Part shown: positions 1 to 64,000 of the stretch, piece by piece | Position numbering within the stretch: position 1 is the stretch's first letter | Layout: the number at the start of each line of letters is the position of its first letter | DNA from: an uncultured Dehalococcoidia bacterium | GTDB taxonomy: Bacteria; Chloroflexota; Dehalococcoidia; DSTF01; JALHUB01 | Length of the DNA stretch: 64,000 nt | Assembly (NCBI GenBank): GCA_964565775.1 | Contig: CAZMGB010000009.1 | Location: 65,062-129,061 of the forward strand | Reading direction: 5' to 3' | Program-made: the position numbers and the translations under genes | Notes under the pieces: model-generated | The model's database searches: none | What the model was told of the DNA's origin: nothing | Seen by the model: the letters and a program-made list of their open reading frames with translations, nothing else

Positions 1-157
1 CGCCGATCTCGCGGGCGACAGCCTCGGCGGCCGAGGCGTTCGCCGCGTAGTTGACGGCCACTCGCGCACCGCGCTCGGCCAGCCGGACGGCGACGGCGCG
101 CCCGATGCCACGCGAACTGCCGGTGACGATGGCGACACGGCCGCCCAAGTCTATCAT
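1..157 (-). CDS. SDR family oxidoreductase (FabG-like), N-terminal fragment; gene continues beyond window start
   Basis: Reverse complement of 1-157 translates [52 protein letters not shown], the classic TGxxxGIG Rossmann motif of short-chain dehydrogenases. ATG at 157..155. Confidence 0.6.
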
Positions 158-366
158 GCGTCCCCTTTGCCTCCTGCGCTCGCGACAATAATGGCGGCGG
201 CGGGCGACGTGGTCAAGAGGACGGCGTTCCGACCGGTGTCTCGTCGGCGGCTGCTGGCCCGGCGCGGCGGGTGGGCCACGGGTCGCCCCACATTGACCGC
301 CCGCTGATCTCATGCAAGACTCAGGCAACGAAACCCGTCTGAGCGTCGGAAGCAGTGGAGGCACTC

Positions 367-1575
367 ATGAGCGGACCGCTGGAAGGTGTGAGAGTCCTCG
401 ACCTGACCTGGGTGCTGGCGGGCCCCTTCGCCAGCATGACCCTCTGCGATCTGGGGGCGGACGTCATCAAGGTGGAACGCCCTCCCGGCGGCGACGTCGC
501 CCGCGCTACCGCCCCCCTCATCGATGGGGAGAGCTGCTATTTCTTCAGCGTCAACCGGGGCAAGAGGAGCGTGGTGATCGACCTCAAGACGCCGCGTGGC
601 CGCGATCTCTTCCTGCGCCTCGTGGAGGAGGTCGACGTGGTGATGGAGAACTTCACGCCCGGCACGATGGAAGGGCTGGGCTTGGGCTACGAGGTGCTGG
701 CGGGGCGCAACCCCCGCCTCATCTATGCCGCCACCTCTGGTTTCGGCCAGACCGGGCCGGACCGGCTGCGCCCGGCCCTCGACGTGGTGGTGCAGGGGAT
801 GGGAGGGGTGATGAGCATCACCGGCGAACCGGGCGGCCCGCCGGTGCGCCCCGGCCTGTCGCTCGGCGACATAGCGGCCGGCCTGTTCACCGCCATCGGC
901 GTGCTGGCCGCCCTGCACGAGCGGGAGAGGAGCGGTCGCGGGCAGATGGTGGACGTGGGAATGCTGGACTGCCAGGTCGCGATTCTGGAGAACGCCTTCA
1001 TGCGCTACTTCGCGACGGGGCAGATCCCCGAGCCGATCGGCACCCGGCACCCGATCGCGACGCCCTTCCAGGCGTTCCCCACGAAGGACGGCTATATCGT
1101 TCTCGCCCTGAGCTGGGGCGTGGAGAACCAGTGGGAGCTCTACTGCGCCACGATCGGCAGGCCCGACCTCATCGACGACCCACGCTTCGATACGGGGCCG
1201 CTCCGCACGGAGCACCACGCCGAGCTGGAGCCGATACTTGTCGAAGCCATGAAGCAGAGGACCACCGCCGAGTGGGTGCGCGAGTTCGACGCCATCGGCC
1301 TCCCCTGCGGCGCCCTGAACAACGTCGCTCAGGTCGCGGAGCTGCCCCAGGTCAAAGCGCGGGAGATGCTGGTGGAGGTGGAGCACCCGCGCATCGGGCG
1401 CTTCAGGCTGCCGAATACGCCGGTAAAGCTTTCGCGCACGCCGGGCGGCGTCCGCGGCCCATCGCCGGCCGTGGGCCAGGACACCGACGAGGTGCTGCGG
1501 GAGCTGCTCGGCCTGAAGTCTGAGCAACTGGCCGAGCTGCGTGGAGCAGGCGCCATCGGGCCTGCAAAGGAATAG
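367..1575 (+). CDS. CoA transferase family III (CaiB/BaiF/formyl-CoA transferase type)
   Basis: Track ORF 355-1575. N-terminus MSGPLEGVRVLDLTWVLAGPFASMTLCDLGADVIKVERPPGGD is the hallmark start of family III CoA-transferases. ATG at 367 follows GGAG-like RBS; 355 is a GTG. Confidence 0.8.
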   Translation: MSGPLEGVRVLDLTWVLAGPFASMTLCDLGADVIKVERPPGGDVARATAPLIDGESCYFFSVNRGKRSVVIDLKTPRGRDLFLRLVEEVDVVMENFTPGTMEGLGLGYEVLAGRNPRLIYAATSGFGQTGPDRLRPALDVVVQGMGGVMSITGEPGGPPVRPGLSLGDIAAGLFTAIGVLAALHERERSGRGQMVDVGMLDCQVAILENAFMRYFATGQIPEPIGTRHPIATPFQAFPTKDGYIVLALSWGVENQWELYCATIGRPDLIDDPRFDTGPLRTEHHAELEPILVEAMKQRTTAEWVREFDAIGLPCGALNNVAQVAELPQVKAREMLVEVEHPRIGRFRLPNTPVKLSRTPGGVRGPSPAVGQDTDEVLRELLGLKSEQLAELRGAGAIGPAKE

Positions 1576-1664
1576 ACATGCATCGCCACGCGTTCAGGTA
1601 GGCGAAAGCTATCGTGATAGAATATTGAAACATGCGTATTCGGCGATACTCCTGAAAGAGCCTC

Positions 1665-1877
1665 ATGGCCGAACGAACCGTCCTCTACACACTCCGCAAC
1701 TGCCCGATCTGCGACAGGGCGAGAAGCGGCCTTAGGGAGCGCGGCGTCGACTTCGAGGAGCGGGTGGTGGACGACAACCCCGCCTGGTACGCGGAGGCGA
1801 CGCGTCTCTCGGCAACCGTCCCCATCGTCGTTAGCGGCGACCGCGTCGAAGTCGGCTGGGACGGTGAGATGGGGTGA
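1665..1877 (+). CDS. glutaredoxin-like small thiol-disulfide protein (CPxC)
   Basis: 70 aa, MAERTVLYTLRNCPICDRARSGL...VPIVVSGDRVEVGW. Short glutaredoxin/NrdH fold with CPIC active site and the conserved VP-I/V... GG core. Confidence 0.5.
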   Translation: MAERTVLYTLRNCPICDRARSGLRERGVDFEERVVDDNPAWYAEATRLSATVPIVVSGDRVEVGWDGEMG

Positions 1878-1998
1878 TTCATCCAGTAGGCCGGGGCCGT
1901 GCGCCCTGACAGAACCGCCACCAGAGCTGACCGCCGCTGATCCCGTCCCGTACGTCGCCGCCGCAGGAACGTTACCCAACGCCGCAAGAAGCCCGTAA

Positions 1999-2008
1999 TA
2001 CCTAGGTG
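1999..2008. promoter_or_regulatory. 10-bp palindromic motif TACCTAGGTG (candidate operator half, copy 1)
   Basis: CCTAGG-core palindrome about 67 bp upstream of the -35. Its exact reverse complement CACCTAGGTA recurs at 2107-2116, just downstream of the -10. Confidence 0.3.
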
Positions 2009-2074
2009 CGCTAGCTATCCGCCGCCTGCTCGGTGTCGGCTCGCGCAGACGTCCGAGAACGGCTCTGGCGGGGT

Positions 2075-2104
2075 TTGACGTCCTCGCCAGAGAGCATATA
2101 TAGT
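2075..2104 (+). promoter_or_regulatory. sigma70-like promoter TTGACG-N18-TATAGT upstream of padR-arsM
   Basis: ggTTTGACGtcctcgccagagagcataTATAGTtcacc lies about 75 nt upstream of the padR ATG (2180). AT-richer than surroundings. Confidence 0.35.
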
Positions 2105-2106
2105 TC

Positions 2107-2116
2107 ACCTAGGTAT
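2107..2116. promoter_or_regulatory. 10-bp palindromic motif CACCTAGGTA (candidate operator, copy 2, overlaps transcription start region)
   Basis: Reverse complement of the 1999-2008 motif. Position at +1 relative to the predicted -10 is typical for a repressor (PadR-type) operator. Confidence 0.3.
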
Positions 2117-2179
2117 CGGACTGCTATGTATCTCGCCCGCGCCGGAGCGGCCTAAGGATCGGCGGATAGGAGGCGGAGG

Positions 2180-2569
2180 ATGGAGTTCACTCAGAAAGAC
2201 TACTGGGAGATGCTGATCAACCGCAGCGTGTCCCGGTTTTTCCTTCTGGCCGCGCTGTATCGAGGTCCCATGCACGGCTACGAGCTGGCCCGTGCCATCA
2301 GCGGTGCCTGCGGCGGCTGCTGCTCTCCCACCGACGCCATGATCTATCCGGCTCTCAAGGATCTGCTGGAGGGGGGCTACGTGGAGTGTCGGGAGGAGTC
2401 GCAGGGCGCCCGCCAGCGAAAGGTGTGCAGCCTGACCGCGAAAGGACGGGAGGCGTATCGAGCGGCGGGACAGGCCTGGGGCCGCATCCTGCCGTACTTG
2501 AGTGAGGCGGCGCAAGCCGCGCCGCTGGCACCTGTCGGTGCGAGCGGTCGTTCCCACGAGGAGGAATAG
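2180..2569 (+). CDS. PadR family transcriptional regulator with Cys-rich insertion
   Basis: 129 aa, YWEMLINRSVSRFFLLAALYRGPMHGYELARAI...IYPALKDLLEGGYVE is the PadR wHTH signature. Unusual CGGCC cysteine cluster (ISGACGGCCSPTD) sits between helix 3 and the wing. Confidence 0.7.
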   Translation: MEFTQKDYWEMLINRSVSRFFLLAALYRGPMHGYELARAISGACGGCCSPTDAMIYPALKDLLEGGYVECREESQGARQRKVCSLTAKGREAYRAAGQAWGRILPYLSEAAQAAPLAPVGASGRSHEEE

Positions 2570-2573
2570 GACG

Positions 2574-3398
2574 ATGAGCGAGAGAGGTCCCAGCGCGGAG
2601 GAGATTAAGGAGGCAGTGGTCAACAACTACGGCGCTCGTGCTCGCGAGAAGCTGGCGGCCATGAAAGAGAGGCCGGGAGACGAAGGAATCGCTCTCGAGG
2701 ACGTGAGCTCCTGCTGCGAGCCCTCGTGCTGCGGGCCCTCGGGGACGACGACAGAGGAGAAGAAGCTGGCCGACCTGCTCTATGCCAGCGAGGAGCTGGG
2801 CGACGTTCCGGCCGACGCAGCCGACTTCTCGCTGGGCTGCGGCAACCCAACAGCTCTCGCCGAGCTCCGCGAGGGCGAGGCGGTGCTGGACCTTGGCAGC
2901 GGCGGCGGCCTCGATTGCTTCCTGGCGGCCAAGAAGGTCGGTTCCGAGGGCCGGGTCGTCGGGCTGGACATGAGCCCAGACATGATCCAGGTGGCCCGTC
3001 GTAATTCCCAGAAGATGAAGGCGGCCAACGTGGAGTTCCGCCTCGGCGAGATGGAGTACATGCCCTTCGCGGACGAGACCTTCGACGTTATCATCTCCAA
3101 CTGCGTGATCAACCTCTCGCCGGACAAGGACGCCGTCTTTCGCGAGGCGTTCCGGGTGCTGCGCGCCGGTGGCCGGCTGCGCGTCTCGGACATCGTCTGG
3201 ACCCGCAGGCCTACGCTCAAGGAGCGGAGCGACCTGGCGAGCTGGGCGGGCTGTGTGGCGGGCGCCCTAATGAACGACGACTACGTCGGCAAGATCCGCG
3301 CTGCTGGCTTCGATAACGTGACGACGGAGCTGGCCCCCGACCCCGACGGGCGGGGCTGGTCGTCAGCCAGCGTAAGGGCGGACAAGCCCCGGGCGTGA
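2574..3398 (+). CDS. arsM: arsenite S-adenosylmethionine methyltransferase-like (ArsM/AS3MT family)
   Basis: ATG at 2574 is in frame within track ORF 2502-3398 and follows a GAGGAGG RBS. LYASEELGDVPADAADFSLGCGNPTALAELREGEAVLDLGSGGGLDCFLAAKKVG...VDMSPDMIQVARRN...FDVIISNCVINLSPDK matches ArsM, including the SAM-binding GxGxG and conserved Cys pairs (CC..CC near N-term, GCG, NC). Confidence 0.65.
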   Translation: MSERGPSAEEIKEAVVNNYGARAREKLAAMKERPGDEGIALEDVSSCCEPSCCGPSGTTTEEKKLADLLYASEELGDVPADAADFSLGCGNPTALAELREGEAVLDLGSGGGLDCFLAAKKVGSEGRVVGLDMSPDMIQVARRNSQKMKAANVEFRLGEMEYMPFADETFDVIISNCVINLSPDKDAVFREAFRVLRAGGRLRVSDIVWTRRPTLKERSDLASWAGCVAGALMNDDYVGKIRAAGFDNVTTELAPDPDGRGWSSASVRADKPRA

Positions 3399-3559
3399 CC
3401 GGCTCGCCGGGGAAGCGCCGTCTTAGATGAGGTAACGCGCCGGGAGCGGGCTCCGTCACGCGAGGGAGTGCCGGCAGGTCTCGGCGCTGCCGCCAGCTCC
3501 CACGTCGCTAGACCTCTCGAGCTCCTTCCTGTTCTAGCTCGCGACCGCCGCTTTGCCCC

Positions 3560-4378
3560 GTGCGGACTTTCCCCTATATTGGGGCCGCGATGCTGGCGTC
3601 CGTCCGAGAGCGTATCGAGCCGCAGGCCGGGGGCGCCGTCGCCCTGTCGGCCGTTCTCGTCGCCTACGGCAACCTGGTATCCCTGGCGCCCTCCGATGTC
3701 CGGGTTCGCTTCCTCATCTTCACCAATTTCGGCCTGCTTGCTGCCGTTCTCTGGGTCGCCCTCCGTTGGGGCGGCCTCAGCATCGGAGCCTTAGGCCTGA
3801 ACCGCAGGGCCCTCTTGCCGAGCGCCGCCTGGGGCATCGGTGTAGGAGCGGCCCTCGCCCTGGTGCCGGTCGTCTTCATCCTCGTCGCACCCTTCGTGAC
3901 GGGCGAACCCATCGAGTATGGTGAGGTGACGACTTCCTCGACGGGCGAGATGATCCGGCGGCTGACCTTCACGACGCTCGTGCGGACGGCTCTTTTCGAG
4001 GAGCTTGCCTTTCGCGGCGTCCTCTATGCCTACTTCTTGCGAGCGTTCGCTTCCTCGGCGGCACACGACGCGACGGGCGGCCCGCCAGGCGCTCTTGTGC
4101 CGGGGAGGCGGGCGGCGGATGGCGGCGCCATCCTCTGGACCAGCTTTGTCTTTGCCCTCTGGCACGTCGTGATCAGCAGCCGGAGCGTCGTCGAAAGCAA
4201 CGTCGTGGACATGATGTGGCTCGTTCCGCCGGCCGTCATCGTCTCTCTCGCAGGGACGTTCATCGGGGGTCTGGTCTTTGCCTGGCTGCGCTGGCGCACG
4301 GACAGCGTGGCGGGGCCGGTCTTCGTTCACTGGCTCACCGTCGCCCTCATGTCGCTGGCGGCCTGGCTCAGGGCGTAG
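3560..4378 (+). CDS. CPBP family intramembrane glutamic endopeptidase (CAAX protease/Abi-like)
   Basis: Polytopic membrane protein with motifs ALFEELAFRGVLYAYF (EExxxR) and FALWHV (FxxxH). GTG at 3560; alternative ATG at 3590. Confidence 0.6.
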   Translation: MRTFPYIGAAMLASVRERIEPQAGGAVALSAVLVAYGNLVSLAPSDVRVRFLIFTNFGLLAAVLWVALRWGGLSIGALGLNRRALLPSAAWGIGVGAALALVPVVFILVAPFVTGEPIEYGEVTTSSTGEMIRRLTFTTLVRTALFEELAFRGVLYAYFLRAFASSAAHDATGGPPGALVPGRRAADGGAILWTSFVFALWHVVISSRSVVESNVVDMMWLVPPAVIVSLAGTFIGGLVFAWLRWRTDSVAGPVFVHWLTVALMSLAAWLRA

Positions 4379-4665
4379 GCGGCGAAGGGTGGCCCCCCGC
4401 GGTCCTCTCTGCGCGCCACAGATAGCCCGACAATCCTGAAGGCTGTTGAAAAACGCTCTGTTGCGTCACCCTGAACGAAGTGAAGGGTCTCAGCAAATTG
4501 AGGTGGCGAGATTCTTCGTCCGCCTCAGGCGGACTCAGAATGACAGCATCGGATTCTTCGGACTTCTTCAGCAGCCTGCCTGGTTGCGTGACGTGCTCCG
4601 TCGGGCGAGGGGCTCTGTGGCGGGCGGCGATTTTTATACAAAGTCTCATTTAAAGGCAATTATTC

Positions 4666-4694
4666 TTGACAAGTAGCCGATACGTCCCTATAGT
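4666..4694 (+). promoter_or_regulatory. near-consensus sigma70 promoter TTGACA-N17-TATAGT for the suf operon
   Basis: attcTTGACAagtagccgatacgtcccTATAGTggaagg sits in a locally AT-rich patch about 50 nt upstream of the sufR ATG (4745). Confidence 0.4.
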
Positions 4695-4744
4695 GGAAGG
4701 TGAGGCATCCATGGGACCACCTGCATAGCCCGGTTGTGAGGGCG

Positions 4745-5467
4745 ATGGAGAGCACGAGAGAACAGATCCTGGGCCTCCTTCGAGGGAAGGGCGAGGCTAC
4801 GGTCGTTGAGCTGGCCGACCTCCTGGAGATGAGCCCGGCGGCGGTGCGTCGTCACCTGGACGGGCTGCGCGCCGAAGGGCTCGTCGATGTCAAGTCCCGC
4901 CGCCATCAAGTCGGCCGGCCTTCCTTCGTCTTCTATCTGACGGAGCAGGCGCAGGAGCGCGACTCCACCGGCTACTCGCGGCTGCTGCTTCGCATGTTCC
5001 GTGAGCTGGTGGACCTGCGCCCGGATGAGGTCAGCGGTCAGAGCGGCCACGAGGTGCTCGACAGGGTCTTCGAGGGCGTGGCCGAACGGGTGGCCGAGGA
5101 GCACCGGCCGGAGGTGCTGGGGGTCAGCCTCGAGGAGAAGGTGGCCCAGATCAGTGAGGCGCTCAAGGCGGAGGGCATTCTCGATGCCTGGACCAAGGAC
5201 GCCAACGGCTTCCGCCTCCTCAACTCTAGCTGTCCCTATCGGCGGGCCGCTCAGGCGACCGCCGGCCCCTGCCACCTGGACCAATTGGCCATTCAGCGCC
5301 TGCTCGGCGTCCCGGTGGAGCAGGTAAGCCGGGTCATCGAGGGCGACCGCTACTGCGAGTATGTGGTGCAGCCGAGAGTGGTGACCAGGGGCAGCCGAAG
5401 GGAAGGAGCAGCACCCGAACAGCCGGTTCGCAAGGCGGCGAGAGCCAAGGCAGAGGTAGCTTCTTAG
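4745..5467 (+). CDS. sufR: SufR-like HTH transcriptional regulator (probable Fe-S-sensing repressor of suf operon)
   Basis: N-terminal wHTH (REQILGLLRGKGEATVVELADLLEMSPAAVRRHLDGLRAEGLV) plus C-terminal Cys residues (SSCPYRR...GPCHLDQ...DRYCEY). Position is immediately upstream of sufCBD. ATG at 4745 has a GAGGG RBS and is in frame with the track GTG at 4700, which overlaps the predicted -10. Confidence 0.5.
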   Translation: MESTREQILGLLRGKGEATVVELADLLEMSPAAVRRHLDGLRAEGLVDVKSRRHQVGRPSFVFYLTEQAQERDSTGYSRLLLRMFRELVDLRPDEVSGQSGHEVLDRVFEGVAERVAEEHRPEVLGVSLEEKVAQISEALKAEGILDAWTKDANGFRLLNSSCPYRRAAQATAGPCHLDQLAIQRLLGVPVEQVSRVIEGDRYCEYVVQPRVVTRGSRREGAAPEQPVRKAARAKAEVAS

Positions 5468-5488
5468 CAGGGGAAAGCGCTATGGTGG

Positions 5489-6268
5489 ATGAGTGCCATG
5501 ACCGATGACCGCGTATTCGCAATCAAAGAGCTGCACGTGAGTGTCGAGGGCAAGGAGATCCTCAAGGGGGTCGACCTGGCCATCAAGAGAGGCGAAGTCC
5601 ACGCCCTCATGGGGCCCAACGGCTCCGGCAAGAGCACCCTGGCGAACGCTCTCATGGGCCACCCGCTCTACGAGGTGACCCACGGCCGCGTCCTCTTCAA
5701 GGGTGCGGACATCCTGGGGCTTACGCCCGACGAGCGGGCCCGGCGCGGGCTCTTCCTCGCCTTCCAGTACCCGACGGCCATCCCGGGAGTCACCATGGTC
5801 AACTTCCTGCGCTCGGCCTTGAAGGCGGTGCGCGGCGAGGAGGTACCCGTAAGGGACTTCCGGCATCTCCTGAAGGAGACGATGGAACTCCTGAAGATGG
5901 ACGAGTCCTTCGCCCGCCGCTATGTGAACGACGGCTTCTCGGGTGGCGAGAAGAAGCGGGCGGAGGTCCTCCAGTTGGGCATCCTCAAGCCGGAGATGGC
6001 CGTCCTCGACGAGACGGACTCGGGCCTTGATATCGACGCGCTCCGCACGGTGTCAGAAGGCATCAATGCCCTCAGCGGGCCCAACCTCGGCATGCTGCTC
6101 ATCACTCACTACCAGCGGATTCTCAACTACATCAAGCCCGACTTCGTGCACGTGCTCTTCGCCGGCCGGATCGTCAAGTCCGGCGGCAGCGAGCTCGCTC
6201 AGGAGCTGGAGGCCAAGGGCTACGACTGGATCACGAAGGAACACGCCGCGGCGGAGGGAATAGCGTGA
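5489..6268 (+). CDS. sufC: Fe-S cluster assembly ATPase SufC
   Basis: ABC ATPase with Walker [10 protein letters not shown] and the SufC-specific sequence context. Overlaps sufB by 4 nt (ATGA). Confidence 0.9.
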
Positions 6269-7677
6269 TGACAACCAAGGTCAACCCCAGGGAGATCCTC
6301 CCTGAGACATACAAATGGGGCTTCCACGACAAGGCCGAGTACAAGTTCAAGAGCCGCAAGGGACTGAACCCGGAGATCGTGTCGGAGATCTCCCACATGA
6401 AGGAGGAGCCGGAGTGGATGCGCGACTTCCGCCTGCGCTCCCTGGACATCTTCCAGCAGAAGCCGATGCCCACGTGGGGCGGCGACCTGTCGGAGATCGA
6501 CTTCGACAACATGGTCTACTTCGCCCGCGCCACCGACCGGCCTGAGCAGAGCTGGGACGACGTTCCCGACTACATCAAGAACACGTTCGACAAGCTGGGC
6601 ATCCCCGAGGCGGAGCGCAAGTTCCTGGCGGGCGTCGGCGCCCAGTACGACTCCGAGGTCGTCTACCACAGCCTGCAGCAGGACCTGGCGAAGCAGGGCG
6701 TCATCTTCCTCGACACGGACAGCGCCGTACGCGAGCACCCAGAGCTTGTGAAGGAGTACTTCGGCACCGTAATCCCGCCCATGGACAACAAGTTCGCCGC
6801 CCTCAACAGCGCCGTCTGGAGCGGCGGCAGCTTCATCTTCGTGCCCGAGGGCGTGCACGTCGAGATCCCGCTCCAGGCCTACTTCCGCATCAACGCCGAG
6901 AACGTGGGCCAGTTCGAGCGGACCCTGATCATCGCCGAGCCCGGCAGCTATGTCCACTACGTCGAGGGCTGCACCGCCCCCATCTACACCACGGACTCGC
7001 TGCACAGCGCCGTGGTGGAGATCATCGTCAAGAAGGGGGCGCGTGTGCGCTACACAACGATTCAGAACTGGTCGACGAACGTCTACAACCTGGTCACGAA
7101 GCGGATGGCCGTCTACGAGGACGGCGTCGGCGAGTGGATCGACGGCAACCTGGGCAGCAAGCTGACGATGAAGTATCCCAGTTGCTACCTGCTGGGGCGC
7201 GGCGCCCACGGCGAGATCCTGTCGCTGGCCTTCGCCGGGTCGGGGCAGCACCAGGACGCGGGCGGGAAGGTGATCCACGGCGCCCCCAACACCACGTCCA
7301 CCATCATCTCGAAGTCGATCAGCAGGGGCGGCGGCCGCACCAGCTACCGCGGTCAGGTCAGGGTCTACCCGGGCTGCACCGGAGTGAAGTCCACCGTGCG
7401 CTGCGACGCCCTGCTGCTGGACGAGGACTCGCGGTCGGACACTTATCCGTACATGGACATCCAGGAGGAGCAGGCGACGATCGGCCACGAGGCGACGGTG
7501 AGCAAGGTGGGCGACGAGCAGCTCTTCTATCTCCAGAGCCGGGGCATCGAGGAGTCGGAGGCGGCCAAGATGATCGTCAACGGCTTCGTGGAGCCCATCG
7601 TCAAGGAGCTGCCCATGGAGTACGCCGTCGAGCTCAACCGGCTCGTCGAGCTCCAGATGGAAGGCTCCGTCGGCTAG
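6265..7677 (+). CDS. sufB: Fe-S cluster assembly scaffold SufB
   Basis: 470 aa. Typical SufB N-terminal region ([26 protein letters not shown]) and conserved C-terminal beta-helix. Confidence 0.9.
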
Positions 7678-7738
7678 AGAGGCCTCTGGCCTCAGGGTGA
7701 GGCTGGCGGCACGTCCCAATTACGTGAGAGAGCACAGA

Positions 7739-9103
7739 ATGAGTTCGCAGGTTCGGAGCAGGCCGCAGTTCGCCCCCGGCATCTCTCGCCGCAGCGTCGA
7801 GGAGCTGTCGTGGCTCAAGGAGGAGCCGGAGTGGATGCGGGAGCGTCGTCTGGAGGCGTGGCGCGAGTACGAGGAGACGCCGCCGCCCACGGGCAAGGAA
7901 GAGGAGTGGCGCAATACGGACCCGGCGCGACTGGCCATGGACGACGCCCTCGTGTACGCCGAGTCAGACCTGCGGGGGCGCTCGCCGGACGACTGGCCCC
8001 GCGCCATCCGGTCCCGCCTGCTCGACAAGGGCGGCGCCTCGAAGGACGGCCGCGAGGGCCTCGTTCTCCAGCACAACTCTGATCCTCTCTCGGAGAGCCT
8101 CTCGCCGGAGCTGGCCGAGCGGGGTGTCGTCTTTTCCAGTCTGGAGCGTGCCCTGCGCGACCATCCTGAGCTGGTACAACGACACTTCATGGCGGAGGCG
8201 GTGCCGGCACCCGAAAGCAAGTTCGCGGCGCTGCACGCGGCCCTCTGGAGCGGCGGCACGTTTCTCTACGTACCGGAGGATGTGGACGTGCGGCTCCCCT
8301 TGTGGACGGAGGTGGTCGTTGGCGCTCCCGGTCTGAGCGTCTTACCCCACACGGTCGTCGTCGCCGAACGGGGCAGTCATGTCACCCTGATCGAGGAGCA
8401 CTCGTCGCCCGACCGGGATGAGATCGCCTTCAGCAACGGCCTGGTTGAGATCTACGCCGCTGAGGGAGCGCAGGTCCGCTACGTCTCGCTGCAGCGCTGG
8501 GGTCAGCACGTCCGCGACTTCAGCCTCTTGCGCAAGTTCCTGCAGCGCGACAGCCGCGTCGAGAGCATGGTGGTGGGCCTGGGCAGCGGCCTCAGCAAGG
8601 GCCGCGTAGACGGGCTGCTGCGGGGAGAAGGCGCCGACAGCCAGATGCTGGGCCTCTTCGTGCCGGCACAGAACCAGCACTTCGACTACGTTACGGTGCA
8701 GGATCACGTAAGCCCGCACACGACGAGTGACCTCTTGTTCAAGGCGGCGGTGAAGGACCGCGCCCGCTCCCTCTACTACGGCGTCACCCGCGTGAGGAAG
8801 AGCGCGCGCCAGTCCAGCGCCTATCAGGAGAGTCGCAACATCCTGCTCAGCGAGGGCGCCAGGGCGGACGCGACGCCGGTGCTGGAGATCGAGGCGTTCG
8901 ACGTGCTGAGGTGCGGCCACGGGGCCACGGTCGGCCCCGTCGACGAGGAGCAGCTCTTCTACATGATGTGTCGCGGCCTGCCGAGGGCTGAGGCCGAGCG
9001 GATGATCGTCGAGGGGTTCTTCCGGGAGGTCGTGCAGCGACTCGACGACAAGAAGCTGACCGATTACATTGCGCACGCCGTAGAGAAGAAGCTGAGCGGT
9101 TAG
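7739..9103 (+). CDS. sufD: Fe-S cluster assembly protein SufD
   Basis: Paralog of SufB that lacks its N-terminal Cys region. Shares the [19 protein letters not shown] motif. ATG at 7739 within track ORF 7697-9103. Confidence 0.8.
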   Translation: MSSQVRSRPQFAPGISRRSVEELSWLKEEPEWMRERRLEAWREYEETPPPTGKEEEWRNTDPARLAMDDALVYAESDLRGRSPDDWPRAIRSRLLDKGGASKDGREGLVLQHNSDPLSESLSPELAERGVVFSSLERALRDHPELVQRHFMAEAVPAPESKFAALHAALWSGGTFLYVPEDVDVRLPLWTEVVVGAPGLSVLPHTVVVAERGSHVTLIEEHSSPDRDEIAFSNGLVEIYAAEGAQVRYVSLQRWGQHVRDFSLLRKFLQRDSRVESMVVGLGSGLSKGRVDGLLRGEGADSQMLGLFVPAQNQHFDYVTVQDHVSPHTTSDLLFKAAVKDRARSLYYGVTRVRKSARQSSAYQESRNILLSEGARADATPVLEIEAFDVLRCGHGATVGPVDEEQLFYMMCRGLPRAEAERMIVEGFFREVVQRLDDKKLTDYIAHAVEKKLSG

Positions 9104-9109
9104 AGAGCC

Positions 9110-9427
9110 ATGAGCGACTTCATCAAAGTGGCCGAGACGGGGGATGTCGCCCCGGGACAGGTGAAGGTCTACGAGGTGAACGGCAGGCGCATCGCGCTCT
9201 GCAATGCCGACGGCACCTTCTACGCGATCGATGATGTCTGCACGCACGACGGCGGCCCCCTCGACCAGGGTGAGCTCCAGGGCGAGCAGATCGAGTGCCC
9301 CCGCCACGGCGCCCGTTTCGACTTGCGGACGGGCAGGGCGCTGGTGCTGCCGGCCGTCATGCCGGTGCGCACGTATCCGGTCGAGGTGGAGGGTACCACC
9401 GTCAAGGTGTCCCTCGACTCGCAGTAG
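9110..9427 (+). CDS. Rieske (2Fe-2S) domain ferredoxin
   Basis: CTHDGGPL...ECPRHGARF is the Rieske CxH...CxxH motif pair. 105 aa. Embedded in the suf operon. Confidence 0.8.
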   Translation: MSDFIKVAETGDVAPGQVKVYEVNGRRIALCNADGTFYAIDDVCTHDGGPLDQGELQGEQIECPRHGARFDLRTGRALVLPAVMPVRTYPVEVEGTTVKVSLDSQ

Positions 9428-9504
9428 CATGTAGCGTAGTTGCAGGCCTTGAGGCCTGCGGGGATAGGGCTGGAGCCTTTTCCCTGAGGCGGGACGACAT
9501 AGCT

Positions 9505-10764
9505 ATGATGCCTATCGACGTAGAAGCGATCCGACGCGACTTCCCCATCCTCAGCCGTACCGTGCACGGCAGACCCCTCGTCTACCTCGACAACGCGGCG
9601 ACCACCCAGAAGCCGAAGGCCGTCATCGACGCGCTCGTCCACTATTACGAGAGCTATAACGCCAACATCCACCGCGGCCTCCACGCCCTCAGCGAGGAAG
9701 CGACCGCCCGCTACGAGGAGGTGCGCGCCAGTACCGCCCGCTTCATCGGCGCGCCCGCGTCTGAGGGCATCGTCTTCACCCGCAACACGACGGAGTCGAT
9801 AAACCTCGTCGCTCACGCCTGGGGCCGCCGCTACGTCAAGGCCGGCGACGAGATCGTGCTGACGGTGATGGAGCACCACAGCAACCTCATCCCCTGGCAG
9901 ATGCTGGCCAGGGCCACCGGCGCCCAGCTACGATTCGTGGACATCGATGAAGAGGGACGCCTCGTGTGGGGCGACGTGGAGCGGCTCATCGGCGACAGGA
10001 CGAGGCTGGTGGCCGTGACACAGATGTCGAACGTCCTCGCCACCATCAACCCAGTGCGTGAGATCACAGAGCTGGCCCACCGGCACGGCGCTCTGGTGCT
10101 GGTGGACGGCGCCCAGAGCGTGCCCCACATGCCCGTCGACGTGTCCGCCTCAGGCGGACTGGACTGCGACTTCCTGGCGTTCTCGGGCCACAAGATGCTC
10201 GGCCCCACCGGCGTCGGTGTCCTCTACGGCCGGCCGGAGCTGCTGAAGGAGATGGACCCCTTCCTGGGCGGCGGCGAGATGATCAACCGCGTCACTCTCG
10301 AGGACGCCACCTGGAACGAGCTGCCCTGGAAGTACGAGGCGGGAACGCCGAACATCGCCGACGTCATCGCTTTCGGCGCCGCCCTGGAGTACCTCGAGGG
10401 GCTGGGCATGGAGGCGGTGCGCGCCCACGAGCGAGAGCTGGTGGCCTACGCCCTCGAAAAGCTGTCGGCGATTCAGGGCCTGGTGATGTACGGGCCCAGG
10501 GACCCCGACAGCCGGGGAGGCGTGGTCTCCTTCAACTACGGCGACCTCCATCCTCATGACCTGGGCCAGGTTCTGGACTACAAGCACTCCGTGGCCGTGC
10601 GCGCCGGCCATCACTGCGCGCAGCCCCTCATGAAGCGCCTGGGCTGCGTGGCGACGGCGCGCGCGAGCTTCTATGTCTACAATACGAAGCAAGAGATTGA
10701 CGTCCTCGCGGAGGGCGTCAGAGAAGCGGTGAGGTTCTTCGGTGGTGTCCCTGCCCGAACCTGA
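9505..10764 (+). CDS. sufS: cysteine desulfurase SufS (class V aminotransferase)
   Basis: FPILSRTVHGRPLVYLDNAATTQKP...SGHKMLGPTGVGVLYG...RAGHHCAQPL are SufS/CsdA motifs. ATG ATG at 9505 within track ORF 9295-10764. Confidence 0.85.
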   Translation: MMPIDVEAIRRDFPILSRTVHGRPLVYLDNAATTQKPKAVIDALVHYYESYNANIHRGLHALSEEATARYEEVRASTARFIGAPASEGIVFTRNTTESINLVAHAWGRRYVKAGDEIVLTVMEHHSNLIPWQMLARATGAQLRFVDIDEEGRLVWGDVERLIGDRTRLVAVTQMSNVLATINPVREITELAHRHGALVLVDGAQSVPHMPVDVSASGGLDCDFLAFSGHKMLGPTGVGVLYGRPELLKEMDPFLGGGEMINRVTLEDATWNELPWKYEAGTPNIADVIAFGAALEYLEGLGMEAVRAHERELVAYALEKLSAIQGLVMYGPRDPDSRGGVVSFNYGDLHPHDLGQVLDYKHSVAVRAGHHCAQPLMKRLGCVATARASFYVYNTKQEIDVLAEGVREAVRFFGGVPART

Positions 10765-11200
10765 GCTCGATGAGCTCTATCGGGAGCTCATCCTCGATCA
10801 CTACCGTAGCCCGCGCAACCACGAGCCGCTGGAATCGCCGGACGTGGTCGCCGAGGGCTACAATCCGCTCTGCGGCGACGACATCGAGATCCAGCTCAGT
10901 TTCGACGGTGACGAGATCGAGAAGATCGGCTTTCAAGGCCACGGCTGCTCGATCAGTCAGGCCTCAGCCTCCATGCTCACGATGGCCGTCAAGGGCAAGA
11001 GCACGGCCGAGGCGCGGGCGCTCATAGAGTCGTTCAAGCGTATGATGACGGATCCCGACTCCGAGCCGCCGGAGGAGCTGGGCGACCTCGAGGCGCTCCA
11101 GGGCGTGGCCAGATTTCCGGTGCGGGTCAAGTGCGCCACCCTGGCATGGCACGCTCTCGAGGACGGGCTGGACTGCCGAGATGGCCAAACGAGAGGGTAG
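10742..11200 (+). CDS. sufU: SUF-type NifU-like Fe-S scaffold / sulfurtransferase SufU
   Basis: LYRELILDHYRSPRNHEPLE...GYNPLCGDDIEIQL...GCSISQASASM are conserved SufU/IscU Cys ligands. Overlaps sufS by 23 nt. Confidence 0.7.
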   Translation: MVSLPEPELDELYRELILDHYRSPRNHEPLESPDVVAEGYNPLCGDDIEIQLSFDGDEIEKIGFQGHGCSISQASASMLTMAVKGKSTAEARALIESFKRMMTDPDSEPPEELGDLEALQGVARFPVRVKCATLAWHALEDGLDCRDGQTRG

Positions 11201-11507
11201 GGAGATGCTGACGAAAGAGCTGGTCATGGAGGCGCTGCGGGGCGTCTACGACCCCGAGCTCAACATGAGCCTGGTGGAGCTGGGCCTTATCTACGACGTG
11301 GAGATAGAGGACGGGACGGTCAAAATCACCTATACCCTCACCACTCCCGCCTGTCCCCTGGGCCCCGTCATCGGAGGGCAAATGCAGGACGCGCTCATGG
11401 ACGTTCCCGGCGTCCGCGACGTCGAGCCTCAGCTCACCTTCAGCCCGCCCTGGGACCCGAAGACGATGGCCAGCGAAGACGTCAAGATGCAGCTCGGCAT
11501 CTGGTAG
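11181..11507 (+). CDS. sufT: DUF59 / MIP18-family Fe-S assembly protein (SufT-like)
   Basis: VMEALRGVYDPELNMSLVELGLIYDVEI...TLTTPACPLGPVI is the DUF59 signature with conserved Cys. Start may instead be ATG at 11205. Confidence 0.65.
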   Translation: MAKREGREMLTKELVMEALRGVYDPELNMSLVELGLIYDVEIEDGTVKITYTLTTPACPLGPVIGGQMQDALMDVPGVRDVEPQLTFSPPWDPKTMASEDVKMQLGIW

Positions 11508-11683
11508 GCGCTTTCACGCTGTCGCGCGGCCTCCCGCTGCTCTCATCGTTGGAGATTCGCTGACATCCATACTGGCTGATTGCGAGGTTGCCCTTGGGCA
11601 TGGCCTCGCTTCACTTTAGCTCTTCGGCCGTTTCAGTACCCTCGGCTGTCTGTTGCGGCCATTTCTGATCTCTATCGCGACAG

Positions 11684-14600
11684 GTGTCGATGTCTGATAT
11701 GAACCGGCACACGGAGAGATACCCGGCCTTGTACCGCCCGGAGCAGGAGCACGATGCCTGCGGTGTCGGCTTCGTCGCCGACATCTCGGGCCAGCCCAGC
11801 TTCCGCATCCTGGACACGGCGCTGCGCTGCGTCACCAACCTCACCCATCGCGGCGCCGTCGACGCAGACGCCAAGACGGGAGACGGTGCGGGCGTCCTCT
11901 TCCAGATACCGGCGGGCTTCTTCCGCAGCGAGGTGGAGCGCCTGGGGCAACGCCTGGAGCGAGACGACGACCTGGCGGTGGGGATGGTGTTCCTGCCCGG
12001 CAGGGACCCCGAGGCGGCAGGGCGCTGCCGGCAGGCGCTGGAGCGGAGCGCCGCCGGCCACGGCTTCGTGGTGTTCGGCTGGCGGCAGGTCCCCGTGGAC
12101 CCTTCCGCGCTGGGCGACCTGGGGGCCAGCACTCAGCCCCGCATCGAGCAGATCCTTCTCGGCAAGAACCGCTCCCTGTCGGACGAGGAGTTCGGCCGCG
12201 CCCTCTACCTGGTGCGCAAGGACGCGGAGCGCTGGGCCCGTGAGGAGGGAGTGGAGTCGGAGGAGTTCTACATCCCCTCGCTATCGCACCGGACGCTGGT
12301 CTACAAGGGGCTGCTCGTCGCCCACCAGCTCAACGAGTTCTATCTCGACCTGCGCAATCCTGCGTTCGAGACGGCTCTGGCCGTCTTCCACCAGCGTTAC
12401 AGCACCAACACGTTTCCCAACTGGGTACTGGCCCAGCCTTTCCGTCTCCTCGCCCACAACGGCGAGATCAATACTCGCCAGGGCAACCGCAACTGGATGC
12501 GAGCCCGCGAGCCCGAGCTTCACTCCGAGTTGTGGGGCGAGCACATTGATGAGCTCAAGCCCGTCATCCCGGAGGGAGGGAGCGATTCGTCCGATCTGGA
12601 CAACGTCCTCGAGGCGGTGCAGCTCTCCGGCCGCGATGTCCTCCACTCGATGATGATGCTCATCCCGGAGGCGTGGGAGAACATGCCGAACATGCCGCCC
12701 CACCGGCGCGCCTTCTACGAGTACCACGCCGGATTCAGCGAGCCCTGGGACGGCCCCGCCAGCATCGCCTTCAGCGACGGCGTCATCGTCGGTGCGACCC
12801 TGGACCGCAACGGGCTCCGTCCCGCCCGTTACCAGATCACCTCCGACGGTCTCATCGTCATGGGGTCTGAGGTGGGAATGGTATCCCTGGAGGAGCACAA
12901 GATCGTCCGGAAGGGGCGCTTGGGCCCCGGTCAGATGATCGCCGTCGACACGGCGAAGGGCGTCCTCCTCGACAACGAGACGATCAAGGAGGAGATCGCG
13001 GGTCGGAAGCCCTACGGCCGTTGGGTCGAGGACCGGCTGCTACACCTGGACGAGCACCTGAAGACCTGCTCCATCGAGTCCGTCTGGCCGGAGATGGACC
13101 TGGCTCAGCAGCAGGCGGCGTTCGGCTACACGCGAGAGGAGCTTCAGTTCGTACTGCGGCCGATGGCGGCCGACGGCAAGGAGCCCGTGGGCTCCATGGG
13201 CGACGACACTCCGCTGGCGGTCCTGGAACCGGGGGGGCGTCTCCTCTACGGCTACTTCAAGCAGAAGTTCGCACAGGTGACAAACCCGCCCATCGACCCC
13301 ATCCGGGAAGAGCTGGTGATGTCGCTGGACACGTATCTGGGCCGGCGCCTCAGCTTGTTCGAGGAGCACCAGCGGCACGCCGAGCTGGTCCATCTGGTCA
13401 GCCCCCTCATGATCAACGAGGAGCTCGACGCCCTCCGTGCAATTGACGTCGGCCCGTTCGCCGCTCAGACGCTGAGGGCGCTCTTTCACGCAGAGATGGG
13501 CTCCGATAGTCTGCGGCCGGCGCTGGCGGGCCTCTGCGAAGCTGCCTCGCAGGCGATCGATAACGGGAAGACGCTTCTCATCTTGAGTGACCGGGGCGTA
13601 GACGCCGCCCACGCTCCCATTCCCATGTTGCTGGCGGTGGGTGCTGTCCACCACCACCTCATCAGGGAGGGCAAGCGCATGCGGGCCAGCATCATCGCTG
13701 AGACCGCTGAGGCCCGCGACGTCCACCAGATCGCAGCCCTCATCGGCTACGGGGCGAGCGCAGTGAACCCCTATCTTGCCTACGAGACCGTCGCCTCTCT
13801 CTTCTACTCCGGCGCTCTCAAGGACGTAGACCTGAGCCGGGCGACGAGCAACTACGGGCAGGCGGTCGACGCCGGCGTCCTGAAGATCATGTCGAAGATG
13901 GGCATCTCGACCGTGTCTGCCTACCACGGCGCGCAGATCTTCGAAGCCATCGGGCTGGCCCTGGAGGTCACGGAGACGTGCTTCACGGGCACCGCCTCGC
14001 GCATCGGCGGCATCGGCTTCCGCGAGATCGGGGAGGACGTTCTCGCACGGCACAAGCGCGCCTTCGGCGGCGGCGACGGCCACGAGCTGGAGAATGGAGG
14101 GTTCTATCGCTTCCGCAAGGACGGCGAGTACCACGCCTTCAACCCTGACATCGTACGCGCCCTCCAGCGCTCGATTGAGTCGGGGAACTACGAGGGCTAC
14201 AAGGCGTACTCACAGATCGTGTGGCAAAGGCCCTCGCTGGCGCCGCGCGACCTGATGGCCTTCAAGCCACGGGCGCCGATCCCCATCGAGGAAGTGGAGC
14301 CGCACGAGGAGATAATGCGTCGCTGCACCACGGCGTCTATGTCCCTGGGCGCACTCAGCCCGGAGGCCCACGAGACGCTGGCGATGGGGATGAACCGCTT
14401 CGGCGGCAGGAGCGGCACCGGCGAGGGGGGCGAAGAGGCTAGCCGCTACCACGAGTGGCGGAACGGGGGCTCCGCCAACTGCGCCAGCAAGCAGGTCGCC
14501 TCCGCCCGCTTCGGCGTGACGCCGGACTATCTCGCCAGCGCCGTCGAGCTCGAGATCAAGATGGCCCAGGGCTCCAAGCCGGGCGAAGGAGGGCAGCTCC

Positions 14601-16231
14601 CGGGCCATAAGGTGTCGCCCTACATCGCGGCCATCCGGCACACGCTGCCCGGCACGCCCCTGATCTCGCCGCCGCCCCATCACGACATCTACAGCATCGA
14701 AGACCTGGCCCAGCTCATCTACGACCTGAAGCAGGCGAACCCCCGCGCCAAGGTATCCGTCAAGCTCGTCGCTGAGGAGGGCGTGGGCACGATCGCCGCT
14801 GGCGTCGCCAAGGGTTACGCCGACGTGATCCACATCGCCGGCCACGACGGCGGCACGGGCGCCTCGCCCCTCAGCTCCATCAAGAACGTGGGCGTGCCCT
14901 GGGAGGTGGGGCTGGCGGAGACGCAGCAGGTGCTTGTGATGAACGACCTCCGCAGCCGCGTCGTGCTGCGGACGGACGGCGGCATGAGGACGGGCCGGGA
15001 CGTGGTCATCGCCGCCATGCTGGGCGCCGAGGAGTACGGCTTCGGCACAGCGGCGCTCATCGCGGTCGGCTGTCTCATGGCGCGGCAGTGCCACCTGAAC
15101 ACCTGCCCGACGGGCGTCGCCACCCAGCGCGAGGACCTGCGCGCCAAGTTCCGGGGAACGCCCGAGAACGTCGTGCAGTTCTTTCATCACATAGCCGAGG
15201 AGGTAAGGGAGATCCTGGCGCAGCTCGGCTTCCGGTCGATGGACGAGATCATCGGCCGCGTCGACCTCCTGGAGCAGGTCGCGGATAGCGAGAGCGCTCG
15301 CGCCTCCCGTCTCGACTTGAGCGCGATCCTGACGCCGCCCGACCCGACGGGGACGCGACCGCTCCGCCATCTCCAGGAGCGCAATGACCGCACCGACACG
15401 CCCCTGGACGACAGGATCATCGCCGAGGCTGGGGACGCGCTGGACGGTCGGCGCGCGATGCGCCTCCACTATGACATCGCCAATGTTCACCGGGCGGTCG
15501 GGACCAGGCTCTCGGGCGAGATCGCCCGTCGCCACGGCGACGCCGGTCTGCCGGAGGGCACCATCGAGTGCAACTTCCGGGGGAGCGCCGGCCAGAGCTT
15601 CGGCGCCTTCTGCGTCAAGGGCGTGCGCCTCATCTTGGCCGGCGAGGCGAACGACTACGTCGGCAAAGGAATGGGGGGCGGAGAGATCGCCATCCGGCCG
15701 CCGTCGGACGCCACGTTCGTCAGCCACGAGAACGTCATCATGGGCAACACCGTCCTGTACGGCGCCACGGGCGGCAGTCTGTACGCCGCCGGCCGCGCGG
15801 GCGAGCGGTTCGCCGTGCGCAACAGCGGCGGCAAGGCCGTCGTCGAGGGCATCGGCGACCACGGCTGCGAGTATATGACAGAGGGCATCGTCGCCATCCT
15901 CGGCGAGACGGGGCGCAACTTCGGGGCCGGCATGTCGAACGGCATCGCCTACGTCCTGGACGAGATGGGCGACTTCCCCAGCAAGCTCAACCCGGAGCTC
16001 GTCGCCATCAAGCGCATCACCGCCGACGAGGACATCGAGATGCTGCGCGCCCTCATAGGCCGTCACGTCATGCTCACGGGCAGCAGGCGCGGCGAGGAGA
16101 TCCTGACGCGCTGGTCTCACTACCTGCCCCTCTTCTGGAAGGCGGCCCCGCACGCGGCGATCACGGAGGAGGGCCCGATGACGATTATCCGTCGCCACCT
16201 GGAGAGCATCCGCGCCGCCTCCGTCGGCTGA
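11684..16231 (+). CDS. gltB: glutamate synthase large subunit, single-subunit (ferredoxin-GOGAT-like; no adjacent gltD)
   Basis: 1515 aa. Four canonical GOGAT domains are visible: Ntn amidotransferase (DACGVGFVADISGQPS), central domain, FMN/3Fe-4S domain (SMSLGALSPEAHETLA...GGRSGTGEGGE...KMAQGSKPGEGGQLPG) and C-terminal GXGXG domain. Confidence 0.9.
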   Translation: MSMSDMNRHTERYPALYRPEQEHDACGVGFVADISGQPSFRILDTALRCVTNLTHRGAVDADAKTGDGAGVLFQIPAGFFRSEVERLGQRLERDDDLAVGMVFLPGRDPEAAGRCRQALERSAAGHGFVVFGWRQVPVDPSALGDLGASTQPRIEQILLGKNRSLSDEEFGRALYLVRKDAERWAREEGVESEEFYIPSLSHRTLVYKGLLVAHQLNEFYLDLRNPAFETALAVFHQRYSTNTFPNWVLAQPFRLLAHNGEINTRQGNRNWMRAREPELHSELWGEHIDELKPVIPEGGSDSSDLDNVLEAVQLSGRDVLHSMMMLIPEAWENMPNMPPHRRAFYEYHAGFSEPWDGPASIAFSDGVIVGATLDRNGLRPARYQITSDGLIVMGSEVGMVSLEEHKIVRKGRLGPGQMIAVDTAKGVLLDNETIKEEIAGRKPYGRWVEDRLLHLDEHLKTCSIESVWPEMDLAQQQAAFGYTREELQFVLRPMAADGKEPVGSMGDDTPLAVLEPGGRLLYGYFKQKFAQVTNPPIDPIREELVMSLDTYLGRRLSLFEEHQRHAELVHLVSPLMINEELDALRAIDVGPFAAQTLRALFHAEMGSDSLRPALAGLCEAASQAIDNGKTLLILSDRGVDAAHAPIPMLLAVGAVHHHLIREGKRMRASIIAETAEARDVHQIAALIGYGASAVNPYLAYETVASLFYSGALKDVDLSRATSNYGQAVDAGVLKIMSKMGISTVSAYHGAQIFEAIGLALEVTETCFTGTASRIGGIGFREIGEDVLARHKRAFGGGDGHELENGGFYRFRKDGEYHAFNPDIVRALQRSIESGNYEGYKAYSQIVWQRPSLAPRDLMAFKPRAPIPIEEVEPHEEIMRRCTTASMSLGALSPEAHETLAMGMNRFGGRSGTGEGGEEASRYHEWRNGGSANCASKQVASARFGVTPDYLASAVELEIKMAQGSKPGEGGQLPGHKVSPYIAAIRHTLPGTPLISPPPHHDIYSIEDLAQLIYDLKQANPRAKVSVKLVAEEGVGTIAAGVAKGYADVIHIAGHDGGTGASPLSSIKNVGVPWEVGLAETQQVLVMNDLRSRVVLRTDGGMRTGRDVVIAAMLGAEEYGFGTAALIAVGCLMARQCHLNTCPTGVATQREDLRAKFRGTPENVVQFFHHIAEEVREILAQLGFRSMDEIIGRVDLLEQVADSESARASRLDLSAILTPPDPTGTRPLRHLQERNDRTDTPLDDRIIAEAGDALDGRRAMRLHYDIANVHRAVGTRLSGEIARRHGDAGLPEGTIECNFRGSAGQSFGAFCVKGVRLILAGEANDYVGKGMGGGEIAIRPPSDATFVSHENVIMGNTVLYGATGGSLYAAGRAGERFAVRNSGGKAVVEGIGDHGCEYMTEGIVAILGETGRNFGAGMSNGIAYVLDEMGDFPSKLNPELVAIKRITADEDIEMLRALIGRHVMLTGSRRGEEILTRWSHYLPLFWKAAPHAAITEEGPMTIIRRHLESIRAASVG

Positions 16232-16354
16232 CGTTCATCGTCCTTTTCGAGCCACACCTGGAGTGGCGATCCATCCGATGCCTCCGTTGCTCCGGCGGGG
16301 CGGCAGCAGTTACGCTGTGCGCGCACACGCTTCAGCCGGAAGGAGGGATACTCC

Positions 16355-17638
16355 GTGACCTCAGAACGTCAAGCGCGCCCGCCCCAGGACTTTAACACCG
16401 CCCGCGACATGCCCCCGGAAGAAGCGGCGTTCTTCTACATGGGCCCCTCGGAGGCCGTCATCGATGGCGTCTTCTTCTTCCCCTACCTTGGCAACATGGC
16501 GGCCTTCGATTGCGCCGGCCGGCTCCTCCTCGTCGACACAGCGCCTCGCTGGCACACGCCGCGCGTGCTGGAAGAGCTGCGTGGGAAGTTCAGCGCCGCG
16601 CCGGTCGATACGATCGTCTACACCCACGGCCACGTCGACCACGCCTTCGGCACATCCACGTTCCTGCAGGAAGCGGAGAAACAGGGCTACCCGCGGCCGC
16701 GCGTCATCGCTCACGAGGACCTGCCGCGACGCTTCGACCGCTACCAGCTTCTCGCCGAGCAGAACAACTTCATCAATCGCATCCAGTTCTCCACGCCGGA
16801 GGACGCCCGCCCGTTTAGCGACCTGCCCTACGTCTACCCCGACACCGTCTACCGGGACGCGCTCGACACGGTGGTGGGCGGCGAGCGTTTCGAGCTCCAC
16901 CATTCGCGGGGCGAGACCAACGACGAGACTTGGGTCTGGTGTCCCGGCCGTCGCGTGCTCTGCACCGGCGACACGTTCGTCTGGTCGTCGCCCAACGCAG
17001 GCAACCCGTTCAAAGTTCAGCGCTACGCCATCGACTGGGCGCGCGCCCTCGAGCAGATGGCGGCGCTCCGCCCGCTGCACCTTCTGCCCGGCCACGGCCC
17101 GCCTCTTTCCGGCGAGGAGCGCATCCAGGAGGCGCTGCTCGATACCGCCCGCTGGCTCCGCACGATCCACGACCAGGTGGTCACCAAGATGAACGAAGGG
17201 AAGTGGCTGGAGGACATCGTCAGGGAGATGGTCTATCCCCCCGAACTGGCGAATAAGCCCTGGCTCCGCCCCATCTACGATCACCCCGAGTTCATAGCCC
17301 GAAACGTCTACCGGCTCTACGGAGGCTGGTACGACGGCGACCCTGCGAATATGCTTCCGGCGCACTCCGGAGAGATCGCGCGAGAGCTCATCGCCGCCAC
17401 GGGCTCGGAGCCGATCCTCGCCCGCGCCCGCCTCCTTCGGGAGGAGGGGCTGCTCCAGCTCGCCTGCCACCTCGTCGACTGGGTACGCAAGGGTGACCCC
17501 ACGAATCGGGAAGGCTGGACTCTCTGGCGCGACCTGTTTTCGGAGCGGGCCGCCAAGGAGGAGTCACTGATGGCTCGCGGCGCCTTTCAGTCGGCGGTGC
17601 GAGAGGCGGAGGCGCGCCTCGCGGAGCTCGACAAGTAG
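16355..17638 (+). CDS. MBL-fold metallo-hydrolase (alkyl/aryl-sulfatase-like)
   Basis: TIVYTHGHVDHAFG metallo-beta-lactamase motif plus downstream dimerisation-like region. GTG start preceded by GGAAGGAGGG RBS. Confidence 0.55.
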   Translation: MTSERQARPPQDFNTARDMPPEEAAFFYMGPSEAVIDGVFFFPYLGNMAAFDCAGRLLLVDTAPRWHTPRVLEELRGKFSAAPVDTIVYTHGHVDHAFGTSTFLQEAEKQGYPRPRVIAHEDLPRRFDRYQLLAEQNNFINRIQFSTPEDARPFSDLPYVYPDTVYRDALDTVVGGERFELHHSRGETNDETWVWCPGRRVLCTGDTFVWSSPNAGNPFKVQRYAIDWARALEQMAALRPLHLLPGHGPPLSGEERIQEALLDTARWLRTIHDQVVTKMNEGKWLEDIVREMVYPPELANKPWLRPIYDHPEFIARNVYRLYGGWYDGDPANMLPAHSGEIARELIAATGSEPILARARLLREEGLLQLACHLVDWVRKGDPTNREGWTLWRDLFSERAAKEESLMARGAFQSAVREAEARLAELDK

Positions 17639-17721
17639 GCGACAGACGGAGGGGAGCGCTGGCCGGCGCAGGCTCCAGCCGAAGGGGCAAGTGCTGCCTG
17701 GTCGCAGGGCACTGACCGTCC

Positions 17722-19728
17722 TCACTCCACCGCGATTACGTCGACGAGACGCGACCGGCTGGCGACCTCCTCGCCTGCCTGCGGAGTCGCCGATTCCGGC
17801 GTTCCGTCGTACACCCGCATCCGTACGTAGTACGAACCGGGTTTGACCGTGCGCGGTACGAGCACGAAGTACTCTTCCTTCACTATTTCGTTTGCCTTCC
17901 ACTGGCTCGTCGGGAAGAGACCGCCGCCCAGCTCACGGCTCTGCCACCAGAGCGGGAAGCCCTGATGGAGCTCTAGATTCTCATCGCTGTCGGTGAAGAA
18001 GACTGTGGCCTGAAGGTTCTCGTCGGTGGGGGAGTCCAGCCGCCAGTAGTAGGAGAGCTGGAGGACGTTGCCCCGACTCCCGGCCAGCGGCTCGGTCGAG
18101 AAGCCAACGAGCGAGACGGCGTCGCCGAAGGGGACATCTAGTCGCGCGCCGGGCGGGACCTCGCTGACGGTCAAGGTCGGCTCCTCTCCGAGGACGCGGT
18201 AGAATGAGCCGCGCGGCACCAGATCGTCTTTGTACTCGGGCTTCGGCAGCACGTTCGTAACCATGCACTCGATGCTGTTCAGTAGGACGGGCTGCACGTA
18301 GTACTCGTCGCGGATGGCGTTCAGATCGCCGCGCAGGCCTTCGGCTACGTACACCGGTCGGTTCTCGTCGAACTGCCGGGCGATGAAAGCGTTCACGTCT
18401 TCGCCCGGGACGGAGAAGACCGGCGAGACGAGTACGTCGCGCCGATAGCCCTCCACGAGCTGCACGTACCACAGGGGCGAGGCTGTCCAGCTATCAGCGA
18501 GGATGGTGGAGTGCGGCTTGACCCTCTCGAGCGTCGTCCGGGCGAAGTCATAGGCGCTGTAGTCCTCGCTTCGGTCGACGACGGGAAGGTTGCGCGCGAA
18601 GAGGACGACGGGCAGGCACGCCAGGACGAGCGCCGCCAGCGACCCGCGCAGCGCCGGCCGCACCGTACTGAGCTGGAACGCTCCGAAACTGATGCGGCGG
18701 CGGACGAAAGAAAGGATCGCCTCCACGGCGTACCCGATCCAGACCCCCATCATCAGGTAGGCGGGGATGAAGTAGTTGAAGACGTTGTGGATGCGGTAGG
18801 TGAGGGCAAGGAATCCGACGGCAGCGCAGAGCAGGAGACCGTAAGCGGCGAACAGCCGGTCGTGTCTGAGGGCGGTGAAAAGGCCGAGGCCGGCTAGGCC
18901 AAGGCCAAAGGCGGTCAATTCGTGGAGAGGGAAGACGGCCAGGACATTGAGCCGGCCCAAGACTGCGAAGTTCCAGTACTCGCTCCGGCTGCCCCCGGTC
19001 AGGAACATGCTCAAGTAGGTATCGAAATTGGCCGGCTGAGCCCAGCTAAGTGCAGGTTCCTGAGAGCCGCGGATCGGCAGGTAGAGGTAGACGGAGAGCC
19101 CGAGCAGGAAGAAGAAGGCCAATCGGGCCCAGTGGCCGATGGTGAGCTGCCGCCGGCCCGCCAGCAGAAAGAGGACGATTCCCGGCGCGAGCACGATGAT
19201 AAGGCGGTGGTTACCCATGCTGAGGCCGAAGGCCAGCAGCGCAAGATACAGATGCCGGACCTGCCCCGTCGCCCGCCAGCGGAGCAGCAGCCACGTGATG
19301 AGGACCGTCGAAAAGGCGTTCAGGGGGTAGGACTCGGCCCAATTGGCGTTGGCCCAGAGGGTAGACGAGAAGGCAACCGTGAGCGACCCGATGAGGGCTG
19401 CTACTCGACTTCGTGTGACCTCATGGATGATGAGGAAGACGAACGCCACCGAAAGCGAGGCGAAGACGGCCGACATGAGGTTAACCCTGTAGGCCACATC
19501 GCCGAAGGGGAGGAAGGTGAACAGCTTGCCCAACAGGATGTAAAGGGGGTAGCCGGTGTTGTGGGCGATTCCCAGCACGTACGATGTCGTCGTGAACTCC
19601 CCCATGTCGTACCACATGACGGTGGGGGCCAGCGTGCGCAGGTAGACGGCGAAGGCCACCACCCCGGTCAGCGCCGCGTAGACGCGATGGTCGAGCGCAG
19701 CGACAGACCTGACCAACCGCTCAGCCAT
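17722..19728 (-). CDS. DUF2723 polytopic membrane protein (GT-C / PMT-like glycosyltransferase)
   Basis: 668 aa. N-terminal region VYLRTLAPTVMWYDMGEFTTTSYVLGIAHNTGYPLYILLGK, with an early acidic loop motif (DMGE), is typical of DUF2723/TMEM260-type protein O-mannosyltransferase-like GT-C enzymes. About 11 TM helices are followed by a soluble C-terminal domain. Confidence 0.6.
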   Translation of the reverse strand: MAERLVRSVAALDHRVYAALTGVVAFAVYLRTLAPTVMWYDMGEFTTTSYVLGIAHNTGYPLYILLGKLFTFLPFGDVAYRVNLMSAVFASLSVAFVFLIIHEVTRSRVAALIGSLTVAFSSTLWANANWAESYPLNAFSTVLITWLLLRWRATGQVRHLYLALLAFGLSMGNHRLIIVLAPGIVLFLLAGRRQLTIGHWARLAFFFLLGLSVYLYLPIRGSQEPALSWAQPANFDTYLSMFLTGGSRSEYWNFAVLGRLNVLAVFPLHELTAFGLGLAGLGLFTALRHDRLFAAYGLLLCAAVGFLALTYRIHNVFNYFIPAYLMMGVWIGYAVEAILSFVRRRISFGAFQLSTVRPALRGSLAALVLACLPVVLFARNLPVVDRSEDYSAYDFARTTLERVKPHSTILADSWTASPLWYVQLVEGYRRDVLVSPVFSVPGEDVNAFIARQFDENRPVYVAEGLRGDLNAIRDEYYVQPVLLNSIECMVTNVLPKPEYKDDLVPRGSFYRVLGEEPTLTVSEVPPGARLDVPFGDAVSLVGFSTEPLAGSRGNVLQLSYYWRLDSPTDENLQATVFFTDSDENLELHQGFPLWWQSRELGGGLFPTSQWKANEIVKEEYFVLVPRTVKPGSYYVRMRVYDGTPESATPQAGEEVASRSRLVDVIAVE

Positions 19729-19737
19729 GCGACTCCC

Positions 19738-20847
19738 TTACGCCTGGATGCGGAGTGGCGGTCCCGGACCCGTCGCCAGCAGCCTTTCGAGCTCCTCAGG
19801 GTTGGCGCATCGGGCCATGGCGTCGTCGCGGCTGACGATGCTCTGCTGGCAGAGGGCCGCCAGGGCTTGGTCGTGGGTTTGCATGCTGTACTGAGAGCCG
19901 GTCTGGATGACGTTGGGGATCTGGAAGGTCTTGCCCTCTCGAATGAGGTTCCGCACCGCCGATGTCGCTACCATCACCTCAACGGCTGCCACCCGGCCGG
20001 ACCCGTCGGCCCTCGGCAGCAGAGACTGGCAGAGGACCGCCTCCAGGACCGTCGAGAGCTGGGCCTTCACCTGAGGCTGCTGGTGTGGTGGAAAGGAGTC
20101 GACGATGCGGTCGATGGTCTGGGCGGCGCTAGGTGTGTGCATCGTGGCCAGCACCAGGTGGCCGGTCTCGGCGGCGGTCAGGGCAAGGGCGGTCGTCTGC
20201 AGGTCGCGCATCTCGCCCACCAGGATCACGTCGGGATCCTGGCGCAGCGCGTGTTTGAGCGCGTCGGCGAAAGACCTGGTGTCCGCACCCAGCTCCCGCT
20301 GCGAGATCAGGCACTGCTTGTCGCGATGGACGAACTCGATCGGGTCCTCCACGGCCACGACGTGCCGCCGCTCCCGTTCGTTGAGGTAGTCGATCATGGC
20401 GGCCAGCGTCGTCGACTTGCCGCAGCCGGTCGGTCCCGTCACCAGTACGAGCCCTCTCGGCTTCAGCACCAGGGAGTGGCAGATATCGGGCAAGCCCAGC
20501 TCGTCCAGCGTCGGGATGCTAGAGCGAACCAGACGAAACGCAAGGGTGATGCTGCCACGCTGGAGGGCGGCGTTCACCCGGAAGCGGCCTATCCCCTGGG
20601 CGCTGTAGGCGAAGTCGAGCTCTTTGGCCCGCCAAAAGACCTCCTGCTGCTCTTGAGTCACAATCTCGCTCAGGGCGCTCTGCATGACTTCGAGCGTAAG
20701 CACCGGCAGAGTTTCGGGCGCCAGGCTGCCGTTCACGCGCAAGACGGGAGGGGAGCCCGCCTTCATGTGAAGGTCCGAGGCTTCCGCCTCGACCATCCGG
20801 CGCAGCAGATCGACTACCTTCAGCTCGTTATCAGCCCCGGATACCAT
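19738..20847 (-). CDS. pilT: type IV pilus retraction ATPase PilT
   Basis: MVSGADNELKVVDLLRRMVEAEASDLHMKAGSPPVLRVNG...GPTGCGKSTTLAAMIDYLN shows PilT Walker A and Asp box. In-frame ATG at 20847 inside the longer Arg-rich track ORF (19738-21387). Confidence 0.85.
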   Translation of the reverse strand: MVSGADNELKVVDLLRRMVEAEASDLHMKAGSPPVLRVNGSLAPETLPVLTLEVMQSALSEIVTQEQQEVFWRAKELDFAYSAQGIGRFRVNAALQRGSITLAFRLVRSSIPTLDELGLPDICHSLVLKPRGLVLVTGPTGCGKSTTLAAMIDYLNERERRHVVAVEDPIEFVHRDKQCLISQRELGADTRSFADALKHALRQDPDVILVGEMRDLQTTALALTAAETGHLVLATMHTPSAAQTIDRIVDSFPPHQQPQVKAQLSTVLEAVLCQSLLPRADGSGRVAAVEVMVATSAVRNLIREGKTFQIPNVIQTGSQYSMQTHDQALAALCQQSIVSRDDAMARCANPEELERLLATGPGPPLRIQA

Positions 20848-21566
20848 CGCAGAATCTCCTGTCCGTAGAGCAGGGCCACCATGCCGCCGGCCGCCAGAAA
20901 GGGCGCGAATGGGAGGGCATCTTTCATTCCTATCCGTCTCGCCAGCAGAGCGGCCGCGCCGACGCCTCCTCCGAGAACGAAGGAGATAGACAGGGCCAGC
21001 AGGACGAGCGGGAAGCCGGCGACGAGACCGATGAAGGCTGCGAGTTTCACGTCCCCCAGCCCCATCCCTTTGGGATAGAGGAGAACGATCACCGACAGTA
21101 GCGCAAGAGCCACAGCCCCACCCCCGAGGGCCTGCCGGAGGCCCGGACCCACCGCGAAGGGCATGGCGACGAGGGCCATGCCGATGGCCGGATAGACGAC
21201 CGCGTTCGGGATCAGGCGGTGCTCCAGGTCGATGGCGAGAGCGACGATGAAGACGCACGCTACCACCGCGACGAAGGCGAACTGCGCTGACGTGCCGTAG
21301 CGACTCCAGAGGAGCAGGAACAGCAGGCCGGTACCGCCCTCGACCAGGAGGACGCGGCGCGGGATCGGTGCCGAACAGTAGCGGCACTTCCCACGCAGGA
21401 GCAGGTAGCTCAGCACCGGTACGAGGTCGCGGCTGGCAAGCTCCCTCTTGCAGGCAGGGCAGTGGGAGCGTGGCCGCACAAGCGACATCCCCTCGGGCAG
21501 ACGATCGATGCAGACGTTGAGGAAGCTCCCAATGGCCAAGCCAAACAGAACGACGAATACAGCCAT
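20820..21566 (-). CDS. pilD: prepilin peptidase (A24 family), PilD
   Basis: N-terminal CPACKRELASRDLVPVLSYLLLRGKCRYC zinc-tetracysteine motif and polytopic membrane body typical of PilD/A24. Confidence 0.8.
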   Translation of the reverse strand: MAVFVVLFGLAIGSFLNVCIDRLPEGMSLVRPRSHCPACKRELASRDLVPVLSYLLLRGKCRYCSAPIPRRVLLVEGGTGLLFLLLWSRYGTSAQFAFVAVVACVFIVALAIDLEHRLIPNAVVYPAIGMALVAMPFAVGPGLRQALGGGAVALALLSVIVLLYPKGMGLGDVKLAAFIGLVAGFPLVLLALSISFVLGGGVGAAALLARRIGMKDALPFAPFLAAGGMVALLYGQEILRWYPGLITS

Positions 21567-21576
21567 GGAATCGACC

Positions 21577-22161
21577 CTACTGAGTCACCTCGATGGTGAA
21601 GGTCACGCCGGCGCCACCCCCCTGATCGCCTTCGCTTACCAGAGAGGTTATTCGAGCCTGGGAGAACCTTCCGGTTTTGACGAGGGCTTTGGAGTAGCCG
21701 AGGACGGCCGCCGGGCTGCCGGCCCGGCCCGTCAGCGACAACGGGCCATCAGACGCCGTGATCGATTCGACACGGGCGCCCGCCGGCAGGGCCAGCGTCA
21801 TGGCGGCCAGGTCTTTCGCGAGATCCTGCCGGTTGCCGAGTACTGCCTGTCGCTCCTTGTTCAGGCTGGCGATGGCCGCCTCAGCGGTTTCGAGCTGCTG
21901 GCGGAGATCCCTCGACCTGCCGAGGTCGATCTGAAATGACGCGAGCTGGTCGTTGACCAGCGCCAGTTCGCTCTGCAGGCGGCTAGTCTCCTTATTGGCG
22001 GCCTGTTGCACTCGAGATAGCGGCAGCAGCAGCAGGCCGGCGGCCAGGACCCCCACCACACCCACCACGAACCAGGCCGGGTAGCGCCGCGGCCGTAGCT
22101 CCTCCGGGAGGACGTTGAGATCGACGAACAGGGGCGGCTCCAGAGCCGAACTCTCCCGCAT
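21577..22161 (-). CDS. type IV pilus assembly protein PilN/PilO family (bitopic, coiled coil)
   Basis: N-terminal cytoplasmic segment, one TM helix (WFVVGVVGVLAAGLLLLPL), a coiled-coil region, then a periplasmic-type domain. Located between pilM and pilD. Confidence 0.5.
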   Translation of the reverse strand: MRESSALEPPLFVDLNVLPEELRPRRYPAWFVVGVVGVLAAGLLLLPLSRVQQAANKETSRLQSELALVNDQLASFQIDLGRSRDLRQQLETAEAAIASLNKERQAVLGNRQDLAKDLAAMTLALPAGARVESITASDGPLSLTGRAGSPAAVLGYSKALVKTGRFSQARITSLVSEGDQGGGAGVTFTIEVTQ

Positions 22162-22166
22162 GTCTC

Positions 22167-23096
22167 TCAGAGCTCCTTCAACGCTAGTCCGATGTTGACC
22201 ATGAAGGTCGCGAGCGGCAGGCCAGGCGGGCAGTCGAGCGCCGGCGCCAACGGTTCCACCGGGTACCTGACCGAGCCCTCGACGACGCCCGAGGACGCTA
22301 CCTCCTGCGCCAGGGAGCCCGTCAGGTATATTGGAGTCGATGGCTCGAGCGGCTCCTGCGGATGCGTGTCGCTGTAGAACTTCACGGTGCGGGCGAGGTC
22401 CTCCCCCAATCGTTGGACCTTGTCCTCGACCGTGTCGATCTCGCGCCGCACGCCGGCCGTCCGAATGGTCACGGGTATGCCACCCTGGACGACGATGACA
22501 TCGAGGGTCTCCGGCTCCAGGTCCGCGATTATGGCTTCACTCCGGCCCACCGCCCTCACCAGGGCGAGCGGCTTGATGTCCATGGAGCGCGGTTTCGCGC
22601 CGGCAGCCGTGATGGCCTTCACCTGGGGGCCAAGCACATCTCGCGGTACGCCGAGGGCGAATACCCGCAGGTGACCGTTTCCGTTGCCGACAAGCTGCCA
22701 GGAGATGTAGATCTCGTCGAGAGGCACCGGCATCTCCCGCTTCATCTCGCGGGGGATCGCTTCCGGCAAGAGCCGCAAGTCCATCTCAGGGAAGTCGAGG
22801 ATGCGGGGGACGGAACGCTGGCCTGTCAGGCCGGCCACAAGATTCCCCTTGGCGACGCGGTGAGCTGCAAACAGGGTCTTGATGTGCCTGCCCACTGCTT
22901 CAGGGTCGGCCACCACTCCGTCGTGCGTGAGGGCGGGCTCCAGCGGCTCTATCCCCCAGGTGGTGACCTGCCTGCCCTTGACCACAAGGAGGCGCGCGCT
23001 GCCGCCCTCGACGTGCAGCGTCGCCAGGGGTCGAGACAGGAGACGCAGGGGACCCGTGACCGAACCGGGAGCACTTGCCTTCATCGTCATCGTCAC
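22167..23096 (-). CDS. pilM: type IV pilus assembly protein PilM (actin-like ATPase fold)
   Basis: 309 aa. PilM-like ASKHA fold segments (LVVKGRQVTTWGIEPLE..., VIVVQGGIPVTIRTAG). Upstream of the PilN/O gene. Confidence 0.75.
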   Translation of the reverse strand: MTMTMKASAPGSVTGPLRLLSRPLATLHVEGGSARLLVVKGRQVTTWGIEPLEPALTHDGVVADPEAVGRHIKTLFAAHRVAKGNLVAGLTGQRSVPRILDFPEMDLRLLPEAIPREMKREMPVPLDEIYISWQLVGNGNGHLRVFALGVPRDVLGPQVKAITAAGAKPRSMDIKPLALVRAVGRSEAIIADLEPETLDVIVVQGGIPVTIRTAGVRREIDTVEDKVQRLGEDLARTVKFYSDTHPQEPLEPSTPIYLTGSLAQEVASSGVVEGSVRYPVEPLAPALDCPPGLPLATFMVNIGLALKEL

Positions 23097-23719
23097 TGGC
23101 CTGTAGCCTCCTCACTCGTAGTGGTAGCGCCGGACCCTGCGCTGGCTGAGCCGTCTCCCTCCGACGGGGTAGGCTCTGCCGCCGGCGGCTGCGCGTATGT
23201 CAGCAGTTCGAGGTTCAGGACCTTCCGCTCGCCCTTGTCCTCGAGCGTGAAACTGCCGATCCTGGTCGTGCTTGTCGCTCTGTTCTCCAGGGCCGCGAGA
23301 AAGTCGACTAGCTGACCGAAATCGCCCTCGACAGCGAGGTCGAGGCCAAGAACGTCGTACGTGTTCTCCCCGTCCACCTCGGTGATGGGCTCCCGGATAT
23401 CGATTCTCAGCAGCCGCACCTTGCTTTCGCCTACATCCCCCAGGATCGTCTCCAGGATGTCCTTGCTGTCCAGCTTGCTCGGGAACGCGGTCTCGGCAGC
23501 GGCCAGCTCCTGCTTCGCCTCCGTCAGGCGTGTCTGCAATTCCTCCAGGTCCTGGCGGGCGTCCGCGACTGAGAGTAAGACTCCTTGTCCGAGGTCGATC
23601 TGCGCAGACAATGCGTCCTGGTCCCACTTCTCCCGCACGATGGACACGCCCATGGCGACGTACGCGACAACAGCCACAGCGACGACGAGAAGAAGCTGCG
23701 TTAGCGGCTTGAGCCTCAC
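23093..23719 (-). CDS. PilN/PilO family pilus assembly protein (start uncertain, probable GTG ~23719)
   Basis: Track ORF 23093-24109 has an implausible Arg-rich N-terminus. The likely real protein begins RLKPLTQLLLVVAVAVVAYVAMGVSIV with one TM helix, then a coiled coil (EELQTRLTEAKQELAAAETAF) and an alpha/beta C-domain. Confidence 0.4.
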   Translation of the reverse strand: MRLKPLTQLLLVVAVAVVAYVAMGVSIVREKWDQDALSAQIDLGQGVLLSVADARQDLEELQTRLTEAKQELAAAETAFPSKLDSKDILETILGDVGESKVRLLRIDIREPITEVDGENTYDVLGLDLAVEGDFGQLVDFLAALENRATSTTRIGSFTLEDKGERKVLNLELLTYAQPPAAEPTPSEGDGSASAGSGATTTSEEATGQ

Positions 23720-23763
23720 CCTCTTCAGTCTGTCAACCGCCGACAATGCCTGCCACCTCGTGC

Positions 23764-24537
23764 CTAGTCGAGCTGCCACGAGATGATCGTGACCGCGTTC
23801 ATGCTTGCCGTCGCTCTGCTCGTGATCGTTCGCCCATCCCTCTCTGACCGCAGGTCGTAGCTGGCGATCGGGTAATGGACCGCCAGCGCCCCGGTCGTCG
23901 CGCCCACCGTCGCCACCAGTACCTGATAGGAGCCGGCCGCCTCGGGGCCGAACTGCACAGTGTAGGGAGACGTGCCGCTGGCCGGCGCCAACCCGTCGGG
24001 CTTGGCGCAGTCGGCCGACTCTGAAAGCAGCGCGACCCACACGCTGGAGGCGTCCGTGTCGACCACGGCGAAGATGAGGCCGCTGTCCGTGGTCGTGACC
24101 GGGTAGCACTGTTCGCCGTCTCCCTCCTGCCAGGTGGGCGTGATAGACTCGGATGCTCCGGCGCCGGAAGCGAAGCGGACCTCCGTCGTCGGAAAGCTAT
24201 CGCCGTTGATGGAGGCCGGGGTCGGCTGGAGCGGCGCTTCCTCATAACTCGTGCTCGTCGTGAGCGTGGGGTTGTTCTTCAGTCTCCACAGCCCCCACTC
24301 GATGCCGGCGTCAACTGAGTAATAGTCGGCGATAGCCTCGTCAGTCTTGCGGCTCGCCAGAAGGTTGACGCTGACGTCGGTGAGAAACGGCGTCACCAGC
24401 ACGGCACCGATGGCAAGGGCAATCAGGGCGAGCGGCAGCGCCTGCCCCGACTCCGCGAGAAGCGTACACAGCCACCAAGCTCTGCCGCGCCCGCTGTTCT
24501 TCATCGCCGACCGTCTTCTCGCCAGATCTGACCTCAT
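23764..24537 (-). CDS. hypothetical pilus-associated protein with hydrophobic N-terminus (possible minor pilin/pseudopilin-like)
   Basis: N-terminal hydrophobic segment ALPLALIALAIGAVLVTPFL followed by a Thr/Ser-rich extracellular-type domain. Directly downstream of the giant pilin-like gene. Confidence 0.35.
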   Translation of the reverse strand: MRSDLARRRSAMKNSGRGRAWWLCTLLAESGQALPLALIALAIGAVLVTPFLTDVSVNLLASRKTDEAIADYYSVDAGIEWGLWRLKNNPTLTTSTSYEEAPLQPTPASINGDSFPTTEVRFASGAGASESITPTWQEGDGEQCYPVTTTDSGLIFAVVDTDASSVWVALLSESADCAKPDGLAPASGTSPYTVQFGPEAAGSYQVLVATVGATTGALAVHYPIASYDLRSERDGRTITSRATASMNAVTIISWQLD

Positions 24538-27500
24538 TTACGGCCCGTAGTAGACCTTCAGCGGCACCCAGTCCAGGAAGAAGTCGCGGAAGGCGTTGTC
24601 GCTGTTCGACGTCACCCGCAGCCGGAAGTTGGCGTTGCTTAGCTCCGCTGACGACCACGTCCTACCCCAGGTGTCAGTTGAGCCACCCAGGACTGCCGTG
24701 TGCTCGAACATCGTCTCTATATTGTCCGTCTTCGCCGCCGTCCAGGAGGCGCCGCCGTTCCAGGAGAGCTCCACGCTCATGCTGCTGGTGCTGTAAAAGG
24801 TGCTGTCCAGCCACCAGTCGAGCCGCACCTCGATGCCCGAGACGGAGCAGCCTGCCGGGATGGAGACGCCGTAGTTGTAGAAGCGGTGGCGGTCACCGGC
24901 GCCGTCGTAGTTGACGGCGAACCAGGCGCCGTCGGTGAAGGCGTTGGTGGAGTTCTCCTCGAAGCCGTCGCCGTCACCACCAGTGTCGGCGGCGTCGGCC
25001 GTCGGGTTCAGGTAGCCGGTATCACCGGCCGTACAGGTCGCTGTCGCCGTAGGTGTGTGAGTAGGCGTGACGGTAGCCGTAGGTGTGGGTGTGGCAGTGG
25101 GCGTTGCGGTGGCCGCCGAGGTCGGGGTGGGCGTGGCGCCACATTGGATCACGACGTCGTCGAAGTAGACCTCGGTGCTTTCGTCGTTGAAGGTCTTCTT
25201 GTTGTTATAGGCGCCTATGGTGAGGGTGTGTGTACCGGCGGTCAAGAACGGGGTCAGGGTGGCGCTCTGCCAGCCCGTGTCCATCGTGAATCCGCCGTTG
25301 CCGTCGCCGACGAGTTGGGCGAGGTAGTCGTGGCCGCCGGTGCCGTACAGGGTTCCGTCGATGGACAGCAGGGCCTGCCCGTACTCGTCGGACTCATAGT
25401 TGGCCGCGAGGAGCAACCGATAACGCAGGTCCAGCGTGACCGTCTGGTCGTAAGCGAGGACGAACTGTTTCGACCAGCCGCCGGACATCCCCAAGATAGC
25501 GAAATTGTCGATGTCACCAAGCAGGACCTCGAGGCCGCCGCCGGTGAAGCCGCCCGCAGGCTCGTAGGTGCCGCTGGCGTAGGCGGGTGCGCCGGTGCCG
25601 CGGAAGGTGTCGTCGGAGTAGGCGAAGCCCTCGGCGTCGGAGTCGAAGTGGGCATCGAGCGAAGGACAGCCGCCGGGGGTGGGTGTAGAGGTCGGCGTGC
25701 TTGTAGGTGTGTTGGTGGGCGTGGCGGTCCGTGTTGGGGTAGGCGTAGCAGTCGGTGTCGGTGTGAATGTCGGCGTAGCGGTCGGTGTTGCTGTGAACGT
25801 CGGTGTGGGCGTCGACGTCGGCGTGAATGTCGGCGTGGGTGTCGGCGTAGACGTGGGGGTTGAGGTGGACGTGTTGGTAGGAGTGGCGGTGGGCGTCGGG
25901 CTAGGCGTAGATGTAGGCCTTGCAGGCCCGTAGTAGACCTTCAGCGGCACCCAGTCCAGGAAGAAGTCGCGGAAGGCGTTATCGCTGTTCGACGTCACCC
26001 GCAGCCGGAAGTTGGCGTTGCTTAGCTCCGTTGCCGACCACGTCCTGCCCCAGGTGTCAGTTGAACCACCCAGCACTGCCGTGTGCTCGAACGTTGTCGC
26101 TGTACTATCAGTCTTCGCCGCCGTCCAGGAGGCACCGCCGTTCCAGGAGAGCTCTACGCTCATGCTGCTGGTGCTGTAAAAGGTGCTGTCCAGCCACCAG
26201 TCCAGCCGCACCTCGATGCCCGAGACGGAGCAGCCTGCGGGGATGGAGACGCCGTAGTTGTAGAAGCGGTGGCGGTCTCCGGGCCCGTCGTAGTTGGCGG
26301 CGAACCAGGCGGCGTCGGTGAAGGCGTAGGTGGGGTACCACTCGAAGCCGTTGCCGTCGCCGCCGCTGTCAGCGAACTGCGCCGTCGGGTTCAGGTAGCC
26401 GGTATCACCGGCCGTACAGGTCGGCGTCGCTGTCGCTGTGGGCGTGTGCGTAGGCGTGGCGGTGGCCGTAGGGGTAGGAGTGGCGGTAGGCGACGGGCTA
26501 GGCGTAGATGTAGGCGTTGCAGGCCCGTAGTAGACCTTCAGCGGCACCCACTCCAGGAAGAAGTCGCGGAAGCCGCTGTCGCTGTTCGAGGTCACCCGCA
26601 CTCGGAAGTTCGCGTTGCTTAGCTCCGTTGCCGACCACGTCCTGCCCCAGATGTCAGTCGAACCACCCAGCACTGCAGTGTGCTCGAACGTCGTCTCCGT
26701 ATTGTCCGTCTTCGCCGCCGTCCAGGACGTACCACCGTCCCAGGACAGCTCTACGCTCATGCTGCTGCTGCCGAATGTGCTGTCCAGCCACCAGTCCAGC
26801 CGCACCTCGATGCCCGAGACGGAGCAGCCTGCGGGGATGGAGACGCCGTAGTTGTAGAAGCGATGGCGGTCACCGGCGCCGTCGTAGTTGCCAGCGGCGA
26901 AACCGCCGTCGGCGAAGGCGTAGGTCGGGTACCACTCGAAGCCGTTGCCGTCGCCGCCTGTGTCGGCGGCCTGCGCCGTCGGGTTCAGGTAGCCGGTATC
27001 ACCGGGCGTACAGGCCGGCGTGGGAGTGGAGGTAGCCGTTGGAGGCTGCGTCGGGAAGGCGGTTGCCGTCCCGCGCGGGGGCCGCATGTAGATGTTCTCG
27101 GTCCGCGTCTGCGTGACGTCTCCTTCGACGGACGTGATGCTGACGGTGAGGAGATCGCCGCTCTTCGATGCGCTGAATCCGGACGGCGCCAGGTTTCGGG
27201 CCACCGTCTGGCTGGACGGCGTTCCGTCCACCGTCAGAGTACGCACGAGCTCGTCGCCGGACTGCGCGTACGCGCTCTCATAGGTCGTGCCGCTGACGAC
27301 ATCCATCCACCTGAGGGTCACGCTGTCGGGCAGCACAGTAGCCAGCTCCGACACTGCCATCTGCGCATCCCGGTTCAGCCACTCGAAGGCGGTGCCGTAG
27401 TCGTGCGCCACCGCCAGCCTGTCGTGGCCGCGCCCGGTAGCGTTCAGGAACTGAAACGTAGCCGTCGAAAGGAGGCCGAGGATCAGTGTGGCGATGGCCG

Positions 27501-27555
27501 AGGCCACCATGACTTCGACCAGAGTGAAGCCCGCCTCGCCTGCTTTCCCTCTCAT
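24538..27555 (-). CDS. giant (1005 aa) type IV pilin-like protein with class III signal peptide, three tandem ~165-aa domains, Thr/Pro linkers and a central jellyroll-like domain
   Basis: N-terminus [29 protein letters not shown] is a prepilin cleavage/N-methylation site (G|FTLVE). Three repeats ([10 protein letters not shown]...[28 protein letters not shown]...[13 protein letters not shown]...[13 protein letters not shown]) are separated by (T/S)P-rich linkers. Confidence 0.6.
24541..25035 (-). repeat. intragenic tandem repeat unit 3 (~495 bp, ~90% nt identity to the other units)
   Basis: The first ~100 nt (ggcccgtagtagaccttcagcggcacccagtccaggaagaagtcgcggaagg...) recur almost verbatim at about 25924 and 26521. 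Confidence 0.7.
25924..26418 (-). repeat. intragenic tandem repeat unit 2
   Basis: See unit 3. Encodes residues ~380-544 of the pilin-like protein. Confidence 0.7.
26521..27012 (-). repeat. intragenic tandem repeat unit 1
   Basis: See unit 3. Encodes residues ~182-345. Separated from unit 2 by a 34-aa TP linker. Confidence 0.7.
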
Positions 27556-27935
27556 CGGTCTACTTTGAAGCCTTCGACCGTCAGCAGCGTCTCGCCGTTC
27601 CTCGTGACGGTGACGGTGATCTTCTGGACTGCGCCATCGCCCTCTCCGATAGACGTGGCGTCCGCCGAGACGGCGTATCCCGCCGGCGGCGTCACCGTGG
27701 GGTAGGAGGCGGGGGCCGCCAGGTATGTGTCGCTCTTGGTGTACTCGAGCTGCGAACGGGCCAGGTTCTCGGCGGTCACCTGCTCCTCCGTCGTCGCGAC
27801 TCCGACCGAGCCGGTCGACATGGCGGCCAGGAAGACGACCAGCGTGACACCGAGGATGGCGACGGCCACCAGCACTTCAACGAGGCCCGCGCCTCCCTGG
27901 CCGTCGACCAGGGCTTGCCTGAGGCCCGTGAGCAT
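27552..27935 (-). CDS. type IV pilin-like protein (minor pilin / pseudopilin)
   Basis: [39 protein letters not shown] is a class III signal-like N-terminus with hydrophobic helix and Glu at +5. In-frame ATG at 27935 within track ORF 27552-27998. Confidence 0.55.
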
Positions 27936-28000
27936 CGGCTGGCGCCCCCCAAGCTTGCGGTCCCTGCCGCCCGTGTCGTCGCCTGTGTGTGCGTACATAG

Positions 28001-29206
28001 CTAGCGAATAGACTGCATTATTCCGTACATCGGCATGATCAGAGAGACCGCGATGAAGGCGACGACTCCACCGACACCAATGGTCAGCGCCGGCTCAATC
28101 ATGGAGGTCAGCCTGTTGATGCGCTCGTCCGTCTCGCGGGCGTAGAAGTCGGCCATCGTCTCCAGATTGGCCTCCAGCGTGCCGGTCTCCTCCCCTACCT
28201 CCACCATATGGACGAGCATCGGTGGGAAAATCTTCGAGTTCCCCAACGGCTTCGAGAGACCTTCCCCCCTCAGCAGCTCCTCCCGCACCTCCTCCAACGC
28301 TTCACGGACGATCTGGTTTTGGGTCGTCTGAAGGGTCTGGTCCATCACCTCCGTAAGGGGGAGGCCGGCCTTGAAGAGGACTGCCATCGTCCCGCTGAAG
28401 CGGGAGGTGTTGCTGAGGACGGTGATGGGCCCGATGAGAGGGGCACGCAGCAGGAGATAGTCAAGCTGCCTCCGACCGAGGGGCTGTCTCATGTAGAAGG
28501 CGACGATGACGATGACCAGGATCAGCGCCACTGCCATATGGAGCTTGTAGGCGGTCGCGAAGTGGCTGAGGCCGAGGAGGATCTTCGTGGGAAGGGGCAG
28601 CTCCGCGTCGAAGTCGTCGAACAGGTTGATCAGGGGCGGTAGCGCCGCCGTGACCAGAATGACGACGACGCCGATGGCCATGAGAATGACGAAGGTCGGG
28701 TAGGCCATCGCCCCTCGGACGCGCTTGATGATCGCCTGTTCCTTCTCCATGTGTGTCGCCAGTTCTCGAAGGACGACCTCCAGGTTCCCCGTCCGCTCAC
28801 CCACCGCGATCGTGCTTCTGAAGATCGGCGGGAAGACCTGAGGGTGATCTCGCAGCGCGTCCGACAACGAGGAGCCCTGCTTGACGGCCCGAGTGAGCTC
28901 ACCCAGGACGCGGCCGAACTGGCCGCGCGCCTGTCGCTGCAGCAGCTCCAGGGCGGGCACTATGGCGACACCGGACTCGATGAGGGTGGCTAGCTGCCGG
29001 GAGAAGATGATGATCTCCTGGGACTTGATGCCGAACACGGTGGGAAACAGCCGATCGAGCCGCGGCGGCGTCCAGGTCGCACGGAGGGCGATGACCCGGT
29101 AGCCCCACTCCCAGAGGGTCTGCTCGGCCACCTCCTCCGTAGGTGCCTCAATCGACCCCTTGATCTGCTCACCGGACGGCGTGAATGCGACGTATCTGTA
29201 AGTCAA
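28001..29206 (-). CDS. pilC: type IV pilus platform protein PilC (GspF family)
   Basis: 401 aa with duplicated GspF domains (FSRQLATLIESGVAIVPALELL...; FSGTMAVLFKAGLPLTEVMD...) and three TM segments. Confidence 0.85.
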   Translation of the reverse strand: MTYRYVAFTPSGEQIKGSIEAPTEEVAEQTLWEWGYRVIALRATWTPPRLDRLFPTVFGIKSQEIIIFSRQLATLIESGVAIVPALELLQRQARGQFGRVLGELTRAVKQGSSLSDALRDHPQVFPPIFRSTIAVGERTGNLEVVLRELATHMEKEQAIIKRVRGAMAYPTFVILMAIGVVVILVTAALPPLINLFDDFDAELPLPTKILLGLSHFATAYKLHMAVALILVIVIVAFYMRQPLGRRQLDYLLLRAPLIGPITVLSNTSRFSGTMAVLFKAGLPLTEVMDQTLQTTQNQIVREALEEVREELLRGEGLSKPLGNSKIFPPMLVHMVEVGEETGTLEANLETMADFYARETDERINRLTSMIEPALTIGVGGVVAFIAVSLIMPMYGIMQSIR

Positions 29207-29224
29207 GCCAGCCCTCTCAATCGT

Positions 29225-30925
29225 CTATCCGATGGAGAAGATGTTCCTGATCACCTCATGCAGCGTCGTGATGCCCTGCTGGACCTTCAGCATCCCGTCC
29301 CGCCGCATAGTCACCATGCCTTCGCCGGTGGCTTGGGCTCTGATCTCGGCTGAGCTTGCGCCTTTGAGCAGCATGCGGCGAACCTCCTCGCTCACCACAA
29401 GCACCTCGAACACCCCGATCCGGTCCCTGTAGCCCGTGTTGGCGCAGAAGTTGCAGCCTTCCCCGTAGTAGAGCCGACCCGGTCTCTCGCCCAGCTCCTC
29501 CTCATAGGCGAGTTGCTCCTCGATGGGCGCCTCCGATTGGCTTCGACAGTGGGGGCAGACGCGCCGCACCATCCGCTGAGAGACCACCCCCACCAGCGCC
29601 GATGAGATGAGAAAGGGCTCGACGCCCAGGTCGAGGAGTCGGAAGAGCACCCCCACGGCGTCGTTGGCGTGGATGGATGAAAGAACGAGATGCCCCGTGA
29701 GGGCCGCTTGGGTGGCCATCCTGGCCGTTTCCCCGTCGCGCACCTCGCCGACCAGGATCACATCCGGGTCCAGCCTCATGATGGAGCGAAGCCCGCTGGC
29801 GAAGGTGATATCCGCCCGTGGGTTGACCTGGATCTGGTTGATGTCCTCAAACAGGTACTCAACGGGGTCCTCGACCGTCACAATGTTGCGACCCGTGCGG
29901 TCCAGCCTATTGACTGAAGCGTAGAGCGTCGTCGTCTTGCCGGAGCCGGTCGGTCCTCCCACCAGGATCATCCCGAACGGCGTCCGCAGCATCTGCGAAT
30001 AGCGCTCCAGCGCCTCCGCAAGGAACCCCAGCTCCCCCAGAGTGAACAGGGACAGGGACTTGTCCAGCACCCTCAGCACCACTATCTCACCGTGAACGCT
30101 GTCGGAGGTGGCGACCCGGAAGTCCACATCCTTGCCTTCGATCTGGACAGAGAACTGCCCGTCCTGAGGGCGCCGCCGCTCGGCGATGTTCATGCCGGCC
30201 AGCACCTTCAGCCGGGAGATGAGCGGAGGATGGACGGTCAGGGGCAAAGTCTGCACATCGTGGAGAATGCCGTCGATGCGGTAGCGGACGCGCACACAGT
30301 CCTCCCGGGGCTCCAGGTGGATGTCCGACGCCCGGTCTCGCACGGCCTGAGCGATGAGGAGATCCACGGTCCGGACGATGGGCGTCCGGGCAACGAGGTC
30401 AGGCGCGAGCGCTTCTTCGACGGCTGGCTCATCGACCGGCGGAGCCACCTGGCTTATCTGCGCTTCAATCTCGCCGCTCGCCCGGTAGCTACGGTTGATC
30501 GCGTCGCGGATGTCGCTGGGGATACCGATAGCGGGCTGGATGGCCGTCTTGGCGCGCGCCTGCAGGTCTTCCAGGACCTGGATGTTCGCCGGGTCCGACA
30601 TCACCACCACCAGCGCATCGCTCGTCACATTGATCGGTATGAGGTCGTGCTGACGGGCATACGCCTCCGGCACCAGGTCCAGCGCTTCGGGCTGGACGGG
30701 CTGGCGCTTCAGGTCGATGATGGGAAGCTTGAGCTGGATGCTTAGCGTGCTGGCCAGGTCTTCCGCCGTCAGCAGCCGCTGCTCTACCAGGTATTCTCCC
30801 AGCCGCTTGTGGAGCCGCCTGGCCTCCTGCAGAGAGCGGTCGAGCTGGTCCGGGGCCAGCAGGCCCGACTCGACCAGCATCTCACCGAGCTTCTTCTGGG
30901 GCGGGGCGACCGTATGGGCATACAT
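29225..30925 (-). CDS. pilB: type IV pilus assembly ATPase PilB (GspE family)
   Basis: N-terminal GSPII domains (LGEMLVESGLLAPDQLDRSLQEA), Walker A GPTGSGKTTTLYA, tetracysteine CPHC...C..C zinc motif. ATG (MYAHT) at 30925 within track ORF 29225-30982. Confidence 0.85.
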   Translation of the reverse strand: MYAHTVAPPQKKLGEMLVESGLLAPDQLDRSLQEARRLHKRLGEYLVEQRLLTAEDLASTLSIQLKLPIIDLKRQPVQPEALDLVPEAYARQHDLIPINVTSDALVVVMSDPANIQVLEDLQARAKTAIQPAIGIPSDIRDAINRSYRASGEIEAQISQVAPPVDEPAVEEALAPDLVARTPIVRTVDLLIAQAVRDRASDIHLEPREDCVRVRYRIDGILHDVQTLPLTVHPPLISRLKVLAGMNIAERRRPQDGQFSVQIEGKDVDFRVATSDSVHGEIVVLRVLDKSLSLFTLGELGFLAEALERYSQMLRTPFGMILVGGPTGSGKTTTLYASVNRLDRTGRNIVTVEDPVEYLFEDINQIQVNPRADITFASGLRSIMRLDPDVILVGEVRDGETARMATQAALTGHLVLSSIHANDAVGVLFRLLDLGVEPFLISSALVGVVSQRMVRRVCPHCRSQSEAPIEEQLAYEEELGERPGRLYYGEGCNFCANTGYRDRIGVFEVLVVSEEVRRMLLKGASSAEIRAQATGEGMVTMRRDGMLKVQQGITTLHEVIRNIFSIG

Positions 30926-30937
30926 CGAGGCCTCCAA

Positions 30938-31084
30938 GCTAGTCCGGCGTGTCCTGCCGAGCCTGGCGCTGGGCCTCGACACGGTCGATGGCCAGGATAA
31001 CGGGATAGCCCGCGGACTCGACCGGGTGGCTCACCAGCCGGAGGGTCGCGGGCTCATCCTCAACAACTAGAGTCTTTGCTGCCA
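30938..31084 (-). CDS. small ORF (48 aa) resembling the N-terminal end of a response-regulator receiver domain (possible gene remnant)
   Basis: Not in the track (<60 aa). Reverse strand reads MAAKTLVVEDEPATLRLVSHPVESAGYPVILAIDRVEAQRQARQDTPD*. KTLVVEDEP..L is the canonical REC start. Stop lies about 13 nt before the pilB ATG. Coordinates are +/-2. Confidence 0.2.
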
Positions 31085-31112
31085 TGACGGTTCCTTCCCA
31101 GCAGCATTGTCC

Positions 31113-31133
31113 TCCCGGCCGGCGTTGCCGGGG
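31113..31133 (-). terminator. GC-rich hairpin downstream of pilA (possible intrinsic terminator, no U-tract)
   Basis: cccggc-N7-gccggg, a 6-bp stem, about 70 nt past the pilA stop on the coding strand. Confidence 0.2.
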
Positions 31134-31203
31134 GAAGCCGACGCTCGCCTCGGCGGGCCAGTGGAGGAGCGGGTGCCGTCTCTGGGTACCGCTAGCCCAG
31201 CCG

Positions 31204-31578
31204 TCAGTAGCCGGTGGACTGTCGTGTCACCTGCCCTTCGGTGGTGACACTGTAGGTGCCCTTCGTGGCGGTACCCCGCATGTACTTCGGGTACAGATTG
31301 AACCCGGCCGTCCCCATGTCGGTGGTCGCGTCTGTCGCAAGGATTTCGGGGGTGAAGTTGGCCCAGCCTTCATTCGCCATCTTGGCGTCGACGGCCGTCT
31401 GCACGATATTGAGCTCGGCGTCGCTGGCCGACGTCTGGCTGCCGCTCAGCAGACCCGTGAAGTTCGGCAGCACGATGGCGGCGAGGATGGCGAGAATCGC
31501 CACAACCATCAGCACCTCCACCAGCGTGAAGCCGGCCTCACCTCTCCCTCTCCTACGAGCATCCTCTCTGGACTCCAT
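31204..31578 (-). CDS. pilA: major type IV pilin PilA (prepilin with 15-aa leader)
   Basis: [40 protein letters not shown] is a G|FTLVE cleavage site followed by a hydrophobic alpha1 helix. 124 aa. Strong GAGGAGGG RBS 5 nt upstream. The in-frame ATG lies within the longer track ORF (31204-31668). Confidence 0.7.
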   Translation of the reverse strand: MESREDARRRGRGEAGFTLVEVLMVVAILAILAAIVLPNFTGLLSGSQTSASDAELNIVQTAVDAKMANEGWANFTPEILATDATTDMGTAGFNLYPKYMRGTATKGTYSVTTEGQVTRQSTGY

Positions 31579-31911
31579 TGAAGCCCTCCTCATGAATACA
31601 CGCCTGCCGTCCAGGGCCGCATCAGCAATGAGAGCCGGCCCTACAGGAGGAGTATCGGTATAGGCCAACGGGTTATTTACAGGTCAAGGGTAGACTCCGG
31701 CGCTACAACGGACGGAGTAGACCGGCGCGATTCCATCGAATCGCGTTACATCCGGCACCGGGGGACGCGCCTCCCCTTGGCAGGAGACGCCCGAACGCGC
31801 ACAATCGACAGAGGTAACGCAACCTGTGCCGCTGGCGCGGCGCCCCAGCGAGACGCGATGAGCGATCACCCACCCCGTCCCGTATGCGGCCCGCGCGAGG
31901 GAAGGAGACCG

Positions 31912-32616
31912 ATGCGCCCACAGGAAGTGATGCCCCAGGTCTACCGGGTCGCCGCAAAGGGCGCCTCCGTGTTCCTCCTCAACGATGAGAAGGTCACGAT
32001 CGTCGACGCCGGCATGCGCGGCAGCGGCCGGAGAATTCTGAGAGCCGTCAGGGAGATCGGGCGCTCGCCCGAAGACATCGCCCAGGTGATCGTCACCCAC
32101 TACCACTACGACCACATCGGCGGCCTGGCGGAGCTGCGCCGGGAGACGTCCGCCCGGACGGCGGCGCACCGGGCGGAAGCGCCGTACATCTCGGGCGACA
32201 TGCGGCTGCCCTTCCCCATCCGCCGCCGCGTCCTCGCCGCCGTACTCGAGCCGCTAGCGACGGCGTTCGGGTTCAGGCCGAGGCCGGTTCCAGTCGACAT
32301 AATCCTCGACGACGGGGACGAGCTCCCGGTGCTGGGAGGAATGCGGGTGGTCCACTGTCCGGGCCACACGCCGGGGCACATCGTCCTCCATTTCCCCCGC
32401 AGGGGCCTTCTCATCGTCGGCGATGCGCTCCAGGCGCCGGGCGGTCGTCCTACGCCGCCGGCGGCCGCTGTGACGGAGGACATGGCGGCGGCGAAGAGGT
32501 CCATCGCCAGGATGGCCGAGCTTGGCGTCGAAGTGATCTGCTTCAGCCACTTCCGGCCGCTGCGGGTGGGGGCCGCGGAGCAGTTGCGAGAGCTGACGGA
32601 CCGGCTCCGGGGATGA
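31912..32616 (+). CDS. MBL-fold metallo-hydrolase
   Basis: IVTHYHYDHIGG...VVHCPGHTPGH are metallo-beta-lactamase motifs. ATG at 31912 has a GGAAGGAG RBS and lies within track ORF 31777-32616. Confidence 0.7.
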   Translation: MRPQEVMPQVYRVAAKGASVFLLNDEKVTIVDAGMRGSGRRILRAVREIGRSPEDIAQVIVTHYHYDHIGGLAELRRETSARTAAHRAEAPYISGDMRLPFPIRRRVLAAVLEPLATAFGFRPRPVPVDIILDDGDELPVLGGMRVVHCPGHTPGHIVLHFPRRGLLIVGDALQAPGGRPTPPAAAVTEDMAAAKRSIARMAELGVEVICFSHFRPLRVGAAEQLRELTDRLRG

Positions 32617-32618
32617 GC

Positions 32619-33320
32619 CTAGGCCTCAGGCTCCCCAGGGTCGTCGCTGAGGAAGGGGAGGGGCACCGGCTCTGCACCCGTGTCCCGCGAGGGCTTCGTC
32701 TCGAACAGGCGCCGGCTGGAGCGGAGGACCAGAAGCACCCACACCACAAACACCGCGAAGAGAAGCCACTCAAAGACGCGGAAGCGCTCGTTGGCGGGGT
32801 CCAGCGTCACGCCGAGAGTGCCGAGGACGTATCCCGCCACCACATGGGAGGAGACCCAGAGAGCTGCACCTGTGTAGTCGATAGGAGCCCAGCGGCGCAC
32901 GCGCATGCGCAGCAGCCCTGCCGCCGCCGGCCCGACCAGTCGCGAGTAGCCGGCGAAGTGGTAGAAGAGGACGAACCAGGCGCTCCAGCGCATGATCGGT
33001 CCCCTTATCTTCTCGCTCCAGCGGCCGAACGAGCGATTCTGGAAGATGCGGTGCCAGCCGACGCGCCCCACGGTGTAGCTAATCGTATCGCCGACGATGG
33101 TGCCGGCCACGCCCACGGCGATCGCTACCGGCAGCGAGACGATGCCCTCATGAGCGAAGAGACCTGCCGCCAGAAGAACGACCGCTCCCGGGACGATGAG
33201 GCCCAGAAGGAGCGTGTTCTCCAGGAGCGTGCCCAAGAACACCACCCAGTAGCCGTAGGACTCAAAGAGGTCCCGCAGGGCATGGGCTATCGTCTCGGCA
33301 AGCTGGTCGAAAACGAACAC
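32619..33320 (-). CDS. DedA family membrane protein (TVP38/SNARE-associated)
   Basis: YGYWVVFLGTLLENTLLLGLIVPG...GRW.R.I is the DedA signature. Polytopic. Confidence 0.8.
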   Translation of the reverse strand: MFVFDQLAETIAHALRDLFESYGYWVVFLGTLLENTLLLGLIVPGAVVLLAAGLFAHEGIVSLPVAIAVGVAGTIVGDTISYTVGRVGWHRIFQNRSFGRWSEKIRGPIMRWSAWFVLFYHFAGYSRLVGPAAAGLLRMRVRRWAPIDYTGAALWVSSHVVAGYVLGTLGVTLDPANERFRVFEWLLFAVFVVWVLLVLRSSRRLFETKPSRDTGAEPVPLPFLSDDPGEPEA

Positions 33321-33516
33321 CGTCTTCCTCGCGTGCCATCAATTCTAGCACGCACGGGCGTCCCGGTCTGTGCCGACCTCAACCGCACCCGCGCGAAGGG
33401 CTGGGCTTCCTCGCGGCGGCTTCTTCTGCTAGCGTGATGGGGCGTTAGGGAGGCCTCGCTCACGACCGCCGAGAGAGGCCGGTGGCCCTGAACGAATCCT
33501 GGACGGGGGTGACAAG

Positions 33517-33933
33517 TTGCGATTGACCCAGACGAAGATCTCCGTGCCCACCGCAAAGGCTGGTGAGTTCGTTGATCTCACCGAGAAGCTGGCGCGGGAG
33601 GTGGGGGCTGTCGGCGTGCGCGAGGGCGTGGCTCTGCTGCGTAGCCGGCACACGACCGCCGCCATTACTTGCATGGAGGGCGACCCCACGATCCACGAGG
33701 ATAGCCGCGACCTCCTGCGGGAGTTGATTCCGCCTTCGCGCCACTACCGGCACTCGTACGAAGGCGCGCAGAACGCTATCGCCCACCTGGCGACGATGAT
33801 GCTCTTCGGGGAGTCGACGTGGGTGCCGATCCGTGGCGGCCGGCCCGACCTGGGGACGTGGCAGCGCCTCTTTCTGGTTGAGCTGTGCGAGGCGCGGACG
33901 CGAACAGTCGACGTGGTCATCCTGGGTGACTGA
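33517..33933 (+). CDS. YjbQ family (UPF0047) secondary thiamine-phosphate synthase-like protein
   Basis: 138 aa. HTTAAITCMEGDPTIHEDSRDLLRELIP...GAQNAIAHL...STWVPIRGGRPDLGTWQRLFLVEL matches the YjbQ consensus. Confidence 0.75.
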   Translation: MRLTQTKISVPTAKAGEFVDLTEKLAREVGAVGVREGVALLRSRHTTAAITCMEGDPTIHEDSRDLLRELIPPSRHYRHSYEGAQNAIAHLATMMLFGESTWVPIRGGRPDLGTWQRLFLVELCEARTRTVDVVILGD

Positions 33934-34477
33934 GGCGGGCGAACGCCTCCAGCAGCTCTACCAGGCCGTCGACGTCGTTGGGGCTGAAGCGGCGCACCCC
34001 TGGCGGCGAGGCATCGGAGTCAGAGACGACGGCCAGGTACTCTCCCGCTGCCAGCGCCTTGGGCAGTCGCTTCTTCCCGACCACCAGGATCTTCGCGCCC
34101 TCTTCCGCCTTGAACCCCTCGGCCAGGACCAGGTCGACGCGGCCCTCCAGCGACCGCACGAGGTTCTCCAGACCTGGCTGTCGCTCCGTCCGCTCGAACG
34201 TGGCGAGCCGGTCCGGCGCGGCCACCGTCACGATGTCGGCGCCCGCCGCCGCGAACCGCCAGGAGTCCTTGCCCGGCCGGTCCAGCTCCACATGGTGATG
34301 GGTGTGCTTGATGGCCGCTATGCGATGGCCTCGCTCCTTGAGGCGGCGGATCACCTTCTCCAGCAGCGTCGTTTTGCCGGAGCCGGAGGCGCCGATGAAG
34401 TGGACGAGAGGGGTCGTGGGGCGGCTCTCTGCGGAGGACACGGTCAACCGGTAGCGCCGGGGCGGAAGAGGTCCCAT
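33917..34477 (-). CDS. mobB: molybdopterin-guanine dinucleotide biosynthesis adaptor MobB
   Basis: LVHFIGASGSGKTTLLEKVIRRLKERGHRIAAIKHTHH is the MobB P-loop and the HxHH region. Confidence 0.75.
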   Translation of the reverse strand: MGPLPPRRYRLTVSSAESRPTTPLVHFIGASGSGKTTLLEKVIRRLKERGHRIAAIKHTHHHVELDRPGKDSWRFAAAGADIVTVAAPDRLATFERTERQPGLENLVRSLEGRVDLVLAEGFKAEEGAKILVVGKKRLPKALAAGEYLAVVSDSDASPPGVRRFSPNDVDGLVELLEAFARLSHPG

Positions 34478-34941
34478 CGCTTGCCCGCCTGCCGGCGAAG
34501 GAGGGCATAGGCCTCGTCCCGGATCGGCTGCAGGGACTCACGCCCCCGCTGTTCCCCCACGTCCTCGCAGGCGGCCAGGAGGCGCGTCAGCAGGGCACGC
34601 AGGTCGCCGTTGCGGGCCCCAAGGGCGGAGATGGTATAGGGCTCGCCGTCGGCCTCCTTCGCCTTCCCCTTCAGATCGGGAGCGAGATCGGCAAGCGGCG
34701 TGCTCGCCTCGCGGCCGAGACCATCGACGGCCTGTGCGGCACGTCCGAAGAGGTTTCGGAGGTTCCTGTTCTCGTCGAGAAGGTCCTGCACGCCCCCGTC
34801 GAGTTCCAGGGCCAGCACACCCAGGACGAGAAGCGCCATCTGGGTCTGCCACTGGGCATACGCAGACGTGAGCTCCGGCAGGACATCGGCCATGAGCGTG
34901 GCCTGAAGCCCCTGGATAAGCTCTATGTGGCTCGGTCGCAT
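34444..34941 (-). CDS. hypothetical protein
   Basis: 165-aa ORF between the APH-like gene and mobB on the same strand. Acidic. No motif I can name. Confidence 0.3.
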   Translation of the reverse strand: MRPSHIELIQGLQATLMADVLPELTSAYAQWQTQMALLVLGVLALELDGGVQDLLDENRNLRNLFGRAAQAVDGLGREASTPLADLAPDLKGKAKEADGEPYTISALGARNGDLRALLTRLLAACEDVGEQRGRESLQPIRDEAYALLRRQAGKRWDLFRPGATG

Positions 34942-35002
34942 CTCAGTATCTCTCCCGAAGGACTAGCTGCCGGGATCGTCCCGCTCGGCGGGAAGGACGG
35001 TC

Positions 35003-36043
35003 CTAGTGGCCGATGAGGTTCAATATCTCCTCTTCCAGCGCCGCGAGATTGCGGCCCAGGAGCCCTATGAAGACGTTCCTGGTGCGGCCGTCGCAGAAGG
35101 AGCGGCCGCCGGTAATGAATATCACGGCCAGCTTGACGTTGCCCAGCACCTCCCAGAAGTGCACGGCCTGTTCATCGACGCGCAGGCCGCTGTACTTCTC
35201 GTACAGGCTGTAGAACCGCTGACGTTCGAGCAGGCCGCCCACAAGCTCGTCGCGGGCCCAGCGCCAGGGCATGATGCAGAACCAGCCGACGTCCTCCATG
35301 GGGTCGCCGAGGTGGACCATCTCCCAGTCGAGCCAGCCCCGGATGCTGTCGGCGCTGTAGAGGAAGTTGCCGGTGCGGTAGTCCGCATGGACGAGCGCTA
35401 TCTTCTGGGCGGGCGGCGGCGGGTGACGCCTCAGCCAGCGAAACGCCGCCTCCAGGACGGGGTAGGGCTCCAGGGCGTCCTTGCGGAGCGTCTCCTCCCA
35501 CCTGGTGACCTCTCTCGGCCCGCAGTCATCGGGGCCGTCTGGGACGCCGAGGGAGTCCAGGCCCCGCGCCCTCCAGTCGACGTTGTGAATGTCGGCCAGG
35601 ATCTGGACAGCGTGCTCCGCGATCCTGGCGCGTCCGGCCGCGTACTCCTCTGTGATCAACACCTGGGGCGACGTCTCGCAGCCGTCGATGCGCTCCATGA
35701 CGAAGAAGGGGCGGTCCAGCCACTGGCTCTCCTTCTCCAGCCAGAACACCCTGGGGACGGGGATAGCGGTGTCGGCGAGGGCGCGGTAGACCTGGAACTC
35801 GATGTCACGCTCTGTCTCCAATACGCTGGCCTCTGGGTCGCGTCGGATGACGAAACCGCGCTGTACCTCGCGTCCTCCCTCGTGCCAGCGTGCGTCGAAG
35901 GACCAGGTCTCGCGCGAGGCGCCTCCGGGGATGCGGTTGAGGCCGGTGACTGCGAGCTCTTTGGCCTCGGGCAACTTGCTTTGCAGGTAGGCGGCGATCT
36001 TCTCTTCCAGCACTTCAATCCTCCCGACGGCGTACAGGCCCAT
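35003..36043 (-). CDS. phosphotransferase family protein (APH / choline-kinase-like)
   Basis: ALVHADYRTGNFLY...WLDWEMVHLGDPMEDV shows the Brenner HxD catalytic loop and the DxxxD metal-binding motif of aminoglycoside-phosphotransferase-like kinases. Confidence 0.65.
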   Translation of the reverse strand: MGLYAVGRIEVLEEKIAAYLQSKLPEAKELAVTGLNRIPGGASRETWSFDARWHEGGREVQRGFVIRRDPEASVLETERDIEFQVYRALADTAIPVPRVFWLEKESQWLDRPFFVMERIDGCETSPQVLITEEYAAGRARIAEHAVQILADIHNVDWRARGLDSLGVPDGPDDCGPREVTRWEETLRKDALEPYPVLEAAFRWLRRHPPPPAQKIALVHADYRTGNFLYSADSIRGWLDWEMVHLGDPMEDVGWFCIMPWRWARDELVGGLLERQRFYSLYEKYSGLRVDEQAVHFWEVLGNVKLAVIFITGGRSFCDGRTRNVFIGLLGRNLAALEEEILNLIGH

Positions 36044-36169
36044 TGTAGCCGCTCCCGCTGCCCAGGCAAGACCCGTTCTTACTTCTCGTCATGCCCGCAG
36101 TCCTTGACATCGCCGCGCGCAGCCGTATCATGCAGCGAGGCGCCTGTGCGACATGGAAGGAGAGGAACG

Positions 36170-36574
36170 ATGGCTACCGATGAAGAACGACGCACTTTCC
36201 TGCGAGACCACCGGCTGGCTGTCCTCGGCACGTTGGGGGCGAGCGGGCGGGCCCAGCTTTCGCCCGTCTACTATCTCTTCGACGGGCAGCGCATTGTGGT
36301 CTCGACGACGGCGAACCGGGTGAAGGCGAAGAACGTCCGCCGCGACGGCCGGGTCACCCTCTGTGCCCTGGCAGAGGAGCCTCCTTTCGCCTACCTGACG
36401 GTCTACGGCCGGGGTGAGATCGTCGAGGAGAACGTGGTGGAGACGATGATGGCGATCGGCGAGAGGATGCTGGGGCGGCCTCTCGGCGAAGAACAGAGGC
36501 CTGCCATCGAGGAGCGCGCCCTCCGGGAGGGTCGGGTGGTGCTGCAAATAACGCCTCAGTCATTCTCCCCGTAG
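36170..36574 (+). CDS. PPOX class F420-dependent oxidoreductase (pyridoxamine 5'-phosphate oxidase family)
   Basis: MATDEERRTFLRDHRLAVLGTLGASGRAQLSPVYYLFDGQRIVVSTTANRVKAKNVRRDGRVTL is the typical TIGR03618-type small split-barrel protein. ATG at 36170 has a GGAAGGAGAGG RBS. Confidence 0.65.
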   Translation: MATDEERRTFLRDHRLAVLGTLGASGRAQLSPVYYLFDGQRIVVSTTANRVKAKNVRRDGRVTLCALAEEPPFAYLTVYGRGEIVEENVVETMMAIGERMLGRPLGEEQRPAIEERALREGRVVLQITPQSFSP

Positions 36575-36853
36575 GCGCTGCGACAGCGTCGGCGCTGCTT
36601 CAGCGGCGCTGTCCCCGCGCCCTCTACACCGTCCGAACGGCAGGCCTTTGCTGCTCCTCCTGGTCGATGTGCGGCTCAGCGGTCGGCCCCCAATATCCTC
36701 GGGCATATTGTCATTTACCTACCGGCCGATAATCATTTGGAGGCTCGCTCCGATAATGGCGATGGTAGCGTCAACGCGCCACGGGCCAGCCCGGCCGGGT
36801 GAGTATCGGCATGTCGCGAGCACGGTCGGGCTGGAGGACGACTCGCCCCAATA

Positions 36854-39800
36854 ATGTCTAGCTGGAGTTCGGTCCGAGGACGAGCCATTCTGGCAGGAGT
36901 GGTGTTCATGCTGCTCCTGGCGGGTGTGGCGGTGGTCGCGATCTGGCGTGCCCAGGGCATGCAGCACCGCCACGGGGCGCTGGAGCACACGTCGGCCGCT
37001 GTTGCGAGCCTGAGCCGCGCCCACGCCCGATACTTCGAGGGACAGGCGGCGGTTAGCGCACTGGTGTGGTCGCAGGACCCGGCGCTCGCCGTGATCTACC
37101 GCCAGTATGAGGCGGAAGTCCAGCAGGATCTAAGCGTGGCTCGAGCTGAGACTCTCGCGGCGGGCTACGTGGACGGCGCCGCCGCCCTCGACGAGCTCAA
37201 CGAACGCATAGGCCGGTTCAACGCGGAACTGGAGTCGGGCATCACCGCTGTCCTGGAGGCCACGCCGGAGGAGGCACAGCGGATGGGGGTCGCGAGGCTG
37301 TCGGAGGCGATGCCTGAGGGTTCCGCCATCAGTGCCGAACTCGACCAGTTGGTGAAGGAAGAGCAGGACGCCCTGGCGGGCGAGCGGACGGAAGCGGATC
37401 GGGCTGCGGACATCACCCTGGCGCTGTTGATAGCGATCACCACGATTGCCTTCGTGGTTGGGTTCGGGGCCCTGGCGATGCTCGTCGTATCAGTGGCGCG
37501 CCCCCTGGCTTCGTTGCGGGCCAGCGTCAGGGCCATCGCATCGGGGGACCTGGAAGCGAGGGCGAACGTGTCGGGCCCCCAGGAAGTGGCTTCTCTTGCC
37601 CGGGACTTCAACGAGATGGTGGACGAGCGCAGGCGGGCGGAGGAGGCGCTACGTGAGAGCGAATCAAAGTACCGCAGCATATTCGAAAACGTGCAGGACA
37701 TCTATTACCGGACAGATGAGAAGGGCATCATAACCGAAATAAGCCCGTCGGTGGAGCGCTGGGGATACACCCGCTATCAGCTGATCGGCACACAGGTGCT
37801 GGACGTTTACGCGGACCCGGAGGAGCGCTCAGCGCTCTTGAAAGCGATCCAGGAACGCGGGGAGCTTCTCGACTACGAAGTGCATCTCAAGACGGGTGAC
37901 GGCCACGTCAACGAAACGTCTGTCAGTACTCACGTTATCCGCGGCCCCGATGGCACGTTCGCCGGAGTCGAAGGTACGCTGAGAGATATCGCCGAGCGCA
38001 AGCGGGCGGAAGAGGCGCTGCGCGCCAGCGAGGAACGCCTGCGCACCTTGGTCACGAATGCACCCGTCATCCTGTTCGCCATAGACGCCGAGGGAGTGTT
38101 CACCCTCTCGGAGGGCAAGGGTCTGGATGCCATCGGGCTGCGACCGGAGGAAGTTGTTGGCCGCTCCGTCCTCGACGTGTTCCCCAGCGTGCCAGACATC
38201 GCCGAGAACATCCAGCGCGCCCTCGCTGGTGAAACGTTCGGCGTTACGCTGGAGGTAGCAGGAGTCACCTTCGAGACCCGCTTCACGCCGATCCGGGACC
38301 GCGACGGCAGAGTCGTCGGCGGCATCGGCGTTGCCACTGATATCAGCGAGCGCAAGCAAGCGGAGACGGCCCTGAGAGAGAGCGAGGCGAAGTACCACAA
38401 CCTGTTCGACACTAGCCGCGATGCCATCTTCATCGCTGATGCTTCCACGGGTGAGATCGTGGACGCCAACGAGGCGGCATGCTCTCTCATGTCCCTGCCG
38501 AAGCGGCGGGTCGTGGGCATGCATCAATCCGTCCTCCATCCACCCGAGGAGGCAGAGCGCTATCGCAGCATTTTCGCTGAGCACGTAGCTTCCGGGACGG
38601 CGATCACAACCGATATCTACGTTCAGCGCCCAAACGGGGAGCGCATTCCGGTCGACATATCCGCCTCCACGTCTGTCCTTGGGGGACGACTCTTGATCCA
38701 GGGAGTGTTTCGAGACATCAGCGAGCGCAAGCGGGCGGAGCAGGCGCTCCGCGAGAGCGAGGCGAAGTACCGCACCATATTCGAGAATGTGCAGGACATC
38801 TACTACCGGACAGATGAGAAGGGCATCATCACCGAAATAAGCCCGGCTGCGGAGCGCTACGGATACACCCGCGAAGGGCTAATCGGCACGCAGGTGCTGG
38901 ACATCTACGCGGATCCGGAGCAGCGCTCAGAGCTCTTGAAAGTGGTTCTGGAGCGCGGCGAGGTTGTCGACTACGAGGTACGTCTCAAGACGGCTGACGG
39001 CCGTGTGATCGATACGTCTGTCAGTACTCACGTCATCCGCGGCCCCGACGGCGCGTTCGCAGGTGTCGAGGGTGCCCTAAGAGACATCGCCGAACGCAAG
39101 CAGGCAGAGCAGGCACTCGCCAGGCAAACCGCTCTTGTGCAGGCAATGAACCGGGTGTTCGAGGATGCCCTGACGTGCGAAAGCGAAGAGGCGGTGGCTC
39201 GCACGTGTCTGGCAGCGGCCGAGCAGTTGACCGGGAGCAAGTTCGGCTTTATCGGCGAGGTGAATCAGGCGGGTCGCTTCGACACGCTTGCTTTGAGCAA
39301 TCCGGGTTGGCAGGCTTGCACAATGCCTCGCTCCGATGCGGTGAAGGCGATAAGGGATATGGAGATCCGCGGCATCTGGGGCAGAATAATCGAGGATGGA
39401 CGACCGCTGACGGCCAACGATCCCAGCTCTCACCCTGATCGAGTCGGGACTCCCGACGGACACCCGCCGATCATCGCGTTCCTTGGTGTCCCCTTGAAGC
39501 ATGGTAGCGAGACAATCGGGCTGATCGGCGTCGCCAACAAAGAGTCGGGCTATGACTCGGCTGACCAAGAAGACCTGGAGTCGCTAGGCGTGACCTTCGT
39601 AGAAGCGTTGATGCGCAGGCGCGCGGAGGAGGCGCTGCGGGAGCAGGTGCGGCACGACCCGCTGACCAGCGTGCTCAACCATGCAGCGATCATGGAGGAA
39701 CTGCGCGACCTGATTTCCCAGTCTGGCACCGATGCCTCGCATGCCGTAGCGATGGTCGATGCCGACGGCCTGAAGGCGCTAAACGACACGTACGGTCACC

Positions 39801-41296
39801 AGGTCGGCGACGCCGTGCTCGTCGCAGTTGCACAGGCGCTCTCCAGGGACGGCGCTATCGTCGGCCGGTACGGAGGGGACGAGTTCCTGACAATCCTGCC
39901 GGGCGCCGACCGCGACGCGGCAGAGCGCTACCGCGACGCCGTCCTCGGGGCGGTCGAAGATACGTCCCTCACCGATCCGGAGACGGGCGCGAGCGTACCG
40001 GTCGCTGTCGGCTTCGGCCTCGTAACCTACCCGACCGAAGCCGAGAGGATCGAAGATCTGATCAAGCTGGCCGACAGCGCGATGTACGCCACAAAGCGGC
40101 AGCGGCCCGTGGACGCAACCGGCAGGGCTTCGCGGCGGCCCCTGCGCGACGAGCGCGCAGCGAGGATGGTGGGGGAGCTCGTGCCCCTGCTGACGTCCCC
40201 GGGCAATCTCAACGACAAGCTGCAGCTCGTGGCGCATCGGCTATCCATCGGTGCGGGCTACGACGGGGTCGACTTCACGCTGTTCGACTCTTGGCGCGAG
40301 GCACCGACGGCACAGAACACGTTTGCCGAGGCGCCGGAGGGACTCATCGATGCATGGAACCGCAAACAGCGGGAAGACGGCAACGCCCCGCTGCGAGCAA
40401 TCTTGGAGCGCACGCGCCGCCCCGTCGTCTTGGACGACCCACAACACGACGAGCGCGTACCCGATATGGAGCGGGAACTGCTCCGTGCAGCCGGACTGCG
40501 GTCGGCCATGATCGCGCCCATGATCTGGCGGAATGAGCTGATCGGCCACGTCTCGGTCGCCAGCAAGCGGGAAGCGGCCTTCGGGCCCCGTGACGCCCAG
40601 TTCTTGATGACCATCGCCACCCAGGTCACGGCTGTCGTGCGCATGGCGACACTGGTCGAGGAGCTCCAGGCAGCCTCTGACCGCCTCGCGGAGGCCAGAA
40701 CCGAGACCGTTATGCTGCTCGCCGCCTCCGCCGAGGCCCACGACCACACCACCGGTCTCCACCTCCAGAATGTCCGCGCCATCACCGAAGCCCTGGCACG
40801 CCAGCTCGGCTACGGCGAGGAGGACGCGAGGGAGCTTGGCCTGGCGGCCGTCCTCCACGACATCGGCAAGGTGCGCGTGCCCGATTCCGTCCTCGGCAGC
40901 ACCGGCCGCCTCTCGGACGAAGAGTGGGAGCTGATGAAGCACCACAGCACCTGGGGTGAGCAGTTCCTGAGGAAGAGACGGGGCTTCGAGCTCGCCGCCA
41001 CCATCGCCCGCTCCCACCACGAGCACTGGGACGGCAGCGGCTACCCTGAGGGCCTGTCTAGCGAAGCTATTCCCGAGGCCGCCACCATCGTTGCCGTCGC
41101 CGACGCCTTCGATGCGATGATCAGTGACCGCCCCTACAGGGCGGCCCGCTCCGTCACCGCAGCCCTGCGGGAGATCACCGCCTGTTCGGGCACGCAGTTC
41201 AGTCCCAAGGTGGTGCAGGCCATGGCGACGCTCCGCAGGCGAAAGATGCTTCCGCTCACCCTCGCCGACGCTCCAGACGGGAAGGCCGCCGCCTAG
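36854..41296 (+). CDS. multidomain c-di-GMP signalling protein: TM-HAMP-PAS(x4-5)-GAF-GGDEF-GAF-HD-GYP
   Basis: 1480 aa. N-terminal TM plus HAMP-like (ASGDLEARANVSGPQEVASLARDFNEMVDERRRAEEALRESE), repeated PAS modules, GGDEF active site RYGGDEFLT, and HD-GYP motifs HDIGKVRVPD and HHEHWDGSGYP. Confidence 0.85.
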   Translation: MSSWSSVRGRAILAGVVFMLLLAGVAVVAIWRAQGMQHRHGALEHTSAAVASLSRAHARYFEGQAAVSALVWSQDPALAVIYRQYEAEVQQDLSVARAETLAAGYVDGAAALDELNERIGRFNAELESGITAVLEATPEEAQRMGVARLSEAMPEGSAISAELDQLVKEEQDALAGERTEADRAADITLALLIAITTIAFVVGFGALAMLVVSVARPLASLRASVRAIASGDLEARANVSGPQEVASLARDFNEMVDERRRAEEALRESESKYRSIFENVQDIYYRTDEKGIITEISPSVERWGYTRYQLIGTQVLDVYADPEERSALLKAIQERGELLDYEVHLKTGDGHVNETSVSTHVIRGPDGTFAGVEGTLRDIAERKRAEEALRASEERLRTLVTNAPVILFAIDAEGVFTLSEGKGLDAIGLRPEEVVGRSVLDVFPSVPDIAENIQRALAGETFGVTLEVAGVTFETRFTPIRDRDGRVVGGIGVATDISERKQAETALRESEAKYHNLFDTSRDAIFIADASTGEIVDANEAACSLMSLPKRRVVGMHQSVLHPPEEAERYRSIFAEHVASGTAITTDIYVQRPNGERIPVDISASTSVLGGRLLIQGVFRDISERKRAEQALRESEAKYRTIFENVQDIYYRTDEKGIITEISPAAERYGYTREGLIGTQVLDIYADPEQRSELLKVVLERGEVVDYEVRLKTADGRVIDTSVSTHVIRGPDGAFAGVEGALRDIAERKQAEQALARQTALVQAMNRVFEDALTCESEEAVARTCLAAAEQLTGSKFGFIGEVNQAGRFDTLALSNPGWQACTMPRSDAVKAIRDMEIRGIWGRIIEDGRPLTANDPSSHPDRVGTPDGHPPIIAFLGVPLKHGSETIGLIGVANKESGYDSADQEDLESLGVTFVEALMRRRAEEALREQVRHDPLTSVLNHAAIMEELRDLISQSGTDASHAVAMVDADGLKALNDTYGHQVGDAVLVAVAQALSRDGAIVGRYGGDEFLTILPGADRDAAERYRDAVLGAVEDTSLTDPETGASVPVAVGFGLVTYPTEAERIEDLIKLADSAMYATKRQRPVDATGRASRRPLRDERAARMVGELVPLLTSPGNLNDKLQLVAHRLSIGAGYDGVDFTLFDSWREAPTAQNTFAEAPEGLIDAWNRKQREDGNAPLRAILERTRRPVVLDDPQHDERVPDMERELLRAAGLRSAMIAPMIWRNELIGHVSVASKREAAFGPRDAQFLMTIATQVTAVVRMATLVEELQAASDRLAEARTETVMLLAASAEAHDHTTGLHLQNVRAITEALARQLGYGEEDARELGLAAVLHDIGKVRVPDSVLGSTGRLSDEEWELMKHHSTWGEQFLRKRRGFELAATIARSHHEHWDGSGYPEGLSSEAIPEAATIVAVADAFDAMISDRPYRAARSVTAALREITACSGTQFSPKVVQAMATLRRRKMLPLTLADAPDGKAAA
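40643..41217. repeat. left arm of ~575-bp near-perfect inverted repeat (3' end of sensor gene 1; HD-GYP module)
   Basis: The encoded 190+ aa are identical to the C-terminus of the convergent gene. Track ORFs 40810-41004(-) and 43216-43410(+) give identical peptides. 41124-41405(+) and 41420-43096(-) share their first 31 aa. Confidence 0.8.
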
Positions 41297-41599
41297 GCCG
41301 AGCAGCCAGGGGTCAGCCAGCCCTGCGCAGCGGCACAGGCGAAGAGCTCGCCGCAACGACACGCACTACGAACCCCATCGACTCCGACAGCTAGCTCCCG
41401 GTTAGCGCTACGCTGAATGTCATCGCGCGGACCCGCGCAGTACAGGATCGAGGTCGCAGGGCGAGCGAAAGGGGGCTTGCGTGCGTGCCTTTCGGCCTGT
41501 AGCCTTGGGTTGGACCCACCGATCGATGCAAGTCTGCCACCAGTCCCGGCTGCGACCCCATCGTCGGACGCTACCTAGGCGGCAGCCACCGGCCGAGGG

Positions 41600-42880
41600 A
41601 TGCCCGTCGCGGCCGACAAGAGCGGAGGTGCTCCCGTGAGAACCCTCTACATAGACCTCAGTCTCCAACGACTCGTCGCCACACAGCTCCGCAGTCGCCT
41701 GCCGCGCCCCTGGCGCCGCAGCGCCTACTTCGGCCGTCTGGCGCCGCTTCAGGAGGCGGACATCCCGTCGCCGTCGCTGCCGGGGCCGCGCTGGGTGCGC
41801 GTCCGCAACCGCATCTCCGGCATCTGCGGCTCCGACCTGCACTTCGTGATGGCGCACGGCGATCTCCGTATCGCGCCGGCAGCCCTGCCTGGGACGGCCT
41901 ACCGCAACTATATGGGACACGAGATCGTGGGCGACGTGGTCGAGGTGGGGTCGGAAGTGACGAAGCTCAAGATTGGCGACCGGGTGACACAGGAGATGTC
42001 GGGGGGCAGTTGCATGGCCGTGGGCCGCGAGCCCCCCTGCCGCTACTGCGCCGAAGGCAACTATGCGCTCTGCGAGGCCGTACCTCCGAAGGACGAGCCC
42101 CACGGCACCGGCGGCGGCTGGAGTGAGGAGTGGACATCGCCCCAAGGCAGTCTCTACAAGCTCCCCGACGACATCACGGACGAAGACGCCGTCCTCATCG
42201 AGCCCGCCGGCTCCGCCGTTAGGGCAGCCTTGCGAAAGCGGGCCCAGCCGGGCGACAAGGTGATGGTCATCGGCTGCGGCACCCAGGGCCTGTTCACCGT
42301 CCAGGCGGTTCGGGCGGTTCAGCCGTCCTGCGAGATCACGGCCCTGGCCCGCTTCGACTACCAGGCGGAGATGGCGCGCAAGGGCGGCGCCGACCACATA
42401 ATCATGCTCGGCGCCGACGCCTACGCCGAGGTGGCGCGTCTCACCGGCGGCAGGTTGTACAAGGGCCTCCTGGGTAACAAGGTTATTCTGGGCGGCTTCG
42501 ATGTCGTCTACGACTGCGTTGGTCTCCCCAACACGCTGCGCGACGCCCTCCGCTGGGCCCGCTCCCGCGGCACCGTCGTCATCGTCGGCGTCTACCTCAG
42601 CCCGATGAAGATCGACCTGACCCCTGTCTGGTACAACGAGGTGAACCTCGTCGGCGTCATGGCACACGGTATGGAGGAGTGGGAAGGGGAGCGCCTGTCC
42701 ACATTCGACCTGATTGTACGCTGGATAAGGGAGGGGAAGCTGAAGATGGAAGGCTTCATCACGCATCGCTTCCCGCTCTCCGAGTATCGCGAGGCGATCC
42801 TGACCGCCATCGAGCAGCCCCGCACCTCTTCCATCAAGGTGATCTTTGACATAGCGAACCGGCCACCTGAGAAGAGGTGA
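41600..42880 (+). CDS. zinc-dependent alcohol dehydrogenase family (MDR superfamily) enzyme
   Basis: ISGICGSDLHFV...GHEIVGDVVEVGSEVTKLKIGDRV (catalytic Zn site), Cys cluster for structural Zn (C..C..C.......C), Rossmann VMVIGCGTQG. Lies in the unique segment between the inverted-repeat arms. Confidence 0.7.
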   Translation: MPVAADKSGGAPVRTLYIDLSLQRLVATQLRSRLPRPWRRSAYFGRLAPLQEADIPSPSLPGPRWVRVRNRISGICGSDLHFVMAHGDLRIAPAALPGTAYRNYMGHEIVGDVVEVGSEVTKLKIGDRVTQEMSGGSCMAVGREPPCRYCAEGNYALCEAVPPKDEPHGTGGGWSEEWTSPQGSLYKLPDDITDEDAVLIEPAGSAVRAALRKRAQPGDKVMVIGCGTQGLFTVQAVRAVQPSCEITALARFDYQAEMARKGGADHIIMLGADAYAEVARLTGGRLYKGLLGNKVILGGFDVVYDCVGLPNTLRDALRWARSRGTVVIVGVYLSPMKIDLTPVWYNEVNLVGVMAHGMEEWEGERLSTFDLIVRWIREGKLKMEGFITHRFPLSEYREAILTAIEQPRTSSIKVIFDIANRPPEKR

Positions 42881-42923
42881 GCCTCGTGCGCGCGCTGATG
42901 GCCGGGGATTGGGGGCGGTCGGG

Positions 42924-45900
42924 CTAGGCGGCGGCTTTCCGATCCCGGGACTCCGCGATCGTAGTCGGCAGCAGTTTCCGCCTGCGGAGCCGTGTGATGG
43001 CCCGCACCACCTTGGGACTGAACTGCGTGCCCGAACAGGCGGTGATCTCCCGCAGGGCTGCGGTGACGGAGCGGGCCGCCCTGTAGGGGCGGTCACTGAT
43101 CATCGCATCGAAGGCGTCGGCGACGGCAACGATGGTGGCGGCCTCGGGGATGTCGTCGCCAGATAGGCCCTCAGGGTAGCCGCTGCCGTCCCAGTGCTCG
43201 TGGTGAGAGCGGGCGATGGTGGCGGCGAGCTCGAAGCCCCGTCTCTTCCTCAGGAACTGTTCACCCCAGGTGCTGTGGTGTTTCATCAGCTCCCACTCTT
43301 CGTCCGAGAGGCGGCCGGTGCTGCCGAGGACGGAATCGGGCACGCGCACCTTGCCGATGTCGTGGAGGACGGCCGCCAGGCCAAGCTCCCTCGCGTCCTC
43401 CTCGCCGTAGCCGAGCTGGCGTGCCAGGGCTTCGGTGATGGCGCGGACATTCTGGAGGTGGAGACCGGTGGTGTGGTCGTGGGCCTCGGCGGAGGCGGCG
43501 AGCAGCATAACGGTCTCGGTTCTGGCCTCCGCGAGGCGGTCGGAGGCTGCCTGGAGCTCCTCGACCAGTGTCGCCATGCGCGCGATACCGGCGACCTGGG
43601 TGGCAATGGCCATGAAGAACTGCGCCTCGTTAGGTCCGAAGGCCGCCTCCCGCTTGCTGCCGACCGCCAGGAGGCCGACCGCCGTATCCTCCAAGAGCAA
43701 CGGTATGACAAGGCCTGACCGCAATCCCGCTGCACGGAGCAGTTCTCGCTGGCGCGCAGGGATCCGGTCGTCGTTCTCGATGTCCTCGAGAACGACGGGG
43801 CGGCGCGTGCGCTCTAGCAGGAGGCGCAGAGGGTGGGGCAGCTCCCACTCTGACCTTACGTCCTGGTCCCAAGCCTCGACGAGTCCAGCCGGCAACCGTC
43901 CGAACGACTGTGACACGGTCGCACCGCCGGAATCGGGTGAAAACATGGAGAAGCTGACGGCCTCACAGCAAGCGCCGATCGACAGACGATGCGCCGCCAG
44001 CCGCAGCTTCTCGTCGACGTCGCCAGGAGACGTCAGGAGTGGCATAATCTCCGACACCATCTTTGCGGCGCGCTCATTGCTCAAGGGCTGCGGCAGGTCC
44101 TCGTCGGCTGATCCGATCGGCCGCTGGCGTTTCGCGGCGTACATCTCACTGTCGGCCAGCTTGATCAGATCCTCGATCCTGCCGGCTTCGGTCGGGTAGA
44201 CCACGAGTCCGATGCTGACGGCGATCGGTACACTGGCGCTCGTCTCCGGATCGCTCAGATCAGCGCCTGCGAGGGTCGCGAGCACGGCGTCGCGATAGCG
44301 TAGGGCCGCGGGCCGATCGGAACCCGGGAGGAGTGCCACGAACTCGTCGCCTCCGTACCGACCGACGATAGCGCCGTCCCTGGAGAGGGCGCGTGCCACC
44401 TCTACCAGGACGGCGTCGCCGGTCTGGTGGCCAAAGGTGTCGTTGATCGCCTTCAGGCCATCAACGTCGACCATCGCTACGGCATGCGTGGGGCCATCGC
44501 GGCGATCGGACAAGAGGTCCTGCAGCTCCTCCACGATGGCTGCATGGTTGAGGGCGCCGGTCAGCGGGTCGCGCCGCGCCTGCTCCCGTAGCGCCTCCTC
44601 CGCCCGCTTGCGCTCGGTGATATCACGGAAGATGCCGCGTGTGGCGACCGGCTTGCCATCCTTGAAGCTACAACCGGCGGAGCCCTCAACGATGATCGTC
44701 CTGCCGTCCTTGCCGACGAACTTGGCCTCGACCCCAACGACGTTCTCTCCGGCCAACACACGCCGAAAAGTCTCCGCGCAGAACTCCCTGCTATCGGGAT
44801 GAATCATGTCGAGGAGAGTCAGGCCGGGGATCTCTTCCTCGCTGTACCCCAGCGCTTCCCGCCAGGCCCGATTGACGTAGACAAAAGAGCCGTCCGGCGC
44901 GACGCTCTGGATCAGGTCGCTGGCGCTCTCAAACAGGCCCCGGTATCGCTCCTCGCTCTCACGCAGGGCATCTTCCGCCTGCCTGCGCTCGCTGACGTCG
45001 CGGAATATGCCGCGGATGGCAGTCGGCGTCCCGTCCTTGAAGCTACAACTGGTGCTGCCCTCAACGATGATGTCTTTTCCGCCCTTGCTAATGAACTTAG
45101 CCTCGAGGCCGACCACCGTCTCTCCGGCCAATACGCGCCGGAAGACATCCATGCAATGCTCTCTGCTCTCGGGGTGAATGATGTCCGGCAGCGACAGGCC
45201 GGGGATCTCGTCCTCGCTGTACCCCAGCGCTTCCCGCCAGGCCCGATTGACGTAGACAATAGAGCCGTCCGGCGCGACACCCTGGATCAGGTCGCTGGCG
45301 CTCTCAAACAAGCCTCGGTATCGCTCCTCGCTCTCGCGCAGGGCCTCCTCCGCGCGCTTCCGCTCGGTGACGTCATAGGTTGTGCCGATTACGGCTGTTT
45401 CCCCCTCGAATTCAATAGAGGCAGCGCTGTAGTCCACCCAGCGCTCTTCACCGCTCTTTGTGAGGAGCTTCAGCTCGTACCGGGGCGGAACGTCGGCTCC
45501 CCGCTGACGTGCCACACCCCGATCCCTCGCCATGTCTCTGGAATCTGGGTGAATTACCTGCCAGAAATCAGCGCCCACAAGCTCCTCTCGCGTAAAGCCG
45601 GTGAGCGTCTCGGCTGCGGCGTTGACGTAGCGGACTTTGGTCCCCTGGTAGATGAATATGGCGGCCGCAGTGGTGTCCGCCAGTTCGCGAAACTTCGCTT
45701 CGCTCTCGCGAAGCGCCTGCTCCATTCGCTTGCGCTCGCTTATGTCCCGGGCGATTCCCTGTATGGAGAAGGGCTCGCCGTCCTTGTAGATCAGGCGGGT
45801 GCTTATCTCAAGTGGCACCAGGCGGCCGTCGCTGGCGATGATCTCCGCCTCATACCTCGTCGGCCCGCCTCGGGCGACCTTGCGCCGGATCATCTCCTGG

Positions 45901-46883
45901 GCCCGGGCTAGCGAGTCGGCCGGCATAATCTCGGCCATGTTCATCCTTTCGGCTCGCCCGCGCGTGTAGCCGAGTACGTCCTCTCCCGCCTTATTGAGAG
46001 AGGTGAAGAGTCCGTCGAGACCGAGTGTGAAGACGATATCGTTGGCGTTCTCGAACAGCTCCTGGTAACGCTCCCTGCTCGCCCGCAGCGCCTCCTCTAC
46101 CTGCCCGCGCTCGGCGACCATCTCGTTGAAGTCCCTGGCGAGGGAAGCCACCTCCTCGAGGCCGGACTCGGTTGCCCTAACCTTCAGGTCGCCCGAGGCG
46201 ATGGTCCTGAGGCGGGTCTGTAGCGAAGACAGGGGGCGTATTACCGACGCAACGAGGCTGCTGAGCGTCACGGCTCCTCCCAGGAGGACAAACACACTGA
46301 GCCCGAGCAACAGGAGGAGGGAGGTGGCCGCGGCACGGTCCGCTGCCGCCCGCTCGGCCGCAAGGGTGCCCTGCTCTTGCTGGGCCAGCCGGTCGAGTTC
46401 GTGACCGATGGCGTACGCCTCAGGCATCAGCTCCGGCAGACGCGCGACGGCCGCCTCCAACGCCTCCTCCGTACTGGCCTGGGAGACAGCGGCGGCGGCG
46501 GGCACTATTCCTTCCTCAAACCGGCTGATTCGTCCAATCAGGCTGTCCAGGGACACAGCGAGGTCGCCCTCGTTGTCGGCCAGGGCCTCGGCATGGGCCA
46601 GGCTCAGTTGCTGCTTGACGTCCGACGCAGCCTGCAGGTACAGGTCGCTCGACGGCGTCTCCTGTGCCGAGGCCGGGACGGCAAGGAGCGCAACTCCCTC
46701 GAAGAAGCGGGCATGGGCGCGCTCCAGAGAGGCGGCGACGAGCGATGTATGCTCCAGCGACTCGTGTCGTTCCTGCATGTCGCGGGCACGCCAGACCGCC
46801 ACCACACCCACAGCCGCCAGGAGGAGCACGAAGAGAAGCCCCGTCAGGAAGGCCCGCCCTCGGGCTGATCTCCAACTGAACAT
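42924..46883 (-). CDS. multidomain c-di-GMP signalling protein, paralog of 36854-41296: TM-HAMP-PAS(x5)-GGDEF-GAF-HD-GYP
   Basis: Start MFSWRSARGRAFLTGLLFVLLL aligns with MSSWSSVRGRAILAGVVFMLLL of the paralog. GGDEF site is RYGGDEFVA. HD-GYP C-terminus is identical to the paralog. In-frame ATG at 46883 within track ORF 42924-46931. Confidence 0.85.
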   Translation of the reverse strand: MFSWRSARGRAFLTGLLFVLLLAAVGVVAVWRARDMQERHESLEHTSLVAASLERAHARFFEGVALLAVPASAQETPSSDLYLQAASDVKQQLSLAHAEALADNEGDLAVSLDSLIGRISRFEEGIVPAAAAVSQASTEEALEAAVARLPELMPEAYAIGHELDRLAQQEQGTLAAERAAADRAAATSLLLLLGLSVFVLLGGAVTLSSLVASVIRPLSSLQTRLRTIASGDLKVRATESGLEEVASLARDFNEMVAERGQVEEALRASRERYQELFENANDIVFTLGLDGLFTSLNKAGEDVLGYTRGRAERMNMAEIMPADSLARAQEMIRRKVARGGPTRYEAEIIASDGRLVPLEISTRLIYKDGEPFSIQGIARDISERKRMEQALRESEAKFRELADTTAAAIFIYQGTKVRYVNAAAETLTGFTREELVGADFWQVIHPDSRDMARDRGVARQRGADVPPRYELKLLTKSGEERWVDYSAASIEFEGETAVIGTTYDVTERKRAEEALRESEERYRGLFESASDLIQGVAPDGSIVYVNRAWREALGYSEDEIPGLSLPDIIHPESREHCMDVFRRVLAGETVVGLEAKFISKGGKDIIVEGSTSCSFKDGTPTAIRGIFRDVSERRQAEDALRESEERYRGLFESASDLIQSVAPDGSFVYVNRAWREALGYSEEEIPGLTLLDMIHPDSREFCAETFRRVLAGENVVGVEAKFVGKDGRTIIVEGSAGCSFKDGKPVATRGIFRDITERKRAEEALREQARRDPLTGALNHAAIVEELQDLLSDRRDGPTHAVAMVDVDGLKAINDTFGHQTGDAVLVEVARALSRDGAIVGRYGGDEFVALLPGSDRPAALRYRDAVLATLAGADLSDPETSASVPIAVSIGLVVYPTEAGRIEDLIKLADSEMYAAKRQRPIGSADEDLPQPLSNERAAKMVSEIMPLLTSPGDVDEKLRLAAHRLSIGACCEAVSFSMFSPDSGGATVSQSFGRLPAGLVEAWDQDVRSEWELPHPLRLLLERTRRPVVLEDIENDDRIPARQRELLRAAGLRSGLVIPLLLEDTAVGLLAVGSKREAAFGPNEAQFFMAIATQVAGIARMATLVEELQAASDRLAEARTETVMLLAASAEAHDHTTGLHLQNVRAITEALARQLGYGEEDARELGLAAVLHDIGKVRVPDSVLGSTGRLSDEEWELMKHHSTWGEQFLRKRRGFELAATIARSHHEHWDGSGYPEGLSGDDIPEAATIVAVADAFDAMISDRPYRAARSVTAALREITACSGTQFSPKVVRAITRLRRRKLLPTTIAESRDRKAAA
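43003..43577. repeat. right arm of the ~575-bp inverted repeat (3' end of sensor gene 2)
   Basis: Mirror of 40643-41217 about an axis near 42110, which lies inside the ADH gene. Confidence 0.8.
44640..45390 (-). repeat. tandem duplication of a 375-bp PAS-module coding unit (two adjacent ~90% identical copies)
   Basis: Protein repeats ...ALRESEERYRGLFESASDLIQ[GS]VAPDGS[IF]VYVNRAWREALGYSE[DE]EIPGL... occur twice back-to-back. The antisense track ORF 44799-45911 shows the same peptide 125 residues apart. Confidence 0.7.
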
Positions 46884-47245
46884 CGAGCGACCCTTGTCTT
46901 TCACTTGCTGGCGCACGCTCGTGACATGCAAGACTCACGCGGCCGACCTGGCCGGCGCAGTCTATACCCTTCCACTTCGATTATCGGAGGAAGCGGGCAA
47001 GTCATTATCGACCAGTGGGTATAGGGGGAGGCTCTACGCCCCTCGCGCGGCATGTCGAACAAGGGAGAAGCGTGGTCCTGACCTTCGATTGACATAAGCA
47101 CAGGCGTCGGTGGCGGAGCTTCTCGAGTCCAGCGGCAGGCGGGCGGCGCGTACCCGGGCTCGCGCGGAAGAGCCATCCTTCGGCGGCCGGCGGTTGTCAA
47201 ACCGGTCCGGAGCGCGGATGATGGGGCGTGGAAAGGAGGTGCGTG

Positions 47246-47668
47246 ATGCCTCTGACAGGGCGGGAGATAGAGGACTTCCTGGGCCGGCCGAACATCGCCG
47301 TCATGGCCACCGTCGGGGCCGATGGACAGCCGCATGCAGTGCCCACCTGGTATGACTACGACGGTGGTGAGATCGTGCTGCACATGGGTGTTGGTTCGCG
47401 GCGCTACCGCAATCTGACGGGCAATGACCGCGTCACCGTTTGCGTCGACACCAAGACGCCGCCGTACATGGCGGTCGTCGTCGAGGGCCGCGCACGGACG
47501 GAGGTCGGCACGGACGATGAGCGCTCGCGGCTAATGGCCATCCACTACCTGGGTGAGAAGGCGGGCGCGGCCTACGCCGATTCCCTTCGCGGAGGCCGAA
47601 TGGTCATCGCCCGCGTCGTGCCGGAGAAGATCATCTCGTGGGACTACGGTCGCGGCGACAACCCCTGA
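47246..47668 (+). CDS. PPOX class F420-dependent / pyridoxamine 5'-phosphate oxidase family protein
   Basis: MPLTGREIEDFLGRPNIAVMATVGADGQPHAVPTWYDYDGGEIVLHMGVGSRRYRNLTGNDRVTVCVD is the FMN/F420-binding split-barrel signature. GAAAGGAGG RBS before the ATG at 47246, which is in frame within track ORF 47228-47668. Confidence 0.6.
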   Translation: MPLTGREIEDFLGRPNIAVMATVGADGQPHAVPTWYDYDGGEIVLHMGVGSRRYRNLTGNDRVTVCVDTKTPPYMAVVVEGRARTEVGTDDERSRLMAIHYLGEKAGAAYADSLRGGRMVIARVVPEKIISWDYGRGDNP

Positions 47669-47671
47669 CGG

Positions 47672-48085
47672 CTATTCGCCGATAACCTTGACCACCACCC
47701 GTTTCCGCCGCTGACCGTCAAACTCGGCGTAGAAGACCTGCTCCCACGGCCCCAGGTCGAGCTTGCCCTCGGTGACTGGCAGCAGCGCCTGGTGGTGGAC
47801 AAGGGTGCGCTTGAGGTGGGCGTCGCCGTTGTCCTCGCCCGTTCGATGGTGCTTGTACTCGGGCCGGAAGGGCGCGAGCGTCTCCAGAAGCTCCCAGAAG
47901 TCCTGCCAGAGGCCCTCCTCGTGGTCGTTGACCCAGATGCCGGCCGTGATGTGCATGGCGCTCACGAGGCAGAAGCCCTCCTGAATCCCGGACTCGCGGA
48001 CGGCAGCCTCGACGTCTTGAGTGACGTTGATCAGGTCACGACGCGTCTTGGTGTCGAACCACAGGTACTGGGTATGACTCTTCAT
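47672..48085 (-). CDS. YjbQ family (UPF0047) protein, second paralog
   Basis: [29 protein letters not shown]...[26 protein letters not shown]...[26 protein letters not shown] matches the YjbQ fold. ATG at 48085 within track ORF 47672-48154. Confidence 0.7.
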
Positions 48086-48348
48086 AGCACCTCTCTCCAA
48101 GCTCGCCGGGAGGCCCCCTGATGGATGACCGGTGCCCCTTCGCTTCCCGTGCAATTGTACTCCGACCTGTCGACGACCGCTGACCCTTCGCTTCTCGCAA
48201 AGATGTGGTGTGTGAGCACAAGCGCTTGACAGGAGGAGGGGCGCCAGTGTATGCTTGGGCGGACGGTATACGGCAACCGCTTGCCGTATGGCATCGCCCA
48301 GACCGTGTGCGGTACCGGTTGAGGCCCAGGGCCGAGGAGACCTCGCGT

Positions 48349-48900
48349 ATGTCGAACAACCACCCCGACCGCACTACACCGGGCGTAGCTGCCTTCCCCG
48401 ATGTCGTCGTTTTCAGATGCGCGAATAGCTCACGCACGGGCGCGGCGCTCTCATCCGCCGTCGGCCGGCGGCGTCTGGGGGCCGGCCCGGAGTGGCCCAT
48501 TCCGGTACGGGAGGTTGTGCTTCCATGCACGGGAAAGCTGCAGCCGGAGCATCTCCTGAAGGCGTTCGAGGCGGGCGCGGACGCGGTCTGCGTCATTGCC
48601 TGTGCTCAGGACAACTGCCACTACCTCGAGGGAAGCCGGCGTGCGGAGCGGCGGGTCGAGTACGTGAGGGCGCTGCTTGACGAAGTAGGCCTGGGCGGCG
48701 AACGGCTGATGGTTTTCCACCTACCCGGATCGGCGCAGGAGGACATGGCGCTTCTACTCGCCCCACGAGGGAGTGCGCCCAGCACGCGGCTGAGCGAGGA
48801 AGAGCTCGGCTCACGGGTGGCCGCCATACGGGAGAGTGTCATGGCTGGGCTTAACGCTCTGCGACCGAATCCGCTGCGCCAGAGCGAAGCGACCGCCTGA
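48349..48900 (+). CDS. mvhD: MvhD/FlpD-like hydrogenase iron-sulfur subunit D (copy 1)
   Basis: [16 protein letters not shown]...[43 protein letters not shown] is the MvhD Cys pattern (C..C...C..TG....LL.AF..GAD.V.V..C....CHY). ATG at 48349 within track ORF 48205-48900. Confidence 0.7.
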
Positions 48901-48931
48901 CCGTGTGGCGAATCTTGGTGGGACCAGTCGA

Positions 48932-49837
48932 ATGGGAGCAGGATCAACACTCGCCGACGTATTGCGATCGGGGCGACTGGCCGTCACCGCTGAGTGCGTC
49001 CCGCCGCGCTCGGCGGATGCTGAGATCATCAGGAAGCAGGCAGCTTCTTTCCCCCCGGCCTTGGACGCCGTCGTGGTGGTGGACAATCGCGAAGAGATCG
49101 GCGCATCTGCCCTGGCTTGCTCCTCCCTCCTGGCAGCCGAGGGAAAGGAGCCGATCCTCACCATCCTAACGCGCGACCGGAACAGGATCGCCCTCCAGTC
49201 CGATGTCCTCGGCGCAGCGATGCTCGGCGTCAGGAACGTCCTTTGCCTCTCCGGAGACCATCAGTCCCTGGGTGTGTGCCCGGAGGCGGCGGCCGCTTTC
49301 GACATCGACTCCGTCCAGCTGATCCAAGCGCTCACGATGATGCGCGACGAGGGCGTCCTTCTCGGCGACAGGCCGCTACAGTCCAGGCCAGCGCTCTTCG
49401 TAGGTGCGGCGACGCATCCCTACCTTCGCCCGCTGGAACTCGGTCTCATCGGATTGCGAAAGAAGGTGGAGGCGGGCGCCCAGTTCCTGTTCACCCAGCC
49501 CGTGTTCGACGTTGAGGGCTTGACTGAGTGGATGAGCGCCGTGCGGGAGGTCGGCCTTCACGAGCGCACGTACATCATCGCGAGCGTGCGCCCGCTGGCA
49601 AGCGCCGAGCAGGCCGAGGCTCTGCGAACGCAGCGAAGGGCGGCCGCGATTCCCGATGGTCTGATAGCCCGGCTGCGTGACTCCAAAGAACCGGCGCGCG
49701 AGGGCATAGCAATCTGTGCTGAGATCGCGGTTCGGGTCAAGGACATCGAGGGAGTGCGGGGCGTCCACATCCTTTGCGATGGATCGGTTAGGGCCGTGGC
49801 GGAGGTCATTCAGCAGGCGGGTCTTTCTAGCCGATAG
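48932..49837 (+). CDS. metF: methylenetetrahydrofolate reductase, acetogen-type catalytic subunit MetF
   Basis: 302 aa TIM-barrel. LAVTAECVPP...NVLCLSGDHQSLG...AQFLFTQPVFDVE is the MTHFR family signature. No C-terminal regulatory domain, as in Moorella-type MetF. ATG at 48932 within track ORF 48836-49837. Confidence 0.75.
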   Translation: MGAGSTLADVLRSGRLAVTAECVPPRSADAEIIRKQAASFPPALDAVVVVDNREEIGASALACSSLLAAEGKEPILTILTRDRNRIALQSDVLGAAMLGVRNVLCLSGDHQSLGVCPEAAAAFDIDSVQLIQALTMMRDEGVLLGDRPLQSRPALFVGAATHPYLRPLELGLIGLRKKVEAGAQFLFTQPVFDVEGLTEWMSAVREVGLHERTYIIASVRPLASAEQAEALRTQRRAAAIPDGLIARLRDSKEPAREGIAICAEIAVRVKDIEGVRGVHILCDGSVRAVAEVIQQAGLSSR

Positions 49838-49877
49838 GCGGCAGGAGAAGGCATTGCCCGAACGGTATCACATTCCG

Positions 49878-51233
49878 ATGGCTCCAGCGCCCGCCCGGTT
49901 CCGCCCGGTCGGCAAGTACGGGACCGTCGACTGGCGCGAGGACTGCTCGGGCTGCACGAACTGTGTCAAGCCGCAGTGCACCTACGGCGTCTATCGATCA
50001 GAATACGACTTCAACCGCGACCCGTCATCGCCCATCGAACCACTGTTCGATTGCAGGGCGTGCCTGTCCTGCATTCAGGGCTGCACGAAGGGACTGCTGT
50101 CCCTGTCCATCAATGAGGAGTACCTTGCCCTCGGCGACGACTACTGGCAGCCCGCCATAATCGCCACCACCTGGCAGCAGGCCGAGACGGGCCGCATCCC
50201 GGTCTCGGGCGCGGGATACCGCGGACCGTTTCACGGGCCCGGATTCGACTCGATGTGGACGGACATGTCGGAGATCGTCCGTCCCACCCGAGACGGCATC
50301 CACGGGCGAGAGTACATCAACACGTCCGTCGATATCGGAGCGAAACCGACACGTCTAGTGTTCAACGCCGATGGAGAAATGGCGGAGGCAGAGCCACTCA
50401 TCGAGGTGCCGATCCCGGTTATCCTCGACGCCGCACCCTGGGGCTCGGAGGCCGAGGCGGTCTCCCGCGCGAGGATGGCGGCGGCGGCGACTCTGGGAAC
50501 GCTGAGCATAGTGCGACCGAACGATGTCGCCGCGGCAGCTTCGAACCACGTATCCTCCCTCGTTCCGCAGTTCGATGGGTTTGAGTTCGCCGGGCACGAG
50601 GCGCTGCTGCGACAGGTTCGCATGGTCGAGATCGGGGAAGGGTCAGACATCCTCTCCCGTGCCGAGCAGCTACGCTCGATTAACAGTAGCCTGGTTATCT
50701 GCGCCCGAGTCCCGCTCGAGCCCACAGTCACTGAACGCGTCTTCGCCTTATATGAGAACGGCATTAGGGTAGTCCACCTGTGCGCGGACACCCATGGCCG
50801 GGAAACCGGCACGGAGAGCCCGCGCTTCCTGAAAGACGCGCTGAGGGAAGTTCACACCCGGCTGGTCCAGGAGGGCGTGCGCGACGAGGTGACGCTGATC
50901 GCCAGCGGTGGCATCGCCCTCGCTGAGCACATGGCCAAGGCGATCATCTGCGGAGCCGATCTGGTGGCTCTCGGAGTTCCTTTAATGGTCGCGCTGGGGT
51001 GTCGTGTCTGCTGGGGGGATCACAATGGGTCATGTCCGGCGGACATTGAGAATGTCGACCCCTCATACGCCGCCCAGAGAATGGTGAACCTCATGGGCGC
51101 CTGGCACTCGCAGCTCATCGAGGTGCTGGGCGCTATGGGCATGCGCGAGGTGCGGCGCCTCCGTGGGGAGGTAGGGCGCGCGATGTTCCTGGAAGATCTT
51201 GAGCGAGAGGCATTCAGTGATCTACGCAACTGA
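49878..51233 (+). CDS. archaeal-type glutamate synthase FMN-domain (GltB domain 2) paralog, apparently degenerate
   Basis: Same architecture as the next gene: N-terminal Cys-rich ferredoxin-like region (DCSGCTNCVKPQCTYGVY...CRACLSCIQGC), then ATTWQQAETGRIP, then C-terminal IASGGIALAEHMAKAIICGADLVALGVPLMVALGCRVC. It lacks the GGMSFGS and TGEGG catalytic loops. Confidence 0.55.
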   Translation: MAPAPARFRPVGKYGTVDWREDCSGCTNCVKPQCTYGVYRSEYDFNRDPSSPIEPLFDCRACLSCIQGCTKGLLSLSINEEYLALGDDYWQPAIIATTWQQAETGRIPVSGAGYRGPFHGPGFDSMWTDMSEIVRPTRDGIHGREYINTSVDIGAKPTRLVFNADGEMAEAEPLIEVPIPVILDAAPWGSEAEAVSRARMAAAATLGTLSIVRPNDVAAAASNHVSSLVPQFDGFEFAGHEALLRQVRMVEIGEGSDILSRAEQLRSINSSLVICARVPLEPTVTERVFALYENGIRVVHLCADTHGRETGTESPRFLKDALREVHTRLVQEGVRDEVTLIASGGIALAEHMAKAIICGADLVALGVPLMVALGCRVCWGDHNGSCPADIENVDPSYAAQRMVNLMGAWHSQLIEVLGAMGMREVRRLRGEVGRAMFLEDLEREAFSDLRN

Positions 51234-52782
51234 GCGCACAGGCGTCGAGGCCCTCCACGCACGCGCCGGCAGGACGCCACAGCGCGCGGTGGAGCGCGAA
51301 GTGCGCGTGACGCCCGACCGCTATCGTAACCCGATCGGCAGGTACAAGGTGCGGCGGAGCGCCGGCTGTCGTTCATGTGGGCAATGCGTGGAGCTCTGCC
51401 CGTACGGTGTTCACGTGAAGCCTCCCGGATACAGCCTGACGCTGCGCCCTCGTGACCACCTGTGCATCGGGCCCAGTTGCGCTGAGACCGATCACTACTG
51501 CATCGAGCACTGCCCGAACCACGCGCTCTCCCTGGCGCGAAATCCCACGGCCGACGCCATCGGCGACCCGCGCTGGACGTCCGACCTGCTTCTCTCCACC
51601 TGGCATCAGGCCGAGACGGGCCACAGCCCGACGGGCGGCCTTGAGTTCCGGCACGGCGCCTCCGGCGGGGGGTTCGACAAACTGCGCTTTCGCTTCCCGG
51701 AGAAGCCCTCGGTCGCGCTGGACGAGAGCGAGATCGACACGGGGCTCGACCTGAACCGGCGCAACGACGACCGGCCGCGTCTGCGCATTGACCTGCCCAT
51801 CTACGGCGGCGGGATGTCATTCGGCTCCGTGAGCATCCATGTGATGCTCGCCAGAGCGCGAGCGGCGACCGCCTGGAACACCTTCACCTGCACCGGTGAA
51901 GGCGGGTACCCACAGCGTCTCGAGCCCTACGACGACCATGTGATCACACAGGTCGCCACCGGGCTGTTCGGCGTGCGTGAGGAGACGATTCAGAGGGTGC
52001 GCGTCGTCGAGTTCAAGTACGCCCAGGGTGCGAAGCCCGGCCTCGGCGGCCACCTCCTGGGCGACAAGAACACGCCCGATGTGGCCCGCATGCGCCAGGC
52101 AGTCGTGGGCAACGCCCTCTTCTCGCCCTTCCCGTTTCACAGCGTCTACTCGGTCGAAGACCACAAGAAGCACCTGGACTGGATCAAGGCAACGAACCCG
52201 AAGGCGCTCGTATCCGTCAAGGTCTCGACGCCTACGGACGTAGACATGGTGGCGGTAGGGAGCTACTACGCCGGTGCCCACATCATCCACCTGGACGGCA
52301 GCTACGGCGGCACAGGCGCTGCGCCCGACATCGCCAAGAAGAACATCGCCATGCCGATCGAGTATGCCATACCGATAGTGCACAAGTTTCTGGTCGCGGA
52401 AGGCATCCGCGACGAAATCGTCCTCATAGCGAGCGGCGGGATACGGACGGCCTACGACGTGCTGAAGTCGATCGCCCTCGGCGCGGACGGCGTCGTGACC
52501 GGCACGGCGGAGCTCGTGGCGCTGGGCTGCATCCGCTGTGGCGGCTGCGAGAGCGGCCGCGGATGCGCGCGGGGCATCGCAACCACCGACCGAGAGCTCA
52601 CGCTCCAGGTGGACATCGACTGGGCAACACAGAGGCTCATCAACCTGTTCGCGGCCTGGCGCGAGGAGTTCGTTGGCGTTCTCCGGCAGTTCGGCATGAG
52701 GAGCATCGCCGAGCTGCGGGGGCGCACGGACTGCCTCTACCACCTGGACTACGCGAAGGAGGGCGAGGCGACCGGTGCTTGA
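51199..52782 (+). CDS. archaeal-type glutamate synthase FMN-binding subunit (GltB domain 2 with N-terminal [4Fe-4S] region)
   Basis: LPIYGGGMSFGSVS...FTCTGEGGYP...KYAQGAKPGLGGHLLG...IASGGIRTAYDVLKSIALGADGVVTGTAELVALGCIRCGGCESGRGC aligns motif-for-motif with the FMN/3Fe-4S domain of GltB (compare 11684-16231). N-terminal CRSCGQCVELCP and CIEHCP motifs. Confidence 0.75.
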   Translation: MSERHSVIYATERTGVEALHARAGRTPQRAVEREVRVTPDRYRNPIGRYKVRRSAGCRSCGQCVELCPYGVHVKPPGYSLTLRPRDHLCIGPSCAETDHYCIEHCPNHALSLARNPTADAIGDPRWTSDLLLSTWHQAETGHSPTGGLEFRHGASGGGFDKLRFRFPEKPSVALDESEIDTGLDLNRRNDDRPRLRIDLPIYGGGMSFGSVSIHVMLARARAATAWNTFTCTGEGGYPQRLEPYDDHVITQVATGLFGVREETIQRVRVVEFKYAQGAKPGLGGHLLGDKNTPDVARMRQAVVGNALFSPFPFHSVYSVEDHKKHLDWIKATNPKALVSVKVSTPTDVDMVAVGSYYAGAHIIHLDGSYGGTGAAPDIAKKNIAMPIEYAIPIVHKFLVAEGIRDEIVLIASGGIRTAYDVLKSIALGADGVVTGTAELVALGCIRCGGCESGRGCARGIATTDRELTLQVDIDWATQRLINLFAAWREEFVGVLRQFGMRSIAELRGRTDCLYHLDYAKEGEATGA

Positions 52783-55384
52783 TGCGGCTGACCGACTGAT
52801 TCGATCACGGGCGGAGATGTTCGACGGGCGCCCGCCCATCATCGCCCCGCGCGCCGCAGACGAGGGGGGATGCGGCGTCACCGGATTCGCCTGCTCCATC
52901 CCCGTGCGCGGCCGCCACATCTATGCACCCTCCTTGCAGATGCACAACCGAGGCAACGGCAAAGGCGGCGGCATAGCTGCCGTTGGGCTCGTCCCGGAGG
53001 ACATCGGCGTGCCACAGGAGGTGCTCGACACGCACTACATGGTGCAGGTCGCCCTGCTCGACCCGTCGGCCCGCGCCGATGTAGAGCGGGAGTGCATCCA
53101 GCCTGTCTTCGATATCGCTCTCTCCACGCGGGCGCCGACCATGGACGACTACCGCGACGTGCCGGGCCTCGAGGTTCAGCCGCCCGATGTCCATCGCTAC
53201 CTGGTGCGCGTCAAGCCCGACGTCCTGCGGGCGTTCGCCGAGAAGAACGGCCTGGGCGATCTTCCTCCGCGTGACCTCGAGGACGAATTCGTCTACCGCA
53301 ACTCCATGCGTCTGAACGAGACCTTCTACGCCTCACTCGGCGACAAGAAAGCATTCGTGCTCTCGCACGGGCGGAACCTCCTCGTCTTCAAGATCGTTGG
53401 CTACGCCGAGCAGATCGTCCAGTACTACCAGCTCGAAGACCTGCACGCACACGTCTGGATCGCCCACCAGCGCTACCCGACGAAGGGCCGCGTCTGGCAC
53501 CCCGGCGGCGCACATCCTTTCGTTGGCCTGAACGAGGCCCTGGTTCACAACGGCGACTTCGCCAACTATCACTCGGTGAGCGAGTACCTCCTTCAGCGCA
53601 ACATCCGCCCGCAGTTCCTCACTGATACCGAGGTCTCTGTCCAGCTCTTCGACCTGTGGTCAAGGGTGTACAAGTACCCGTTGGAGTACGTCATCGAGGC
53701 GCTCGCACCCACAACGGAGCACGACTTTGATCACCTCCCCGAGGAGAAACAGCGCATCTACCGCCGCATCCAGGCGACGCACATCCACGGCTCTCCGGAT
53801 GGCCCCTGGTTCTTCATCATCGCGCGCAGCCTGCCTGACCAGAAGCAGTACCAGTTGCTGGGGATCACGGACACCGCGATGCTGCGCCCGCAGGTCTTCG
53901 CGCTTTCCGAGGGTGACGTTCAGGTCGGGCTCATCTGCTCCGAGAAGCAGGCAATTGACGCCACGCTCCGCAGCCTGGGGGAGGAGGACCAGCGCTTCTG
54001 CCCCATCGCGGACCGATACTGGAACGCTCGCGGTGGCAGCCACACCGACGGCGGCGCATTCGTCTTCACCATTACCGACGAAGGGGACCGCAGGGCTCTT
54101 ACCTGCACAGACAAGTTCGGCCGAGCCGTATCAGTTGGAGGCGCCCGCGTCCGCTGCGACCTCGCCCCGCCTGACATGTCCGGCGGACGCTCCCGCTCGA
54201 TACGCGACTTCGTCCGCACCGCGCTTCAGAGAAGCGATGCCCTCGGCCTGTACAGCCAGACGATCGAGAACCTTCCGGCATGGGAGCCGGGCGGGCTTCG
54301 CGAGTTCTGCAATGCGGTGTGCGAGGAAGCGGACAGCGGCCCGGCGAGAACGACCGCCATCGAGGCGCTCACCATGCTCCACGATCGCCGGTATGACACA
54401 GGCGACAAACGGAGGAGCTCTGTCCTCCGGGTTCTGAACGAGGCGCTGACGCGTCTGTTCGAGGGTGCGCCGCCCTTCGGCTCCGGCGGGAGGGGCCTCC
54501 ACCGGCGCGTAGACTGGGCGACACGAGAGCTCCTCGCAGCACCGCAGCCGGGGGAAGAGGTGCTCGTTGTCAGCGCTGAGCGCTTCCCACCCGAGGGCGG
54601 CGACTGCGATGCCGTCCTCCTGCGCCGCGCCTATGACCTGGGCTGGCGGCGCTTCATCTGCTACGGATATCGCGGTCAGCGTTTCACCGGCTGCGGACTG
54701 GGGCCGGACACGGCCGACGTCCGGATCGACGTCTACGGGAGCTCCGGCGACTACCTCGGCTCCGGCATAGACGGCCTCTCGATCTTCGTGCACGGCAACG
54801 GCCAGGATCAGCTCGGCCAGATCATGAATCGCGGCAAGCTCGTCGTTTACGGCGATGTCGGCCAGACGTTCCTTTACGGCGCGAAGGGCGGCGAGGTGTA
54901 CGTTCTGGGCAACGCCGCCGGCCGCCCCTTGATCAACGCCGTCGGTCGCCCGCGGGTCGTCATCAACGGCACCTGCCTTGACTTCCTCGCCGAGGCGTTC
55001 ATGGCGGGCGACCCTCTCGACGGCGGCGGCTTCGCTATCCTCAACGGCATCGAGTTCGATGATCACGGCCGCCTGATTCCGCAGCCGACGCCTTACCCGG
55101 GCGGCAACCTGTTCTCTCTTGCCTCCGGCGGGGCGATCTACATCCGCGATCCGCGCCGACAGGTCGTCGAGGCGCAGCTCAACGGCGGCGAATTCGTCTC
55201 GCTTTCAGAGGAAGACTGGCGTCTTATCCTTCCCTTCCTCGAGGAGAACGAGCGGCTGTTCGGCGTCTCCGTTGGGGAGCTTCTCACCGTCGAGGGAGAG
55301 CTTCGCGAGCCGGAGGAGGTCTATCGCAAGGTGCGGACTGTGAAGCTTGACGTCCTCGCCGCGCAAGCGGGGAGCGCCATATGA
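52775..55384 (+). CDS. fused class II glutamine amidotransferase domain + glutamate synthase GXGXG (alpha-subunit C-terminal) domain protein (archaeal GltA+GltC-like)
   Basis: N-terminal Ntn-type region around EGGCGVTGFACS. Typical GATase II residues (HQRYPTKG...HPF..NGDFANY). C-terminal beta-helix with repeated G.G motifs (CYGYRGQRFTGCGLG...YGSSGDYLGSGIDG...HGNGQDQLG...YGDVGQTF.YGAKGGEVYVLGNAAG) as in the GltB C-domain. Confidence 0.75.
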   Translation: MLDAADRLIRSRAEMFDGRPPIIAPRAADEGGCGVTGFACSIPVRGRHIYAPSLQMHNRGNGKGGGIAAVGLVPEDIGVPQEVLDTHYMVQVALLDPSARADVERECIQPVFDIALSTRAPTMDDYRDVPGLEVQPPDVHRYLVRVKPDVLRAFAEKNGLGDLPPRDLEDEFVYRNSMRLNETFYASLGDKKAFVLSHGRNLLVFKIVGYAEQIVQYYQLEDLHAHVWIAHQRYPTKGRVWHPGGAHPFVGLNEALVHNGDFANYHSVSEYLLQRNIRPQFLTDTEVSVQLFDLWSRVYKYPLEYVIEALAPTTEHDFDHLPEEKQRIYRRIQATHIHGSPDGPWFFIIARSLPDQKQYQLLGITDTAMLRPQVFALSEGDVQVGLICSEKQAIDATLRSLGEEDQRFCPIADRYWNARGGSHTDGGAFVFTITDEGDRRALTCTDKFGRAVSVGGARVRCDLAPPDMSGGRSRSIRDFVRTALQRSDALGLYSQTIENLPAWEPGGLREFCNAVCEEADSGPARTTAIEALTMLHDRRYDTGDKRRSSVLRVLNEALTRLFEGAPPFGSGGRGLHRRVDWATRELLAAPQPGEEVLVVSAERFPPEGGDCDAVLLRRAYDLGWRRFICYGYRGQRFTGCGLGPDTADVRIDVYGSSGDYLGSGIDGLSIFVHGNGQDQLGQIMNRGKLVVYGDVGQTFLYGAKGGEVYVLGNAAGRPLINAVGRPRVVINGTCLDFLAEAFMAGDPLDGGGFAILNGIEFDDHGRLIPQPTPYPGGNLFSLASGGAIYIRDPRRQVVEAQLNGGEFVSLSEEDWRLILPFLEENERLFGVSVGELLTVEGELREPEEVYRKVRTVKLDVLAAQAGSAI

Positions 55385-55962
55385 GCACGGTAGCAGGAGA
55401 GCTGATCCGCGTGCCCCCCGCTATGGGTGCCTTCGTGCGCGAGGTGGAGGCGGCCTCCGGCGCGAGCATAGCACTCTGTCTCCAGTGTCAGAAGTGCACC
55501 TCCGGCTGCCCCGTGGCCGCGGACGCCGACATCAAGCCGCACGAGATTATCCGGCTCGTCCAGCTAGGGGAGCGAGATGAGGTCCTTTCGAGCCGCATGA
55601 TCTGGGAATGCACGTCGTGCGAGACGTGCTGGACGCGCTGTCCGCAAGCGGTGGCACTCCCGGCGGCTATCGATGCCCTGCGCAGGCTGTCGCGCGCCGC
55701 CGCGAAGGTCACTCCGGAGACCAGAGTCCCAGCTTTCAACGACATCTTTCTCGGCTCAGTGCGGCAGATGGGCCGGGTGTATGAGATAGGGCTCATGGCG
55801 GCGTTCAAGCTCCGCACGAAGGACCTCCTTCAGGACTTTAACAAGCTGCCGGCGATGCTTCGCAAAGGCAAGCTGGCGCTGCTGCCCGTCTTCGTACGCG
55901 GCCGTTCGGACCGAACGCGCCTGTTCCGGCGCATCGAAGGGTCCGGAGGTGAGAAGCGATGA
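55381..55962 (+). CDS. hdrC: heterodisulfide reductase subunit C (two [4Fe-4S] motifs)
   Basis: CLQCQKCTSGCP and CTSCETCWTRCP ferredoxin-type motifs in a 193-aa protein. Overlaps the upstream gene by 4 nt. Confidence 0.8.
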   Translation: MSTVAGELIRVPPAMGAFVREVEAASGASIALCLQCQKCTSGCPVAADADIKPHEIIRLVQLGERDEVLSSRMIWECTSCETCWTRCPQAVALPAAIDALRRLSRAAAKVTPETRVPAFNDIFLGSVRQMGRVYEIGLMAAFKLRTKDLLQDFNKLPAMLRKGKLALLPVFVRGRSDRTRLFRRIEGSGGEKR

Positions 55963-56867
55963 GCTACGTCTTCTATCCCGGCTGCTCGCTTGAGTCGACC
56001 GCGAAGAGCTATCACGTTTCCACGAAGGCCGTCGCCCGCGCGCTGGGGCTGGAACTGCCGGAACTGCCCGACTGGATCTGCTGCGGCTCGACGGCCGCTC
56101 ACCAGTCGAACTCCCTGCTGTCGCTGGCGCTTCCGGCGAAGAACTTGCTCGCGGCCTCCGGCAAGACAGTGGCCGTGTGCTGCGCCGCTTGCTACAGCCG
56201 CCTGAAGGTGGCGAATGACCGGATCGCCAACGATGCGGGCACCCGTTCCCGGGTCGCCGATGCCCTGGGCAGCGACTACGACGGCTCTACGCCGGTGAAG
56301 CACCTGCTCGAGATCCTGAGGGACGAGATCGGGCTCGACGAGATCGCCAAGCGCGTGTCGAAGCCGCTGGCGGGCCTGCGTGTCGCAGCCTACTACGGCT
56401 GCCTGCTCTTGCGTCCACCGGAAGTAATGCGGTTCGACGACCCGGAGAACCCGACGCTGCTGGATAACGTCCTTGCCGCCGCTGGCGCTGAGCCTCTGCA
56501 ATGGCCTCACAAGACGGAGTGCTGCGGCGCGAGCTACTCGATCACGAAGGTCGAGATCGTGCAAAGGCTGTCGTATGACATCCTGGCGATGGCCCGCGAC
56601 TCGGGGGCCGACTGCATTGCCGCAGCCTGTCCCCTCTGTCAGCTCAACCTGGACATGCGGCAGAGAGAGATCGAGGTGCGGTTCGGCGACAGACTGGGCC
56701 TGCCCGTGCTCTACTTCACCCAATTGCTCGGCCTGGCTCTCGGCCTCAAGCCGAATGAGCTCGGGCTGAGCAGCCTGATAGTGGACCCCATGCCGCTCTT
56801 GGCGAAGAGGGGCCTCCTGGCGCACGCCGGGTTGAAGGCGGCGGCGCCCGCGAACGTACCGGAATAG
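55959..56867 (+). CDS. hdrB: heterodisulfide reductase subunit B (two CCG domains)
   Basis: YPGCSL...WICCGSTAAH and YYGCLLLRP...ECCGASYS...CPLCQLN are the duplicated CCG-domain Cys patterns of HdrB. Confidence 0.85.
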   Translation: MSYVFYPGCSLESTAKSYHVSTKAVARALGLELPELPDWICCGSTAAHQSNSLLSLALPAKNLLAASGKTVAVCCAACYSRLKVANDRIANDAGTRSRVADALGSDYDGSTPVKHLLEILRDEIGLDEIAKRVSKPLAGLRVAAYYGCLLLRPPEVMRFDDPENPTLLDNVLAAAGAEPLQWPHKTECCGASYSITKVEIVQRLSYDILAMARDSGADCIAAACPLCQLNLDMRQREIEVRFGDRLGLPVLYFTQLLGLALGLKPNELGLSSLIVDPMPLLAKRGLLAHAGLKAAAPANVPE

Positions 56868-56871
56868 ACCG

Positions 56872-59800
56872 ATGAAACAGGACATACCGACCGGCGCAGT
56901 GCTCGTCTACGGGGCAGGGATAGCAGGCATTCAGGCGTCGCTCGACCTGGCCGAATCCGGCTTCAAGGTGTACCTCGTCGAGCGCTCGCCCGCTATCGGC
57001 GGCAGGATGTCCCAGCTCGACAAGACTTTCCCCACCGGCGACTGCGCGATGTGCATTCTGTCGCCGAAGCTCGTCGAGTGCGGGCGCAACAAGAACATCG
57101 AGATCATCACCCTCGCCGAGATGGAGAGCATCACCGGCGAGCCCGGCCAGCTTGACGTGCGCATCAGGAGGAATCCGCGCTACGTCGACCTCCAGAAGTG
57201 CAACGCCTGCGGTGACTGCGCCGAGGTCTGTCCAGTATCCCTGCCCAGCGAGTTCGACCGGGGGCTCGGCGAAAGGAAGGCTATCTTCCGCCCCTACCCG
57301 CAGGCGATCCCCAACGTGTACGGCATCTCGAAGGCCGACGGCACCGCACCCTGTAGACACGCATGTCCGGCGGGCGTGAACGCGCACGGCTATGTCGCGC
57401 TGGTCGGCCAGGGCAGGTTCAAGGAAGCCTACGACCTCATCCGCGAGCGCTGTCCGCTGCCGGCAGTCTGCGGCCGAATCTGCCAGCACCCCTGCGAGGA
57501 CCAGTGCAATCGAGGCGATATAGACGAGCCTGTCGCCATCCGCGACCTGAAGCGCTTCGCCACCGACTGGGTCTATACCAACCGGGAGCAGTTTGCGGAG
57601 GAAGCCGAAACCGCATCGCCCTGGAGCGAGCTGCGCGAAGAGAAGATCGCGATCATCGGCGGCGGGCCGGCCGGCCTTACGGCCGCCCACGATCTGAGCC
57701 GGATGGGGTACAGGGTGACGATCTTTGAGGCGATGCCGTTCCTGGGTGGGATGCTGCGCCTCGGCGTGCCCGAGTACCGGCTCCCGAGGGATGTGCTCGA
57801 CTTCGAGATAGACCAGCTACTCAACGACCGCATCGAGGTGAGGTTGGACTGCCGGATCGGGCGCGACGTGACCCTGGACGGCCTCCGCAGCGACGGCTAC
57901 GCCTCGATATTCATCGCCTGCGGCGCTCACAGGAACCTGCGACTGGAAGTGGAGGGGAGTGAGTACGAAGGTGTAGTTTACGGGCTCGACTTCTTGAGGA
58001 GCGTGAACCTGGGCGAGCAGGTTCGCGTCGGGAAGCGAACGGCCGTGATCGGCGGCGGAAACGTGGCGATGGACGCCGCGCGCGCCGCCCTGCGGCTGGG
58101 CTCGGATGAAGTGACGATAGTCTACCGCCGCTCGCGCGCCGAAATGCCGGCGCTCGATGAGGAGGTCCATCTCGCCGAGGAAGAGGGAGTCAGGTTCCAC
58201 TTGCTGGCCGCCCCGGTCCGCATGATCGGCGATGATAGGGGCTCCGTCGTCGCGATGGAGTGCCTGCGGATGAAGCTGGGTGAGCCGGACGCGAGCGGCC
58301 GGCGGCGACCCGAGCCGATCGAGGGGTCGAACTTCACCATCGAGGCGGACACCGTCATCATCGCGATAGGGCAGACGGCTGATCTCGATGGCCTGCCATT
58401 GGGCTCGCGCGGAAGGATCGACTGTGACGACTCGCTTGCCACGGAGATGCCGGGCGTGTTCGCCGGCGGGGACGTGGTCCTGGGGCCGGCCTCGTTCGTC
58501 GACGCGATGGGGCACGGTCACCGCGCCGCCGAGGCGATCCACCGTTATCTCCGCGGCGAAAGCGTAAGGGATGCGGCGCCGGCCGGCGGGGCCGCTGACG
58601 AGAAGCTCGCCCCGAACCCTCTGCCGTCCGCCCCGCACCAGCCTCGACGTCCCATGCCGCAGTCGCCGGTCGACGAGCGCAAACGGGACATGCGCGAGAT
58701 CGATCTCGGCTATTCCGAGGAGGATGCCATCGCCGAAGCGAGGCGCTGCCTCAACTGCGGGCTCTGCTCCGACTGCCGCCTCTGCGAAAAGGTATGCGAT
58801 CCCGGCGCCATCTTCCACGACATGCGGCCGGAATCGGAGGTGCTTCGGGTCGGCGCCGTCATCCTCACCCCCGGCTCCGAAGAGATGCAGCCGTCCCTTC
58901 GCGGGGAGTACGGCCACGGCCGCTACGACAACGTGCTTTCGTCTGTCCAGTTCGAGCGCATGCTCAGCGCTTCGGGGCCGACGGAAGGCACCGTGCAGAG
59001 ACCGTCCGACGGCCAGCCCGTGAAGCGGATCGCCTTCATCCAGTGCGTCGGCTCGCGCGATAGCGCTCGCGGCAACGGCTACTGCTCCTCGATATGTTGC
59101 ATGTCGGCGACGAAAGAGGCACTCGTCGCAATGGAGCACATTCCGGGGCTCGAGATTGCCATCTTCTGCATGGACATCCGCGCCTTCGGTAAGGAGTTCG
59201 ACCGCTACGTCGACCGGGCGCGCAGCGAGCACGGCGTGCGATACGTCCGGGCTATCCCCTCGCGCGTGGTCGAGATGCCGGGCACGAAGAACCCGCGTGT
59301 GCGCTATTTCGACGAGCACGGGGACGACCGTCAGGAGGAGTTCGATCTTGTGGTCCTTTCGGTCGGCATGAAGCCCGGCGCCAGCGTCACGGAGCTCGCC
59401 GAGCGGCTCGGGATTGACCGCAACCAGTTCGGCTTCTGCGAGACGGATCGGCTTACGCCGGTGGTCTCGTCACTGCCGGGTGTCTTCGTGGCCGGCGCCT
59501 TCCAGGAGCCGAAGGACATACCGGAATCGGTGGCGCAGGCCAGCGCCGCAGCGGCCAGCGCAATGGAGCTGCTTGTGCGCGGGCGGGGCACGCTGGCCCG
59601 CCGCCACGAGTATCCCGAGGAGCGAGACGTCACGGACGAAGAGCCGCGAATCGGCGTCTTCATCTGCCACTGCGGGCACAACATCGCCTCGGTGGTGGAC
59701 GTCGAGGCGGTCGCGCGCGAGGCGGCGGAGCTGCCAAACGTCGTCTACTCCGAGACCGATCTCTTCACGTGCTCCGACACCAGTCAGGCCCGACTCAAAG

Positions 59801-61326
59801 ACCTGATCCTCCAGCATCGCCTGAACCGAGTCGTTATCGCCTCGTGCTCGCCGCGCACGCATGAGGTGCTGTTCCAGGAGACGCTCCGGGAGTCTCGGCT
59901 GAACCCCTACCTCTTCGCGATGACGAACATCCGTGATCAATGCTCGTGGGTGCACCGCGACGATCCGGCTCGGGCTACGGAAAAGGCTTGCGACCTCATG
60001 CGCATGGCGGTGGGGCGCGCACGATGGCTTCGCTCGCTGGAAACCGGGCAGGTCCCGATCACGCGCGCGGCGCTCGTCCTCGGGGGCGGCCTGGCAGGCA
60101 TGACCGCTGCGCTCTCGATAGCGGACCAGGGCTTCGAGGTGCATCTCGTGGAGAAGGAGCCCGAGCTGGGCGGCAACCTTCGCTTCATTCACTACACGCT
60201 GGAGCGAGATGACATCCAGGAGTTCGCTGCGGACCTGGTCGGCCGCATTCGCTCCCATCCGCTCATCACCCTCTACCTCGATTCGAAGGTGACGGAGGTT
60301 TCCGGCCACGTCGGGAACTTCAGGTGCCAGATCGAAGGTGCCGACGGCGCGAAGACGGTCAACCACGGCGTGACAATCATCGCCACCGGCGGCGTCGAGC
60401 GGCCGACCGAACAGCACCTTCGCGGCAGGCACGAGCGCGTGGTCACCCAGCGGGAGCTGGAGGCGCAGTTGGCCGGCGGCGGCTTGCCCCCGGAGCTGGG
60501 CGAACGGCCGACCGTCGTCATGATACAGTGCGTCGGATCGCGAACGGAGGAGAACCCCTATTGTAGCCGCGTCTGCTGCTCGGAGGCCGTCAAGAACGCG
60601 CTGGCGATCAAGGCGCAGCGGCCAGAGGCGCAGGTGATCGTCCTCAACAAAGACATCCGCACCTACGGCTTCCGCGAGACGTATTTCCAGATGGCGCGCC
60701 AGGCCGGGGTACTGTTCATCCGCTATCCGGAAGAGCAAGAGCCCGAGACATTCGATGACCAGGGCCCGGTTGTGCGCGTCACGGACGCGAGCACCCGCCG
60801 CCAGCTCCTGCTGCGGCCCGACCTGCTCGTGCTGAGCACAGGAATCGCACCCGCGCCCGACAACCCGGAGCTGTCGGCGATCTTGAGGACGTCGCTGACT
60901 GCCGACGGCTTCTTCCTCGAAGCGCACCCCAAGCTCCGTCCGGTGGACCTGGCGAGCGAGGGCGTATTCGTCTGCGGGCTCGCGCACTCGCCGCGCTTCA
61001 TGGACGAGACGATCGTCCAGGCCCGGGCAACGGCCGGCCGCGCCGCCACGATCCTGTCGCGCCCGCACCTCAAGATCGGCGGCCAGGTGGCCCGCATCGA
61101 TCCTCTCGAATGCACTGCCTGCCTGACGTGCATCAAGGTGTGCCCCTATGACGCGCCCACGATCAACGACCGGCAGAAAGTGGAGATTCAGGCCGCGAAG
61201 TGCATGGGCTGCGGTAGCTGTGTCGCTTCCTGTCCGGCGAAGGCCATCCATCTACAACACCAGGAAGAGCGACAGCTCATCGCCATGCTCGATGAGTTGC
61301 TTGCCGTTCCCAAGGTGACGGCATGA
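56872..61326 (+). CDS. hdrA: HdrL-like large heterodisulfide reductase A homolog: HdrA N-domain + ferredoxin + GltD/NfnB-like NAD(P)H:FAD domain + two HdrA-type Cys-cluster domains + C-terminal 2x[4Fe-4S]
   Basis: 1484 aa. HdrA start VYGAGIAGIQASLDLAESGFKVYLVE...GDCAMC. Inserted GltD small-subunit-like region (CRHACPAGVNAHGY...CGRICQHPCEDQCNRG...IAIIGGGPAGLTAAHDL...). HdrA motifs CVGSRDSARGNGYCSSICC and CVGSRTEENPYCSRVCC. Ferredoxin motifs CNACGDC..CP, CLNCGLCSDCRLC, CTACLTCIKVCP, CMGCGSCVASCP. Confidence 0.8.
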   Translation: MKQDIPTGAVLVYGAGIAGIQASLDLAESGFKVYLVERSPAIGGRMSQLDKTFPTGDCAMCILSPKLVECGRNKNIEIITLAEMESITGEPGQLDVRIRRNPRYVDLQKCNACGDCAEVCPVSLPSEFDRGLGERKAIFRPYPQAIPNVYGISKADGTAPCRHACPAGVNAHGYVALVGQGRFKEAYDLIRERCPLPAVCGRICQHPCEDQCNRGDIDEPVAIRDLKRFATDWVYTNREQFAEEAETASPWSELREEKIAIIGGGPAGLTAAHDLSRMGYRVTIFEAMPFLGGMLRLGVPEYRLPRDVLDFEIDQLLNDRIEVRLDCRIGRDVTLDGLRSDGYASIFIACGAHRNLRLEVEGSEYEGVVYGLDFLRSVNLGEQVRVGKRTAVIGGGNVAMDAARAALRLGSDEVTIVYRRSRAEMPALDEEVHLAEEEGVRFHLLAAPVRMIGDDRGSVVAMECLRMKLGEPDASGRRRPEPIEGSNFTIEADTVIIAIGQTADLDGLPLGSRGRIDCDDSLATEMPGVFAGGDVVLGPASFVDAMGHGHRAAEAIHRYLRGESVRDAAPAGGAADEKLAPNPLPSAPHQPRRPMPQSPVDERKRDMREIDLGYSEEDAIAEARRCLNCGLCSDCRLCEKVCDPGAIFHDMRPESEVLRVGAVILTPGSEEMQPSLRGEYGHGRYDNVLSSVQFERMLSASGPTEGTVQRPSDGQPVKRIAFIQCVGSRDSARGNGYCSSICCMSATKEALVAMEHIPGLEIAIFCMDIRAFGKEFDRYVDRARSEHGVRYVRAIPSRVVEMPGTKNPRVRYFDEHGDDRQEEFDLVVLSVGMKPGASVTELAERLGIDRNQFGFCETDRLTPVVSSLPGVFVAGAFQEPKDIPESVAQASAAAASAMELLVRGRGTLARRHEYPEERDVTDEEPRIGVFICHCGHNIASVVDVEAVAREAAELPNVVYSETDLFTCSDTSQARLKDLILQHRLNRVVIASCSPRTHEVLFQETLRESRLNPYLFAMTNIRDQCSWVHRDDPARATEKACDLMRMAVGRARWLRSLETGQVPITRAALVLGGGLAGMTAALSIADQGFEVHLVEKEPELGGNLRFIHYTLERDDIQEFAADLVGRIRSHPLITLYLDSKVTEVSGHVGNFRCQIEGADGAKTVNHGVTIIATGGVERPTEQHLRGRHERVVTQRELEAQLAGGGLPPELGERPTVVMIQCVGSRTEENPYCSRVCCSEAVKNALAIKAQRPEAQVIVLNKDIRTYGFRETYFQMARQAGVLFIRYPEEQEPETFDDQGPVVRVTDASTRRQLLLRPDLLVLSTGIAPAPDNPELSAILRTSLTADGFFLEAHPKLRPVDLASEGVFVCGLAHSPRFMDETIVQARATAGRAATILSRPHLKIGGQVARIDPLECTACLTCIKVCPYDAPTINDRQKVEIQAAKCMGCGSCVASCPAKAIHLQHQEERQLIAMLDELLAVPKVTA

Positions 61327-61796
61327 TCGAATCCGACCGCCGCTCAACGGCCGAAGCCGTGGCCGATCGAGAGTGCGAGATCGTGGCATTCTGCTGCAAT
61401 TTCTGCGCCTATGCCGCGGCCGATCTCGCCGGCGCGAGACGCATGCAATACCCGGCGAACGTGCGCATCGTACACGTGCCCTGCACGGGCGAGGTCGAGG
61501 TGGAGCATCTCCTCGCTGCCTTCGAACGGGGAAGCGACGGAGTTCTGGTGGCGGGCTGCCTCGAACGGGGATGCCACTTCGTCGAGGGGAACCTGCGCGC
61601 GAAGCGTCGCGTCGAGGCCGTGCGGCAGACGCTCGACGAGATCGGCCTCGGGCGAGAGCGCCTGCGGATGGTCAATCTGTCCGCCTCGGAAGCGCCCACA
61701 TTCGTAGCGCGGATAAGGGAAATGGTAGACACGATAAGCAGCCTTGGCCCTAACCCGCTACGCACATCATCAACCAGGGAGCGGAGCCCGAAATGA
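61323..61796 (+). CDS. mvhD: MvhD/FlpD-like iron-sulfur subunit D (copy 2)
   Basis: EIVAFCCNFCAYAAADLAGARRMQYPANVRIVHVPCTGEVEVEHLLAAFERGSDGVLVAGCLERGCHF is a full MvhD Cys motif set. Start overlaps the hdrL stop (ATGA). Confidence 0.8.
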   Translation: MIESDRRSTAEAVADRECEIVAFCCNFCAYAAADLAGARRMQYPANVRIVHVPCTGEVEVEHLLAAFERGSDGVLVAGCLERGCHFVEGNLRAKRRVEAVRQTLDEIGLGRERLRMVNLSASEAPTFVARIREMVDTISSLGPNPLRTSSTRERSPK

Positions 61797-62461
61797 TAGT
61801 AGCAAGTCGAAAGCCGATCTCGGAGATCAAGGGTGCGCTTGCGCGCCACGATAAGGTTCTATTCGTGGGCTGCGGGACGTGCGTGACCGTATGCCTTGCC
61901 GGCGGAGAGCGCGAGGTAGGCATCATGTCCTACGCCATGCGCATGGCGCGGCGGCTGGAGGGACGGCCCCTCGAGATCGAACAGGTCACGATCGAGCGCC
62001 AGTGCGAAAACGAGTTCATCCAGGAGCTCGCTCCCGCAGCGGAACGCAACGAGGCGATCCTGTCGTTCGGGTGCGGCGCCGGCGTGCAGGCGATCGCCGA
62101 GCGATTCCCGGAGAAGCCGGTCTACGCGGCGCTCAATACGCAGTTTCTCGGCATCCTCGAGGAGCAGGGGGTCTGGACGGAGAAGTGCCTGGGGTGCGGG
62201 TCGTGCATGCTCTCGGACTTCGGCGGCATCTGCCCGATTACGCGCTGCGCGAAGCGTCTGCTGAACGGCCCTTGCGGCGGTTCGAGCGAGGAGCGATGCG
62301 AGGTCGACCCCGAGCGACCCTGCGCCTGGCAGCTCATCTACCGCCGGCTGAAGGCCATCGGCCAGCTAGACAACCTGGAACGCATCGTCCCGGCGAGAGA
62401 CTGGCGGCCGAGCTGGCACGGCGGTGCGCGAACGGTGGTGCGAGAGGAGCACCGGATCTAG
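61793..62461 (+). CDS. metV: methylene-THF reductase-associated zinc/FeS subunit MetV
   Basis: VLFVGCGTCVTVC...ILSFGCGAGV...EKCLGCGSCM...ICPITRCAKRLLNGPCGGS...RPCAW is the Cys-rich pattern and the LNGPCGG motif characteristic of MetV. Confidence 0.7.
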   Translation: MIVASRKPISEIKGALARHDKVLFVGCGTCVTVCLAGGEREVGIMSYAMRMARRLEGRPLEIEQVTIERQCENEFIQELAPAAERNEAILSFGCGAGVQAIAERFPEKPVYAALNTQFLGILEEQGVWTEKCLGCGSCMLSDFGGICPITRCAKRLLNGPCGGSSEERCEVDPERPCAWQLIYRRLKAIGQLDNLERIVPARDWRPSWHGGARTVVREEHRI

Positions 62462-62550
62462 CTTCGAGCCTTTCACGGACCTTATCAGGGCACCACTATC
62501 GCACATCCGGGACGGCGGAGCCGAGCGTCGACCGGGCGATGAACCCTCCC

Positions 62551-63546
62551 CTACAGATCCCAGTAGCTGTGCAACCGCTGGAAGTCTATGGTGCCGCTGT
62601 TGGCTATGTTGTCGGCCTCTATGCCGGCTTCTTCGGCGGCGGCCACGGCATTGAGACCGCCGTACAGGATGACACCCACCTTGTTCAACCCGACAGGGAT
62701 CTGGCAAACGGGCTGGCTGGTGTAGCCCATGACAACCACCCCGCCGATATTTGATTCCCTGAGCTTCTCCACCAGCTCTTCGGCCATCGGCTTCGCCGCC
62801 GCCGGTATCTCCCGGAAGTTGGCGAGTATCATGCCTTCGCCCCTGGTCGCGGCGTCACGCACGGCGGTCATGTGCGCCCTGATGTACGCCAGTGATGGGT
62901 CCAGGGAGGAGCCGGCGTAGTGGATTATGGCCACGAACCTTCGAGGCTTGGAGTTGTGGATCTCCAGTATTCCCCCGAACCGAGAGTCCATGGGAATGCC
63001 GGCCTTCAGTAGCACGCCGTTGATGGTGGCGCTACAGACCGTCGCTAGCCCCATCTGGCCCTCGGGCACGATCACGTCGCCCAGCTTGTCGCCCTCCTCT
63101 GCCACCGCCACCATGTGACTGACGCCTATGTCCGCCAGGAAAGCGTCCTTCATCGCTGACAGGGCCTTCTTGAACTTGTCTTTGGGGAAGAGGGAGGTGT
63201 TGATAATCACCTCGCCGCTGCGTTGGACAGGGTCAAACGTCGTCTGGAAGGCGAGGGAGGCGATCCTCTCGATGACAAGACCGACCTGCTCCGGCGCCAG
63301 CGCGAACCTCAGCTCCTCCAGCCCCTTGGCGGTGAGGACTCTGCCGTCTCTCCCCAGGGACTGGGTGAAGCCCCGCTCATCGGTGATTCTGAAGTGATAC
63401 CTCACTGACCTCTCGCTAAGGTTGATGCCGTGATTCTTCAGCGCGCGGGCGATGCTGATCGAGCCCAGTGGCTCCGGTGACTCGCTCAGCACCCTCAGGA
63501 TCGCGACGATCTTTCTCTCAGTGTCGCGGGCTTCGCTTTCCAGCAT
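62551..63546 (-). CDS. nrpR: NrpR-like nitrogen regulatory repressor (wHTH + DUF128/NRD domain)
   Basis: ERKIVAILRVLSESPEPLGSISIARALKNHGINLSERSVRYHFRITDERGFTQ resembles the N-terminal wHTH of archaeal NrpR. It is followed by one ~250-aa domain with a glycine-rich C-terminal half (GGVVVMGYTSQPV...ILYGGLNAVAAA) like the NRD/DUF128 domain. ATG at 63546 within track ORF 62551-63588. Confidence 0.5.
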   Translation of the reverse strand: MLESEARDTERKIVAILRVLSESPEPLGSISIARALKNHGINLSERSVRYHFRITDERGFTQSLGRDGRVLTAKGLEELRFALAPEQVGLVIERIASLAFQTTFDPVQRSGEVIINTSLFPKDKFKKALSAMKDAFLADIGVSHMVAVAEEGDKLGDVIVPEGQMGLATVCSATINGVLLKAGIPMDSRFGGILEIHNSKPRRFVAIIHYAGSSLDPSLAYIRAHMTAVRDAATRGEGMILANFREIPAAAKPMAEELVEKLRESNIGGVVVMGYTSQPVCQIPVGLNKVGVILYGGLNAVAAAEEAGIEADNIANSGTIDFQRLHSYWDL

Positions 63547-63764
63547 GCAGTTTCCTCCGCCAGCCGACATCCAGCGTGGTAGCTCCACCCCTGCACCGGG
63601 CTGGCAATCGACGCTATTGTAGCGCGTTTCTTGCGTCCCCCCAAGCCCGCGCGCACCAGCGGTCGCTCGGCGGGTCGGTCTTCAGGGTTCGGGCTCGAAG
63701 GCCGACTCATATAGGTGGACGTAATGAAGTCGGGTTTCCCTCCGGAGTATGGAGAGGTGCAGCA

Positions 63765-64000
63765 ATGAGGATGATACCAAGCCTGAAGGCAAGCGTGGGG
63801 CTCGCGCTGGGCGCAGTTGCGGTGGGCACGCTCGCGTCACGGACACTCTTCCGGTCCTCCGATCGCACGGTCACGGGCGGGCGGAGGCCACGGACGCACA
63901 CACCCTGGACTTCCGAGTCTCAAGGGACGTGGGAACCAGCGGCGGGCAGGACAGCCCAGGCAGCGGATGCACCGACCACATGGCCGAAACCACCACCGCC
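63765..64000 (+). CDS. partial CDS (N-terminus of a probable secreted protein), runs off window end
   Basis: GGAGAGGTG RBS, then ATG at ~63765. MRMIPSLKASVGLALGAVAVGTLASRTL is signal-peptide-like. No stop before position 64000. Confidence 0.3.
   Translation, partial: MRMIPSLKASVGLALGAVAVGTLASRTLFRSSDRTVTGGRRPRTHTPWTSESQGTWEPAAGRTAQAADAPTTWPKPPP

Follow-up and report, generated by a model that had tools for sequence, protein, structure and literature searches.

In Mvh-Hdr, an arm formed by the domains at the N and C termini together with MvhD serves the Cys pair, FAD, HA4 and HA5/HA6 of the partner protomer (PMC13580544), and complementarity between Cys197 and the N-terminal domain has been described for fused archaeal HdrA (PMC9012536). 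BamE is a fused HdrA dimer in which TrxR1, carrying Cys59-Cys62 and Lys280, is bifurcating, while TrxR2, which has Gln768, is structural (preprint 10.64898/2026.04.10.717634). In the MetFV-HdrABC-MvhD complex of Moorella, HdrA holds two FAD (PMC8760232; PMC5861303) and is the site of NADH oxidation (PMC8760232). The StnC module, by comparison, does not bifurcate but feeds electrons from NADPH to a bifurcating flavin elsewhere (PMC10482914). The name HdrL was defined for Desulfobacterium autotrophicum, where it denotes an HdrA/GltD-like fusion followed by mvhD (PMC2702500).

The window analyzed here is a stretch of 64,000 nucleotides from an uncultured Dehalococcoidia bacterium. It encodes a very large iron-sulfur flavoprotein of 1484 aa that is a member of the HdrL family and thus of a known kind; the initial annotation had called it HdrL-type, in agreement with the D. 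autotrophicum definition, since the HdrA/GltD-like fusion is followed by mvhD. The gene lies in a conserved operon with the order mvhD2-metF-(split gltB trio)-hdrC-hdrB-hdrL-mvhD-metV, that is, a methylene-THF reductase cluster of type IV (Hdr-coupled) to which glutamate-synthase-like genes are added:

48346..48900, + strand, mvhD2, a second MvhD/FlpD-like gene and the first of the operon (Pfam FlpD, E=2.5e-24)
48836..49837, + strand, metF-like methylene-THF reductase gene, start uncertain (Pfam MTHFR, E=8.6e-21)
49716..55384, + strand, split GltB-like trio (Pfam Glu_synthase, Fer4, GATase_6, GXGXG)
49716-51233, + strand, GltBa, first of the trio
51199-52782, + strand, GltBb, second of the trio
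52775-55384, + strand, GATase and GXGXG fusion, third of the trio
55381-55962, + strand, hdrC (Pfam Fer4_17)
55959-56867, + strand, hdrB (two Pfam CCG domains)
56872..61326, + strand, hdrL, coding for a 1484-aa pseudo-dimer of fused HdrA with a GltD-like NAD(P)H cassette
61323-61796, + strand, mvhD (FlpD, E=5e-48)
61793-62461, + strand, metV (DUF5981, E=7e-38)

The mvhD2 open reading frame as listed begins at 48205, a promoter-like site is located by it at 48226-48255, and over 20 loci keep the gene upstream of metF. Across 80 related genomic loci, hdrL is adjacent to hdrCB in 59, to mvhD in 57 and to metV and metF together in 45, and the split trio is present in 25. The trio has an Ntn-type Cys33 preceded by a propeptide. 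TIGR03290 and TIGR03288 match the hdrC/hdrB region below their cut-offs. The six Cys of MvhD from M. marburgensis are all kept here; His68 and Asp71 of the methanogen protein, which contact the Cys pair, correspond instead to Leu80 and Gly83. No NfnA/PyrK-like gene was found among the Pfam and NCBIfam profile matches in the operon, and the NAD(P)H site of HdrL is the sole substrate-level reductant site that the operon encodes.

The hdrL reading frame runs from an ATG at 56872, 4 nt past the hdrB stop, to a TGA at 61326 that overlaps the mvhD ATG as ATGA, and contains no internal stop. Homologues from the 80 loci comprise 75 single ORFs of 1417-1534 aa with 46-85 % full-length identity, from genomes that span several phyla, and more than 120 database clusters give full-length matches at 63-85 % identity. 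The solved HdrA 5odc_A matches with E=9e-184, the match being split into four stretches. That the long frame joins separate hdrA and gltD genes through an assembly or gene-calling error has a negligible probability and is already refuted by comparative data: beyond two related long-read MAG loci (L021, L027) with frameshift-split matches, no support for it was found, 75 independent assemblies share the uninterrupted frame, its length and its domain order, and the edges of the insert fall within a ferredoxin Cys motif, a placement that collapsed separate genes would not give. Since no fewer than 75 genomes keep the intact full-length ORF, the fusion is no artefact and hdrL is a genuine single gene, as first proposed. 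Its product contains 38 Cys that are invariant among 76 homologues, distributed over the following domains, all on the + strand:

56893..57183, first part of the module 1 TrxR-like FAD core (residues 8-104; ungapped alignment to HdrA 5odc_A 144-246)
57043-57054, Cys58/Cys61 pair (C194 and C197 of HdrA 5odc_A)
57184..57342, first half of the inserted ferredoxin domain (residues 105-157; HdrA 5odc_A 247-290)
57343..58758, circularly permuted GltD/NfnB-like NAD(P)H:FeS cassette (residues 158-629; NF009410 and PDB matches)
58759..58821, second half of the inserted ferredoxin domain, C632xxC635xxC638xxxC642P (residues 630-650; HdrA 5odc_A 291-314)
58822..59586, second part of the module 1 FAD core (residues 651-905; HdrA 5odc_A 315-568)
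59647..60057, module 2 HdrA N-terminal domain (residues 926-1062; HdrA 8rvu_a 3-140)
60058..61071, module 2 TrxR-like FAD core (residues 1063-1400; 8rvu_a 141-243 and 329-560)
61072..61281, C-terminal 2x[4Fe-4S] ferredoxin domain (residues 1401-1470; Pfam Fer4 families; 8rvu_a 561-656)

Collinear with HdrA 144-568, module 1 consists of the HdrA flavin core with the inserted ferredoxin domain, without the N- or C-terminal HdrA domains. The HdrA-type FAD Rossmann motif is present (GAGIAG at residue 14), as is the ferredoxin insert, whose four Cys (C110xxC113xxC116xxxC120P) are invariant in 76/76 homologues. The second half of this insert has a 6-residue insertion relative to HdrA, and all six Cys between 626 and 642, C626 and C629 included, are likewise invariant among the 76. 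Both Cys58 and Cys61 are kept in 75/76 homologues. Lys748 (nt 59113-59115), which aligns with HdrA K409, is a Lys in 75/75, and the HA4-type cluster is formed by C725, C738, C742 and C743.

Module 2 corresponds collinearly to HdrA 3-243 and 329-656. Its N-terminal part is predicted to be the shuttle-cluster domain and bears C932, C934, C967, C992 and C1024, invariant in 76/76 homologues. The FAD core that follows has GGGLAG at 1071, a cluster of C1220, C1231, C1235 and C1236, and Lys1241, a position occupied by K in 47 homologues, R in 26 and Q in 3. In the alignment to 8rvu_a, module 2 is devoid of the inserted ferredoxin domain (segment 244-328) and of the Cys pair, with LERDDIQE standing where 8rvu_a has FPTLDCSMC, so that the pair is confined to module 1, as is the invariant Lys. 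The C-terminal ferredoxin domain (motifs 1414-1424 and 1444-1454) has eight Cys invariant among the 76 homologues. The two signature clusters of the initial annotation are thus in place (C725-x12-C738-x3-C742C743 and C1220-x10-C1231-x3-C1235C1236), and so are the two HdrA modules; these are not equivalent copies but complement each other as halves of a single functional unit, and they do not flank the NAD(P)H domain, which is nested in module 1 between the Cys motifs of the inserted ferredoxin. Each accessory HdrA domain occurs exactly once, a complementarity indicating that HdrL encodes one asymmetric bifurcation unit, like BamE.

The assignment of the central region to the GltD/NfnB family is borne out by NCBIfam NF009410, which scores 571.8 bits over residues 155-650 against a cut-off of 516; scores fall below the GltD NCBIfam cut-offs. 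Pfam places Fer4_20 at 158-237, an FeS region that includes Lys227, and Pyr_redox_2 at 258-549. The module is complete, as claimed, but circularly permuted and so not in standard order: NfnB 44-462 aligns to residues 158-563, a Pro/Ala linker follows at 564-591, and the NfnB N-terminal segment (residues 5-42) is relocated to 592-629, where it bears C626/C629. Two GGGPAG motifs had been reported; the module has GGGPAG at 263 (FAD) and GGGNVA at 394. The latter, with YRRSR at 418-422 (nt 58123-58137), constitutes an NADPH-type motif and upholds the pyridine-nucleotide site. In one homologue subclade ACLE(S/K)R replaces YRRSR, and nucleotide specificity therefore differs within the family.

Judged by sequence, the cassette is closer to the StnC/Nfn-Bfu type, which does not bifurcate, than to NfnB or GltD. 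Scores are 436 bits for Nfn-Bfu NfnA (9bov_A), 421 for 9n5u_A, 381 for StnC (8oh5_C), 364 for NfnB (4ylf_B) and 213 for GltD; StnC and Nfn-Bfu share the permuted order; and Lys227, present in 73/76 homologues, matches the ligand K170 of StnC, whereas NfnB has Glu at this proximal-cluster position. The Lys ligand, the top scores for non-bifurcating Bfu-type modules and the missing NfnA/PyrK-like gene all make it very improbable that each chain has two bifurcation sites, with the cassette FAD splitting NADPH electrons like NfnB, one MvhD-type [2Fe-2S] protein acting as NfnA and the HdrA FAD providing a second bifurcation or confurcation. Such an arrangement has already been proposed for ANME-1 HdrA-NfnB fusions, coupled bifurcation modules occur in class II benzoyl-CoA reductase, two MvhD-like genes are available in the operon, and Cys200 is kept here as in NfnB while missing in StnC.

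The cassette had also been described as exactly the partner that the GltB-like subunits lack. No GltD belonging to a split trio was found in the window, at the 25 loci or at L082, which agrees with the first half of that statement; a partnership is not established. If the cassette were the missing small subunit, its clusters would pass NAD(P)H electrons directly to the ferredoxin domains of GltBa and GltBb, the HdrA parts would either act as scaffolding or take part in a distinct MetFV reaction, and glutamate synthesis would proceed without bifurcation. This improbable reading is favored by three loci that keep the trio but miss hdrCB and by the linkage of trio and hdrL in five phyla or more (Chloroflexota, Myxococcota, Acidobacteriota, Planctomycetota and Thermodesulfobacteriota). 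Against it, the same insert occurs in HdrL homologues with no trio nearby, at Dehalococcoidia loci L002, L006 and L015 and at all Desulfomonilaceae/Syntrophales-type loci; one Dehalococcoidia MAG has trio and hdrL on different contigs; GltD is a much more distant match to the insert than are Nfn-Bfu NfnA, StnC and NfnB; and every bifurcation hallmark of module 1 is invariant in trio-linked homologues also.

Given the observed domain anatomy, ligand conservation, permutation and operon context, we favor, with some reservation, HdrL as a flavin-based electron-bifurcating core, a single-chain asymmetric HdrA homodimer in which NADPH is oxidized at the cassette and the module 1 FAD bifurcates. Roles of individual clusters are carried over from solved homologues, while which way electrons flow and what accepts them are purely inferred. 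NADPH as donor is supported by its site being the operon's sole one for a substrate-level reductant and by NADH oxidation at HdrA of Moorella. Module 1 would be the working flavin site, in which FAD, with Lys748 at N5, is joined by the Cys58/Cys61 pair, by the HA4-type cluster as the path to HdrC/HdrB and by the inserted ferredoxin domain; the StnC/Nfn-Bfu-type cassette within this domain would contribute FAD, two [4Fe-4S] clusters and the NADPH site. Module 2 would act as a mobile arm, combining the N-terminal shuttle [4Fe-4S] domain with the C-terminal 2x[4Fe-4S] domain that docks MvhD. Its own FAD core is probably mainly structural, yet Lys1241 may mark a second active flavin. NADPH would be oxidized at the cassette FAD, itself non-bifurcating, and single electrons would travel by way of the clusters in the cassette, those of the inserted ferredoxin and then the shuttle cluster until they reach the FAD of module 1 for bifurcation. 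The high-potential electron would then pass via HA4, HdrC and HdrB to MetFV (methylene-THF) and, in this lineage, also to the split GltB-like glutamate-synthase module. Transfer from HdrB to MetFV or GltB-like proteins is a guess by analogy, for which BamD to ETF is the sole precedent. Leu80/Gly83 in MvhD and the subclade with a different nucleotide motif also speak against this scheme. Overall, NADPH probably drives folate (perhaps glutamate) reduction via HdrL while a stronger reductant is made.

Retention of the canonical Hdr wiring within this same architecture seems rather unlikely. There, the module 1 FAD would bifurcate, with NADP+ at the end of the inserted-ferredoxin branch as the low-potential acceptor and the substrate of HdrBC as the high-potential one; run backwards, as confurcation, it would overcome the problem that oxidizing methyl-THF (about -200 mV) with NADP+ (-320 mV) is endergonic. 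In favor of this wiring, the domain onto which the cassette is grafted is exactly the one that provides the low-potential output of Mvh-Hdr-Fmd and BamE, a confurcation linked to NADPH was proposed by Chadwick et al. for ANME-1 HdrA-NfnB fusions, and many HdrL homologues come from Desulfobacterota in which the Wood-Ljungdahl pathway could operate oxidatively. However, the glutamate-synthase-like module of the operon can only consume electrons, these bacteria have no known high-potential acceptor for HdrBC, HdrA of Moorella oxidizes NADH, and the StnC-type cassette handles NADP(H) as a mid-potential couple in Stn and Nfn-Bfu. In the two Hdr-type systems that have been solved, Mvh-Hdr-Fmd and class II benzoyl-CoA reductase, electrons enter on the MvhD side and leave at low potential by the inserted ferredoxin domain; the flow that we favor for HdrL would use both arms in the opposite sense, which counts against it.

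The gene hdrL is an unbroken ORF of 1484 codons on the + strand, running from an ATG at 56872 to a TGA at 61326, and it is the eighth gene of the tightly packed operon listed below. Long shadow ORFs occur opposite hdrL because the G+C content of the window is about 65 %; homologues were found only for the + frame at this position, and none for the shadow ORFs of the opposite strand.

Genes and promoter-like site of the hdrL operon (window coordinates, strand, description)
ORF 48205-48900, likely start 48346, +: mvhD2, first gene of the operon, divergent MvhD/FlpD-like
48226-48255, +: promoter-like site TTGACA-18-TATGCT, ahead of the likely mvhD2 start
end at 49837, +: metF, second gene of the operon
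49716-55384, +: gltBa, gltBb and a GATase+GXGXG fusion, the split GltB-like trio
55381-55962, +: hdrC, upstream of hdrB
55959-56867, +: hdrB, upstream of hdrL
56872-61326, +: hdrL, 1484-aa fusion
61323-61796, +: mvhD, start overlapping the hdrL stop as ATGA
61793-62461, +: metV, last gene of the operon

The HdrA and HdrA2 models of Pfam and NCBIfam fall on HdrL in four to five separate stretches, and both NCBIfam scores lie below their cut-offs (HdrA2: 977.7 bits, cut-off 1100; HdrA: 723.7 bits, cut-off 1400). The top solved-structure match, methanogen HdrA (5odc_A, E = 9e-184), is distributed over four stretches, and the centre of the protein matches NfnB-like proteins among the solved structures. 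To define the architecture, the central region was cut out and the two halves were aligned separately with solved HdrA. Residues 8-157 and 621-905 (module 1) are collinear with HdrA 144-568, comprising the TrxR-like FAD core and the inserted ferredoxin domain, and this alignment contains neither the N-terminal domain nor the C-terminal ferredoxin domain of HdrA. Residues 916-1484 (module 2) are collinear with HdrA 3-243 and 329-656, an alignment in which the inserted ferredoxin domain is absent. The DC58AMC61 segment of module 1 corresponds without gaps to HdrA Cys194/Cys197, the equivalent segment of module 2 being LERDDIQE, while Lys748 corresponds to HdrA Lys409, with Lys1241 as its equivalent in module 2. 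Both modules carry the ligands of the HdrA-type CxGxRD...CSxxCC cluster (C725/738/742/743 and C1220/1231/1235/1236). The accessory HdrA elements, namely the N-terminal domain, the Cys pair, and the inserted and C-terminal ferredoxin domains, are thus present in one copy each and divided between the modules; this division, together with the missed curated cut-offs, led us to reject the protein as an orthodox HdrA.

The initial annotation had placed a GltD-like domain between two flanking HdrA modules. The alignments of both halves instead put this NAD(P)H cassette inside module 1, as an insert whose roughly 466 residues separate the inserted ferredoxin domain's two CxxCxxCxxxCP motifs, so that it is nested within one module and not flanked by two. 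Its family assignment is borne out, as the GltD/NfnB-family model NF009410 spans residues 155-650 with 571.8 bits (cut-off 516). The accompanying motif list also agrees with the protein, except that the second Rossmann motif reads GGGNVA and not GGGPAG. Counting ligands, HdrL would hold nine [4Fe-4S] clusters, three FAD and one NAD(P)H site.

The cassette scores highest against the Bfu-type NfnA and StnC proteins (436 bits for Caldicellulosiruptor NfnA, 9bov_A; 421 for an archaeal NfnA, 9n5u_A; 381 for Sporomusa StnC, 8oh5_C) and lower against Thermotoga NfnB (4ylf_B, 364), Pyrococcus NfnL (5jca_L, 342) and GltD (6s6s_G and 2vdc_G, 213). Its order is a circular permutation of that in NfnB: NfnB 44-462 corresponds to HdrL 158-563, and NfnB 5-42, in which the first cluster motif starts ("...EAxRCLxC"), corresponds to HdrL 592-629, after a Pro/Ala-rich linker. 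Residues 154-639 are collinear with 97-574 of 8oh5_C and 97-575 of 9bov_A, so StnC and Bfu NfnA share the permuted order. The stretch C626xxC629xxC632xxC635xxC638xxxC642P contains six cysteines, as many as it takes to supply the cassette motif with its first two ligands and the ferredoxin domain with its second motif. Lys227 aligns with StnC Lys170, an unusual ligand of the FAD-proximal cluster (PMC10482914); in NfnB this position is Glu. An NADPH-type motif, GGGNVA...VYRRSR, occupies residues 394-422, with YRRSR at 418-422 (window 58123-58137). Domain annotation of the operon found no PyrK/NfnA-like gene and no NuoE/NuoF-like genes. The permutation, the Lys in place of Glu and the missing NfnA partner exclude an NfnB, and by score HdrL would not rank as a GltD, since it falls below both GltD thresholds (206.7 against 447.7 for TIGR01317; 290.8 against 482.95 for TIGR01318). 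Judged by its sequence, the cassette is of the StnC/Nfn-Bfu type, set in another host scaffold, HdrA.

HdrL is widespread: one scan, taking one genome per species, found relatives in 367 species-level genomes, and the best 80 loci of these formed the homologue set. Among these 80, 75 homologues are single ORFs of 1417-1534 aa with 46-85 % identity to the window protein, the closest being from Chloroflexota (84 % and 75 %). Their hosts include Chloroflexota, Acidobacteriota (Bryobacteraceae), Myxococcota, Planctomycetota, Desulfobacterota-type lineages, Poribacteria and Thermoleophilia, together with a single MAG of Spirochaetia and another bearing the label archaeon. Conservation is even along HdrL, every region averaging 50-70 % identity to the window protein, and this full-length conservation indicates that the fusion is ancient and under selection. 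Separate genes collapsed by assembly, the outcome against which the initial annotation had cautioned, are ruled out as the origin of the fusion by the unbroken ORF and by the single ORFs of like length in 75 homologues across lineages. In the homologue alignment, 38 of the 50 cysteines are invariant. Lys748, which aligns with the HdrA lysine at flavin N5, is invariant (75/75), and at the module 2 position of Lys1241, 47 homologues have K, 26 have R and 3 have Q. At position 227, 73 have K and 3 have E. The YRRSR motif is kept in the window protein and most homologues and is replaced by ACLE(S/K)R in one subclade (Bryobacteraceae, Myxococcales and loci L060, L033, L031/L034 and L047), a replacement that suggests NADH specificity there.

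Within the best 80 loci, mvhD adjoins hdrL in at least 57, hdrCB in at least 59 and metV/metF in at least 45, all three counts being minima, as many of the contigs are short. The MvhD encoded directly downstream of hdrL has all six cysteines of Methanothermobacter MvhD. The methanogen protein also has a His68/Asp71 pair that touches the HdrA Cys pair; its retention here is ruled out by the alignment, which places Leu80/Gly83 at those positions. Of the six MvhD cysteines, MvhD2 retains four, and it has no CCxxC motif; more than 20 related loci likewise have its gene, conserved in position, upstream of metF. The Desulfomonilaceae-type loci consist of hdrL-hdrC-hdrB only; Desulfomonilaceae loci also contain up to three consecutive HdrA/HdrL-like genes. 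In six loci of Syntrophaceae-type MAGs (L035, L038, L039, L042, L048 and L051), hdrL-mvhD is followed by an extra HdrA-like gene, a second mvhD and metV-metF. An ORF at 61879-62754 was rejected as a gene, being a shadow frame within metV, and no riboswitch or other Rfam family was detected in the window or upstream of the operon.

The remaining gene content of the window is bacterial, including GGDEF proteins, a Suf operon and type IV pili. The Suf Fe-S assembly operon (SufC, SufB, SufD, SufS; 5489-10764, +), located after an ArsR-type regulator, shares the window with the very Fe-S-rich hdrL operon. Two convergent multi-PAS/GGDEF proteins (36854-41296, +, 1480 aa; 42924-46931, -, 1335 aa) bear C-terminal response-regulator/phosphodiesterase-like regions; the first was considered as an HdrL paralogue and rejected as a PAS/GGDEF signaling protein. 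A 1004-aa ORF (24538-27555, -) without any Pfam or NCBIfam match lies in a type IV pilus/T2SS-like cluster with PilB-, PilC- and PilM-like neighbours. Beside the hdrL operon of this bacterial genome is a gene for an NrpR-family regulator (62551-63588, -). Among Euryarchaeota, NrpR is the nitrogen repressor, with 2-oxoglutarate as the signal it senses. Because it is conserved beside none of the 80 related loci, it was left out of the functional evidence. An archaeal origin of the DNA, which NrpR had first suggested, was rejected on the bacterial genes of the window and on the closest relatives.

The split GltB-like trio is found in 25 of the 80 related loci, in one gene order and in at least five phyla. 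Of its proteins, GltBa is a paralogue that has diverged; GltBb combines a 2x[4Fe-4S] domain at its N-terminus with an FMN domain and has CxxCxxCx5C in place of the canonical GltB 3Fe-4S motif; and the third, of 869 aa, fuses GATase to GXGXG and has a propeptide followed by an Ntn-type Cys33. Conservation is higher in GltBb than in HdrL, the top 120 matches in the database sharing 72-90 % identity with it, and in a search started from GltBb, two of three sampled homologues sit in the same operon type. None of the trios seen includes a GltD of its own. The association with hdrL is not obligatory among related loci: three Dehalococcoidia loci have hdrCB and lack the trio, and the MAG of one of them, GCA_050010555.1, has the trio alone, again without GltD, on contig JBEKKV010000001 (L082) and mvhD-metF-hdrCB-hdrL-mvhD-metV on JBEKKV010000004 (L015), so that the trio and the hdrL unit are separable. 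Three loci of Acidobacteriota MAGs (L023, L030 and L052) have the trio directly upstream of hdrL without hdrC/hdrB, and these are the only three homologues with the NfnB-type Glu at the K227 position. One metagenome contig with a GltBb homologue has a canonical gltB-gltD pair directly upstream of the hdrL operon. The window also encodes a canonical full-length GltB (11684-16231, +, 1515 aa, 1874 bits to PRK11750); no GltD lies beside it, and the next ORF (16355-17638) is MBL-fold alkyl-sulfatase-like. The cassette is a reasonable candidate for the partner of the GltB-like subunits, and this partnership is not the reason that the insert exists.

In the solved Mvh-Hdr system, an arm presents the partner protomer's Cys pair and FAD alternately with the [2Fe-2S] cluster of MvhD and with HA3, the N-terminal shuttle cluster, and the electrons then separate: the high-potential electron passes from FAD via HA4 to HdrC/HdrB, and the low-potential electron reaches HA5/HA6, in the inserted ferredoxin domain, by way of HA3 (PMC13580544). 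By alignment, the whole arm lies in module 2 of HdrL, and module 1 contributes HA4, HA5/HA6, the Cys pair and the N5 lysine, which is invariant. Because of this division, the proposal that one HdrL chain would form one asymmetric bifurcation unit is well supported by alignment and by analogy with the solved complex. The cassette is anchored on the HA5/HA6 domain of module 1, and most likely NADPH would serve as the mid-potential donor, because a StnC-type cassette works in this way in Stn, because the HdrA of Moorella oxidizes NADH, and because the NAD(P)H site is the only reductant site of the operon, with MetF and the GltB-like module as electron consumers. Electrons would pass from the cassette clusters via HA6/HA5 and HA3 to the module 1 FAD, where the high-potential branch would proceed through HdrC/HdrB towards MetFV and the GltB-like proteins, by analogy with BamD, which hands electrons to ETF. 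This path uses as its entry the inserted ferredoxin domain, yet in both solved systems that domain is the low-potential exit, a point in favour of the main rival scheme, in which the canonical wiring would be kept and NADP+ would be the low-potential acceptor, for example during methyl-THF oxidation. On the three grounds given, NADPH as donor remains our preferred reading.

[quoted passage not shown] Such a complex would be the first bifurcating glutamate synthase, and it would account for the GltD missing from the split GltB as well as for the coupling partner of type IV MTHFR. The searchable literature contains no paper tying HdrABC to glutamate-synthase-like proteins and no description of an operon joining the type IV MTHFR gene set to a split GltB-like trio, and we regard this combination as the lead of greatest interest. 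Chloroflexota, Acidobacteriota, Myxococcota and Planctomycetota of soil and peat commonly carry the operon, whose function may therefore matter for carbon and nitrogen assimilation there. To our knowledge, no HdrL has been purified or structurally solved; some HdrL proteins are abundant in sulfate-reducer proteomes. The anatomy described here would provide a wiring diagram with testable residues (Lys748, Cys58/Cys61 and Lys227), namely a BamE-type asymmetric unit with a StnC-type NADPH cassette inside the domain that forms the low-potential exit of solved Hdr systems. It bears on the second substrate of the Hdr-coupled methylene-THF reductase and on the electron source of split GltB-type glutamate synthases.

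HdrL was named in 2009 in Desulfobacterium autotrophicum HRM2 (Strittmatter 2009, PMC2702500) and is also known from Syntrophobacter fumaroxidans (Sedano-Nunez 2018, PMC5947623). As in these reports, the window protein is a large soluble fusion of HdrA and a glutamate synthase small subunit with an NAD(P)H site, and its gene is followed directly by mvhD, with hdrBC often adjoining; on these features it belongs to the HdrL family, HRM2 HdrL1-3 having been compared by description. It differs in lacking selenocysteine, with Cys61 instead, and in its operon partners, which are MetFV and the split GltB trio and not Dsr or Fdh genes. The pseudo-dimer logic and the cassette permutation are not described in PMC2702500 or PMC5947623. 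Full-length homologues at 48 % identity occur in Desulfobacteraceae MAGs (L075 and L077), and Syntrophaceae MAGs have them likewise at about 48 %.

Judged from the preprint text (10.64898/2026.04.10.717634), the overall plan of HdrL appears to match, with the cassette added, that of the fused HdrA dimer BamE, which is part of class II benzoyl-CoA reductase and was solved by cryo-EM. In BamE, the N-terminal core (Cys59-Cys62, Lys280) bifurcates and the second core (Gln768) is structural; an HdrBC-like partner takes the high-potential electron, and the C-terminal core is off the branch point (10.64898/2026.04.10.717634). Going by that description, both proteins have two TrxR-like cores in one chain with the Cys pair and N5 lysine in the N-terminal core, seven [4Fe-4S] clusters (by count in HdrL, excluding its cassette), an MvhD-like adaptor and an HdrBC-like partner. 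The Cys pair is 58/61 in HdrL and 59/62 in BamE, as compared by preprint text and residue numbering. Unlike HdrL, BamE lacks the GltD-like cassette, with input from BamGHI and low-potential output to the tungsten enzyme BamBC, and the N5 position of its second core is Gln, as opposed to Lys1241. In ANME archaea, HdrA9-11 contain an NfnB insert and HdrA3/4 are fused, and the complementarity of Cys197 and the N-terminal domain in fused or tandem archaeal HdrA suggested that such a fusion is heterodimeric partner to itself (Chadwick 2022, PMC9012536). The insert and the fusion, found in separate proteins in the ANME reports, are combined in bacterial HdrL, and the module bearing the N-terminal domain comes first in HdrA3/4 and second in HdrL.

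Among solved structures, StnC of Sporomusa ovata and the NfnA of Bfu NfnABC are the best-scoring relatives of the cassette (381-436 bits). In all three the order is permuted, the EAxRCLxC segment following the Rossmann domains, and the Lys ligand is present; each is inserted in a larger FeS scaffold, which is NuoG/FdhF-like in StnC (where the GltD-like domain spans aa 102-565; PMC10482914) and Bfu NfnA, and HdrA in HdrL. The StnC FAD was shown to be non-bifurcating and hands NADPH electrons singly to a separate bifurcating flavin (PMC10482914); the bifurcating partner of StnC and Bfu NfnA is a HydBC-like FMN module. C200 is kept in HdrL and missing in StnC. NfnB/NfnL (4ylf_B, 5jca_L) and GltD (6s6s_G, 2vdc_G) share with the cassette one fold, an FAD, two [4Fe-4S] clusters and an NADPH Rossmann motif whose 2'-phosphate motif is of the RRS type.

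The co-localization of metF, metV, hdrA, hdrB, hdrC and mvhD, an arrangement conserved in related loci, reproduces the six genes that define the type IV MTHFR MetFV-HdrABC-MvhD of Moorella thermoacetica (Mock 2014, as summarized in PMC8760232 and PMC5861303). According to these two papers, the Moorella HdrA has an NADH oxidation site and a reported two FAD, and a second acceptor was postulated. Compared by description, the window HdrA differs as a 1484-aa double module, the operon adds a second mvhD and three GltB-like genes, and the host is a Chloroflexota-like bacterium that is not a known acetogen. HdrL itself (2009), NfnB-like inserts and self-complementary fused HdrA (ANME, 2022) and a solved fused HdrA dimer are already known; new are the residue-level wiring, the recognition that the permuted StnC type accounts for the cassette, and the finding that the MTHFR/split-GltB operon is broadly conserved.
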